A stretch of DNA of 64,000 bases from Callorhinchus milii (lineage: Eukaryota). The stretch lies in NCBI RefSeq assembly GCF_018977255.1, contig NW_024704742.1, positions 105,030,001 to 105,094,000 of the forward strand, given 5' to 3'. The notes under the pieces were generated by a model. It saw only the letters and a program-made list of their open reading frames with translations, was not told the origin of the DNA and searched no databases. Position numbers and translations under genes: made by a program. This document shows positions 1-64,000 of this stretch, in pieces (position 1 is the first letter of the stretch; every line of letters begins with the position of its first letter).

Positions 1-295
1 AAGATATTTTGATAATAGAAACATAGGAATGTACAGGATTTGAAAAGATCTTTGTAACGCATTTGGCTGGCCCCAAAGTAAAATTGGGTTTACTGATCTG
101 CCTCTCACTGCCTTCAATCTTTACCAAATAGCTATCCTAATTCCTTCTTGAATTTGCTGGCGCCATCTGCCTCCACTACCTCTCTGGATTGTCCACACCA
201 CATATTCACCAATTGCTCATGAACACAGAATAATTAAAGGAGGTCTGAACATCAAGATTCTGTTTAAACATCAAACTCTTACCAATGGTTATTGT

Positions 296-654
296 GGAAT
301 CCTGTAGCTCAGTGGTTAGAGCACTTGCTTTGCAAGTGAGAGAGCCTGGCTTTGCTTCCCGGGCAGGGCAAAATGTTGGGCAAGTTTCCTTACTCCACAC
401 ACTTCTGTTTACCTAGCAGTAAGTAGGAACCCGGTTGTTAGTTGATTGGCAGATTGCTTTTCCGGGGTAATGATACTTTTTAAAAAAATACGGTCACTCA
501 ACCATGACTGTTTGTGGGACACTGCTGTGTGCAATTGGCTGCCGCGTTTTGCCCACAAAATATACAGTCAATTCACTTTACAGTACATTCTGTGAAGCGC
601 TTTGAGATGTCTCGAAGACATAATAAGGCGCTATATCAAATGCAAGATTATTAT
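296..654 (+). mobile_element. tRNA-derived SINE, full length, long subfamily
   Basis: tRNA-like head with A box (TAGCTCAGTGGTTAGAGC) and degenerate B box, internal TGTTTACCTAGCAGTAAGTAGGAACCCGG segment, shared body TGTTTGTGGGACACTGCTGTG, LINE-like tail ending in TTA repeats; near copy at 34391. Confidence 0.9.
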
Positions 655-1367
655 GGTAAACATCTTTCTGATCTTTTTTTTTATTTCTAAAATATTTAGA
701 GTGTTTCAAAATGACTGTTAGGACGCTGGATTAATATTGAGAGTCATAAAAACAATGATGCTCTTTCTGTTATTTTGCCTCCCTCACACTGCAGGCCTCA
801 ATAAGTCTTCCATGTCAGCACTCGATGTGCCATCAGCCATCACTGTTTAAGCAAACTTATACAAGAACATGACTGATATGAATAAAATAAAAGCATATTA
901 ATCATTAATTTTGCAAAGGATTTTTTTTTAAAGAAGGATTGTGATGGTGAGATTTTCATTTCATTGTGTGACTTCAATATACAATATTGTGTTCCACTGT
1001 TCTGATGCTGAACTTACTGCGTTTCATTTTTGAGTGGTTTGTTTGTTAAAAAAAATGCATCAATAATTCTTGCTCATTACAGGAACAGCTCAAACCCTTT
1101 CATTTGCTTCTTTGATGCGTGCTGCATTTTTCATATGCTCCAACTTATCTCATAATTAGGAATTTTGGTGATAATTCAAATAGGCCATAAGCTTGGGTTG
1201 CAAATGTTGTCACTTTTGTTGTGATAAACATGCTCACTGGCTTTACACAGATATAAATTGTGCTTCTTCATAGACCTGAATTGACTGGAATTAAAATTTA
1301 CATAGTTCACATTCCCCATGCAATTATGAGATAAGTAGGAGCATATGGAAGATGCAATACCTACAAA

Positions 1368-2112
1368 CTACAACTGATTCAGAATTTTGCTGCCTGAATT
1401 CTCACCCACACTAAACTCCGTAGCCCCATCACAACAGTGCTCGCCAGGCTCCACTGGCTCCCTATGACAGTGTTGATTGATTTCAAGATCCTCTTGCTCA
1501 TCTGCAAATTCCTTCATGCCCTGGCACTTCCCTACCTTTCTGACCTGCTTTCTCCCCACTCCACTACCCACTGCCTCTGCTCGGCTGGCTATGGCCTACT
1601 ATTTGTCCCTCATCCTCTCTGCTCCCCCATTGGGTGCCGTGCTCTCAGCCACTACACCCCAAAGCTCTGGAAATCCCTCTTTCCCCTCTTTTAATAATAA
1701 TAATCCCTCCAAAACAACAAAAAATAATAAATTGGTCATTTTCAATCGAAGACTGTTTGTGGGACACTGCTGTGCGCAATTGGCTGCCGCGTTTCGCCCA
1801 CAAATATGCAGTCAATTCACTTGACAGTGTGTTCTGTGAAGCGCTTTGGGACGTCCTCCCGACGTGAAAAGCGCTATATCAAATGCGAGGATTATTATTA
1901 TTATTATTCTGTGAAGTGCTTTGAGACGTCTAGAAGACGTGAAAGTGCTATATCAAATTCAAGGGTTATTATTATATTATTATTTTAGATCACAACTGAA
2001 GACCTTCCTCTTAAACCAATGCTTAATGGTCAACAGGCTCCGCCAATGTTAAGCGCTCCGAGACACTGACGCCCCTGAAGTGCGCTTTATAAATGCAAGT
2101 TGTTATTGTTTT
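1368..2112 (+). mobile_element. Old L2 LINE 3' fragment interrupted by SINE pieces
   Basis: ORF 1437-1694 LARLHWLP...FKILLL...ALPYLSDLL is typical of L2 ORF2 C-terminus; resumes ~1993 and ends in AAATGCAAGTTGTTATTGTT. Confidence 0.75.
1693..1985 (+). mobile_element. 5'-truncated SINE (1693-1907) followed by a second SINE tail (1906-1985)
   Basis: Starts at TAATAATAATCC, matches the SINE body, ends (TTA)n; a second CTGTGAAG...GACGTGAAA...TATATCAAAT tail follows directly. Confidence 0.88.
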
Positions 2113-3095
2113 TTGTGGTCCTGATATCCATCTGACAACACCATCATATGTCCCATGTAAGTGTGAATGTGAAAGCTTCCCCTACGTGTCCCATATTGTT
2201 AAGTGAACTAACAATTGCTTTTCTCCAGAGGAGTTTTCATACTCCACTGGAGAATTCCATTGGCAGAGATGAACATTAAAATGATGGATAAGGAAAAGCT
2301 TTCAATTTATTGCCTTGAACCCAGTTTATATTTCCAGCTCTAGGATTTCTTTTCATTCTATATATCATATGGACATCAATTCATTTTTTATCAATGCTGG
2401 CACATGGCCTTGGCGCTTACCACATAAATTACACTTTCTACTGCTTTGTCTTGCAGACCTCACATGCTCACAGTGCCAATCCTAGTCACTGAGCCTTCAC
2501 AGTGCCAATGTAAGTCCACAATACACAGTATCACTACACTCACAGTATATCTTGCCAAGCACATTTAGAAATCCTCCAGGTGTGCAAGGTATTCTGCCAA
2601 ATGATTATTATGTTATTATTATATACCACTGACACGTACAGTGCCAATACACGTCACTGGATATAAAATATTTGGTTTGTAGAGTTGGGAATGCTTGAGA
2701 TTGTGTAAGTTTCCTCCTTAAAATGGAATAGTGGGATTCAGAGATGGAGGCAGCTGCAGTACTGTATCAGATGAAACAGCTGAGCTTTGCTTCTGTAACA
2801 TTTGAGTGGATTTATTTCTGATCTACATCAAATGATAGTTTGAATCCCTGACTATTTAGAATGGTATTGTGCTGAGCTTTTGCTTACCATCAATGTATGA
2901 GGTCTGAAATGAAAAGTGATGGCATGGGTTCCATACTCATGAAAAATATTTCCTCACTTTACACACCACACATGAGTTAGAACATAGGGCCTTGTTGAAC
3001 ATGCTAGATTTGGATGTAAGTTACTCAACTTCATGTTGGTATGGACAGTTTTATATGACATTGGTGTTTCCACTAGGATAGCAAGAGTATACATG

Positions 3096-3121
3096 ATATA
3101 TATATATATATATATATATAT
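3096..3121. repeat. (AT)n microsatellite
   Basis: Perfect AT dinucleotide run of about 13 units. Confidence 0.95.
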
Positions 3122-3969
3122 TTAGCAACATCTAAGCTGAGACAGCAGATGTGTGAATTCAGATAAGACCAGTTCCAGGAAGTGAATTTATTACATGACT
3201 GGAGTCCTAGCCTCAGATGTTTTTCTTTGCAAACCTCAGCTTCTATAGCAAATCATGTGAAACCTACGCTAAGATTTCATAGCAATCAATCAGACATTTA
3301 ATGCAATTCCTAAGTGTATTTTCATTTTGAGAACAAAAAGAATCACTCCCAGACACCCTTCTGCTTTGGCGTCAAAATCAATCTTCTAGTGCCTTCTGTA
3401 GGGCAGTGTAGAAATGGTGGTATCAATACATTGGGCTCAGATGAACGACTGCCTCTGTTGTTAAAAGGATGATAGTCACTGACTAGCTCTTCCTGTTGCA
3501 GGTTCCAATCACGAGTCAATCTGATTAAATTGCACCAAAGAAAGCCTTTTAGCTGGCTGGCGCTGAACATCTTATTTCAGTAATGTAGCAGCAGTACAAA
3601 GGTAAAGTGAATAAGACTCACAATAAAATAATTTTCCACTTCACCAAGTCCTGTGAGGCTCTGAATGTCCAGTGAACAAAACAATACGAGGGCTTCATTC
3701 ACCAATACCTGGTGCACAGACATGCTCGAGTTATGAGTTATTTTCATGATTGTTCACCATATCGTCAGCTGACAGGACAAGAGTGTTGCAGATATGGACA
3801 CATTATCTAAAGGAACCAAATAATTTGGTTAACACTTCATTTTGATCCACATATTCTGAGGCCCAAGTGCCTTATACAGAACACATGTGTCCCGATGTGC
3901 CTCATTCACACTCACAGAGATGTGCACTGTCCTTGGTTATTAAGCTAGTGTTCAGATTGGGGTATTGTG

Positions 3970-4178
3970 AATAATTCCTCCAAAACAAAACAATAATAAA
4001 TTGGTAATTTTCAATCCACGACTGTTTGTGGGACACTGCTGTGCGTAATTGTCTGCCGCGTTTCGCCCACAAATATACAGTCAATTCACTTTACTGCATA
4101 TTCTGTGAAGCACTTTGAGACGTCTAGAAGACGTGAAAAGCGCTATATCAAATGGAAGGATTATTATTACTATTATTA
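3970..4178 (+). mobile_element. 5'-truncated SINE
   Basis: Same body and (TTA)n tail as the other SINE copies; starts at the internal AATAATTCC motif. Confidence 0.88.
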
Positions 4179-5940
4179 TAAATCACTTGGTGCCATACTC
4201 CAATCTAAAGTCAATGTTGAAGATCGTCAGTGTTCCTTTCATACAACAGAATTGGAAAGCAATTCCATCCAGAAACAGACTAACAAGGTCAGGAATTCTA
4301 TGCCATTAATAAACTCACCAGGGAAAAACTAACAGACTGCATTAACCTCAAAATGTTTTCTTTAAAAACATTTTGACAAAGGAATTTCTTTGCACTTTCA
4401 GCTTTCACTACTACAGGAGAGAGTACAGTCCAAAAGAACAGAGGAGAGAAAAATAGGAGGGAGGAAAAGAGGAGTTCTGCAGGGTCATCTCATATTATCA
4501 AGTTCCTAGGTCTGCAGCTCTGGACGAGAGCTGTAACCTATAAGAGGGAGGAAAAGAAGGAAGTTGGCTGGTGTACAACCCTAGTGTAAGGAGGGAGGTA
4601 GCCGGTGTACAACTCTCTGCTCCTTCAAGGGTCAGGTGTGGGCTGCCGAACGCACCTGGCTCAAGTCCACCGGCAGATCTGGCTGGACCACATCAAAACT
4701 CTCACCTCCACCAAATCATTCTTCTAGTCCAAGATAATCCTATTTTCCATCACCAACTGGCTCCTCCGTCCACCCTCCCATGCCTCGCTCATTCTCTTCT
4801 CAAGCTCTGACTGAGGAGATACTGGATTTCTTCGAGTCCAAAATCGATGGGATCCCTTCAGCTGCCTCCGCCCTCCCAACCGACACTCCCTCCCCATCTC
4901 CCTCCTCCACCCCACACTCTGACCACAACCCATCCCTCCCTCCTCCCTTCAAATCTGTCTCCCCCTCCTCTCTCATCACCACCAAATCCAGCATGAAACA
5001 CACCACCCGCTCTCTCGACTCCATCCCTACCTCTCTCCTTACCTCCCAGCTCCACCTCCTTGTCCCTCTGCTCTCCAACACCATCAATCTCCCCCTATCA
5101 CCTGGCACTGTTCCCATCCCCCTAAAAACAGCTGCAATCACTCCCATCCTGAAAAAAACCTTCCCTGGACCCACCCCTGCTTTTTAACTACTGGCCCATC
5201 TCCAACCTCCCTTTTCTTTCGAAGTTCCTTGAAAGAGTCGTTGCTTCCCAGCTTTGCTCATTCCTCTCCTACCACTCCCTTCATGAGCTCCTTCAATCAG
5301 GTTTCCATGCTGCTCACAGAACAGAAACTGCTCTGGTCAAGGTGGCAAATAACATTTTGTCCATCTGTGACCAGGGCTCCCTTTGCCTCCTTGCCCTCTC
5401 TGCTACTTTCAATACCGTGGGACCACTCCATCCTCCTCCACCGGCTCTCCTCTCACCTCAACCTTCAAGGTTCTGTCCTTGAATGGTTCAGGCCGTATCT
5501 CTCATACCGTCTCCAATTTGTCTCCGCCAACAGTTTCTCTTCCAGCTCCCAAATAGTCTCGCTCAGTGTTCCTCAGGTCTCTGTCCTCAGTCCCCTCCTC
5601 TTCAACCTCTACACGCTCCTCCTTGGTGACATCATCCACAGGGGTCAACTTCCACATGTATGCAGATGACACCCAACTCTATCTCTTTGCCTCCACCCTC
5701 GATTCCAGGACAACTCACGTCCTGCAGACTGCCTGTCTCACATCAAATCCTGGATAAGAGCCAACTTTCTACAGCTGAATGTCAGCAAGACTGAGGCTCT
5801 TCTGATTGACTCGCACCCACCCGCGCCTCCGCACCTCAGGCACTGGCAGCATCAGAATCCACGATTGCATACTCCACCTCACTAAGTCAGTTAGAAACCC
5901 GGACATCTTGTTCGACCCTCAACTATCCTTTCTCCCCCAT

Positions 5941-6819
5941 AGTAAACAGTGAGGAGGATAGTAACAGCCATAGACAGACTGGTAAAATGGGTAGACATGT
6001 GGCAAATGAAGTTTAATGTGGAGAAATGCGAAGTGATGTATTTTGGGAGGAAGAATGAGGAGAGGCAATATAAGCTGATGGTACAATCTTAAAGGGGGTG
6101 AAGGAACAGAGATAACTGGGGTTCATATAAGTAAATCTTTGAAGGTGGACGGACAGGTAGGTAAAGCTGTTAAAAAGCATCCGGGATACTAGGCTTTATA
6201 AATAGGGCTATAGAATATAAAAGTCAGGAAGTTATGATAAATCTTTATAAAACACTGGTTAGGCCTCAGCTACAGTACTGTGTTCAGTTCTGGGCACCAC
6301 ACTTTAGGAAGGATGTCAAGGCATTGGAAAGGGAGCAAAGGAGATTTACCAGGATGGTACCAGGAATGAGGGACTCCAGTTATCAGGAGAGGAGAGAGAA
6401 GCGAGGATTATTCTCTTTGGAGCAGAGAAGGTAACGAGGAGACTTAGTAGAAGTTTTCAAATTGTGAGGGAATTTGATAGGGTGAACACGGAGCAACTAT
6501 TTCCACTGGTGGGTGGGACGGTAACCCGAGGACACCGTTTTAAAATCATTGTTGAAAGAAACAGAGGGGAGGTGAGGAGAATTTTTTTCACACAGCGAGT
6601 TGTTTAGATCTAGAATGCATTGCCTGGAAGGGTGGTGGAAGCTGATTCGATGACAACTTTTAAGAGAGTAGATAATTATTTGGGAAGGACAAGTTTGCAG
6701 GGCTATGGGGAGAGAGCGATGGAGTGGGATTGATTGGACGGCTCTTTTCAAAGAGCCGGCACAGACACAATGGGCCGAATGGCCTCCTTCTGTACGGTAT
6801 AATTTTATGATTCTATGAT
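5941..6819 (+). mobile_element. CR1 LINE 3' fragment nested in L2
   Basis: ORF 6234-6434 LYKTLVRPQLQYCVQFWAPHFRKDVKALER..RRFTRM is the CR1 ORF2 C-terminus; ends GGGCCGAATGGCCTCCTTCTG...TATGATTCTATGA, a CR1-type tail. Confidence 0.92.
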
Positions 6820-7164
6820 ATTCGTGTCATGACCTGCTCTGCCTCTCCCCAACTATGCAACATTGCCCGACACCACCACTGCCTCACCCCAGGCTGCTGA
6901 AACCCTTATACACGCATTCGTCACCTCAAGGCTCGACAACGGAAACTGCAGCTCATACCCTCTCCCACATCAGGCTCTGTGACCCTATCACCCCCACCCT
7001 TGTCCGGCTTTACCGGCTCCCCATCCCTCAGAGGAATTTAATATCCTCGTCCTCACTTTCAAGGCCCTCCACGGCCTTGCTCCCTCTTACATCTCTGACC
7101 AGCTGGCCACTTAATACCTTGTCCACTCCCTCCGCTCAGCAGGCTCCAGCCTGCTCCAGATTTC

Positions 7165-7936
7165 AACAACAACAACTTGGATTTATATAGTGCTCTCCAT
7201 ACCAGATGGTGTCTCAGTGTGCTTCAGAGTAACGGATACTGAGACCGAGCCAGGGGGAGGGGGAGGAAGGTGACCAAAGGGGCGGTCGAAAAAAGAGGTC
7301 TTCAGCAGAGACCTGAAAATAGGAAGAGATGGGGCGAGGCGAAGGGAGTGAGGAAGGGAGTTCCAGAGCCTCGGGGCATAGTGGCTGAAGGCACGGCCGC
7401 CGAGGTTTGGAGCGGAGGACGAGGAGGAGCCCAGACCCGGAGGAACAAAGGCAACGGGTACTGATTTAAGGAGAGAGGAGGTCAGAGAGGTAGGGGGGTG
7501 CAGAGGAATGCAGGGACTTGAATACAAGGGTGAGGATCTTGAAATCGATCCTCTCTGGGACAGGCAACCAGTGCAGTCTGGCAAGGACTGGGGTGATCGG
7601 GGAACGAAGTTTCGTGCGGGTGAGAATGCGGGCGGCAGAGTTTTGAATGATTTGGATTTTATGGATGGGAGACCGGCGAGGAGGGCGTTGGAGTAGTCCA
7701 GCCGAGAGGTGACAAAGGCATGGACCAGGGTTTCAGTGGCTTTTGGGGAGAGGTATTGGCGGAGACGGGCGATGCGTCGGGAGGTGGAAGAAAGATGTGC
7801 TGGTGAGGGACCGGATGTGGGAAGGATAATTGGGGGGTCGAACTGACGCCTAAGTTGTGTACAGGTTCAGAGCGTTTCAGGGGGAGGTCGGGTAGGTGGA
7901 GGAGGTGAGAACCGTGAGATTTTAGACATTTAGACG
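7165..7936 (-). mobile_element. L2 LINE (family B) 5'-truncated copy nested in family A L2, with TSD
   Basis: (CAA)n tail at 7164-7176, high similarity to 31017-31790, flanked by AGATTTC at 7158-7164 and 7937-7943. Confidence 0.9.
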
Positions 7937-8319
7937 AGATTTCCTGCCCAATCCACCCTACCATCAGCGGCTGGGCTTTCAGCCTCTGCTCCCACTCTTC
8001 GGAACTTCATCCCACAATCCCTTCACCTTGCTCTCTCTCTTGCCTCCTACAAGGCATGCCTCAAGAACCATGCCTTCAGCCACCCTCCTCGCCCCTCTGC
8101 CCTCCCTCATCCCAACCCTGTCCCTACCCTCAGGTCCTGATCCCTAACTATGAAGTGCCTTGGAACGTCCTCCCGACGTGAAAGGTGCTTTACAAATGTA
8201 ATTTTGTTGTTGTTTTAGTTTCCTATTGCCCATTTCAGTGTTCAGTACTGAACTCTGCCTTTTGCAATTGCCTATTCCTACCAGTCATAGTGGCTTTTGA
8301 AATGGTGTGATTTTACAGC

Positions 8320-8710
8320 CTGGTCCTGAAGGTTGTGGGTTCAACCCCCATGTCCAGACTTTGAACTCACAATGTCAAGGCTGACATACCAACAAAGTGC
8401 TGAGTGTGTGCAGCATTGTTGGAGGAGCTTTCCTTCAGATAAGACATTAAACTGAGGCCCCACCTACCTGTTCTGGATCCCATGATTATTTGAATAATCT
8501 CGGTATCTTGGCCAGCAATGCCTCAAATAAAATGGGTCATTCACTCCATGGCTGGTTTTGAGACATTACTGTCCACAGTACAAAATACCCAGTCTGCCTA
8601 CAAAAATACAGTCACTACATTTTACAGTATATCCTGCGAAGTACTTTGAGACACCTTGAAGACGTGATACTGCGCTATATCAAATGGAAAGGTTATTATT
8701 ATTATTATTT
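8320..8710 (+). mobile_element. Older Deu-domain-like SINE
   Basis: GGTTGTGGGTTCAACCCC B-box-like head, CTTTCC..AGATAAGACATTAAACTGAGGCCCC core resembling the DeuSINE domain, same LINE-type tail with (TTA)n. Confidence 0.65.
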
Positions 8711-11700
8711 TCGCTTGTTGTTACATAGAACCCCAATCCTAAATTGAATGCAAATTCATGTTCTGGATGTTAAAAAAATCTTCAAAAGATATTTCTCAAT
8801 TTCAGACTGTACTACTGCTTGTTTGTGTTGCTTAAATAATTTAAGTAAAGATTTCCAGCAGCATCTGAAGACCCTACTTTCTTCCCATAATCAGTCAGAA
8901 TTATTGTCAATATTAGAGTGTTTTGCTCTCAGCACGCTCACCGTGACAGTCACAGCAGATCTCTGCAAAAGAGGGTTTCACGTCATCATCGTACCTCAAT
9001 AATTAGGCAGAACTGCCCAGAAGTGAAAGGCACACAGGTAACACCACAAACAGTTCACAAATTATTAAAATCCTTCAATCACAGAACTTTTTTTTAGGAA
9101 CATTCTGAAATTCCCGTTAGGAACTATCTAAGCTCGTTTATTTTGGGATGAGGTATCTCTCTTTGAAACAGAGGGCAGAGTATCACTAGGTGGTGTCGTG
9201 CCAGCTCACCCAAAGCCTGCCAGAATCCAGTGTTTTCGATTTTCTAAGCAGGAGGATCAAATTGCTGGAGCCGTCAGAAGTTCATTTGGCTCTGTTGAAC
9301 TTTCAACGTGAGCAGAGAGGAACAGCAGTCCCAATATATTTGGTCAATTGAGTGACAGTGGTGAATATCAATCTCCATGCACCAGTAGCTAGAAGCTAAG
9401 ACGGCTGGTATTGAGCAGAGTTGCACAAGTTAATGATATCCTCTCGATATAGACAGTACAAAATGTTACCACAGAGAATATACCAGCTACAAAAAATCCT
9501 TAATTATTGTACCACCCGTAAAGAAATACCACTCCAATTCTGATCTGGACTTCGGGTTTAGCATTGTTTATACCACAAATAGTAACAAAATAATGAATCT
9601 CCTAAATACAGATGTCAATGCAACTGGAACTGTCAAGGCTGGAAATGTACTAAATGCAACTCTTCACGTCAACAAAATGTGAAAGGTTGCTATAATGATT
9701 CCATTTATTTTGAAGGCTGGCTTTATTTTTGTTATACTGTACTTGTTTTAATATAGTTTTCTTTTGGCATTATATACCCTGCGTGGAGGGCACTATATAA
9801 ATGCAAGTTGTTATATATTGAATTCTAGATTTTAAAACTGATAAGAGGTAGTAATTCAGTTTGATTATAACCTAACTTTTGTCCTTTCTTCTCTGGGGCC
9901 AAAGTTTGAACGCAGTCGAGGTGGAAGGGATAATTTAAGATAATTTAAAGGGATCCAATTCTTTTGCATTTGCCACTCACTATCCTTTTGGGAATCAGGT
10001 TAAAGCCATCTCAGCAGTATTACTTACTGGCACTGGATTATAGCATAAAATTGCCCATATAGACCAAACTACAACTTGATTTTTTAATAGCACCCTTCAT
10101 GCACAGTCGCATTTTGGAGTGTTGAACAGTAGCAGAGTATGATGCTGTGCTGGGGAGAAAGGGGAAGTGACTATAGTCTTGATTGAAGAAGAAAGTCTTG
10201 GTACGATTTGACCAACACTAAATTAAAATTGCACTCAAGGTTATAAAATGGCTTGTGTGGGATAAATGTGACTTTAAAACAAGTTGTTGTGGCAGAGATA
10301 AGGGAAGCTTTACTCTGCCTCTGATTGTTCTATTTATCCTGCAAGTGATTGATGCTGATATTGTACAGCAAGAATGGAAACACCATTGTGCTATGGACTA
10401 GTATTTTGCATAATACAATTTACATTTATATACTGGCTTTTACATCGGGTGGAGATCTCAGAGGGTTTGAAACTGCAGGAAAAGGCATTAGATCTAATCA
10501 GATATAACATAAAAAGTTAAACAAATCTTACATCACATCTCAAAGCCAATTTCACAGCAAGAGTTGAAGCAGGGATGACGATAACACACTGACAGTCCTT
10601 TCCGTTTATTAAGAGGTTACATTATAAATATCAACAGCAGACTTGTTAGTGGTATTTGGTCCATTACGACACTCATTACAGAAGCAGTTCAGGAACAAGT
10701 CTGCAATTCACAAGAGCACTGAATACAGAGATATGACAATGCATTAAACCAATTCATAATCCCTGTAAAAATCACTGTAGAAAAAAGTATAAATAAATAA
10801 ATGTTACAACAGAAGATGTGTTAAAAATTTACAAAAAGATACATTTTTTCGGTATGATATTCAAACAAAATTCCCCCAAAATGGACGCATCAGCTTTCGG
10901 TCTTGTGATTTTCGGCTTTTTTTTCCTGTTTTGGGGCAGAAATATTATACATGCTTAAAAGACTTTTTTTTAAAAAAGGGAGTATCTACTTTCAAAAGTA
11001 CACTTTGACCTTGAGAGAAATTTAAGGCATTTAAGAAAATCACAGTTCCAGTGTTGAAAATTTGCTTTTATACAGAAGCCTAACGTTGGAAAAGGTGCAT
11101 TTATAACATATATTCAGGATGTGGTGGATATGGCACAAAAGAACATCCTGCTGGTCCATATGAAATTCCCTACACAGTTCAGTTCCTCAACTGTTCATTA
11201 TGACTGGTATGGGTTATAGATTAACTGGCAAAAAGTACTACTTGTTAGTAGAAACATAACCTTTGAGCACACTGCAGAAAAGCAGAGCTTCAATTCCACT
11301 GTGTCCACATTAAACCACTGTTGTACTGAAATAGTGAACTAAAGATTCCAAAATATTCTACTTTTAGATACTTTCACACCATGATCAAGGCAAAGGATCA
11401 GTACTATTCCTTGTAGTGTGCTAAATACATCTGAGTCAATAGAATAATACCAGAGGAAAAACAGGAGGACTTGTGTCCACTACAAGTTGGATTGTAACAA
11501 TCCCTCTGTCTCACTTGTCTTACAGAAAATAGAGGAGAAGGTGGGGGTTTGCATCCCTTAAGTGTGAGCAAGAGTTCTAGTAAGGAAAGGACAGTGCCTT
11601 AACCCATCCATTCTTCCTTGTTTTTTTTTAAATGAACAATTTAGCAATATTAAGTGGCAGTAGTACACTATGATACTTACATGGCACAATGATATAGTAT

Positions 11701-12042
11701 AAGATAGTCAATACAATCCTACCCATTCTTTATTCTCCACTTTATATTCAACAATTCAACATAGAAACGTGTCTGTTTAACAGATTAAAGATCTAAATAA
11801 AACAGCGTGAAGGGAAAAAAACTAAAAGGGATGCCAATAACGACTAATACATATTTACGCATGCCTATAAAAATATACCATTAGCGGAATGGTCTTAAAG
11901 ACCATCTTTCTACGAAACCAATTAACATCTGGCTCATCTATTCATTATTAAGTTTTGCACTTTTAAAAAAAACACTTGTTCCATCCCAAAGGCAGCTGTC
12001 AAACACGTCTTACTACACTTAAATTTCATGGAGAAACTAACT

Positions 12043-12370
12043 GTATGGCAACCCCATTAGAACAGCTTCACTTATAGCGCAGTTGGGTTGGTTGTTTTCC
12101 CGAGGACCCAACCAAACTGGAAGGGGAAACACCCTAATCTGACCCTAACGGGCCGACTTCCTGCGATAAATAAAAGCCGATTTTGGCACATGCACAGGAA
12201 GCGCTGCTAAAGGACGTGATGTCAGCAGCACTAATCGTATGCACAGTATGTATGAAGTGACAATAACAACCTGATCACAAGGAAATCACACTTCTTTTTT
12301 GGACCTTGCTATAATGTGGCTGCTGAGGTATTGGACCCAGTTGACTGCTCTGTAACAGCTTCGCCCTGTA
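12043..12370. mobile_element. Possible degenerate Tc1/mariner (Tigger-like) MITE
   Basis: Ends ...GGACCCAGTTGACTGCTCTGTAACAGCTTCGCCCTGTA and begins TATGGCAACCCCATTAGAACAGC; weak TIR resemblance and higher GC than flanks. Pattern recognition only. Confidence 0.3.
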
Positions 12371-12506
12371 TACATCTATACCTGTGACAATACATACAAT
12401 TCAAAACAGTGACTGCTGAATAGTTCAGTGCAGATATTCAGTGATAGTGTGGCTTTATTGCAACTAAATAACTGAGTTGAGTCAAAATACATATTGTGGA
12501 CTTTGA

Positions 12507-12600
12507 ATCATAGAATTATGCAGCACAGAAGGAGGCCATTTGGCCCATCATGTCCGTGCCGGCTCTTTGAAAGAGCCGTCCAAATTAGTCCCACTCCTCC
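12507..12600 (-). mobile_element. CR1 3' tail fragment
   Basis: Reverse complement of the 6730-6819 CR1 end (ATCATAGAAT...GAAGGAGGCCATT.GGCCC...GCCGGCTCTTTGAAAGAGCC). Confidence 0.8.
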
Positions 12601-12777
12601 AACTTATTTTATGAATTTAAATTTACTGTATACAAAAGCTCATTTTTTAAAATGCATTTTGATTTGGTAAACCACACTAATGACAAGGGAATGCCATTTA
12701 GGTTGATTGAGCTTATTAGCACCAATATGCCTAGGGAAATCACATGCAAGGCAACAATACTTTATTACTGTTATTGT

Positions 12778-12888
12778 TTTGTCCACAAAATATACAGTCA
12801 ATTCACTTTACAGTATATTCTGTGAAGAGCTTTGAGACATCTCGAAGACATGATAAGGCGCTATATCAAATGCAAGGATTATTGTTGT
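12778..12888 (+). mobile_element. SINE 3' fragment
   Basis: CACAAAATATACAGTCAATTCACTTTACAG...CTATATCAAATGCAAGGATTATT. Confidence 0.85.
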
Positions 12889-15249
12889 ACCAATATTCTT
12901 CTTGTGTCATATTTTTAGTGGCATTTTACAACCTCAAATTGTTCATACCAGTACCAGACCTACAACCTCCAGCATTTCGAGCTGTTATTAATCAAAATGC
13001 TTCAGCCACACACGCATTTGGAAGGTAAAATCTATAACTGTACTGATGTGTCATTTTCACATTTTTAAATGGAAGTCGTATGGAAATGTCTGAGGCTCAC
13101 TATTACTCTTTACTGAAATCTTACTGACTAACGGACAGTGGTGGCATTCTAGGTGTTCCTATAAAGCACTTTCAATCATAAAGTTTTCACTACTTAAGTT
13201 TGCAAATCATATCTGATGGAAGCAAAATAAAATACAGTTACTAGTAAGAAGAATTAACATCCACTAGGCAACATAATCCCTTTGGAACTGAGTTGACAAA
13301 GAACCATTTTTCTAATCTGACGCTATCTAATAACTTTTAGGTGACAGCACATGTTCACTTTTTCTCACTACAGAATATTGACATTTTTAAGAAAAACTGA
13401 TACTCTCTGAAGCACCCATTACCTGCAAATATTGCTACTTCCTGTACTAACTTAATGTTTACTTTTACTACTATTGTTTTTTTTGTGGAACAAATGACAT
13501 GTTTGGTAAAACTTCAATTTGCCTCAGAACAATAAAAATGAAAGCAATTAAACACTGGTTAAGTCTGTGACGGTATTAGATAATCAACATAACTTTTGGT
13601 TAAACTAAAGGCTTTATGATGAGTTAAGTACAAAATATTTTTAAAAAACGATTGAAAGGCTGTTAAATAAAATTCAGTAAGTGCTGCACAAAGTACTTAA
13701 AATATACTGAGCACAGCTTATTTAGTTTCTATTAATACAGTAATTCCAGAGAATCTGAATCTATAAAATTCCTATATATAGTACTGATACATACAAGACA
13801 GATTCAGCTTTAAAAGTAATGTAAATCACATTATTTTCAGCAAAGTTCAATCTTGCGATAGACAAAAATTGGCTGAACACATTAAAAATAAACAGAAAGG
13901 TACATAAATTTGCTTTTTTTTTGTAAACATGGTTTGAAATAAAAATCATGAAAATTTGTTAAAACTTGCATATTTGAAAATACTGCAAATACGTCACTGA
14001 TAAAATCATGATGATTTAAAGTACGGTATAGCATTTCAACACGTTTCATGATTACTACTGCATATCAGCTCTAGTCCAATGATTGAGAATTTCAAAATAC
14101 TGCAGATCAAAATGTAGCTATGGTTCCTGAACATCATAAACTGATATTCAACACAATTCCAGAGAAAGATTCAAATGTGGAACCCAAACTGTTATTAATA
14201 ATGATAATCCATGATTAATGAAGTACACAACCCTCTTCTGAATTTGGACTGCAGAGTCACACTTACAGCATGAATAAAGAGACTGGTATCATCCGACAGT
14301 GAATCTTAATGAAACATTTTTTGGATGCAATGGGTGTTGATTAGCCTGTGTGCTGGGATTTTGAATCCTTGTTTATTTCTTTGCTTCCGCACATTCAGAG
14401 CTGCGGGAGTGAGAACCAGACGACTGAAATATGTTCAGGACAGGGAGTCAAGTGGAGGGAATGCTGGAAAACAGGAATTGAGGGGACAGCAGTAAAGTGT
14501 TGTATGAGACATACATACATTAAAGCCATAATCAATATTTGAATCTTTGAAGCACCAATGTGTTGCAAGCCACCTTTAAAATCTGATTGAATATTAGTAT
14601 TGAACACTGAAGCTGATACCAGTACAATATCTGCATAAAGTCCACATAAAGTTTTGCTAAATTGTTAGGAGATGTGATGCATTCTCTGAAGCAATCTCCT
14701 GCTGACAGAGTGCTCTGCCAAGCCATGCACAGGTCTGGACCACATGATCAAAAGTTGCTGCTGTTGGGAGTATTGACATGTTTAGCAGGATCATAAGCCA
14801 CTTTTGTAACAGTGCACATTATTTAAAGAAACCATCACTGAGGAAGATTAGCATTGGCACTGAGCACATTTCCTTCCATATGTTTTGTCATAAAACAGAC
14901 AGAAATCACCAGGTATGGGGTTGAGTTTCTAAGAAGCTTTTGGGGAATGCCGTAGCATTTCGCCATCAAAGTCAAACTTGCTGCTTGTTGATCATTTCCC
15001 AATATTCTGACTTAAGTAATTCTCCACGATTATGCAGGTTTCTCTAACCCTATTGTAGAATAACATTTCTCATTGGAAGTAAGAGTAGGATTCTCGCAGA
15101 TGCTTTATGAAACTAGATCTCAATTTTGAATTTTATACTTTGAAAGCTGCAAAGGTATATCGGCATTCAAGTGGCTAATTTAATATTTACTCAATGATAT
15201 CTGAATAGCAAAACAATGTACAATAGTTACTGTTACACGTTGGCCAATA

Positions 15250-15640
15250 GAGCTCCCGTAATGGCATAGTGAATCACAACAACACTAGGACCCAACACTC
15301 AGCCACGCAGAAGGTTGCAGGATATTATATGCTGAATTAGTTGATCTCAGCTTGAGTGGTAGTTGGAGCCCTATGTCCTGGGTTGTGAAGAGGAAAAATA
15401 AGTCAGGAACTGGAACTCCAATTGGAATTACCACCTCCTGACTCCTGCTGGAGAGTGCAAATGTGTGAACCTGGTAACAAGCTCGAGCTTGACGGTCCTG
15501 GCTCTACAGTCCTGCTAATATTCATTGTCAAGGCTTACACATGACAACTGGCCGGTCACTTGAAGCAGTTATCAGACCATGTGAAAGGCCTGTGGAAAAT
15601 ACCAAAACAAGAGGCAGCAGCTTGAGGAAAATGGAAAGAA
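15250..15640 (+). repeat. Ancient interspersed repeat (SINE-like), related to 54420-54620 on the minus strand
   Basis: TGCTGAATTAGTTGATCTCAGC...GAGGAAAAATAAGTCAGG...CCTGCTGGAGAGTGC pattern loosely recurs in reverse at ~54500-54600; highly diverged. Confidence 0.35.
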
Positions 15641-16548
15641 TTGACAAAGCAAAGTTGGCCAAAGCCCAGTGCTATTGCAAAACATTCAGACATGTTAACA
15701 GTCAGACTCTAACTGGTGTTTGCAAATTAATTACACAAAGAGTTAGCAAACCTTGGAAGATTTTAAAAAAATTAAAACAGCACTTGCACTTCACATCACT
15801 AAAGCACATCATGGAAGACTTGTCCCAACATAGTCAAAAATTGTAACCCGAACCATTAAATTGCATACAAAACATTTAGGCCTAAGATGCGTGAAGGACG
15901 CCAAGTAGTTGTTATAATACACAGAATTTTTGCTGGTACTTTTGACCTTTTTTTAAACAGTGTCTGTATGATTTAGAAGTTTTAATTGATTGCAGTGGCG
16001 TGGGCAGGTAAGTCAATGCTTTTTAACAAATGCACAAAGAATCTGCCTGACCCATGACATAGCTTTCCTAAAGTACTGCTATGAACAGTGGCAGCCGTCT
16101 TCAATAGTAATTTAAAACAGAGCAACTCCACTCCAGGACAACCCACCAGCACCAACTAAATGGATGAAGTTTGTTCCATTCCAAATCCTGGTTTGCCTTT
16201 TCTATTAACTTACTATGACAATGATCATTCTTAGTTTCTTTTCAAAAAAAACATTGGGATGTGAAAATATTTGGTTATTTATATTTTTAAAATGCATCAC
16301 AAAACTTTGTCTCCATGATGTACTTTACGGATAAAATACTCAGTAGGCCAAAAATACAACATAAAGAAAAACATTTATAAATTGCAAAAATTATACTGAT
16401 GCAAAATAAAAAGTGTACATGATCATTATAATACATTCTACAATACTTTATAAATGCAACAAAGAAAATCGATATTTTGAACCTCCTGAATTCCTTTCAA
16501 CAAATGAATACTGAATTTCCTACGGTCAACATTTATCCATCCATTTCA

Positions 16549-16691
16549 CTACGTTATTTTCTTTTTGATGGCTGTGAGTTCTTTGTGTATATCGCTGAAA
16601 TTTGGTCGGTTTTCTGGTTTGTACTCCCAGCATCTCAGCATTATATTATAGATTTCCTCTGGACATTTCTGTGGTGTTGACATTCTGTAAC
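16549..16691 (-). CDS. FER: FER last coding exon including TAG stop, 143 bp
   Basis: ttgcAG|GTTACAGAATG...; translation (G)[46 protein letters not shown]; stop is cta at 16549-16551 on the plus strand. Confidence 0.97.
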
Positions 16692-17914
16692 CTGCAAAGG
16701 TTTAAAAACACATTTTTGAATGATACAGCAGTGCAGCAAGCTGATGAATGCAGGCAACAAAGATGTACTTTGCTCCCCCATTAGATGATATTTCTGCAGC
16801 TTTCAGTAACATTTCAGACCTTCAGTCTTTACCCTGACAAAGCCCTTAATACAGGGTTTTAAAATACTCTGGGCTATGCTTAAAAAGTGACACAATTTAA
16901 TTCTGTAACTGCACTTCTGGAAACCACTAAGAAGATAATAATAAGATATTAGTTATATTTTGAGTAAATTGGAGTTTCAATTATACCTGCCTTCCTAAAT
17001 ACAACGCTGCCCCAAAATGATGCACTACTGCATAGCACAATTTTGATGAGAACACTGTTGCAATGTTGGACCCCATTCAGAGAGATGTGAAAGGATTAAA
17101 GGAGAAATACACGTAAAATATCTTTATAAAGCGTAAGGTTATCAAGACTGAAGAAAATTAAAATACTAGTGATTACCATATTTAGCCAACTGAGAGGACT
17201 GGTTTTCTATGCTAGTCCTGAGCCAGTAATCCAGACAGGTTGTGCCTTAAACTCTGTGACATTCTATTTTGCCAAATAATCTTTCTGCTTACTTAAATAA
17301 ATAATTTACATTGTAATGTTTCAGAAAAAAACCCTATAATCCTTCTGTGGATACAACAGCAGCTGCTAGTGATTATTCCGCTGTGCATTTTTTCACTCAA
17401 TTAAAAAGATTACTGCAATTCGCATTTCAAGCTGTTTCAATCTGAACCACAGCATGAAAGGATAATTAAAGCCACTAGTATGAAATAAGTACTAAAAAGC
17501 AACATATTAAAAAAGGTTGGTACTGTAACATGGCTCGAATTTTAAAAAATTATGGCATCATCTACATTAAGGGTGGCCAACTTTTGGCCCACATGACTAT
17601 TTTACACACACGTAATGAGGGCTGCAAAATGGCAATCCTAGATCTACTGCATGATCAGTTCCCAAAGTATTTGGGTTTCTCTGAAACTCCACACTGCATT
17701 GCAAGAGCAGAGTCAGTTAAATATAGAGACTTTAAGTTAAGCATTTTTTCTCAATCAGTTCACATAGTTTTTCTGCTGTTCAACCGGAGAACCTCAATAA
17801 TCCACTGCCCAGTGTCCCACAGTTCAGGTCCCACACTGCCTCCTTAACGCTTTAATACTATACACAACTTTACAAAATTTGTACATATAATTAATGATCG
17901 GTTAGCTGAATACC

Positions 17915-18482
17915 ATTGATGTGGATAGGGTTTGCTGGACTTCCCAATACGTCCCTCCACAAGCTGCTGACCATTCAGAATTCTGCAGCTCGTGTCCTCT
18001 CCGGAACTTGGCTCCATGACCCTCCCATCCTTGCCCGGCTCTACTGGCTCCCCATTCCCCAAAGGATCAAGTTCAAGATCCTCATCTTCACTTTTAAATA
18101 TCTCCGTGGTCTTGCCCTTCCATACATTTGTGACCTTCTAAAATTCTGCCAACCCTCCTCTCACCAGGCACTGGTCCACTTCACGTCCCCTGCCCGGCTC
18201 ACTCCACCATCAGTAGTTGGGCCTTCAGCCTTTCTGCCACCAATCTCTGGAACTCCATCTGAGTCCCTTCACCTTGTCCCTTCCCTCATCTCCTTCAAAT
18301 CCGTCTCAAGATCTTCCTCTTTGACCACATCTTCAGTCATTTTCCCATCCTCACCCCCACCCCCCCAGCTCAGGTGCAAAGAAGCCTCTTGGGATATCCT
18401 CCTCCTTGGAACAACATCCAATGCATTGGGACATCTTCCCGCCGTGGAAGGCGATGTATAAATGCAATTTGCTGTTGTTGTT
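17915..18482 (+). mobile_element. L2 LINE 3' fragment
   Basis: ORF 17916-18461 GLPNTSLHKLLTIQNSAARVL...LYWLPIPQRIKFKIL; ends in AAATGCAATTTGCTGTTGTTGTTG. Confidence 0.88.
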
Positions 18483-20130
18483 GAGCTCTGTATGGTACTA
18501 TCTTGCAAAATCAGGTTCCTATATTTTTCTTCACTTTCTCTTCACTTTTAATAATTGAATTTTGTGAGACAGATAGGGAGAGTTTATGTTCACTATTTTG
18601 ACACTCTTTTTATTTGCAAATAATGCTATGTGGTATGTGCTAAACTGCAGAACAGATTAATCTGAAGAAAATGATATGCAAAATTGTACTTATTTTCAAA
18701 CTTTAATTAAAGTGATTACAGGAAAGAATGACTTGGAGTAACAGAGTAGAGGTCTGATTTTGAGGCCTGTAGATACCTAACCTGAACAGTCAAGTGTTGC
18801 CAGTTGTTGAGCCACCACTGGTGGTGTGCCGTGATATGGGCAATTGTTTTAAACTTTTGCAGGCTTACGACAAAATGTACAGTACTTGTCCAATTGTTTG
18901 CCACACACTATAGACACCTATCTAATCTTGGCAGGTTTTAGAGAAAGGAAATTTGTCTGGGTGGACTCGCCCGCAACATTGGTAGACTATAATTTTTACT
19001 TGCTTATGGCAGATGCATACTTAAAGCAAACCCCAAATAACTCAGCCCTTAAGTAAAAACATTCACTGGAAATCTACTGAGAAATATGGAAAGCTTTGCT
19101 CATGTCAACTAGGGGAGAATTGTTAATACATAAAACAACATGATATAGAAGAACCTTTAAAACATCTTTTCTTTAAATTTTAGCTATTTTAATTTTAGAA
19201 AACTGATCATAAATTCTTTTTTTTTGTTATTTTATTTTGCTATTTTACTCTTTGTGCACTATTAAATTACCTGTAGTATAAATACATTACAGCTAACTGC
19301 TAACACGATATAAATTCAAGTCACTTTACAACCACGCAACACTTCTGGTGGTTTCAAGTCCATTTTAACATTCATTGATGTGACACTGAAGGGATGAGAT
19401 TCTAATCACTCAAGATACACTCAATCTAAAATACCAACCCATAGCAAAGTGCTTAAAAAAATAATTACATGGAGGATACTGGCTACTGGGGACTGATTAG
19501 AAGCTCCTGTCTAACTGCAGTTTGGATGAGGAGGAGCATGAATGGTTTATACTCATCAATAGAAGCCCATGGATTCGATTAGACAGTAATAACTGTTTTC
19601 CTTTTAATTTGTCACATTGCAGTTCTTGTGCAATAGAAGTGGATTTTTGAAATCCCATCGGTTTTGAAGTTATTGTGGTTTCTAGTCTCTTGAAATTTTT
19701 CTTGTGATTGACAGCTAAGAGTATTGCAGTAAACATCCACATAAGCAGATACTAAAAATGATTTATCTCATTACTGTAACCTTACAAAGAGCTAAAATGT
19801 AGTTGATTAGGACACAGTTCATTCAGTATTTCATAGCATTTTCCTTTCTCCCTCTCCCCATTACCAATTCTGGTCCAGCACCACCTTTTGAATGGAACTT
19901 CAGATGCTCTTAAAGTCAGCTCAATGTTGAATCAAGGACATGTTCTTGCCATTGCTATCAAATTGTCTGTAAGAGATTTCTTTGCATATTGTATCTAAAG
20001 TAGCTAAACTTGAAAGATTTTACACAACTCATAAAGTGGATGATAAAGTTAAGGCAATTTGAACTGCTTGCAAACCACATAAAAAGACAGTAATACACTC
20101 AAAATAGAACTCATCGAATTATGAGTATTA

Positions 20131-20385
<255 letters not shown>

Positions 20386-21218
20386 TTATTAAATGTGAGT
20401 AATATTAAATATGTATTTAACTATTACAATACTACATGTAAAGCACTGTCGTCATGTTTACTCATTCAGTGGAACCCCTTTCTAATTTAGTATGGTTTTG
20501 CGTGTCAAATGCTGAGCAGTTGTATTTACCAATTTATGTGACTCACGCAAATCAACTACACAACTCAGACAATGTGTTATTGAATCCAACAGCAATATTA
20601 CAGCCACTGTCTCCTATATTTCCACTAAACAATGGAGGATGGGGAATGTTTTCGATAAGGCTGGGACCCTGTAAAAGCCCCAAGCGAAATTCAATACATT
20701 CATTTTCATCAAGGACATTTTCTAACTGATAACAAGAAAGGTACAGTGAGGAAGGCCCTTCAGCCTATTTGATCTCATTTTTTCAGAATACTAACCACAC
20801 CATTACCCCCTCACAGGATCAAGCTGTTTGGTGTTCAGCGCCACCCCCCACCACCTCTTTTGTTTTTATTTCTTCCCCATCTGCTTAGGTCTTCTCAATT
20901 TTGATCATGTGTTGAGTGGTGCATAACTAATTTACTAGTCCTCCATGCAAGGCAACATTGGAAAATTTGTTGTGCAAAGTGAAAATCATTGAAATTTCAG
21001 TACAAAAGGTCAGGCCCATTGTGTCCGTATAGTGCTAGCAAATTCACACCCTCTGAACAAAGGCACGGCATGCTGGGTTTGCCAAATCAGCACTCAACGA
21101 TCCTCTATGATCTTTTAGAGGCAAATAACAATCAGACAAGCTTTTAATTAGCAGTGGGTTTCAATATCGAGCAATTGCAAACTATGCCCATTGCCAAGAT
21201 TGCAATGGAGGAACATTA

Positions 21219-21572
<354 letters not shown>

Positions 21573-22672
21573 TTAAATAAAGATTATTGATTTGATAATT
21601 GTCACACTAGTTTATTGAGAATAACACAATAATGAAGCAATAATAAAACATTCACCATTTTACTTACTTGGTTACAAGTTTGTTGATTGTTTTTCCTGAT
21701 GATCAGCCCCAAAAAACAAACCATTCCTCTTCAGCTCAATGTTTAAAAAATGTCACAAGAGAGGTTTGAATGAAAAACTCCTTGAACCAATTTGATCTCA
21801 TCCTTACAGAATACCCACTCTACCGTCCTCCCATTAAATTGTCACAGTTTTCCTTAAATAACCTCAGGATTCTAGATCTCTGTAAGGAAACACTTCCAGA
21901 AATCTGTCCCAAAATTGTCCTTCCCAAACCTGAAGCTATGCTCTCTGTTACTGATGCCAAGCCATATCTGAAAATATTGTTTTGGGTTTACTTTTTGTAC
22001 GTGTCTACTTTACAAGGTAATTGCATTGAGAAGCCATTGAGAAGGACTGTGGTGGGCAGCATGATAGCACAACTAGTTTCAATGAGCCTTGGCTATGGAG
22101 AAGAATAATCAGCAAGGGTTCACTCTCCTGAATGCAATCTACTCAAACATGCCATAATGTTTTTGAGTTAAGAGTTCAGCTATTCTGGGGCTGTATCAGC
22201 TTATGCTAGTTTTGCATTACCAAATGAACAGTTAATACTAATGGGAATCCCCCCACTCATCAATATAACCTATAGCTATGACCATTATAGAATTATGGCT
22301 GATATTTCAATTCCTTAGAATAGAAGGACATTAAACAATTCAGCTAGACTCGGTATTATAAATCTTTTGAATTTATTTTTATTGCACAAAGCACACATTG
22401 CAAAGAGCTATCAATAGTATAATGTCAAGCAAGTGCAGAATACTTATCATAAGTGCAGTATTTTGAGAAAGGCCATTATGAAGGCTAGTCCCCTTTAAAG
22501 CTGCTGACAGTATTATGTCTAGTTAAGCCATTTCAACATAAGAATCAATGATAAATGGTGCCAACTTTTGCAAAAGATAAATTCTGCATTATCATTTTTA
22601 ATTTGGAGATTATTTTTTGCTTTGGTCAGCTGGTTTGAAACATGCAAAAACTCATCACAATGCTTAGGAATA

Positions 22673-23120
22673 TAATAATAATAATCCTTGCATTTCATAT
22701 AGCGCTTCATCATGTTATTGAGATGTCCCAAAGTACTGCCCAGGATATACTGTAAAGTGAATTGACTGTTTTTTGTTGGCAAAAAAACCCCAAATAGTTG
22801 CACACAGCAATGGCCCACAAACAAACATGGATTGAGTGAACAATTTTATTTTGAGGGATTGTTGGTCTGGACACCGGGAGAAACTTCTCTTTTTGAATAA
22901 TGCCATGAGATCTTTAACATGCACATGAACAGGCGGATAGAACCTTGGTTAAACATCTCATCCAAAGAATGGCACCTCTGATAAAGGCAAACCCCCCTAA
23001 CACCCCCAGCTACGCATTGGAGTGCCAGCTTACATAAGGCGATTCCAAGACCTGAAGTGGGGCTTGAACCCACAGCCTTCTGACTTAGATGCGAAAGTGC
23101 TATCACTGCGCCAGGTTGAC
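22673..23120 (-). mobile_element. Deu-domain-like tRNA SINE, near full length
   Basis: Minus strand: TGGCGCAGTGATAGCAC A-box-like, GGGTTCAAGCCCCAC B-box-like, GATGAGATGTTTAACCAAGG...ATCTCATGGCATTATTC core, (TTA)n tail. Confidence 0.75.
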
Positions 23121-23727
23121 ATACAAACCTTTACCCCCAGAAAGCGATCCAGCAATCGACTAGCAACCAGGTTCCTACTGACAGCTTGGTAAACAGAGGC
23201 ATTTGGAGTAAAGTATTGAACCCCCAAGTCCTTTTTCACGTTAACCAAACTAGACAGAGCTCCACATATGCATGCCACTGACACATGGAAATTTCCCTGT
23301 GTCTGGTATGGAACACACAATCTCTCTCGAGGGATGCACCCTGCTTACGAATTCTGGAGAGTATTAGGTGCAGGTTGGTGAAGACCGAGGCTTGGGGACC
23401 TCAGAGTGTGTACGGAGTACAACTGGAGTCCAACCAGTTAAAAGAACATAGCTTGACACTAAGAAAACTGTCTCACAAGCTAGGACCATCTTTTCTGTTG
23501 GAGCTTTAGCTTGCAGGATTTACAGGAGCTGAGTGGGAGGAACCTCTGCAATTGCTGGGTTGGCAGGACATGGCAGGCTGGACAGAGAGAGGTTGGGCTA
23601 AAAGGACAGGGCGAAAAGAAAAAGACAATTCATATACTTTCTAAGTAAATAAATGGGGGTGGGGGGTGGGAGGGATGAGGAGGAACTTATTAATGTGAAC
23701 TGTTTCTCTGTCTGAAAAACAAAAAGA

Positions 23728-23970
23728 GAATATGCTGTAAAGTGAATTGACTGTATATTTGTGGGTGAAAAGCGGCAGTTAATTGTGCACGGCAGTGTCC
23801 CACAAACAGTCGTGGATTGAAATGACCAATTTATAATTGTTTTGTTTTGGAGGGATTATTATTAGGTGTGTGGGGTAAGGAAACTTGCCCAAGGTTTTGC
23901 CCTGCCTGGAATTGAACCCAGGCGGCTCGCTTGCAAGGCGAGTGCTCTAACCACTGAGCTACAGGACTCC
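23728..23970 (-). mobile_element. tRNA SINE, short subfamily, 3' end missing
   Basis: GGAGTCCTGTAGCTCAGTGGTTAGAGCACTCGCC...GGGTTCAATTCC head at 23970 reading downward; body matches 40876 copy. Confidence 0.9.
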
Positions 23971-24454
23971 TTATTGACTTCAAGCCACTTAAAAGTACAA
24001 TGTTAAAGTCACCAATTTACAATCCTGATAAAAGCTTTCAATCAACTTCTGGATGCAATTATGACCTCAAACTCACATTAGTTAGTCTCACTTAGTCTGG
24101 TTTTGCTCCCACTTAAAAACAATCTATTAATTTTCTTGAAGCTCACAGAGAAACCAATTAGTGTCAGGATATTAAAATCTCACCGTTAAATAATTAGTTA
24201 ATCGAAACACGGTTGCTATTACCCAAGGAAGTATGTTTAAAGCAGCAGGCCGATCAATTGGGGCGTATTAGATCCAAACAACCTATTTAAGAGGTGGCAA
24301 TTTTCTTTCCATAAAAAAGGCTGCTAATGGTTGTGGTGACAGAAATAAACATGCAAAAACAACCCATGTACAAGCTAGATAAGAGCTAATTTTTTTGTGA
24401 GTCTGGACTCACTGTATCTGAATGCTAGAGATTTGCCGAGGCATGAAAACCATA

Positions 24455-24895
24455 ACATAAGAACATAAGATATTCTAGACGAAAAAAGACCAAGGTCCAT
24501 CTTGTTCGCCTTCCACCTTCCTGGCGATCACATGCACATAGGTTCCGAACTATCTATGTACTATATCCCGTATTGGTATTTCCTTAAAGAAAACTATCTA
24601 ATCTGTGTTTGAAAGAACCAACACTTCCTGCTTCAACCGTCTATCCAGGGAGCCTGTTCCACAGGTTCACTATTCGCTCACTGAAGTAGTGTTTGCATAG
24701 ATTCGTTCTAAATTTCCCCCCCTTTAATCGCAGGTCGTGTCCTCAGGTTCTACTAGTCTGGACAAGTTGAAACAACAACAAGATTACATTCAGTCTGTCA
24801 TGATGTATGTTGTCTTGCTCCTTTGGAATCTTAAAGACAGCAATCATGCCATCTCACAATCTTCTCTTTTCCTGCGTGAACATGGCCAATTTATA
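24455..24895 (-). mobile_element. CR1-like LINE 3' fragment (different tail type)
   Basis: CATAAGAACATAAGA tail repeat; body resembles the CR1 3' region (minus strand ...GAATAGTGAACCTGTGGAACAGGCTCCC...). Confidence 0.65.
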
Positions 24896-24972
24896 AAATA
24901 ATAATCATCCTTGCATTTGCTATAGCGCTTTTCACGTCTTCTAGACGTCCCAAAGCGCTTAATTTACTTAGT

Positions 24973-25600
24973 CAACAACAACATTACATTTGTATAGCGC
25001 CTTTCACGTCGGGAGGACGTCCGAAGGCACTGGACAGTGTACAGCATTTCAGACCCGAGCTGGGGTCAGGAGGGAGAAGGGAGGGGAGGGGAAGGGGGGT
25101 GACCAATGGTAGGGTCGAAGAGGAGTTGGGGAACGTGGAGCAGGCTGGAGCCGGCTGAGCGGAGGGAGCGGGCGGGTTGGTAGCGGGTTAGGAGGTCGCA
25201 GAGGTAGGGTTTGGCGAGGCCATGGAAGGCTTTCTAGGTGAGGACCAGGATTTTGAACTGGATCCTCTGAAGGATAGGGAACCAATGGGGGAGATGGGGT
25301 CACGGAGTTTGGTGTGGGAGAGGACACGGGCTGCAGAGTTCTGGATTATCTGCAGCCTGTGGAGGGAGGAGTTGGGAAGGCTGACAAGCAGGGCGTTTGC
25401 ATAGTCGAGCCTGGAGGTAATGAAGGCATGAACAAGAGTTTCAGGGGCCTGAGGGGTGAAGTAGTGCGGAGTCGGGTGATGTTACAGAGGTGAGGGAAGG
25501 CAGAGCGGGTCATGGCTTGAATGTGGGGAAGAAAAGACAGTTGAGGGTCGAACAAGACACCCAGGCTCCTGACTGGCTGGTGAGTTGAAGTCATCATGCA
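24973..25600 (-). mobile_element. L2 LINE family A 3' fragment
   Basis: CAACAACAACATTACATTTGTATAGCGCCTTTCACGTCGGGAGGACGTCC tail; ORF 25346-25597 VRSLGVLFDPQLSFLPHI. A SINE tail fragment lies just before it (24898-24960). Confidence 0.88.
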
Positions 25601-26692
25601 ATCATGAAGTTGATGCCACCACCCTCTGGGTTCTTCTGGTCAACCAGTTGTGTATCCATTGTAATGATTCCCGCTTTCTTTATTCAGTAACAGCCTCTCG
25701 AGAGGAACTGTAGCAAAGGCCTTACTGAAATCCATAAGATATATTAACTGTTACAGTAGGGAGCCTATTATCTGTATTAATTGGGATGAGCCCCGATACA
25801 GATAAGTAAACAGTACAGATTATCGTGCAAAATACAAATAGGCTACACTGCCAACTAAAAAATTATAACAACAAATTACACTTGTATAGTGCCCTTCACC
25901 ATAGGAAAGATGTCCCAAGGTGCTGTTACATCAGGCATTATACTAGTATTGTCACTATAATACTACACTGTAGCTACCAGTCTCTCTCTCATTTTGTCCC
26001 TGCTTCTCTTTCTCTCTCACACACACCCCGCTTTTCTCTACACTGCCTAAAAGCACTTTAAAATAAAAACGTACCTTTGCTACAGCAAAAAAAACAATGG
26101 GTCACATGTGCAAAGTTATGTACATGAACACAAGGTTAATAAGGATGCGTGCAAATTTGCAGATGTGCATAACTGGATTTTATTTTAAAATTTTTGCAGC
26201 CTTGGTCTTGGCACATAGACAATTGGCATGCAGATAATTGGTGCTTCTACTGTACCAGAACTAGCACAAGGAACCATTCATTGTTTTCTTAAGGCTCAAA
26301 AGTTGTTGGCTTTTTAATGATTTCCATCATGCTTGTATCAGGAAACATGCTGGGAGTGATAATGGTGTTAAAAAGGACTTTTATCAGGACACATCTGTTG
26401 AGATGCTTCTGACAAGATAACCATTTTCTTCTGTGCAACAACATAATGTTAGAATTTTAGTGCACACTCACTGTCAAACTGTGGAGCAAGGGCAGCACCT
26501 ATTTGATCATCACTCCGAACATTTCAATAGGTTCGAAAAACAGTAAAGATGGATTCAGAAGAACTGAAACTTGAACAACAAGGCCATTTGTCTGTAACTG
26601 TTTCTTTAGTGCAACTTTGAATTTAGACACAAGTACAAAGATGTCACTACTAGTTGCACCCATCAATTTTTCAAGTTCATGTAAATGTATTG

Positions 26693-26815
26693 TATAATCC
26701 TTGCGTTTGATATAGCACCTTATCATGTAAGTGAGATGTCTAAAGCGTTTCACAGAATAGATTGTAAAAAGTGAATTGATTTTATATTTTATGGGCGAAT
26801 CACGGCAGCCAAACG
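26693..26815 (-). mobile_element. SINE 3' fragment
   Basis: ATAATCCTTGCGTTTGATATAGCACC...TTCACAGAATA...GTGAATTGA...GGGCGAA. Confidence 0.8.
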
Positions 26816-27109
26816 CCCTCATCAGTGTGTGCGGTGTGTTACTTATTTACTTTAGTAATCTTTCTCCAAGCTATGTCCTTATTTATAATGCCTTTCAAAA
26901 AAACAAGTTTTCACAGTGTGTTTTCATATGATTTTGATCTGATCGATCCTAGCAAATCCTATTCAACTTCCCGCACTGCGAGCAAGTTATTTTATGTGCT
27001 ACAAAAGCCGCTGGTGTCACTTCATAGAAGAAGTGACATTAAGGTGTTTCTGGACAGCACACAACATGCTGGCGGGACGTCTGTAGCAACTCAAAAGTTG
27101 TTCATTTAT

Positions 27110-28900
27110 TCAGTTATATGGAGAGATTAGAGAGGCCAGGATTGTTCGCCTTAGAGCAGAGAAGGTTAAGGACAGATTTAATAGAGATATTCGTGCTATA
27201 TCAAATGCAATTATTATTATTAAAATTATGAGGGGTTTTGATAGTTTCCTCTGGCGGGTGGGTGGGTAACCAGAGGACACAGATTTAAGATAATTGCCAA
27301 AAGAACCAGAGGGGAGATGAGGAGAATTTTTTTTATGATCTGGAATGCACTGCCTTGCCTGACAGAGTATTGGAAGCAGATTCAATAGTAGCTTTCAAAA
27401 GGGAATTGGATATATACTTGAAAAGGAATATGGGGTAAGAGCAGGGGGGTGGGAACAGTTGTGAAGATCTTTCAAAGAGCCAGCATAGGCTTCGCTCTTT
27501 CCTCACCTCTCACTCCCTCCACGAACCCCTCCAATCGGGTTTCCGTGCTGCCCACAGCACTAAAACTGCTCTGGTCAAACAACATCCTGACCATGTATGA
27601 CCAGGGCTTCCTCTGCCTCCTCGACCTCTCTGCCGCCTTTGACACTGTGGACCACGCAATCCTCCTCCACAGCCTCTCCTCCCACCTCAACCTTCAAGGT
27701 TCTGTCCTTGACTGGTTCGGTCCTACTTTTCACGCCGCCTCCACTTCGTCGTGGCCAACGGCTTCTCCTCCAACCGTCTTGTGTGGTGTTCCTAAGGGCT
27801 CTGTCCTCGGTCCCCTCCTCTTCACCCTCTACATGCTCCCCCTTGGTGACATCATCGGCAGACATGGGGTAAATTTCCACATGTATGAGGATGACACCCA
27901 ACTCTACCTCTCTGCCTCCACCCTGAACTCCAGGACTACTGGCGTCCTGACCTACTACCTGTCCAACATCAAGTCCTGGATGAGGGACAACTTTCTCCAA
28001 CTCAATGTCAATAAGACTGAGGTGGCTCGCGCCAGCGCCTCCACACCTCAGGTGCTGGCAGCATCAGCCTCCACGGCTGCACACTCAACCTCACTAAGCC
28101 AGTCAGGAACCTGGGTATCTTATTTGACCCTGAACTGTCCTTTCTCCCCCACATCTGCACCATAACCGGGACTGCCTACCACCACCTCCGCAACATTGCC
28201 AGACTCCGCCACTGCCTCACCCTCAGGCTGCCGAAACCCTCACCCACGCATTCTTCACATCAAGGCTCGATTATGGAAACTCTCTCCTCATCGGCCTTCC
28301 CAACTCTTCCCTTCACAAGCTGCAGATCATTCAAAACTTTGCAGCTCGTGTACTCTCACGCACCAGGCTCCGTGACCCTATCACTCCCACCCTCGCCCGA
28401 CTCCACCGGCTCCCCATCCCCCAGAGGATCGAGTTCAAGATTCTCGTCCTCACCTTTAAGGCCATCCATGGCCTTGTCCCCTCCTATCTCTCTGACCTGC
28501 TGACTCCCTATGAGCCTGCCCGCTCCCGCCGTTCATCGGGCTCCGGCCTGTTCCATGTCTCCCGCCCGACCCAACCTACCATCGGTGGCCGGGCTTTCAG
28601 CCTCTCTGCCCCCACACTCTGGAACTCTATCCCACAGTCCTTTCCCCTCGCTTCCTCCCTTGCCTCCTTCAAGGCCGGTCTTAAGACCTTTCTCTTCAAC
28701 CGTGCCTTTGGTCTCCCTCCCACCTCTCTGCATTCCCTCACCCCTACACCACCCCTCCCCCATGCTCGGGCCCTGATATCTGACTATTCAGCGTTTTGGG
28801 ACGTCCACCTGACGTGAAAGGCGCTCTACAAATATAATCTTGTTGTTGTTGTTGATGGGCCGCATGGCCTCCTTCTTTGCTGGAAATTTTATGATTCATT
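27110..28900 (+). mobile_element. CR1 3' fragment (27110-27489 and 28854-28900) split by an L2 insertion
   Basis: Matches 6378-6819 CR1; breaks after TTCAAAGAGCCAGCATAGG and resumes GATGGGCCGCATGGCCTCCTTC...TTTTATGATTC. Confidence 0.85.
27490..28853 (+). mobile_element. L2 LINE family A, 5'-truncated, RT to 3' tail
   Basis: LLDLSAAFDTVDH, GVPKGSVLGPLLF, FHMYEDDTQLY in ORF 27449-28165; tail GGGACGTCCACCTGACGTGAAAGGCGC...(TTG)n. Confidence 0.93.
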
Positions 28901-29879
28901 TTGTTTATAATGCGGAGACTGAAATATTGGATCCAGATGACTGTGTTATATAGGGTCGCCTTGTATTTCAATCATCATAATTAGACATTCCACCTAATAA
29001 GGAAAGAAGTAAAAGCTTTGCCTACAGTACACATTCGACTAGTGGCATTACAGTGCAAGAATTTTCAATTTGCACAATTAATGTTTCATTTCTTAAATAA
29101 AACACAAGTCTTGTTAACACAACAAAGCACCCTTCAGGCCAACTTTAATACAATCTCAAGATTAAAAACCTATTTTTTACGAAGCAGAAAATGCATTCTA
29201 TTTAAATGTTCATGTTCTAGCTCATTGCTTTTCTCACAGACCATGTATGAAACAATTAGAGCTTAGCAGTTTGACTATTTAATTGATGGATATCATTGGT
29301 GAAATTATTCTAAATTGTGTAAAAAATCCCAAATTATAATTCACATCTCTCCGTGGTGGCAAATGGCATTTCAGAATTCTTTTGAAACATTTGATGTTCA
29401 ACCAAGGCTAATGAATAAATCACTACCTGTCACCAGAATAACCTCAGGTGATTCAGTTTTTCCAGTTTATTGAAAGCTTCCTCCAAATATTTAATAGAAT
29501 ATAGTATTTAGCCATGAAGTAAAAACAGCACGGCACAATGCTGAGAACAAAAAGAACTTGCATTTTTACAGCATGCCTCAGCACTTAAAGACACTCCACA
29601 GATAACTGCTGTCAAGTGCAGTGACTGTATAGTGAAAGCTGCAAGGTTTCACAAACAGCGAAGAGCTGAATTAGCAATTGCATAGAATTACATAGAATAT
29701 CTAGCACAGAACAGGCCATTTGGCCCAACTGGTCTATGCTAACGTTTATGCTCCATATGAACCGCTTCCTGCCCTTCCTCGACTAAGCTTATCAGCATAA
29801 TCTTCTATTCCTTTCTCCCTCATGTTCTTAGCTGGCTTCCCCTTAAATGTATCAATTAGAGAATTGTTCGCGAGTACAC

Positions 29880-30090
29880 TAGGACGTCTCTTTTTAAGGA
29901 ACATCATTCAATCTTTAATGTCCACCTGAATAGGCAGACAGGATTAATATTTAATGGCTCATCTGAAGGAGACATTTCCAACAATGCAGCACTTAGCCTA
30001 GTGTCAGCCTGGATTGATTTCAAATCCTGATGTGGGTCTTGAACCCACACAACCTTGTGACCCAAAAGTAGGAGTGCTGCCAACTGAGTG
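29880..30090 (-). mobile_element. Degenerate Deu-like SINE fragment
   Basis: GGGTCTTGAACCCACACAACC B-box region and ATCTTTAATGTCCACCTGA core, homologous to 22900-23090. Confidence 0.55.
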
Positions 30091-31016
30091 AAACTACAAC
30101 TAGCATGGTGCCGTTGGATATAGTGTCTCATTAAATACGATTGCCAGCAGTGTACTTAAAAGTGAATTGTTTTTGTTCACTTTATTAGCATTATGAAAGA
30201 TGATGAACATATCCGATAAATCCTACTCCAAATAAAAATTGGGTAACAATCAGTGATTGTTTGAACTTTGAAAGAGGAAAAAATGGCTTGTGGTTGTCTG
30301 GAGTAAGACAGAAAAAACTGAACTACAGAAAGCAACTTCTTAGCTGAAGAAAGGAACACACAGGATGCTGTCCTGCAAATGCACAGATGTTGAGACATGA
30401 GCAACACTGACAAGAAGCAGGATTTTTTTCAAACGTTCACACAGAAGATAAAAGAGTGAAAGCTGTGGTTTGAAACAACTGCCAATTAAAAAGCGTGGGA
30501 GCCAAGGTAGGTTTGATGGGAGCCATTCTGTTAACAACAGCTGCGGAATTAACATTTCTGAGGTATACACACAAAGTACTCTATTGATTTTAGAGACATC
30601 AGATTAATATTTGAAGGGGTAAAATAACCAATTAAAAAGTCTAGAGAAATCCTCAACGACCCTACAGACACTGAAACCACACCAAATTTTAATGTGAAAG
30701 ACGTGGTGCTCACGATTCTCTCAGCTCTGCTTTACAAACTAAGTCGTCCCAGCTTCAAATCTATCCTCCTGAGACTGAGTAGCTGTGAATGAGCTCTATT
30801 TAAGATGAAGCAGAATCTTTTGAAAGATTTAACATTGAGAACATAACCAATAATAAAGGGAATGCTTACTGGTATTGGCATTGAAGCTTTTAATCAAGGA
30901 AATGCTTGCATCACGAACCATTTACCAGGCTATATCAACATGAGTTAAAAGTGGTTCTATTCAACATTAAGATAACATCTGCATGAAATTTTAATAACTG
31001 CCATTGAGTACATTAA

Positions 31017-33746
31017 TACAACTACATCATCTTGGATTTATATAGCGCCCTCCAGCGTCTCAGAGTACTTTACAGTTTCAGATCCCGGGACCAAGCCAGG
31101 GGGAGGGGGAGGAAGGTGACCAAAGGCGCAGTTGAAAAGAAAGGTCTTCAGCAGAGACCTGAAAATGGGAAGGGAAGGAGCGAGGCGAAAGGAGTGAGGA
31201 AGGCAGTTCCAGAGCCTCGGGTCATAGTGGCTGAAGACACGGCCCCCAAGGGTGGAGCGGAGGACTCGGGGGACAAGGAGGAGGCCAGACCCAGAGGAAT
31301 GAAGGCAACGGGTGCTGTTTTGAGGAGAGAGGAGGTCAAAGAGGTAGGGGGGTGCAGAGGAGTGCAGGGACTTGAATACAAGGGTGAGGATCCTGAAGTT
31401 GATCCTCTCTGGGACAGGCAGCCAGTGCAGTCTGGGGTGATCGGGGAGCGGAGTTTGGTGTGGGTGAGAATGCAGGCGGCAGAGTTCTGAATGAGTTGGA
31501 TTTTATGGATGGTAGTGGATGTGAGACCGGCGAGGAGGGCGTTGGGAGTAGTCCAGCTGAGAGGTGACAAAGGCATGGACCAGAGTTTCAGCGGCTTTTG
31601 GGGACAGGTATTGGCGGAGACGGGCGATGCGATGGAGGTGGAAAAAGGCAGTGCTGGTAAGGGACCGGATGTGGGGGAGGAAGGATAATTGAGGGTCGAA
31701 TCTGACGCCCAGGTTGCGTTCGGGTTTGGAGAGTTTTAGGGGGAGGTCGAGTAGGTGGAGGTGAGAACCGTGAGATTTTAGACATTGACAAGAGCCGAAG
31801 AGTATGGCTTCCGTCTTGTCAACGTTCAGCTGAAGGAAGTTTGTGCTCATCCAGCCCCTGAGATCTGACAGGCAGGCTGACAGAACATCAGGGGACTGGG
31901 GTTCGTTCACAAAGAGAGGTGGAAAAGTAGAGTTGGGTGTCATCTGCATACATGTGGAAATGTACCCCATGTCTGCGGATGACATCTCCAAGAGGAAGCA
32001 TGTAGATCAGAAAGAGGAGGGGACCAAGGATGGATCCTTGGGGTACCCCGCAGGTAACCGGGTGAGAGCGGGAGGAGAAGACATTTATGCAGATGTAATG
32101 CTGGTGGTTTGTGAGGTAGGACTCAAACCAGGCGAGTGCGGTCCCACTGAGGTGGATGACGGAGGAAAGGCGGTGGAGGAGGATAGCGTGATCGACTGTG
32201 TTGAACGCGGTGGAGAGATCCAGGAGGACGAGCAGGCAGAGGGATCCCTGGCCACAGATGGAGAGGATGTCGTTTGTGACTTTCACAGTCTCTGTACTGT
32301 GGGCAGGGCGGAAACCGGACTGGAGAGGTTCGAAGAGGGAGTGGGAGGAGAGGTGTGCGTGGAGTTGGTTGACCACAACCCGTGCTAGAACTTTAGAGAG
32401 AAAGGGCAGGTTAGAAATAGGGCGGTAGTGGCTGGGGTTTGAGGGATCGAGGGAGGGTTTTTTTTCAGGAGGGAGGTGATGACAGCAGTTTTGAGGGAGG
32501 CAGGGACTGATCCGGAGGAGAGGGACTGGTTGATGATGTTAGCCAATAGTGGGCATAGGAGGAGGAGCTGTGTGACCAGTAAGTTGGTGGGGCAGGAGTC
32601 GAGGCAGCAGGTGGTGGGTTTCATGGAGGTGATGGTGGGTGAGAGGGAAGAGGGAGAGATGGGGAGGGAAGAGTGTAGAAAGGGGGTGGTGGTAGGAGCA
32701 GATGATGAGGAAGGTGAGGGGGGCAGAGAGGGTGTGGTGGTGGGTGACAAGGGACAGGTGGATGAGGCTGCCTGGCGGATGTTGAGTATTTTAGCAGGAA
32801 AGAAGTCCATGACCTCCTCGCTCTTGGCATTTGATGTGAAGATTGAGGAGGCCTGAGGGGGGGCACAGAGGAGGTAGTGGGTGGTGGAAAAAAGGATTTT
32901 TTGGATTGTTTTTGGCCTCCAAGATGATGTTGGAGTAAAAGGCCGTTTTTGCGAGTGTCAAGGAACGGCGGTAGCTGTGGAGATGCTCGAGCCACAGTTG
33001 GTGGTGAACTGTCAGACCAGTTTTCTGCCATCTGCGCTCGAGCAGCTGGGTTTTGGTTTTTGGCGGTGGAGATGGTTGTTGTACCAGGGGGATCGGGTGG
33101 GTTTGGAGATGGTCCTGGATTTTAGGGGGACGAGGGAGTTGAAAGTGGAGGAGAGGCGATCATGGAGAAGCTGGACAGCTGCTTCAGGATCTCTGCGGGT
33201 GGAAGGCCAGACGGATAGGATGTCTGATGATGTGAGGGCCTTTGTGAGGGTCTCAGGGGGTAGCCTTTTCCAAGGCCGGTAGAGGACGGTTGTGGGCTTG
33301 GTGGAGGAGAGGGATGTGAGAGGAGAAGGAGATGAAAAAGTGGTCCGAGATGGCCTTGGCCACTATGCTAAGTCGGAAATGTCAAGGCCGTGGGTGATGA
33401 TGAGGTCAAGTGCATGACCACGGTTGTGGGTAGGTGAGTTTATACATAGGGTAAGGTTAAAGGAGGAGAGGAGGGCAGTGAAATCAGCAGAAGTGGTGCA
33501 GGGGGAGTTTAGGTGGAGGTTGAAATCGCCCATTATGAATAGGCGCTCGGAGCAGAGGGACAGGGAAGAGAGGAGAGTGGAGATGTCTGTGTGGAAGGAG
33601 CCAGGGGGTTTAGGAGGACGGTAAACAAGGAGGATTTTCAAAGGGACAGAGGGGTGGAAAAGGCTGAGGTGCTCGAAAGAGGGGAAGCAGCCAGAGGAGT
33701 AGGGGGTGAGGCCAAGGGAGGCTTTGGAGATGAGGGCCACCCCGCC
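31017..33746 (-). mobile_element. L2 LINE family B, nearly complete ORF2 (APE endonuclease plus RT), frameshifted, 5'-truncated
   Basis: APE motifs GGVALI, VYRPP, IMGDFNLH, PTHNRGHALDLII (33363-33746); RT motifs QSGFRPAHSTET, LDLSTAFNTVDH, GVPQGSILGPLLF, YADDTQLY; tail at ~31020-31050. Confidence 0.95.
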
Positions 33747-34390
33747 GATAAGCAGGAGATAAACTTTTAGGAAATGTAAATGTATAGTGATCATAAACTT
33801 GAGCATAATAATAAATAACCATCGTATTTGGAATAGCATCTTTCAAAGTGCTTCACAGGATTTTCCTGTTCAGGAGTTTTACTGCAGTGGTTATTTTTGT
33901 AGGTGAATACGGCAGCCAATTTGTACACAGCAACATCCCACAAACAGCTATGAAGTTAATGACCAACTTTATTCACGTCCAGCACTGGATTGGAGCATCA
34001 ACCTAGACTATATAAATTCAAAGTACTGATGTAGGGCTTCAACTCACATTCTTCCGAATCAGAGGCAACTGTGTTAACAACAAAGCCATATCCAAAAGCT
34101 TATTTTACAGACATTGACAGGGATCAAAGATTTACAAAAAATATACAACACAGAATCAAGCTACTCGGCCCAACCAGTCTATATCACGGTTTATACTTCA
34201 CCCATTCCTTACTCCCTCAGATATCCTTCCATTCCCCTCTCCCTCATGTGAAGGTCGAGCTTAATCTTGAATGCATCTTCATGATCTGATTCAACCACTG
34301 CTTCAGGCAGTGAGTTCCACAATCTCACTAACTTATACACAAAGTAGTTCCGCCTAAATTCTCTTTTAGCTTCCCTAGTGGCTATCTTAT

Positions 34391-34760
34391 GGAGTCCTGT
34401 AGCTCAGTGATTAGAGCACTCGCCTCACAAGTGAGAGGACCCTGGTTCGATTCCCGGCAGAGCATAATGTTGGGCAAGTTTCCTTACTCCACATGCCTTT
34501 GTTTACCTAGCAGTAAGTAGGAACCCGGTTGTTAGTTGATTGGTGGATCACTTTTCCGGGGGTAATAATTCCTTCAAAATAAAAATTTATTTGGTCACTC
34601 AATCCACGACTGTTTGTGGGACACTGTTGTGCGTAATTGGCTGCCACGTTTCGCCCACAAATATGCAGTCAATTCACTTTGCAGTATATTCTGTGAAGCA
34701 CTTTGAGACGTCTCGAAGACGTGATAAGGTGCTATATCAAATGCGAGGATTATTATTATA
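34391..34760 (+). mobile_element. tRNA SINE, full length, long subfamily, inserted in an old CR1 fragment
   Basis: GGAGTCCTGTAGCTCAGTGATTAGAGC A box, GGTTCGATTCC B box, internal TGTTTACCTAGCAGTAAGTAGGAACCCGG, (TTA)n tail; degraded minus-strand CR1 at ~34140-34390. Confidence 0.92.
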
Positions 34761-35199
34761 TTTGTAAATATCAGTAAAGTTGTGGAACATCCTTGTACGA
34801 GTGTAGCAATTCTCACCTGAGACAAACTCCATCAATTTACATGAGGAGGAGATGCCTCCAATCCCAGCACAACTCAGAGAGAGAGCACATTCAAAGACCT
34901 GTTAAACCTTATTAATTTGAGAGAATAAAAACAAAACAGGCCCTCAAACAGCAAACCAGAAAGTGATGACCATAAGACCTGAAAAACACAGTGAAACGGA
35001 AATCAGTCTGAGAATTCTTTGGCTTGGAGAGAGCAATGGATTTTGTATCAGCAATTTCTCTTCTGTGACATGTTCACTGATATTACAAAAATGCACAAAG
35101 AGCTCATATACACGAGCATAACGTTTTGCTTGAAGCATCAGAGTAGTAACCTTTCAAGATCTATCATTCATTTCAGTGCACATTTTCTGCAGCTGAATG

Positions 35200-35630
35200 T
35201 CGGTTTCCGTCCAAGTCTTCTCTCCTTGATTTCAAGTTCTTCTTACTCATTTTCAAATCACTTCATGCGCTTGCACCTCCCTGCCTATGAGATCTGCTTA
35301 CTCCCTCCACTCCACCACCTGCTGCCTCCACTCGGTTGGCTCCAGCCTCCTGTTTGTCCCTCATCCACTTCGCTCCACCATTGGTGGCCGTGCCTTCAGC
35401 CACTACAGTTCCTATGCCCTGAAACTATGGAACTCTCTCCTCAATCACTCTGCCTTGCCCCCTCCCTCCCTACTTTCAAATCCCACCTAAAGACCTTGCT
35501 TTTTGATCGTGCTTACGGTCACCTCCCTCCTCCCTCTTCCCCCTGCCTCGGCGTCAAACTCCATTACTGTCAAGCGCTCTGAGATGCTACCCTGCATGAA
35601 GGGCATTATGTAAATGCAAGTTGTTGTTGC
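35200..35630 (+). mobile_element. Old L2 3' fragment
   Basis: RSTIGGRAFS and LAPSLPTFKSHLKTLLF motifs; tail AAATGCAAGTTGTTGTTG. Confidence 0.8.
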
Positions 35631-35795
35631 AGGAAACACCAACTCACACTTTTCCCACAGATTAACACCGAATGACAGGGAACACCAAATCAAGAAATTG
35701 CACCATTTTAGGAGCTTGAGGCTCAATCAGTCTGAAAGAGTTCTAGGGATAACATCCCCTTTCTCTCGTCTAGAACAAAGAGACTAAATGTATTA

Positions 35796-36029
35796 AATAC
35801 AAAATACTGCAGATGCTGGACATCTGAAACAAAACAGAGAGAGCTTGGAAAGCTCAGCAGGTCAGGCAGCATCTATGGAGAAAGGAAAGTGAGTCAACGT
35901 TTCGGGGCCACGAACCTTCATCAGAACAGACAAAGGGTCTGTTCTGACCCAAAATGTTGACTCACTTTCCTTTCTCATTAGATGTTGCCTGACCTGCTGA
36001 GTTTTCCCAGCTCGCTCTGCTTTTATTTC
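35796..36029. mobile_element. Palindromic non-autonomous element, probably Penelope-like-element derived, with TSD
   Basis: ~100-bp inverted arms (35823-35924 vs 35927-36032), flanked by direct repeat AGACTAAATGTATTA at 35781-35795 and 36030-36044. Confidence 0.75.
35892..35927 (-). ncRNA. Candidate minimal type I hammerhead ribozyme motif
   Basis: Minus strand GUU-CUGAUGA-AGGUUCGUGGCCCC-GAAA-CGUU-GAC: conserved CUGANGA and GAAA boxes, loopless palindromic stem III (ACGU), short stem I GUU/GAC; stem II is weak in this copy. Confidence 0.5.
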
Positions 36030-36719
36030 AGACTAAATGTATTATTGTTCTTAGATAACACTTGGCTTGCTGACCATTTTGCCTCAATGATTCCCTTTAT
36101 ATCTCCAACCTTTTTAAACGGGAGTGTCGTAAGGTTCTTCTAAGAAAAAGCTCTCCATAACAGTTGACATTAGAATACTGTTGTGAGGAATTAAAGGACA
36201 ACAACAAAAGATGACCTTCATCGGAAATGGTGCGAGAAATTATACAGGCACTAGGGGATTGAAAATGCTACTAATCACAGCAGAAGAAAAACCACAACAA
36301 GTTACAAAAGCCTTTTCTTACATATTATGTACCAAAATAGACATGTGACCAACAATAACAAAAACAAACATAAGACAATGCAACTTGATCTATAATTACC
36401 CCTTTTAACATTTGGTGCATTGTGTCAAAAACTGCATAAAAAAATGCAGGAAAGCAGCTATGCCTTCAACTCAGACTTCCTTCTAAACACTTGAAACTAA
36501 GATGACTCTACAACGATGTAAAAATGTAGCTGAACAGGACACTGTGGTATGGATTTCCTGGAACTGCCAAACTGTCAATGATTTGTTGCATTTAACATTT
36601 CAGTTGATTACAATCATATGTACTTAATAAATAACAGTGAATTTGGGATTTTTGGTTCTAATTAATTACCTCAGGGTTCTAAATGTAGTTAAAGGTGCAG
36701 AATACAAAAAAATCAATAA

Positions 36720-36870
36720 TAACTTTAAGAGAGAAGATAATTATTTGGGGAGGACAAGTTTCCAGGACTATGGGGAGAGAGCGGGGGAGTGGGATTGATT
36801 GAATAACTCTTTTCAAAGAGCCGGCACAGACGCCGAATGGCCTCCTTCTGCCCGGTATAATTCTATGAAT
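36720..36870 (+). mobile_element. CR1 3' tail fragment
   Basis: Very similar to 6655-6810 (AACTTTAAGAGAG.AGATAATTATTTGGG...GAATGGCCTCCTTCTG...ATTCTATGA). Confidence 0.88.
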
Positions 36871-37519
36871 TTTTTTTTGAGATAAAAGGCTATTAGGATG
36901 TGAAACTTGTTGCCACAAGTGACTACTGAAGACAAGTTAACTATAAGAGTTAAAAGATGAAACTGTTCTATTCTTCCAATACCAAGAGATCTGTTTGGAA
37001 AACTAATAGTGAAACAAGCAAGATCCACATCAGATTTTCCTCTGCTGACCCTAATCACTACCAGAACAAACTAAATCGGCCAATTATTTACTTCAGTCTG
37101 TAGTCCAATGTTCTCTGCAACTCACACAAGAGACATTGCAAAAGATCTGCCGCCCTTTCCTGGCCTCCTTCAAATGCAAAGCCATCTTGGCAGACGTCCC
37201 AGTTAAATTCTAAACGCTGATCTGTTCAATATAAAGCAATCAAGAGAAGAGAGTTCAACAGAATAAAATAAATAGAATTACACAACATGTAACCAGAGAA
37301 CAACAAGAGGAAAAATACTCAGACCGACCTACCTGCCCAGGTAAAAACAAATTCTACTTGCCCCAGATCCCAGATATAAATACTTGTCAGGGCAGAATAC
37401 AAAAAAGGCTGATAGTTTTTTTTTGTCTTTCCAACATATAAAAGGCTGGCATCTCACACAAAAAAAAAAAATTCTCTCCAAGCTAGCAAACAAATACATT
37501 CTCAAAAGTCACCCAAAAG

Positions 37520-37748
37520 ATAATAATAATAATAATAATCCTTGCATTTGATATAGCGCTTTTCACCTCGGGAGGACGTCCCAAAGCGCTTCACAGAACA
37601 CACTGTAGAGTGAATTGACTGTATATTTGTGGGCGAATTGTGCTGCGAATTTGCAGCCAATTGCGCAAAGCAATGTCCCACAAACAGTCGTAGATTGAAA
37701 ATGACCAATTTATTATTGTTTTTGGTTTTGGAGAGATTATTATTGTTA
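37520..37748 (-). mobile_element. 5'-truncated SINE, short subfamily
   Basis: (TAA)n tail at 37520, body near-identical to 40982-41189, ends at GATTATTATT. Confidence 0.92.
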
Positions 37749-38776
37749 TAATTTGTTATAATGATAACAAATGAAAATAATTAACCAGTTTTAATCAATT
37801 TGAGTTTTTTTTGTGGTGAGGGAGGGTGGATCAGTCTTCAGAGAATTGCAAATACAACTAGTTAGCATCCAGATGCTGGAAAGACCATATATAAAACATA
37901 AATTCTCTTTTCCTCTTGTTGCATGGGTGGGATTAAAATATCCAGTTTTTTAAAGTTGAATAACCAAAATAGGAAGCCCAAAAGCATGGAAATTCAGTTC
38001 ATTGCAGCAGGCAGTACAGCTTCAAAGAGATTGCTCGGGGAAAATACTGAGTACTTATCCTGCACTCACAAGATACAACTCCATCTCCTCTTTTTTCCTC
38101 TCAACAATACAAGTGTAATTATGCATAGGTTTAATCAATAGCAACTCCCTCTCATCTCAAAGAAAGTTGTCTGCACACAAACTTAAATCCATTCAGCTTG
38201 CTTCTGTCACTCAAGTACTGTGCATTGAATATTTTCAGTCAAGCATCATTTACTAGTCAGTGAAAACAAAAGCTACAATTGAAAAACCTCATTAAATTCA
38301 CCAATTGTGTAGTTAAGTTCCCATCGTTGTGTTCAAACCTGTCTGAATAGTGGATGTGCAGTCTTACTTTCCATCCCTGCTCTTAAAGAAGGATCACTTC
38401 AGATGCAATGTCTAATGATTGTGGTCAGTCACTGCTGCTCATTGTAGGGTTGTTACAAGAAGGGTTAGGATTTCGACCAACAAAAATGAAGGATATTACA
38501 ATGATTCTATGATTACAACAATAACCCAGAAAGGTAAATACTCATCTGCCATTGATCTTCTATTTATAATCAATTTACAGTAGGTACCAGGTGGTTTCCT
38601 CATTCATTCAGTTAATTGGCCACCTGGCTTCTTCCAAGCTTCCACTCACATCACTGCAGTATTAAAAGAAAATCTGTAGTATAGTCTAATAAATGCAAAA
38701 CACTGGTTACACATACACGTCAAGACTTTCCTCTTCGATCATGCCTAAGGTCTCTTCCTTTTTGTAGCACATAAGA

Positions 38777-39240
38777 CTACAACTTGCATTTTTTAGTGCC
38801 CTTCATGCAGAGCAGAGTAATTATATAGTCCTCTACCCTGCAGTCAGGCTTTTAGCCGATCTGCCCTCACTCTCGGGAACTTCATCCCTGAGCCCATTTG
38901 CCTCACCCCTTCTCTCGTCTCCTACTAGGTTCGCCTCAAGACCTCCTATTTGACCCCACCTTGGTCATCTTTCCCCTCACAAGTTTGGCCCATACCCCTG
39001 CTGAATCTGACCCCCAGCTCGGATGGAAACCCTCAATTGTCCAGCACCTTGGGATGTCGTCCGCTGTGAGCCATATAAACGCAATTTGCTACTGTTGTAG
39101 TTTGATGCTAAGATAGGGAGAAAAGGGAAGAGATTTTAGGCATGATCGAAGAGGAAAGTCTTGACGTGCAATTTGAAGACAGATAAAGATGCTGCAAAGT
39201 GAAGGAATCGAGGCACCGAATTCCAAAGGCTTGGTTCCAC
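38777..39240 (-). mobile_element. Old minus-strand L2 3' end containing a plus-strand L2 fragment (~38840-39098)
   Basis: Tail CAACTTGCATT...CCCTTCATGCA at 38780; same pattern as old copies at ~10071 and ~51232; inner piece reads CTCAAGACCTCCTATTTGAC...TTGGGATGTC. Confidence 0.55.
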
Positions 39241-40429
39241 TGTAATTAAAATACAAAAATGAGAGCGAAAGACCTTCGAACTAAAGTGCTCATGAAAGTA
39301 ACCTGGTTAAATCAATAGGTTCAACACAGCAGTGGACAATAGATCAATCTAGCCTACACATTAAACTTTCCAAACAATTCCTTCAAACCAGCTATTTCAT
39401 ATAAGAAATTAATTATTTTTTAATTTCCAGGAGCTTATCTAGTTCCTTTTTGAAAAATATTGTATAACATTACTAATCTGTAGCTAGAATACAGCATTTA
39501 TTTCACTGCGGAACATTTAAAGGACACACAGCACCTCCTCTGGTCTCAAGGCATGAGTACAGCAAAAATAAACCCTCTCAAATTAAAAAAAATGTACACA
39601 CTGCACATCTTAAAACACATAGGCATCCGTAGATGAAACTGTGAAGCTTTAATAATGGGACCATCATAATTCTATGCAAATATGAGATAGTTAGTACTTC
39701 AATACAGATTATAAATGAATGCAGGAAAGTCATAAGATCGCTTATTGCCCACTTTTTAACCATAAGTGCTCAGCGGACTCTGGCTTTCTCCCTACCTCTG
39801 TGACCTACTAACTCCAAACTGACCTTTCCGCTCCCTCACTCAGCGAGCTCTAGCCTGCTCTATGTCCTCGCCTCACTATCAGCTGTCGGGCCTTCAGCCT
39901 CTCTGGCCCCACCCTTTGGAACTCCATCCCACAGTCGACTTTGCCTCGCTCCCTCCCTTGCCTCCCACATCCTCCGTGTGCCTCCTCAAGCACCCTCAAA
40001 CGCCAAGTGTGAAGAAGTCATGGACTTTCTTACCTCTAAAACAGAAAACTTGGCTTGGCTATAAGTTGCCATTACACCTCACTTGCAGCTTTGAGAAAGA
40101 CTGACGTGAGAAGCATGTTGAATTCACTCTGTGTCAGCAGCTCGTCACCAAAGAAAATTTTGTTTCTGGAGCAAAGCTGTGTTGTGCCGGTTGCAATACA
40201 GCAGCTGGATAGAGCAAAATACCCCATATACCATATAGATGCATGTTGAAAAATGACTATCTAGTCACTGGCAAAAATCCTGCAGATGGGTGAAGTTTCT
40301 CAAGAGAAATTATTGTAAAGATAATTCAGTGATAGGGGTTGAGGTGCACTCATATAAAAAAAATTGCCAGGTTTGGGAAGCTTTGAACTTTAGTAATGGG
40401 TTTCTACACATGTCAGACACTTGGCTGTT

Positions 40430-40720
40430 CACACGTCTCTTATGTGGCACTTTATCAAATGCCTTTTAAAAATCCATATAAACCACATCAACTGCACTAA
40501 CTTCGTCCACTCCCTTCACTACTTCATCAAAAAACTCTATCAGGTTTGTTAGACATGATTTGCCTTTACTAAACCTTGTTGGCTATCCTTTATTAATCCA
40601 TATTTTTCTAAGTGAAAATTTATTTTGTCCCGGATTAGTCTCTAAAAGTTTCTCCATTACTGACTTTGGGCTGACTAAACTGTTGTTCCCTGTTTTATCC
40701 TTCTGCCCCTTTTTGTACTT
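40430..40720 (-). mobile_element. CR1 RT fragment
   Basis: Minus strand encodes VDVVYMDF.KAFDKVPH-like RT motif (TATATGGATTTT..AAGGCATTTGATAAAGTGCCACAT). Confidence 0.75.
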
Positions 40721-40875
40721 ATTTCATAAAATTACTCGAGTATTTTAATATCAGTCTCATGATGGAAATGGGAACTCAAAATAATGAAAACAATGCATTA
40801 AAATTTCAGTTGGCTGTACAATCCACAGATTATATTCAGCAACCTTGCACTAATTCTCAGAAGATGCCTTCAAGC

Positions 40876-41189
40876 CTGTAGCTCAGTGGTTAGAGCACTC
40901 ACTTTGCAAGCGAGAGACCTGAGTTCAATTCCAGGCAGAGGGCGAAACCTTGGGCAAGTTTCCTTACTCCACACAGAGCCTAATAATAATTCCTCCAAAA
41001 CCAAAAAACAATAATAAATTGGTCATTTTAAATCTACGACTGTTTGTGGGACATTGCTGTGCGCAATTGGCTGCCGCGTTCGCCCACAAATATACAGTCA
41101 ATTCACTTTACAGTGTGTTCTGTGAAGCGCTTTGGGACGTCCTCCCGACGTGAAAAGCGCTATATCAAATGCAAGGATTATTATTATTA
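40876..41189 (+). mobile_element. Young tRNA SINE, short subfamily, near full length
   Basis: CCTGTAGCTCAGTGGTTAGAGC A box, GAGTTCAATTCC B box, CpG-rich body, GGATTATTATTATT tail. Confidence 0.95.
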
Positions 41190-44029
41190 ATATAAGCATT
41201 CTGCTGTTCTAAGTTCTCTCTTGAGATTGAGCTGCCACAGTCACATGGCTATTTAGCTCCTAGTACTGCCCTTCTTTGTAAAAAAAAGTTTAACCCCATT
41301 CACTCCTACCACTCATTAGCCACAAATTTATTTTGAGCATAAATACTGACAATGTGAGCCAAACATTTGTTCCCATAGCTTCCCACATACCACACGTCCT
41401 CCTCCAGTCTAAGGCATGATAATGTAAAGTGATGCTTTGTGAACAGCAAGGAGGATGCTACTCATAGAAATTCTAGCATAGAAGATGGCCACTGGGTCCA
41501 CTGAGCTAATGCAGTTGGAACTCCTCCAATGGAACTAACTACTCAACTATAAAGACAATTTATAAGCTCAGTCTTACAAACACACCTTTCTCATTCCCTT
41601 CCAAACGATCACCCTCTTCCAAGTGGAGCCCACAGACAGTGACTGAGCCAAGTCCCTGCATCTGAATGCAAGAAAATCCACTCAGCCACAGCATACATTA
41701 CATTATTTTAAAGTGCTAAAAAATAACCAAACACTTTGTTTCTGTCTGGGCCTGCTTCATAGATGACTGCACAATCAGTCCCTCAGAAACATCTCAGCAC
41801 ATCATTGCAAATATGTAAAATTCCTCGAGTATAAACAAATATGCAAACTGACTCATCTGTGTAACAAGAAGTACTCCAAAGTACTGGTATGTTATTTAAT
41901 TTAATTGGGTCTCAAATCAACACACTCCAAACCTATCTCAAAACCCACACAACTTGAAAAAAATGATGTACTGTGCAGCCCGCTGTCTTTATGTAAAATA
42001 GGTTGTCAGCATACTTAGTTTTTAAAAAAGCATTGTACAAAACCTATATCTATTCAAAAATATATGAAAGTTTCGCTTAGATTTTTGAACAGAAATCATT
42101 GTTATTCCAAGTCTTACAAATCATACAAATGTCACAAATATGTAGTCTGATCTTTAAAGAAGGAAGTACTTGCACTGCAATTACCTTGAACACTGAATGT
42201 TTCAAGCTATGAGACCTTTGAGCTGCCACATTTAATATCAAAGAAACTGGGCTCTAAGATTCAGTGCGCTTTTCTCAAGGGCATATCACCAAGATTGATG
42301 AAAGTGCAGTAAAAATTACAAATAATGTTTACACTTTTTTTTCTCTCCTCGCATTCCTGTCTCCACTTCAGCAGGCACGTAAACATCATTTATCCAAGAG
42401 ATATAATTAGAGGAAATTAGGATAGTTACCAGTTAATTGACCATTCTTGCCCAATAACCCTTTAATGGCCAGCAAAGGTAGATTTGGGAAAATAGATAAA
42501 AACTTGTTCAAAATTGTTGCACCGATTAGTAAAATCCTGCTTCTAACCATAGTCTTTGCTATTATTTGAGTGTATAGTAGTTCAATCTTTACTTAGAAAT
42601 AGGAAATTCCCTTTACTAAACTGCGAAAGGGAGGGGTAAGGGTTGGAGAGAGAGGATAGAATCACCCTTAGGAAAAAACGTTCCTTTTCATATTACCAAC
42701 TTGTGTGTTTTACAAATCATTTGAGTGATCTCTTTGTCTACTGAACCACCTTTTACCAACTTCTAAATTCTTCATCAGTTCAGTAACGGACAAAGATCTC
42801 CAGCTCAAACAAGAGAACTAAAGCACTGTGATATTCTACTTAACATCAAAAAATTCTACAAAGCTTTAAAAAATAAAAGTACGTTATCAGACTTTATTTT
42901 CTTACATTAATAAAGACTTTGGGCTATACTTGAAAAGGATGCTTGCTCTCCTCATTCCTTTTTGAGTTTTTCTTAAAAAAAATATACGCAAGATCAACCT
43001 CGGTTGAAATCCAATAAGAAATGACAGGCAAAAACAGACGCTCCTTTTCTTCATCATTTTTAAAAAAGATGAAATGTATCAAAAGATGAAATGTGCTCAA
43101 GTGCTTGTGCATTCAACAACAGAGGAGGACAGGAAGATGGGATCAGCAATCTAACTTCATTCAAGCTCCACATAAAACATTACAATCCCCATGTCCAGGA
43201 GGAGTGTCTGAGGGTTAAAGATAAGACAGTAATATTACAACACCAAAGTGTACATCCTCCGGTTCACAGCTGTTCCCAAAGTCAGTGGAGTGGAAATGAG
43301 ATAGGGAGGGGAGGGTGGATTGGCAAAAGTGAATAAAGTAGAAAGCAGCTACACCAGAAAGAAGCACAGGATGCAGGGCTGCTTTGAGAACAGGTTAATG
43401 AGAAGAACGATGAGAGAACAGTAGAATCAATTTCACTGGAAAACAAAATGTTTAAAAATAAATGGTATTCAAGTGTAGGCTAACTCAGGGGATCTCAAAA
43501 GTGTACTATGTCTGAACCAAATTGCAAAGCAATTTTATCCAGACAAAGCACATCCTAATCGTCAGCTGTACCCCAAGAAGCTCTATAAACAAGGTTCAGG
43601 GACCTCATCAGAATATACTATAATTGGTCCCTGTACTCGATGTTAATGATTCGAGAAAACAGAGATTGTTCCTTCACTGTCGGTGACTGAAAAGCCCCCA
43701 TGATACTCAGCATACATTATTCTAAGTTAGGTTTTGTGAATTAGGAATGCAGAAAAAAAGTCAGGATCCAAATATTTGACACAGATTGAAAAATTAGAAG
43801 GTGGGGCAACAGTAGGCTGCCAAGAGCATTCATTCATTTCACAATCGTGTGAAAAATTCTAACAGCAAAAAGGATGTGTGAATTGAAGAACAAATAATGC
43901 CACAAAATATTTTGAAATACAAAAAACTATACTAGTAAATATATTGAAACATTGTTTTTAAGAACTGAAAATGTTTGATGTCATGCTGTCCCCTGGATTT
44001 TCTCTCATAAAAGCAATTATCAAAATAAT

Positions 44030-44335
44030 AATGCTTGCATTTGATACAGCCCTAAAACATTAAAACATCTCAAACTGCTATACAGATAATTGTCAATAGT
44101 CAATGCTGACTATGTATTTATAGGCAAACACAGCAGTCAATTTTACACACAACAATGTCCCACAAGCAGTTATGAAATGAATTACCATCTTATTGGAGGA
44201 TTATTGGCCCGGACACCGGAAGAAACCTGTTTGAATAGTTTCATGTATCTGCAACAGCCACCTGAGGTTAGCCAGATCAGACCTTGGTTTAACGTATCAA
44301 CATATCATGTGAAGGATACCACCTCTGACAATAAC
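44030..44335 (-). mobile_element. Degenerate Deu-like SINE
   Basis: CTTGCATTTGATACAGC tail, CAATGTCCCACAAGCAG body, CCTTGGTTTAACGTATC core; homologous to 22673-22980. Confidence 0.55.
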
Positions 44336-46499
44336 CCGGAGGCAAGAATGGTTTTGAATGAGCCAACCTGATGCTTACATTTTAAAATGCAATTAAACCT
44401 GCATGGTTAAGCACAGTTGTTGAAAAATAAAGAAAAAAAGTTGAAAAAGTCTGCATTAATCCCCCAGAAAAAAGTTTCCTATTGTGAGACCACACAGAAA
44501 TGGTACCTAACCTCAGTTGTCAATTACTGTGGAATCCTGTTATAAATTGTGTTTGCCTAAAGCATTATTGGGAAGTGGATCCTGAAATAATCCACCAAAA
44601 AATCCAAACACTGCAACAGGTAGTGATGTTGATGGCATCCTCATGAACGGGAAGTTAGCCTTTTTTTTACTATCTGAAAAGCCGGGCAATGTTTTCAACT
44701 GAGACGGCTTTCTGCACACATTCACACAGTGAATATGAAAGCGTTGAATGACAATTGCACCAGGATAACATTGGTTGGGATTTTATGGACCTCCAACTAC
44801 TGTACTATAATGGGACTCTACTGCCTTTTTTTAAAAAAGAAATGGGTTTTTAAAAGTCAAGGGAATCCCAGCAACAATTCCACAGAAAAAATTGGTCATT
44901 CACTTCATGAGTCATTATTGTGCACAAGTTTTGGTCTTGTTTTGCCTATAAACACATGGTCACCACTAATTTTACCATTTTTACAATTTTAAATTAAATC
45001 CTGTGAAGTACTTAGAGGCATCTCACTGCTGTGATAAGGCACTATACCAAATACAAGGATCATGAATAATAATTCAGGGTATGATGAAAGGGCAGGGCCT
45101 GAGATTAAAATGTCTTCCAAAATCTAATAAACAACCTTGACTCTTTTTACTTTGTTGCTATACCCTATTTGTGTGTGTAATGATTGAATAAGAATCTCGG
45201 TAAGCACAGTATTATCAGTACACATCAACACTTCTGAAACCTAACCTGAGTAGAAGAAAGAAATCAAGAAGAATTAATTCTCATGCAGTTCCGCCTTCTT
45301 CCAATTTAATGACATCAATAACAATATCAATAACAAAAGATGTTGATCTACAAAATAAACAGTTACTCCACTTTACAGTAAATCCTGTGAAGCACTTCGA
45401 TATGCCCTCCTGATGTGAAAGGTGGTATAGCAAATGTAAGGATTAATTATTTATTATTATAAAAGATCAAAACTAATGTTCAACACATAAATAGCCTTTA
45501 CCACAGTTTTAAATTCGAATTCAGATGGAAAATAAAAATTCTACTGAGGACACAGCTAATTCAGTTTCGCTTGTTGCTGAACAAGGCATATTTGTTGCAT
45601 ATCCTAAATAGGTTTCACTTGCTCATATAATGACATTTTATGACAAAATGCAGCAAACATTTTCCAAAAAATGTAGATATCTTCTTGTCATTGGGTCTTT
45701 ATAAAATAATTGCGTTCAAATATATTGGATCGGCAAGCTCTGTGAATAAATATTTGTTTAATGGTACAAACAAAAGCATAAAATATTCAGCTGAGACATA
45801 GAATATGTCTTTATTGTACAAATCTCAGCAATGTTAGGACTTTTGTTCATATAAATTGTATTTGTCAAGGAAAGGAAATGTACTGCATTGCAATAAGGTA
45901 CAATGTACTTGGAATGCTGAATATGAAGCAATGCAAAATGAATGAATCTCTTTCATGAACCAGCCTGAAAAAGGAGTGCATTTTGAATGTTTTGTCAGTA
46001 ATAATAACACATATACATTAGTGCGAAATATTAAGTCTAGTGTGTAATTTCCATAAACACTCAGTATAACAAAATTTCCTCTTTATATTTCTCCTCCCCC
46101 ATGACGTATCTTGAGCTAGCTAATTGCGTAGCCACAACCAAAGTGATGCAAATCCCCATCAGATCCATATCTGAGAGTCAATGCTATTTCTCCTCTTCTC
46201 TTCAATAAAGTAAAGAAAAAATATTTCATCTTTATCGTACCTTATCACATTAAAACTTTTCCCGAGTAATTACTGTCACGTGTTGTGTGACCCTTTTTGA
46301 AGGTAAACTACGGCATTCTTCTTCGTGCTAGATCAAGGACAATATGAGGTAGAAGCTACTCATTCCTTTTTCTCAACTGCAGAAAGTACAAGAGGTGACT
46401 AACGTGAGACAAAGTAACCCCCCCAAAAAAAGATAAGCTTTGCCTTCTTAGAGGGCATATTCCATTATTCCCAATCTCTGAGGATGAGCTCCATTGCTA

Positions 46500-48117
46500 T
46501 ACAGGTCTGCCTTCAAAAGTGGCCTCCAATGACAAATGATATTCTGTCCATCTGCGACCAGGGCTCCGTTTGCCTCCGCGTTCTCCTTGACCTCTCTGCT
46601 GCCTTCGACACCGATAAACACTCTATCCTCATCCACCACCTCTCCTCTCACCTCAACCTTCACTGCTCTGTCCTTGACTGGTTCAGATCGTACCTCTCAC
46701 ACCTCCTCAACTTCATCTCCACAAACGGTTTCTCCTCTAGCCCCCACTCCGTCTCGTACGGCATTCCTCAGGGCTCTGTCCGTGGTCCCCTCCTCTCCAA
46801 TATCTATATGCTCCCTCTTGGTGACATCATCCGCAGTCATGGGGTCAACTTCCACATGTAACCGGATGACACCCAACTCTATCTCTCTGCCTCCAGCCTT
46901 GACTCCAGGACCACTGCTGTCCTGACAGAATGTCTGTCAGACATCAATTCCTGGATGAGACCTAACTTTCTTCAGTTCAACGTCAACAAGACTGAGGCTC
47001 TCCTGATTGGCTCCCAGCAGTGTCTTCACACCTCAGGTGCTGACAGCATCACCGTCCATGGTTGCACACTCCACCTTGCTAAGCCAGTCCGGAACCTTGG
47101 CGTCTTGTTTGACCCTCAACTATTCTTTCTATCCCACATCCGTGCCATGATCCGCTCTGCCTTTCCCCCCCTCCGCAACATCGCCCGGCTCCGACACTGT
47201 TTCGAAACCCTCATACATGCATTCATAACATCGAGGCTTGAACTATGCAAACTTCTTGCTTATCAGCCTCCCCAACTCCTCCCTTCATAGGCTGCAGATC
47301 ATCCAGAAGTCTGCAGCCCGTGTCCTCTACTGCACCTGGCTCCGTGACCCCATCACCCCATCCGCGCCCAACTCCACTGGCTTCCCAACCTCACCTTCAA
47401 AACCCTCCATGGTCTTGCTCCCCCCTAATAATAATAATAATAATCCTTGCATTTGATATAGCGCTTTTCACGTCGGGAGGACGTCCCAAAGCGCTTCACA
47501 GAACACACTGTAAAGTGAATTGACTGTATATTTGTGGGCGAACGCGGCAGCCAATTGCGCACAGCAATGTCCCACAAACAGTCGTAGATTGAAAATGACC
47601 AATTTAATTATTGTTTTTTTTTGGAGGGATTATTATTAGGTGTGTGGAGTAAGGAAACTTGCCCAAGGTTTCGCCCTGACTGGAATTGAACTCAGGTCTC
47701 TCACTTGCAAAGCGAGTGCTCTAACCACTGAGCTACAGGACTCCACAAAGGACCTCCTCCCTACCTCTGCAACCACCTAACCCCTTACATTCCTGCCCGC
47801 TCCCTCCACTCAGCGAGGTCCGGCCTTCTTCACGTCGTCCGCGTGGCACGCTCCACCATTGGCGAGTGGGGCTTCTGCCACTCTGCACCCACCCTCTGGA
47901 ACTCCATCCCGCAGTCCCTCCGCCTCAACCCCTCCCTTGCCTCCTTCAAGACCCATCTCAAGACCCTCCTCTTCGACCCTGCTTCCCCCCACCCCACCCC
48001 CCGCCCTCCACCCTCCCCGATCCCCAGCTCAGGTCTGAAATTCTGACTGTCCAGCTCCTTGGGACTTCCTCCCGATGTGAAAGGGGTTATACAAATGTAA
48101 TTTTGTTGTTGTTGTTG
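46500..48117 (+). mobile_element. L2 LINE family A, RT to tail, interrupted by a SINE
   Basis: VTND-like, LLDLSAAFDT, GIPQGSVRGPLL, stop within YxDD region; tail GGGACTTCCTCCCGATGTGAAAGG...(TTG)n. Confidence 0.92.
47428..47744 (-). mobile_element. Young full-length tRNA SINE nested in L2
   Basis: Complete from GGAGTCC head (47744) to (TTA)n tail; imperfect 10-bp TSD CTCCCCCCTA/CTCCTCCCTA. Confidence 0.95.
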
Positions 48118-51034
48118 TGAAATGCCAATCAGAACACTGCATTCAACAATTAAAAGGTACAATTTCAGGTTAAATTAAATTTCTGAAAGAATGGTAGATT
48201 TTAGCTGAAAAAGATACCATTGTTAACTAACTTGAAGTTTGGAAAATGGGGTTGAAATGAAACTCCCTCAATTGCACTGGTCAGGTTATACAGAACTCCT
48301 AGTTGGGCGTTCTGATTTATAGGCCATTTGTGGGATTATTGCTGCGCACAAATTGGCTGCTAGTTCGACTGCACAATACACAATCATAACACTTTACAGT
48401 ATATTTTATGAAGCGTTTCAGGACATCCTCCTGAGATGAAAGATGGATCAAATTCAAGTATTATTATTATGTCTTCAAACTTGGAGCACCAGCATCGTGT
48501 GCGTGTTCACTTTTCATTGGATGCCTGATGATCCAGTATGCGGGTAACTATAATTCACATTGATGAATCAGAGCAGGATGCATCAATGAGAAGGCAAGGT
48601 CCCGTGCCAGTAGGCTAGGGTGGGGCCCTCTCAATGCATTCCATAACAGGATAATGCCATGGCATACCACAGATTCTGGGACATTTGACAGCTCCAGCTG
48701 TTTTAGTGCAGTTGAGGCAAATTGTTCCACCACAGACTACGATCCTTGAATGGTTCTCAGTGGGAGGTAGTGCAGCCAAAGCAGAATTCAATTCAGTGGT
48801 TCCATGCTATCATTTCACACCATGAAAATTGTATTATAATGGGACATGAAATCATTCTGAGCCTGACAGAAAGCTGTGCCATTCAAAAAGAGGCACAAAG
48901 GAAAACCATATGCTGAAAATGCACACCAGGTTGATCAGTATCTGAAAGATAGAGATGGGTTAATGTTTCAAATTTGTTCTTTCATTCAAACTGTTATACC
49001 AAACATGAACTTATTTTCTCTTTCATATGGTAATCAACCTGCTCTGCACATCTAGCTTTGATTCCTTCAAAAGGGAGCTGGGTAAATATAATTCTAGGGA
49101 GCAGATTTGTAGATTATAGAGTTAAGTACAGAATGGGATGATCAAGTACGCTAAAGGGCATAATTCGCCTTGAGATGCTGGGGCCAGGAAGAAAGAAATG
49201 CCTGTGGAGAGCAATGGGCCAGGGTTCAATGACAGAAATGTAGATGGCAATGAATTTTGCTCCCCTTGGGTAGCAGCAAACATTTACAGGATACAGAATT
49301 TCTTGCAGGAGTTTGGTTTGCGTGTGGAAAGTAAAATCCGTGAAAAACTAAATCAGATTGTACACATTCAGTGAAAAGACTAGGAGTGATGAGGCAAATG
49401 ACCCTGCCTCATTCCACACCGTCTTAATATAAGCACGTAATCTAAATTAGTTAATATAGGAACATGAGTAGGCTGATCAGTCAGTCCACCATTTTTCTTC
49501 AGATCATGGCATATCTTTTAATCCCATTTCCCCGTCTTTTTTCCATACCAAAAATCATACCATCAAAATATATGTATCATCTCTCATATATCATCTTTTT
49601 ACAAACATCCCAAATCAATTATTCATCTTACAGCCTTCTGCATCACTGCTCTCTGTATTCTGTGTGAAGAAATGTGAAAAATGTCTAAGTTACATCAAGA
49701 GACATCCCAGTACCAGTTGAAGCTGATAATCTTCTAGGAAAACATAGATTGTTTAATCTGGGTTCAATTAGAGAAAAATAGCAACCCGTGAGTAGTTACA
49801 AAGCAATAATCTTATTGAGTGTTGAGAAAATACCTAACCAAAGTGTGTTCATTTCTTAACCCCCGTTTGAGATTACTGCTCTGTAATTATTCCCATGAAT
49901 TTCATACAGTGAATGCGGAATTAGCAGCCAATTGTATTCTACTTTTGGTCCACAGTATTTCTGCTGGTGACAGATGGCACAGTGGATATGATCTGCTGTA
50001 CAATTGCTAACTGCTCAGGAGTGCGAGTGGTTGACAAAAGTCCCAATTCAGATGCTAAAATTTAAAAGCAATTAGTGCTGTTTGTATATACTATGTAACA
50101 CAGCTGACTTCTTGAGCTATTCAATACTTCTGTCACAGAATCCCATAATTGCATTTCAATTCTGGAAATGCTTTCATTCTATACGTAGTGCAAGATATAT
50201 TGACATGAGGAATGCTTTTGATGTAACCGCTTCAAAGAAACATATTGAAAAGTCAGATTGAATGTATGGTGATGCAATGGACAGTGCCAGTAACATACCC
50301 AATCATTTCATTGCATTGTTGTCAATATCATGGCTTTGGCCTTCACACTCAAATTAATTTAGGAATCTGTTTGCAGGATCCAGAAGGGGGTCATAAACAT
50401 TCCAATGCCACAAAATGATTTCACCAAGTATTAATGGGAAATATGCCCATTTGAAATAATATTTGGTATTTAACTGTGGTAAGTTGTTTTTGAAAAGAAA
50501 CAATTTATAATGATCAAACTCCTGATAAGACATACTATTTTTGCTGCATTTCCAAGCCTGGGAGTAAAAATAGATTTCTTTGCTGCTTCTTCTCTCCCTC
50601 TACCGTAACCCCTCCACTGGCCATTGAAACCAATTTTCAGCAGGAGCAAGGTCTTAGCAAAGAAATATCACAACTTCAAGTCCCAACATCAACAGTGACA
50701 GACAGATGGCCGAGATTGAAAGTTTTTAAATGTTAAATATATTGCTATCAATTTTAAAAATGGTTAATGGGGTAGATTTCCACAAATAATCAAGGATTAA
50801 TGACATGATTTATCCCTTCAATTTTTAAATTTTACTAAGTAACTTCAATTTCACCTATCATTTTTGTTAGAAGAATTTTTTTATATACATTATGTTGAAA
50901 TGTTCTGATCGGATGGAACATCTAAAAAAGATTTTTTTTCCCTATAAGTTACATTAAGAACCTAAAATGACAAATATTAGCACATAGACTGGCTGGGAAT
51001 GAAAATAAGATATTCCTAGCTCACTACCACAAAC

Positions 51035-51230
51035 AATAATAATTTTTGCATTTGATATTGCATCTTATATGTTTGAGACGTCTTAAAGTGCTTCATAGAA
51101 TATGCTGTAAAGTGAATGGACTGAATATTTTGTGGGTGAAACACTGCAGCCAATTGCGCAGAGCAATGTCCCACAAACAGTCATGAGTGACCACATTATA
51201 ATTTTTTTTGGAAAGATTTATTACCCCGGC
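51035..51230 (-). mobile_element. SINE fragment, long subfamily
   Basis: TTGCATTTGATAT tail, CAGCCAATTGCGCA...CAATGTCCCACAAACAG body, ends TTATTACCCCGG. Confidence 0.8.
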
Positions 51231-53014
51231 AACAACAACAATTTGCATTTATATAGCGTCCTTCACTCAGGGCAGCGTCTTGAAGCTCTTAAAAGTCGGA
51301 GCCTGATGCAAAAGCTGGGGGGAGAGGAGGTAATCGTTACCTACAGTCTAAGAGGAAGATCTTCAGTCATGATATCTCTTTCCCCACTGCTTCTGTCAAT
51401 TCAAAAAGTGATGGATTTGGGATATTCTTTTCATGACAATAAATATTACTTTTAAATACATTTTTACCCCAATCCAATTTTGAGACTTGCCCATACGTAT
51501 AAGGACAACAGATGAACTGTTATATTCCAATTTTTACACGAAAGCAGAGGAAACAACAGCTGTTACCTGCTGGATTTCATCTTCTCGAAAGTCTTCAGCA
51601 TTCAATTTCTCAGCGAAGCTTAACGTAAAATGTGAACAATATAGTAACCAGTTTATCTTAACCAATTTCTTACTTCTACAAAATGTTAATACCGAACCAA
51701 TAATGGCAGCTGAATGATTTATGAGGCTGCAACACCTTACCACACAGTTCAATACATCGGTATCCTTGAAATGAAATAGATACCTGTGTATTCCAAAAGA
51801 ATTTTGAGCACTGAAGGGCTGGATATTGCCACACTGATCAGAGGTGTGGCTGGACATATTTCTAATTCCCCCCAAAGGTCAATTCTATAATGCTAGAGCA
51901 ATTTTTGTTTGCAGAGAATAAATTGTGCTGTATCCTTCAGTCATTTACCTGAATTTCAGAGCTTCCATTATATCAGATGATCAGTGCCAATGGTATTACA
52001 CTATCGATTTAGAGAACAACCTGCCTTCTCCAAATTTTGGCCAACAATACTTCCCAAAGAATAGGTCCAACCAGGGAATCAATATGCAACAGTAATAATT
52101 ATACTTAGGTTCATATGCAACTGTATAGCATGAAACCACTTTCACTATTGTTTCACGTGATTAATATAATCTGAATTAGAAGTGAGGGTTCAGTGGAATG
52201 AAAAATAGGCCTGCCTTTGGGCAGCTTTTTTTCCAAACCTGTTTGCTCGTCTTTTCCAACACATCCCATCCAAAAGAAAAGAAATCCATTGCAAACTCCC
52301 AAAATACATACCGCCCTACCAATTTCTTATTAAATACTGGATACATATTACCAAAAAATAACAGTTCTTCAATTTGAACAAATGGATATCAATCAGAATA
52401 TTTTAAAGCTTTAAAATCAGCACTCACTCAAAGTACAATCACATTAAAGCGTTCTGCCTAGCAGGAAGATTTCTGAGTAAGCAAGTCCTGTGTGTGGGCC
52501 AATGTGGGTAAATACAATTATAGATGGTAAACTGAAACGATGCAATCCAAGTCCTGGAATTAAATTCCAGCTTTATTAGTTGCATAATTTTCATGACTAA
52601 TGCCAAATTACCAGCAAACCCTTACAAACAGTTGCATTATTATTTTTATATTTCTATACTGTACTGAGTGGAGCGAGTTGGAGGAAGAAATTATAGCCTT
52701 AATTAATTTGGATTTTTTTTTCTTAGTTGTTTATTGCCCCATTCTCTTTCACTTAGTCCATTTCTTTTATTTGGCCTCCACTTGCAGTTTTACTTGTGGT
52801 TGTATCTTTGTTTCTGTGCAGATTGCTCAAGGAATATTTTGAGGCAAAGCGTACGTAAAAGCAGAATTTATACACTCAGTGAAGTTTATTGTAGTTACAC
52901 AGCATGCCAACTGAACTAGAAGCAACCCAATAATGCTGTAGGCTATACTTTATAGAAACTGAAAATATCTCACTTAAAGTTGAACGGGATTCCTAAAAAA
53001 ATGTCTGCTACAAT

Positions 53015-53069
53015 GGGATGTCCTCCCGACGTGAAAGGCGCTATACAAACGTAATCTTGTTGTTGTTGT
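53015..53069 (+). mobile_element. Isolated L2 family A 3' tail
   Basis: GGGATGTCCTCCCGACGTGAAAGGCGCTATACAAACGTAATCTTGTTGTTGTTG. Confidence 0.85.
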
Positions 53070-53297
53070 CCTGCTGAAGTGTGTACAAGTAGTTTAAGTC
53101 CATTTTTATAGACCGTGATAGTAGTTATTATGATGCACAGAAATTGTACAGTACTTCAGCAAACTCCATCTTTACTATGGTGACCTGAATTTTACTATGG
53201 TAAAGCTGAAAAAAATGAGCTGATGATTTGTTGATTGGGTGATAGTTCCATTAATTGAGGTGCCAACAGCAGCAATTTATTCTTTTAGTGTTTAGTG

Positions 53298-54193
53298 CCA
53301 ATCAACTTCGCACATACCTCTCCTCCCACTCCCTCTTTGAACCCCTCCAGTCTGGTTTCTGCACTGCCCACAGTACAGAGACTGCGCTTCTGAAAGTCAC
53401 AAACAACATCCTCTCTATCTGTGACCAGGGCTCCCTCTGCTTCCTTGTCCTCCTGGACCTCTCCGCCACGTTCGACACAGTCGATCACGCCATCCTCCTC
53501 CACCGCTTTTCCTCCATCATCCACCTCAGTGGGACCGCACTCGCCTGGTTCGAGTCCTATCTCACAAACCGCCAGCAGTACATCTGCACAAGTGTCTTCT
53601 CCTCCCGCTCTCACCCGGTCACCTGCGGGGTACCGGAAGGATCCATCCTTGGCCCCCTCCTCTTTCTGATCTACATGCTCCTTTTTGGGGATGTCATCTG
53701 CAGACATGGGGTACATTTCCACATGTATGCAGACGACACCCAACTCTATTTTTCCACCTCGCTTTGCGACCCCCAGTCCCCTGATGTTCTGTCAGCCTGC
53801 CTGTCAGACCTCAGGGGCTGGATGAGCGCAAACTTCCTTCAGCTGAATGTTGACAAGACGGAAGCCATACTCTTTGGCTCTCGTCAACGTCTAAAATCTC
53901 ATGGCTCTCACCTCCTCCACCTATACGACCTCCCCCTAAAACTCTCCGAACCCGTACGCAACCTCGGCATCAGGTTCAACCCCCAATTATCCTTCCTCCT
54001 CCACATCCGGTCCCTCACCAGCACCGCTTTCTTCCACCTCCGACGCATCGCCCGTCTCCGCCAATACCTCTCCCCAAAAGCCACTGAAACCCTGGTCCAT
54101 GCCTTTGTCACCTCTCGGCTGGACTACCTCCAACGCCCTCCTCGCCGGCCTCCCCTCCACTATCATCCATAAAATCCAGCTCATTCAAAACTC
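53298..54193 (+). mobile_element. L2 LINE family B RT segment with open frame, lacking both ends
   Basis: ORF 53255-54172: QSGF..AHSTETALLKVTN, LDLSATFDTVDH, GVPEGSILGPLLF, YADDTQLY, NFLQLNVDKTE; highly similar to 31485-32370 in the opposite orientation. Confidence 0.95.
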
Positions 54194-54764
54194 TACAAAT
54201 GTAATTCCTGTATCACATGACAGTGAAATTAAAATTCACATTTATATGACAAACAAGAATTTCACACTATCATCACATAAGATGCTTTCTGGCCAGTGAT
54301 TTAAGCATCTTTCTCTCTCCTGCTGTTCTTCCCAATTTTCACTCTTGAAAGCAGTGATTCATGCCAGGGAGCATTTTACATGTACAGGGCTTGGCAGCCT
54401 TCTGTTGCTTTGCTCAAGTATCCATTTTACCATTCTTTGACAGCAGATTATTAGAACATAAAGCAGACAGAGCATCACAAAAAAAATCCAATTCTGTCTG
54501 CACCAGACACCCACACACATCACAGCTTCGCTGAATAGTGGTTGTCAGAGAAAAGCCTGATTGCTTTTTCTCCCCCTGGTTCCTTAACCAAGGACACAGA
54601 CAGAGGCAACTGTCAAGGTCCCAGGTTGCTATCGATGCAGCACAGAAGGAAGCCATTTGGCCCATCGTGCCTGTGCCTGCTCTTTGAAAGAGCCACCAAC
54701 TAGTCCCAGTCCACTGCTTTTACCCCATCGCTCTGCAAGCTTTATTCCACACACCTATAAGTAT

Positions 54765-54980
54765 GAACCGGTTATTAGTCAATTGGCAGGGGTAATAATG
54801 CCTCAAAAAAAATTGTGGTCACTCAATCCATGTCTGTTTGTGGGACACTGTTGGGCACAATCAGTTGCCGCGTTTCGCCCACAAAATACATAGTCAATCC
54901 ACTTTACAATATTCTGTGAAACATTTTAAGATGTCTCAACTATGTAATAAGGCTATATCAAATTCAAGGTTTATAATGAT
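54765..54980 (+). mobile_element. SINE fragment, long subfamily
   Basis: GAACCGGTTATTAGT...GGGGTAATAAT...TGTTTGTGGGACACTG...CTATATCAAATTCAAGG. Confidence 0.8.
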
Positions 54981-56039
54981 TACTAGGACAGATCAGCTTT
55001 ACAGTTTAACTCTGCACATGGATTACCAATAGGTCTCTCTTAAAACTCTAACACATTAACACATTACAGAGAAAAAATGGAGGCAAGACATTAAAAACAG
55101 TTACCTCAGGATTATCCTTTATAAATTTGGTTTTTAACATTAGTTGCAATTTTGACTGGAGAGCACAGCTTCCATGGTGACATCACAGCAAGATCTTCAG
55201 ACATTTCTTAGGAAATTAAATATATACCTAACTATATGCTGGTGGACGACAAATATATAGGTGAACTGATATGAAAAAATACAGTATAAGCAGATTTTGG
55301 ACCGTGAACACAAAGTGATTTGCATTGGAGGGCTTCAGCTGAAGTGGTTTAGATGGAATCAATTTACACTGCTGCACAGGTGAAGCTTATAAATAATAAT
55401 ATAATAATCCTTCCATTTGAAATAGCGCTTTATCACGTTTTCAAGACGTCTCAAAAAATCTATTCGACCTCCACTCAAAAACAATCCTTAATAGTGCCTG
55501 AACAGCCGTATACAAGAACTTTTAAAGCACCATTTTTAATGCTTCTAAATTTCTGGTCTGACAACTGTTTTTTATAACAAAACATAGGTTAGCAGAACTA
55601 AGTGCAGGGTTAGTTGTACATAGGTAGAACTCTTCTCAGTCCTCAGCCCATTTGATTTCAAAGTGGGAAATATATACCATGCTTCTTGCTTCAAATTACG
55701 TTAATACATTTTGATAACAAAATGCTTCCAGCAGTAAAAGCTGGACATTAGCCAAAGGGGAAATGTACTAACAGATGTGCTTAATGAGTCGGTGCCATTT
55801 CAATACATGCACTGGCATTACAATCACAGTGTGTCTACTCATCCTGTATAGAGGCATCGTGTATTACTGAGTTTACTTCTTCAGGATGAACAGCCTATAA
55901 TTCACAAGTACTGAAGTCAGGAATAAATTAAGGAGATTTTCTCATGAGCGAAATAAATTCAGTAATGAGCCATAACTGACGCACTAATTTATTACGCCTC
56001 TGGCTCAGATTCCATTAACATCCCTGGTTGCTTCCTCAG

Positions 56040-56700
56040 GAAGAACCTGGTGGTGTATAACTTCAGCGTTCAGTTTGACCCAAAGCTGAGCTGAATTTCA
56101 AACCAGAAATTCAGTCAATCACTACAACCATTTCTTCTACCTACAGCACCTTACCTGCTAACACCCCTATGTTATCACCACCACCATTGCTGAAGCTTTT
56201 TATCCTTGTCTTGATCACCTCAAGGATACATTTCTTCATTTCACCCCTCACAAGCCTCCTTTCGACAATTCAACTCATTCACGATTCCAGAGCTTGAGTA
56301 CTCTCCTACACTCTTATCACCTATCCTTGCCATGCTCTCTGTCCCATAGCTGATTTTGACAAAGATCCTCATACTAGTTTACTACTTTTCAAATTCCTGA
56401 ATGGCCTTACAGCACTATTTGTGCGATCTTCTCCATATTTATTTTTTGTAGTCTCTGATCTGATTCTGATTTGTTGCCTCTGCTCCATTAATGGCTTGAG
56501 CCACCACGTCTTTCATTATGGGAACTTTCTTCCAAACAACTTGCTATCTCCATTCCTGCTTTTAAAACTCCACTGGACCCATCTCTTTCACCTTGTTTTC
56601 AGGCACCTCAAAATCCTCCTACTTTTTGCTAAGTATTGTTACTTTGCCATTGTTGCTTCGCACTTTGAAACTTTTGTTTACATAATGAAGCTGTAAATAC
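56040..56700 (+). mobile_element. Very old L2 fragment
   Basis: GTTCAGTTTGACCCAAAGCTGAGC, AAGATCCTCATACTAGTTT, TGAATGGCCTTAC motifs colinear with L2 ORF2 C-terminus. Confidence 0.5.
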
Positions 56701-59700
56701 ATAATACACGATTGTTTGTGGGAAACTGCTATGCGCAATTGCAACATTTCCCCTTGTCTCTGGTTGGTAATTAATACAATCCATTAAATTTGAACATTCA
56801 TTGTTTTAACATCATCATAAAAAACCTGCATGAAGACACAAGGTTCATACAGAAAGGTTTATCATTTAAGAGTTAAACTATTTTCTGTTGTCACTTTAAA
56901 CATTTTCAGTTTAAATTTCTGAATTCTAGAATTGGCTCTTGTTTTGATGCTTTTGGGTTGCACTCTCAAGAGCTGCTAGAAATAGTTCATTATTGTTGGG
57001 CTGTCAGATATTCGTGACACAAGGACAACTTCACAAATGTCATGAGAGATTTGGAATATTTTTGTTTTCAGGCAGTGAATTTAGCAATAGTTAAGCATAG
57101 CTCAAAAGCATAAAGTATTAGTGAATATATCTTCACAAATCCAACTTTTTAATGAGAAATACATAAATTCATAATAAGAATTAGTATTCAAGCAGGAAAG
57201 GTTTTAGTAAATAAATTTGTAAGGCTGTAACACACGTTATAACTAAATGCAATTAAATTGTTCAGTTTTGCAGATATGTATTCTGTACACTTAAAAAGCA
57301 AAGTGTCCGCATGCTTAGAAAATAAAGTATCATCTGATACTTTCCAAACATATTACTACTTCATGCATCAGAGAAACATCTGGGAAGCCTTTTAGAAACA
57401 AACAATTTACAATGCATCTTTGAGCTCAGATTGCTATTTGACAACAGGATGATTGTGGTTTCTTTTCCTGGTACTGAATGGTACAAATGCCACATATGCA
57501 ATTTGCTATAATGACATTCAGCCTCCCAGGTTTGCCTTGCATGCAGTGAACCATATGCACTGCTGTCATTCTGGAAAATATCAGATAGTTAGACTCTGCC
57601 TGCTGGTGTATTTAATTATTAAACAAACTAAACCACAAATTACACAGCATGAGATTTATAAGCAATGTTTCAGGAACTATAAAGAATGTTGCAGTGGGGG
57701 GCTTTCAACAATAGAACCAGATTTTATAATTCGCAATTGAAGTGGTGAATCTGTCAATATAGTCTATGTTCACAGAGGGACATAATCAGGGTGAAAACCT
57801 CTGTAGAGCATTTTAACACAGAAAAAACAAAAACAAATCACTTTTGTCTATAAAAAAAGGTAACGATTTTTCAACCTATCTTTTGATCCTGTCTGCTACA
57901 AAACATGTCAGTGAGGGCAAGCAAGCAATGTTTGCTGGGACGACTGCAAATCCAGCCCCGCAACCAGCTGCAGAGTTATGTAAGGCTAACTGAGGGAATC
58001 ACACAGATATTCACTTTCTTTGAAAAGATAAATGCCAAAGTAACCCAACTGTGCCACACTTCAACCCCAAGAAATTATAGCTTTTATTAATATATTAAAA
58101 AAAGCTTTTAAATCTCATTTTTCTTCTTTTCATTTTTGTTCTCTCCCGCCCTGGGAATAAAGCAAAGATAACCTTTAGCCCGGGCCGCCCTGTCAATTAC
58201 ATTGTTGAGCAAGTCCCAAGACATGCATGAATATGAGTCTAGGTCAGTCGCCCACCTGCTGCCCTTCTATCCCTGCAGGGAAGTGTAGCATTGTCTCCTG
58301 ACAGCAAGGTCAACGCTAGAAATTCACTGTATGAGAAATAGCTCCAAATCCACACCATTCCACTCAATAACAAGACAGTCTGCATGAACATGGGTTTCTC
58401 CTGCATCACTTTTCCATCTTTTATAAAATAATGTTATCAATCTTGCCATTCCAATTTTTTTTATTTTTAGTGTTTAAAAAGAAAATAAATTAAATCCCAC
58501 CTAAAAAATAATCTGCATTTATTCACTTATACCACCAGTGAGGTTTACAAGCAGTCTTTGACATAAGCTGGATTTTTTAAAATCTCTATTTGACAAAACA
58601 AATTATCTTGTTGTTCTATTTTAACTACATCTGCATAGTTCTGACTGCATTCACTTTCTCTTGTCACCTCTCAAGCTTTCATGATTCCTTCTGTAACAGA
58701 AAACAACTAATCTCAGTAACCCAGATACCCCCAAATTATGTTGAAAGCTGCTACCTAATACCCCGATATCCACAGGGGATGAGACATAGTGGAACCTTTC
58801 TACAGTGAGATGGTATGATAAACTATCTGACTGGAGCTCACTTTAATTGTTATTGATTGGACTGCCTCTCACAAAAGAACACAAAGCTTGTTTTTTGTTG
58901 GTGTACGTGAAGCAGGTAAGTTTTTGTCGCTTAAAAAATAAGAACTGCCCTTTCCAATACTACGTAAATGAATAGGCAATTTAAAATAAACCGAATATTT
59001 AGAAATGAATAGAACATCCAATGCAGATGTAAACATATGTGCCACTGCATCGACATATGCTGCCATGCATCAACCTTTTGTGGAACAGGTGAAAAGATTC
59101 TGAGATATAATTTCTCTGAAATCTTGGCTGATATTCAAAACATAATCCACTCTAATAGCATTCAAATTTTGCCTATTCGGTCCACAAAAATAGAAATAGC
59201 TCAGTAATGCTAAACCATCTGCTTATGTTTAAGTTACATGTACTGGGACTGGTTTGAATAGCAGATTAAGTTAAATATAAATATAGATATAATCAATTTT
59301 TTCACAAATGTTTATCAAATTCTATTTTGATCATCTCTAAACTTCGAAGTACAAGGTTGCAAAAAATTATGCAATGTATATTTCCCCCTTTTCTCTGACA
59401 AGGCTGGGACATTCTCATTCTTCTTACTTGTCTATCCCTGTACAATCTCTAACTGAAAATCTATGACCTGCTCCTAGGTCCCTTAACCAATGTTCCTCTG
59501 AAACTGGGCAAATCAGAATTTCCTTCTCTTCCTTACAGGGAAAGATTCTGCCCTCTGCCTTCTTGCAAATAGGTTGTCTGGATCTACCAAATTTTTCAGA
59601 GGTCATGTTATAATGAAACACAGATAAAAGCAGATATTTGGGTTGTGAGATCAACATCTGGGTCATCAGGTTGCCTTCATTTCCTGTGCTCAACACCTAT

Positions 59701-60258
59701 GTGCAAGAAGTGCTGCTGACATTTCTCCCTTCACTAAGTGATGTAAACAGTGCTTCCTGCACATAACACGCTTGCACAGGCAGGTCCCAGGGAGTGACAT
59801 CAGGAGTACTTCCTGTATACAGCACAAATACGTGTCCAAATGATGTAAACAACTGTCCGATGAGCCTAAATCAGCCATTTTTATCTAGGTGTACCATGCT
59901 TCGAGTACAGCTCTGACCAACTGGGGTTCGTTCTAATGTGGTCACCTCTATTCCTTTTTTTACAGAATTAAATTTTATTTGATCAACACTTCTTACATTG
60001 ATTGGAATAAATTGTATGTATTAAAAGCAATGCAGGATACCTGTGCTGCCCCATATAGCTGATTGCTTTTAACACCAGTCACAGTCATGTCTCGCCAATC
60101 TCTATCAATTCATCCAGCTGTGGATTTGGAATGGAGAGCATTGCGTATAAGATTGCAATCCTTTGAAGTTTAATTATGTTTAATAAATATTTTTNGTCTG
60201 TGACATGGAAAAATGGCAGAGAAAAGGTGTCTCTGTGATGAAGTGAGGAGCACAGATC

Positions 60259-60566
60259 ATAATAATAATAATCCTTGCATTTGATATAGCGCTTTTCACG
60301 TCTTCCAGACGTCCCAAAGCACTTCACAGAATATACTGTAAAGTGAATTGACTGTATATTTGTGGGCGAAAGCGGGAGCCAATTGCGCACAGCAGTGTCC
60401 CACAAACAGTCATAGATTGAAAATGACCAATTTATTATTGTTTTCGTTTTTTTGGAGGGATTATTATTAGGCTCTGTGTGGAGTAAGGAAACTTGCCCAA
60501 GGTTTCGCCCTGTCTGGAATTGAACTCAGGTCTCTCACTTACAAAGCGAGTGCTCTAACCACTGAG
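60259..60566 (-). mobile_element. Young tRNA SINE, short subfamily, near full length
   Basis: (TAA)n tail to CTCAGTGGTTAGAGCAC head; similar to 47428-47744. Confidence 0.93.
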
Positions 60567-60789
60567 TATGATATTAGTGTTCATAATTCCAATTCTGCTG
60601 AAATACAAAAAGAGGACAGACCTCTGACCAGTTATGAGAAGAAAGCAAAGTGTTCATTTAAGGGATTATTCCACATTGCTTATCTTAATGTATTTTTAAT
60701 TCACCTCATCTAAGACAAGATGCAGCTTTTGTTTAAGATTTTACTGGTAATTGATGTCCCAAAGGAAAATGACCCGCACTTTGCTTATT

Positions 60790-61080
60790 ACAACAACAAC
60801 AACTTGGATTTATATAGTGCCCTCCACGTCAGACGGCGTCTCAGAGCGCTTTACAGTAACAGATCCCGGGACTGAGCCGGGGGAAGGGGGGGAAGAGAAG
60901 GTGACCAAAGGCGCGGTCGAAAAGAAAGGTCTTCAGCAGAGATCTGAAAATGGGAAGGGAGGGAGCGAGACAAAGGGAGTGAGGAAGGCAGTCTAGGGGC
61001 ATAGTGGCTGAAGGCACGGCTGCCGAGGGTGGAACGGTTGACTCGGGGGACGAGGAAGAGGCACGAAAGCAACGGGTACT
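60790..61080 (-). mobile_element. L2 family B 3' fragment
   Basis: ACAACAACAACAACTTGGATTTATATAGTGCCCTCC tail, matches 7165-7460. Confidence 0.9.
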
Positions 61081-61378
61081 TTTTTGTTTACTTAAATTAG
61101 CTTCGACAGTAAACAAATTATAAAGTAATTATCTGCATTAATGGCTAATCTTGACATTATACTGAAACAAATCAGCAAATAATAGCATTCTGTAGGTGAG
61201 ATTACTTGACAAATGTATTACATTTAAGTTAGATTCATTTTGTGCAATCCCCGGCTGTGACAAAGCTCAAAAAGTCTGAAACAATAAAACAGACTTTGTG
61301 AATCACAATTTTTTAGTGAATTTGATAGTGAATCATGAAGTTTGAATCCTGCAATTTCTGTCACAAACAAGTCACAAT

Positions 61379-61570
61379 TATAGAAACATAGGAACAGGAG
61401 TAGGCCATTTAGCTCATCGAGTCTGTTCCGCCATTCCATTAGATCATGGCTGATCTGAACCTCAACTCCAATCACCCGCTTTTGCCCCAGATCCCGATAC
61501 CCATAACTAATAAAAATCTATCCACCTCAGTCTTGAAAATTTGAATGGATTCAGCATCCACAGCCTTTTA
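61379..61570 (-). mobile_element. CR1-type 3' tail fragment
   Basis: TAGAAACATAGGAACAGGAGTAGGCCATT...AGATCATGGCTGATCTG; a related remnant lies at ~49455-49560. Confidence 0.7.
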
Positions 61571-61829
61571 TCACAGCAATTTTAGTTTAGGAATAGACAG
61601 AGACATTTCCCTGTGTAGGTAACATACCTCTGTGGAACTCTAAGAATGGTGATGAGTTTCTGTATTACAGTCGGCTGACCAAAACTTTATTTTTTTTTAC
61701 TATTGTGGCATTTTCAACCCTTTGTGCTTGGAACATACACATCCTGCAGTGCCTCCAAGGTTGGTTTCAGAAATAAAACCATTTATAAATATTAAATCCT
61801 GCAAGATGCACTGAGAATGCTTTCCTTAC

Positions 61830-61953
61830 CTGTGAATACAGTTTTTCCCCTCAAGATAAGCCATACCGGCAGCAGCATCTAAAGACATCTTTACCAGTTG
61901 TTTCATTTTCAATTCGTCCTTCTTCTTCCTTAAAAATGAAAGAAAATCACCAC
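61830..61953 (-). CDS. FER: FER tyrosine kinase, internal coding exon (kinase subdomains V-VIa), 124 bp
   Basis: Minus strand reads ttgcAG|GTGGTGAT...ATTCACAG|GTAAGG; translation (G)[40 protein letters not shown](R), closely matching vertebrate FER. Not in the ORF track. Phase joins the next exon in frame. Confidence 0.96.
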
Positions 61954-62279
61954 CTGCAAAAAGGTTAAAAATTATATAATTATGTGTTACAAATGCAAGT
62001 CAAAATATTTAAATTATAATGTCCTCCTTCTTTAATGGCATATAGGGCAATGCATGACAATTTGTTTTTAAAATAAATAGCCAATAATATTACACAAACC
62101 GTGCTGCAATATTATAAATATTCTGGATTCAATACTGAAGGAGGCCATTCAGCCCATTTTCTTTCGTCATCGTTTTCTCTTCCAAGAAGCCTTCCATTCT
62201 CATCCCAATTCCCTGCTCTTTCGCCTTAATCTCGAACACCCTTCCCTGCATTTGTTTCAGTTTTGAGTCTTTCACATAT

Positions 62280-62700
62280 TATAATATTAATCCTTGAATT
62301 TGATATTGCGCCTTATCACATCATTGAGACGTTTCAAAGAGCTTTAGAGGATTTTACTGTAGTGTCTTGACTGTGTATTTGCAGACAAACGCAGTAAACA
62401 ATGTCTGCACATTAATGCCCCATAAACGGCCATGAAGTGACTGATCAATTTTATTTGGGGGATTGCTCGGCAGCGACCGGGAGATGCTCCCTTCTCTTTT
62501 CGACAGGACCATAGGATCTTTAACCTGAACCGGTAGACGGGACCTTAATTTAACATCTCATTCAAAGGACTGCAACTCCCAACATCCCCAGCACTTCACC
62601 GAAGTGTCAGTTTAGACTCTGAGCTCAAAATCGCAACGTGGGGCTTGACCCACAACCTTCTAACTCAGAGGTGAGAGTCCTACCGGCTGAGCCAGGTTGG
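62280..62700 (-). mobile_element. Deu-domain-like tRNA SINE
   Basis: CCTGGCTCAGCCGGTAGGACTCTCACCTCTGAGTTAGAAGGTTGTGGGTCAAGCCCCAC head, GAATGAGATGTTAAA core, shared tail. Confidence 0.75.
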
Positions 62701-63689
62701 CAATAATAATTGTATAATTTTTTGTGGTGGCCACAAATAGAAATTGATGCTGGAGAAAGACAGTAGATATGCTGTTGTGAATGTCTGATATCACATGAAA
62801 GCAGAATTTCTAATCTGTTCTGACAGTGTTGCTGTTTCACTTTGAGGCTTTCAGATGGAATAAACTTCAAATGTTGCAGTTCTGCTGCAAACTCGTAGAA
62901 CACTGGAAGGTTTGCCATGTGGTGCTTTTTGTCTGCAAAGAAAGCCAACTATAGGCTGTCGTGCCTTCTTTTAAAGAATGACTGTGGGTTATAAAATGTT
63001 GGGAGGACTCACCGTGAAAGGTCATTTGTACAGTACAATTGTATTCTCCAATTACACAGACAGTGTTTTGTGATAGATCTGGTTGTAAAAAAAGTGAGTA
63101 TTTATTTCTGATCTGTATCTTAGTAACTGCCTTTTGAAAAGCTTGGTGGTGTGCGAACAGTACGTGTAGAGCACAGTAAAGCATAGGGTCATTGTCCGTT
63201 TCTGAAGTCACATCACAGATGCACAAGAATGGTCGAGATCGTAAGAAACATGAACATCTACTTCCAGCTGCAGTTGATAGACTGCAGAGGAGAAACTACT
63301 CACAAAAAGATAATTGTATCCAAATTCGAGTAAGATTTCAAACTGATTCTATCACATTAGGTGCAAAAGTACTTCCATTTTCCAGTTTAGCAACATGAAG
63401 GCAGCCATAGCATGAAATGAAACAATGTACAGAAAATGAAATGCTTAGGTAAGTACAACACCCTCTTAAAGAAGAGCCAAACCACACCAATTTAGGCCTA
63501 CAATCCATGGTAACTATTTCAAAGGATGACCTTTGACATTTATTTGCTGGATGAACATGGTCAATCAATCCCCATTCTAAAGCAACTTGCAACAGAGAAT
63601 AGAAATTGTTAGACAAGAACTCCTGCTTCCAGATTGCAAAGGAGAAACTAAACTCAAAAAAGAGAAAAACAAAAATAAAATCCTGAACA

Positions 63690-63760
63690 TACAACAACAA
63701 CAAGATTCCATTTATAAAGCGCCTTTCACGTCAGGAGGACGTCCCAAGGCGCTGCACAGT
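63690..63760 (-). mobile_element. L2 family A 3' tail fragment
   Basis: ACAACAACAACAAGATTCCATTTATAAAGCGCCTTTCACGTCAGGAGGACGTCCC. Confidence 0.85.
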
Positions 63761-64000
63761 TGGGTCATGACCCGAGCAGGGGGGAAATGGTCAGTGCACC
63801 TAATTACTCCAGCCTTTCCTGGGTAAATACCAGACATAAATTTCTTTTTCCCCCCACTTTTGTAATCCTGATCATTTAACTATAAGACCATTAAACATCA
63901 AATCTCTTTATACAAGAAGGCCTATCTGGTTTGGGTACTCCAAAGCGTAGCAATGGGTTTGTGCATGTGTCAAGACACAAGCTGATCAAAATAAAAACAA

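What the first reader, a model, noticed from the sequence alone, without database searches (positions are those of the whole stretch)
35781..36044. Palindromic insertion with 15-bp TSD carrying a minimal hammerhead-ribozyme-like core, sense to the FER pre-mRNA
Seen: two ~100-bp inverted arms between direct repeats AGACTAAATGTATTA. On the minus strand one arm reads CUGAUGA-AGGUUCGUGGCCCC-GAAACGUU-GAC. The other arm on the plus strand reads CAGACAA-AGGGUC-UGUUCU-GACCC-AAAAUGUU-GAC, with a perfect GGGUC/GACCC stem II but a mutated core, partly consistent with CpG decay. Established: Penelope-like retroelements carry minimal type I hammerheads with a loopless palindromic helix III that are thought to work as dimers. 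Inference: this is a PLE-derived non-autonomous hairpin element whose better-preserved ribozyme arm is transcribed within the FER intron; this copy may be inactive.
Basis: partly seen in the sequence, partly recalled or inferred. Interest (0 to 1): 0.7.

Follow-up and report, generated by a model that had tools for sequence, protein, structure and literature searches.

The report
Decayed mirror-image Penelope retroelement stub
This 234-base hairpin in a kinase-gene intron is a real insertion of two head-to-head end-pieces of a very abundant repeat that is likely a Penelope-like jumping gene; both copies of its small self-cutting RNA motif are mutated and the hairpin is predicted to mask them, so it is an ordinary example of a described pattern.

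Summary
In detail: exact 15-bp direct repeats, inverted arms, both hammerhead-like strings, inside a 40-kb intron of a FES/FER-family kinase on the minus strand. A related species appears to have the empty site. The arms belong to a high-copy repeat whose majority form has an intact minimal-hammerhead core and a perfect 5-bp stem II; a second subfamily shows one compensatory pair. One arm has a 28-nt tail that the other lacks, the published signature of Penelope-like (PLE) insertions. Two corrections. First, the 'better' arm is not intact: it has 2 private mismatches in 5 stem-II pairs, and the hammerhead fold costs 29.6 kcal/mol against the hairpin. Second, the hairpin is not itself a mobile family: its centre is private to this copy, so it was likely built at insertion, by priming from both cut strands or by fold-back. 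A link to a PLE reverse transcriptase could not be shown. This scan noted the same kind of stub before (40 notes in at least 10 genomes; unchecked). New member of a known kind; low interest.

The parts
35781..35795 (+). Left copy of the 15-bp target-site duplication (12 of 15 A/T); its last base is shared with the tail end
   Evidence: empty site inferred in organism B
35795..35927 (-). Long arm: hammerhead-bearing end-piece of the repeat, with tail; sense to the host pre-mRNA
   Evidence: thousands of contigs per genome-scale run lie on it
35795..35822 (-). 28-nt tail present on this arm only; overlaps a 7-bp stem-loop; its two ends are likely the two reverse-transcription start sites
   Evidence: alignment; fold; meaning inferred from PMC11167929
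35893..35927 (-). Minimal type I hammerhead, core intact (C3 35924 to A9 35918, extra A 35917, GAAA 35903-35900, palindrome ACGU 35900-35897, predicted cut 35896/35895); stem I 3 bp; stem II broken at 35914 and 35907
   Evidence: family majority letters; pairing probabilities
35795..35872 (-). 26 open codons from an ATG that follows a pyrimidine run and AG; possibly the start of the parent ORF, unproven
   Evidence: no protein match
35927..35929 (.). Head-to-head junction; in the family majority both arms would read CTG here (3-nt microhomology); this copy has A at 35928
   Evidence: row 35928 A>T and loose-end consensus behind 35927
35921..35947 (.). Inner perfect 11-bp inverted repeat (35921-35931 / 35937-35947); loop II of the right arm mirrors the junction, likely by a template switch
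   Evidence: loop positions have low family depth and gaps
35927..36032 (+). Short arm: inverted second copy without tail; last 3 nt overlap the right duplication
35927..35961 (+). Hammerhead remnant, antisense to the host gene: perfect 5-bp stem II, four core changes (35928, 35932, 35951, 35955)
   Evidence: rows for three of the four, the fourth by comparison with the left arm
36030..36044 (+). Right copy of the 15-bp target-site duplication
21559..61829 (-). Host intron (40,271 nt) in the kinase domain of a FES/FER-family gene

Best explanation
It is a lineage-specific insertion made of two head-to-head, 5'-truncated copies of the hammerhead-bearing end of a high-copy repeat that is likely a Penelope-like retroelement, likely assembled at the landing site, and both ribozyme copies are mutated and predicted to be inactive. 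Most likely route (inferred, about 55%): the element's GIY-YIG endonuclease cut the two target strands 15 nt apart; each free 3' end primed reverse transcription on uncleaved element RNA, one at the outer start site (tail included) and one at a site 28 nt further in (tail excluded, with 3 nt of target/RNA homology); both cDNAs stopped at the 5' edge of the hammerhead and were joined through 3 shared bases; repair gave the 15-bp duplication. A local template switch then made loop II of the short arm mirror the junction. In the host pre-mRNA the antisense arm is transcribed first, so the sense hammerhead would be zipped into the hairpin as it emerges. Shown: repeats, arms, tail, family membership, private mutations. 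Inferred: empty site, PLE origin, priming route. Predicted: masking and inactivity.
For: Family: 6,797, 1,720, 39 and 15,136 contigs laid in 4 of 4 runs (contigs, not copy numbers). Family stem II is GGGUC/GACCC: 35907 G>T in 95,241 of 96,060 depth units and 35914 A>C in 33,634 of 36,000 (X2), with like shares in the other three runs. None of the 40 listed rows falls on a left-arm invariant core base (3 rows were not shown); position 7 varies (69% C in X2). A second subfamily has the same core with AGGUC/GACCU (loose ends at 35903: 177 contigs in X2, 46 in X8, 267 in X12). Extra base after A9, G10.1-C11.1 and palindromic 15.2-16.2 match the features in PMC4209133. Inverted copy plus one-sided 30-40-nt tail plus TSD is the described PLE layout (PMC8557442, PMC3846280); here the tail is 28 nt. 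An anole PLE protein cuts and extends both strands, starts at two sites that bound the tail, and uses uncleaved RNA (PMC11167929). Both arms share a segment that is rare in the family (depth falls to 11,880 and 13,127 at 35836-47 and 36016-27, X2), which fits one template or one subfamily. Empty site: in organism B a contig of depth 23.7 is listed at 36032-36280 and one of the same depth covers 35678-35783. Masking: stem I and II pair probabilities 0.0002 or less, penalty 29.6 kcal/mol; in 6 of 7 growing transcripts the start of the core is already paired (the seventh ends at C3); two isolated left arms cofold without the hammerhead helices.
Against: No RT or GIY-YIG sequence could be tied to the family: no genome is held, five collection scans gave one chance hit, and the 26-codon frame matched nothing. 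The inner start site (35823 equivalent) is not among the six best loose-end places of any run, so its use across the family is not shown. The tail is 2 nt shorter than the published 30-40 range. The empty site rests on equal depth, not on a printed joint, and was not seen again, where the flanks were short. PMC11167929 says initiation is not homologous to the cut DNA, so the 3-nt overlap may mean end-joining, not priming. The second subfamily lacks the G10.1-C11.1 pair. Folding is computed, not measured.
Confidence: 0.85

Rival explanations
1. Same origin, other route: one priming event made the long arm; the cDNA 3' end folded back at the small CAG-AA-CTG palindrome and copied itself, and the second end joined the target by 3-nt microhomology.
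For: The junction sits on a natural mini-palindrome of the family. Self-priming at junction palindromes is proposed in PMC3846280. The 11-bp inner inverted repeat shows that fold-back copying happened here at least once. Shared rare segment in both arms.
Against: It does not by itself explain why the short arm stops one tail-length from the end; both-strand extension from two sites is shown in vitro (PMC11167929).
Confidence: 0.3
2. The hairpin is a non-autonomous element that is transcribed and retrotransposed as a unit, or a MITE-like DNA element.
For: Long inverted arms and a clean TSD. Other head-to-head copies exist: 3 of 8 listed X2 pieces and 3 of 8 listed X12 pieces span the centre (24,160 pieces not shown).
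Against: Those pieces carry 6-9 gaps and 12-23 other letters, so their centres differ. Depth at 35932-43 is 63 (X2) and 652 (X12) against 58,474 and 310,206 at 35908-19. The arms do not reach both ends symmetrically, as terminal inverted repeats would; a 15-bp TSD fits no common DNA transposon group (recalled).
Confidence: 0.07
3. The sense arm is a working or domesticated intronic ribozyme that cuts the host pre-mRNA, perhaps with protein help or a partner in trans.
For: All invariant core bases of the sense arm are kept. Conserved intronic hammerheads exist in amniotes (PMC6155905). The anole PLE hammerhead cleaves when its protein is added (PMC11167929).
Against: 2 of 5 stem-II pairs broken, 3-bp stem I, no second sense copy in the window, 29.6 kcal/mol masking; even the isolated 47-mer gives stem probabilities of 0.02 or less. 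A single minimal hammerhead showed no cleavage in PMC4209133. The insert appears absent from related species. An intact core is expected by chance in a good share of copies at this level of decay (inference).
Confidence: 0.03

Closest known systems
Minimal type I hammerheads (min-HHR) of metazoan Penelope-like elements (PMC4209133; parts 1-2 of 4 read)
   Same: Core boxes, extra base between 9 and 10.1, G10.1-C11.1, palindromic 15.2-16.2 with no loop 3, thousands of mostly solo motifs; that paper also reports pairs on opposite strands about 100-700 bp apart.
   Different: Stem II is 5 bp in the family (7-8 bp in Schistosoma); the two cores here are only 2 nt apart; both copies are mutated; one subfamily has A10.1-U11.1.
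Insertion units of endonuclease-positive PLEs: inverted 5'-truncated pLTR, junction palindrome, one-sided tail, TSD (PMC3846280 and PMC8557442; passages read)
   Same: Head-to-head inversion, palindrome at the junction, tail at one end, TSD, possible ORF start inside the end-piece.
   Different: No ORF body at all: both arms are cut down to 105-133 nt. TSD 15 bp (8-10 bp in the rotifer examples); tail 28 nt.
Poseidon PLE of Anolis carolinensis, PAc (PMC11167929; parts 1-2 of 4 and passages read)
   Same: Hammerhead a little over 100 nt upstream of the reverse-transcription start (111-118 nt into an ORF that begins at stem II; here 102 and 130 nt from C3 to the two arm ends); AT-rich target.
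   Different: No ATG at stem II here; the 3' end is U-rich, not AC-rich; clade of the parent not determined.
Non-LTR retrozymes of animals (PMC7229834, passages; bioRxiv 10.64898/2026.07.22.740005, part 1 of 5 and passages)
   Same: Non-coding, type I hammerhead, PLE-related, present in the one chondrichthyan sampled.
   Different: Retrozymes are head-to-tail tandems with two same-strand hammerheads; this is head-to-head with one per strand.

Membership tests
PLE minimal hammerhead | CUGANGA and GAAA core conserved | tested here: met
   Left arm intact; no listed family row on invariant core bases, 3 rows hidden. Right arm: not met, four changes.
PLE minimal hammerhead | Unpaired base between positions 9 and 10.1 | tested here: met
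   A at 35917 and 35934; also in the second subfamily
PLE minimal hammerhead | Stem II with G10.1-C11.1 and covariation | tested here: met
   Family majority 5 of 5 pairs; one compensatory pair between two subfamilies, i.e. one event. This copy's sense arm keeps 3 of 5.
PLE minimal hammerhead | Stem I of 4-5 bp with covariation | tested here: inconclusive
   3 bp in this copy (cut at the junction); a fourth pair follows from the upstream consensus; covariation not counted
PLE minimal hammerhead | Palindromic 15.2-16.2 for dimer helix III | tested here: met
   ACGU at 35900-35897; broken in the right arm
PLE minimal hammerhead | Self-cleavage as a dimer | not testable with these tools
   Folding predicts no active fold for this copy
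Endonuclease-positive PLE insertion | Linked ORF with PLE-type RT and GIY-YIG endonuclease | tested here: inconclusive
   No genome; no relatives with flanks; peptide searches blank
Endonuclease-positive PLE insertion | Inverted 5'-truncated copy next to the 5' end | tested here: met
Endonuclease-positive PLE insertion | Tail of about 30-40 nt on one end only | tested here: met
   28 nt on the left arm only, just under the published range
Endonuclease-positive PLE insertion | TSD with empty site | tested here: met
   15 of 15; empty site inferred from two pieces of equal depth in run X11
Non-LTR retrozyme | Head-to-tail tandem with two same-strand hammerheads | tested here: not met
   One per strand, head to head; no further copy in the window
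MITE or mobile hairpin family | Many copies sharing both termini and the centre | tested here: not met
   Centre depth hundreds of times below the arms; asymmetric ends

The most novel reading that the evidence does not exclude
Head-to-head stubs like this one are a genome-wide, base-precise record of how PLEs insert in vivo: one staggered 15-nt cut, both strands primed at the two tail-bounding start sites, on RNA that the hammerhead has not cut and whose usable 5' end lies at the ribozyme's 5' edge. The second subfamily's shared sequence fades within a few bases upstream of C3 in the four runs where I could read it best, which fits. Counting arm ends over thousands of copies would test the in vitro model.
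Probability: 0.35. Interest if true: 0.45.

Novelty: new member of a known kind. Interest (0 to 1): 0.2.

Why it matters
For the host gene probably not at all: the insert sits more than 14 kb from either exon and is predicted not to cut. As one of many stubs it has modest value: the steps of PLE insertion after the first cut are not yet validated (PMC11167929), and the ends and junctions of such stubs can tell twin priming from fold-back. It also shows that core-only motif scans call ribozymes whose stems are already broken.

Tried and rejected
No whole genome is held, so no copy count, no full-length element and no per-molecule covariation. Rfam: no hammerhead hit; the miRNA hits lie far below their thresholds and reflect the long hairpin. 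Collection scans: 0 loci in metagenomes, 0 in GTDB, 0 and 1 in IMG/VR; the one hit, L001, shares only the pattern and was rejected. The 26-codon frame: no match among 6 candidates, 0 among 1.84 billion representatives, no Pfam family; queries this short are weak. A 15-nt match at 14093 is not a second copy; nhmmer found nothing else below E 4.5. No RNA holder listed; runs X7 and X8 are only guessed to be RNA, so nothing is claimed on expression. Loose ends at 35927 and 35795 arise partly by construction, because the query leaves the family there; I do not count them as pile-ups. Loose ends at 35834-35855 mark a divergent segment, not true ends. The paper on dimer cleavage of small PLE hammerheads (Lunse et al., recalled) is not held. 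Searches for a paper on such stubs in cartilaginous fish found none, in a library that lacks most subscription journals; supplements of PMC4209133 were not read and those of the preprint are closed, and either may list this family.

Full report
Observation. The sequence is as described. The 15-mer at 35781-35795 recurs exactly at 36030-36044 and is the only exact 15-mer repeated at 100-400 nt spacing in the window. Between the copies lie two inverted arms, identical at 87 of 106 columns (15 substitutions, 4 gap columns). The minus-strand RNA folds into one long hairpin of -141.2 kcal/mol, z -19.6. Two consecutive kinase exons on the minus strand match FES/FPS residues 195-234 and 236-288 best, so the insert lies in one 40,271-nt intron and the long arm is sense to the pre-mRNA. 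That the gene is FER rather than FES is my recall. No tool named the organism; earlier notes of this scan call it a cartilaginous fish (unchecked), which agrees with my recall of such repeats.

It is an insertion. In run X11 (organism B) a 1,089-nt contig of depth 23.7 is listed at 36032-36280, and a contig of the same depth covers 35678-35783 (ends read from the from_end column). The gap is one duplication plus the insert. The left piece is not printed with its record number, so the empty site is inferred from equal depth. In X16 (organism C) a contig also begins at 36032, with 19 unlaid letters before it. One search, with shorter flanks, laid no flank for X12 (same sample as X11) and so neither confirmed nor contradicted this. 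The B flank differs at 28 letters and 5 gaps in about 250; the arms differ at 8 of 77 columns outside the ribozyme. If the arms began alike, the insertion is nearly as old as the A/B split (inference).

The family. On 35740-36080 at 80% likeness, 6,797 (X2), 1,720 (X8), 39 (X5) and 15,136 (X12) contigs were laid. These are contigs, not copies, but the family is plainly abundant in organisms A and B, and in C. Against the family the long arm has two private changes in stem II: 35907 (other letter in 95,241 of 96,060 depth units in X2; 459,572 of 466,119 in X12) and 35914 (33,634 of 36,000; 201,403 of 221,976). The majority stem II is therefore GGGUC/GACCC, as the short arm still shows. Position 7 is C in 69% (X2) and 57% (X12). 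None of the 40 listed rows falls on an invariant core base of the long arm; 3 rows were hidden. A second subfamily leaves the query at 35903 with a consensus that reads, in sense, the same core and AGGUC/GACCU (177, 46 and 267 contigs in X2, X8, X12): one compensatory pair, one event, and a departure from the usual G10.1-C11.1. The extra base after A9 and the palindromic ACGU match the features listed for PLE minimal hammerheads in PMC4209133 (parts 1-2 of 4 read), which also reports pairs on opposite strands. Rfam has no matching model.

Architecture. The long arm carries 28 nt (35795-35822) that the short arm lacks. An inverted truncated copy, a junction palindrome, a one-sided tail of 30-40 nt and a TSD are the described layout of endonuclease-positive PLE insertions (PMC8557442 and PMC3846280, passages). 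In the anole PLE the tail is the stretch between two reverse-transcription start sites, both target strands are cut and extended, and uncleaved RNA is the main template (PMC11167929, parts 1-2 of 4). The spacing is alike: 102 and 130 nt from C3 to the arm ends here, against 111-118 nt into an ORF that starts at stem II. At the junction the family majority gives CTG for both arms at 35927-35929 (row 35928 A>T and the consensus behind 35927). Loop II of the short arm makes a perfect 11-bp inverted repeat with the junction; 5 of these pairs follow from family sequence, and the other 6 look templated. Both arms share a segment rare in the family (depth 11,880 and 13,127 in X2 against more than 87,000 in adjoining inner bins).

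The hairpin is not the mobile unit. Depth at 35932-35943 is 63 (X2) and 652 (X12), against 58,474 and 310,206 at 35908-35919 and 14,448 and 64,575 at 35944-35955. Three of 8 listed pieces in X2 and 3 of 8 in X12 do span the centre, each with 6-9 gaps; 24,160 pieces were not shown. Head-to-head copies recur, but with their own junctions.

How it likely arose and what it does. I favour a 15-nt staggered cut, priming from both strands at the two start sites, arrest at the 5' edge of the hammerhead and joining by 3 shared bases (about 55%), over single priming with fold-back (about 30%). The data do not separate these: the inner start site is not among the top six loose-end places of any run, and the inner repeat shows that fold-back copying did occur locally. 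As a ribozyme the copy is predicted dead. In the sense RNA, stem I and II pairs have probabilities of 0.0002 or less and forcing the fold costs 29.6 kcal/mol. The antisense arm is made first, and in 6 of 7 growing transcripts the start of the core is already paired. The isolated 47-mer gives 0.02 or less. There is no second sense copy in the window, and single minimal hammerheads did not cleave in PMC4209133. The short arm, antisense to the gene, has lost U4, G8, G12 and C15.2, three by CpG-type change.

Limits. I could not link the family to an RT or GIY-YIG gene, so 'PLE' rests on ribozyme features and layout. No expression claim is made. Five literature searches found no paper on such stubs in cartilaginous fish; the library is partial and supplements were not read. 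This scan holds 40 notes in at least 10 genomes with the same words and 143 notes on hammerhead plus Penelope in this genome; I saw 8 of each. They agree with my reading, which I had stated before seeing them, and gave the lead to PMC3846280; they are not counted as support.

Verdict. Correct observation, partly correct interpretation. An old, decayed head-to-head stub, most likely of a PLE: a new member of a known kind, interest 0.2.

Noticed in passing
window 35863-36007: One 375-nt contig of run X7 (organism A, guessed RNA, depth 4.8) joins 35862 directly to 36008, skipping 145 nt of the hairpin at a 3-nt direct repeat. Template jump during library making or a deletion allele; a contig of X1 holds 35990-36007, and the join was not among the joints shown for X2, X8, X5.
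   Followed up: partly
window 35872-35895, minus strand: Pyrimidine run and AG directly before an ATG that opens 26 codons to the tail end; it looks like an intron 3' end followed by an ORF start, 23 nt past the predicted cut site. No protein match.
   Followed up: partly
window 301-368, 23897-23968, 34393-34465, 40876-40938, 47671-47742: Five related tRNA-like heads, probably a tRNA-derived SINE family.
   Followed up: no
window 27422-28817, 31038-33842, 46418-47290, 53255-54299: Several reading frames resembling LINE reverse transcriptase and endonuclease pieces (CR1/L2 type by recall).
   Followed up: no
window 35560-35629: 3' end of another high-copy repeat, 150 nt left of the insert; in some contigs elsewhere this repeat end is joined to the tail end of the hammerhead family (joints 35626-35629 to 35795-35802), which suggests the family inserts into that repeat's AT-rich end.
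   Followed up: no
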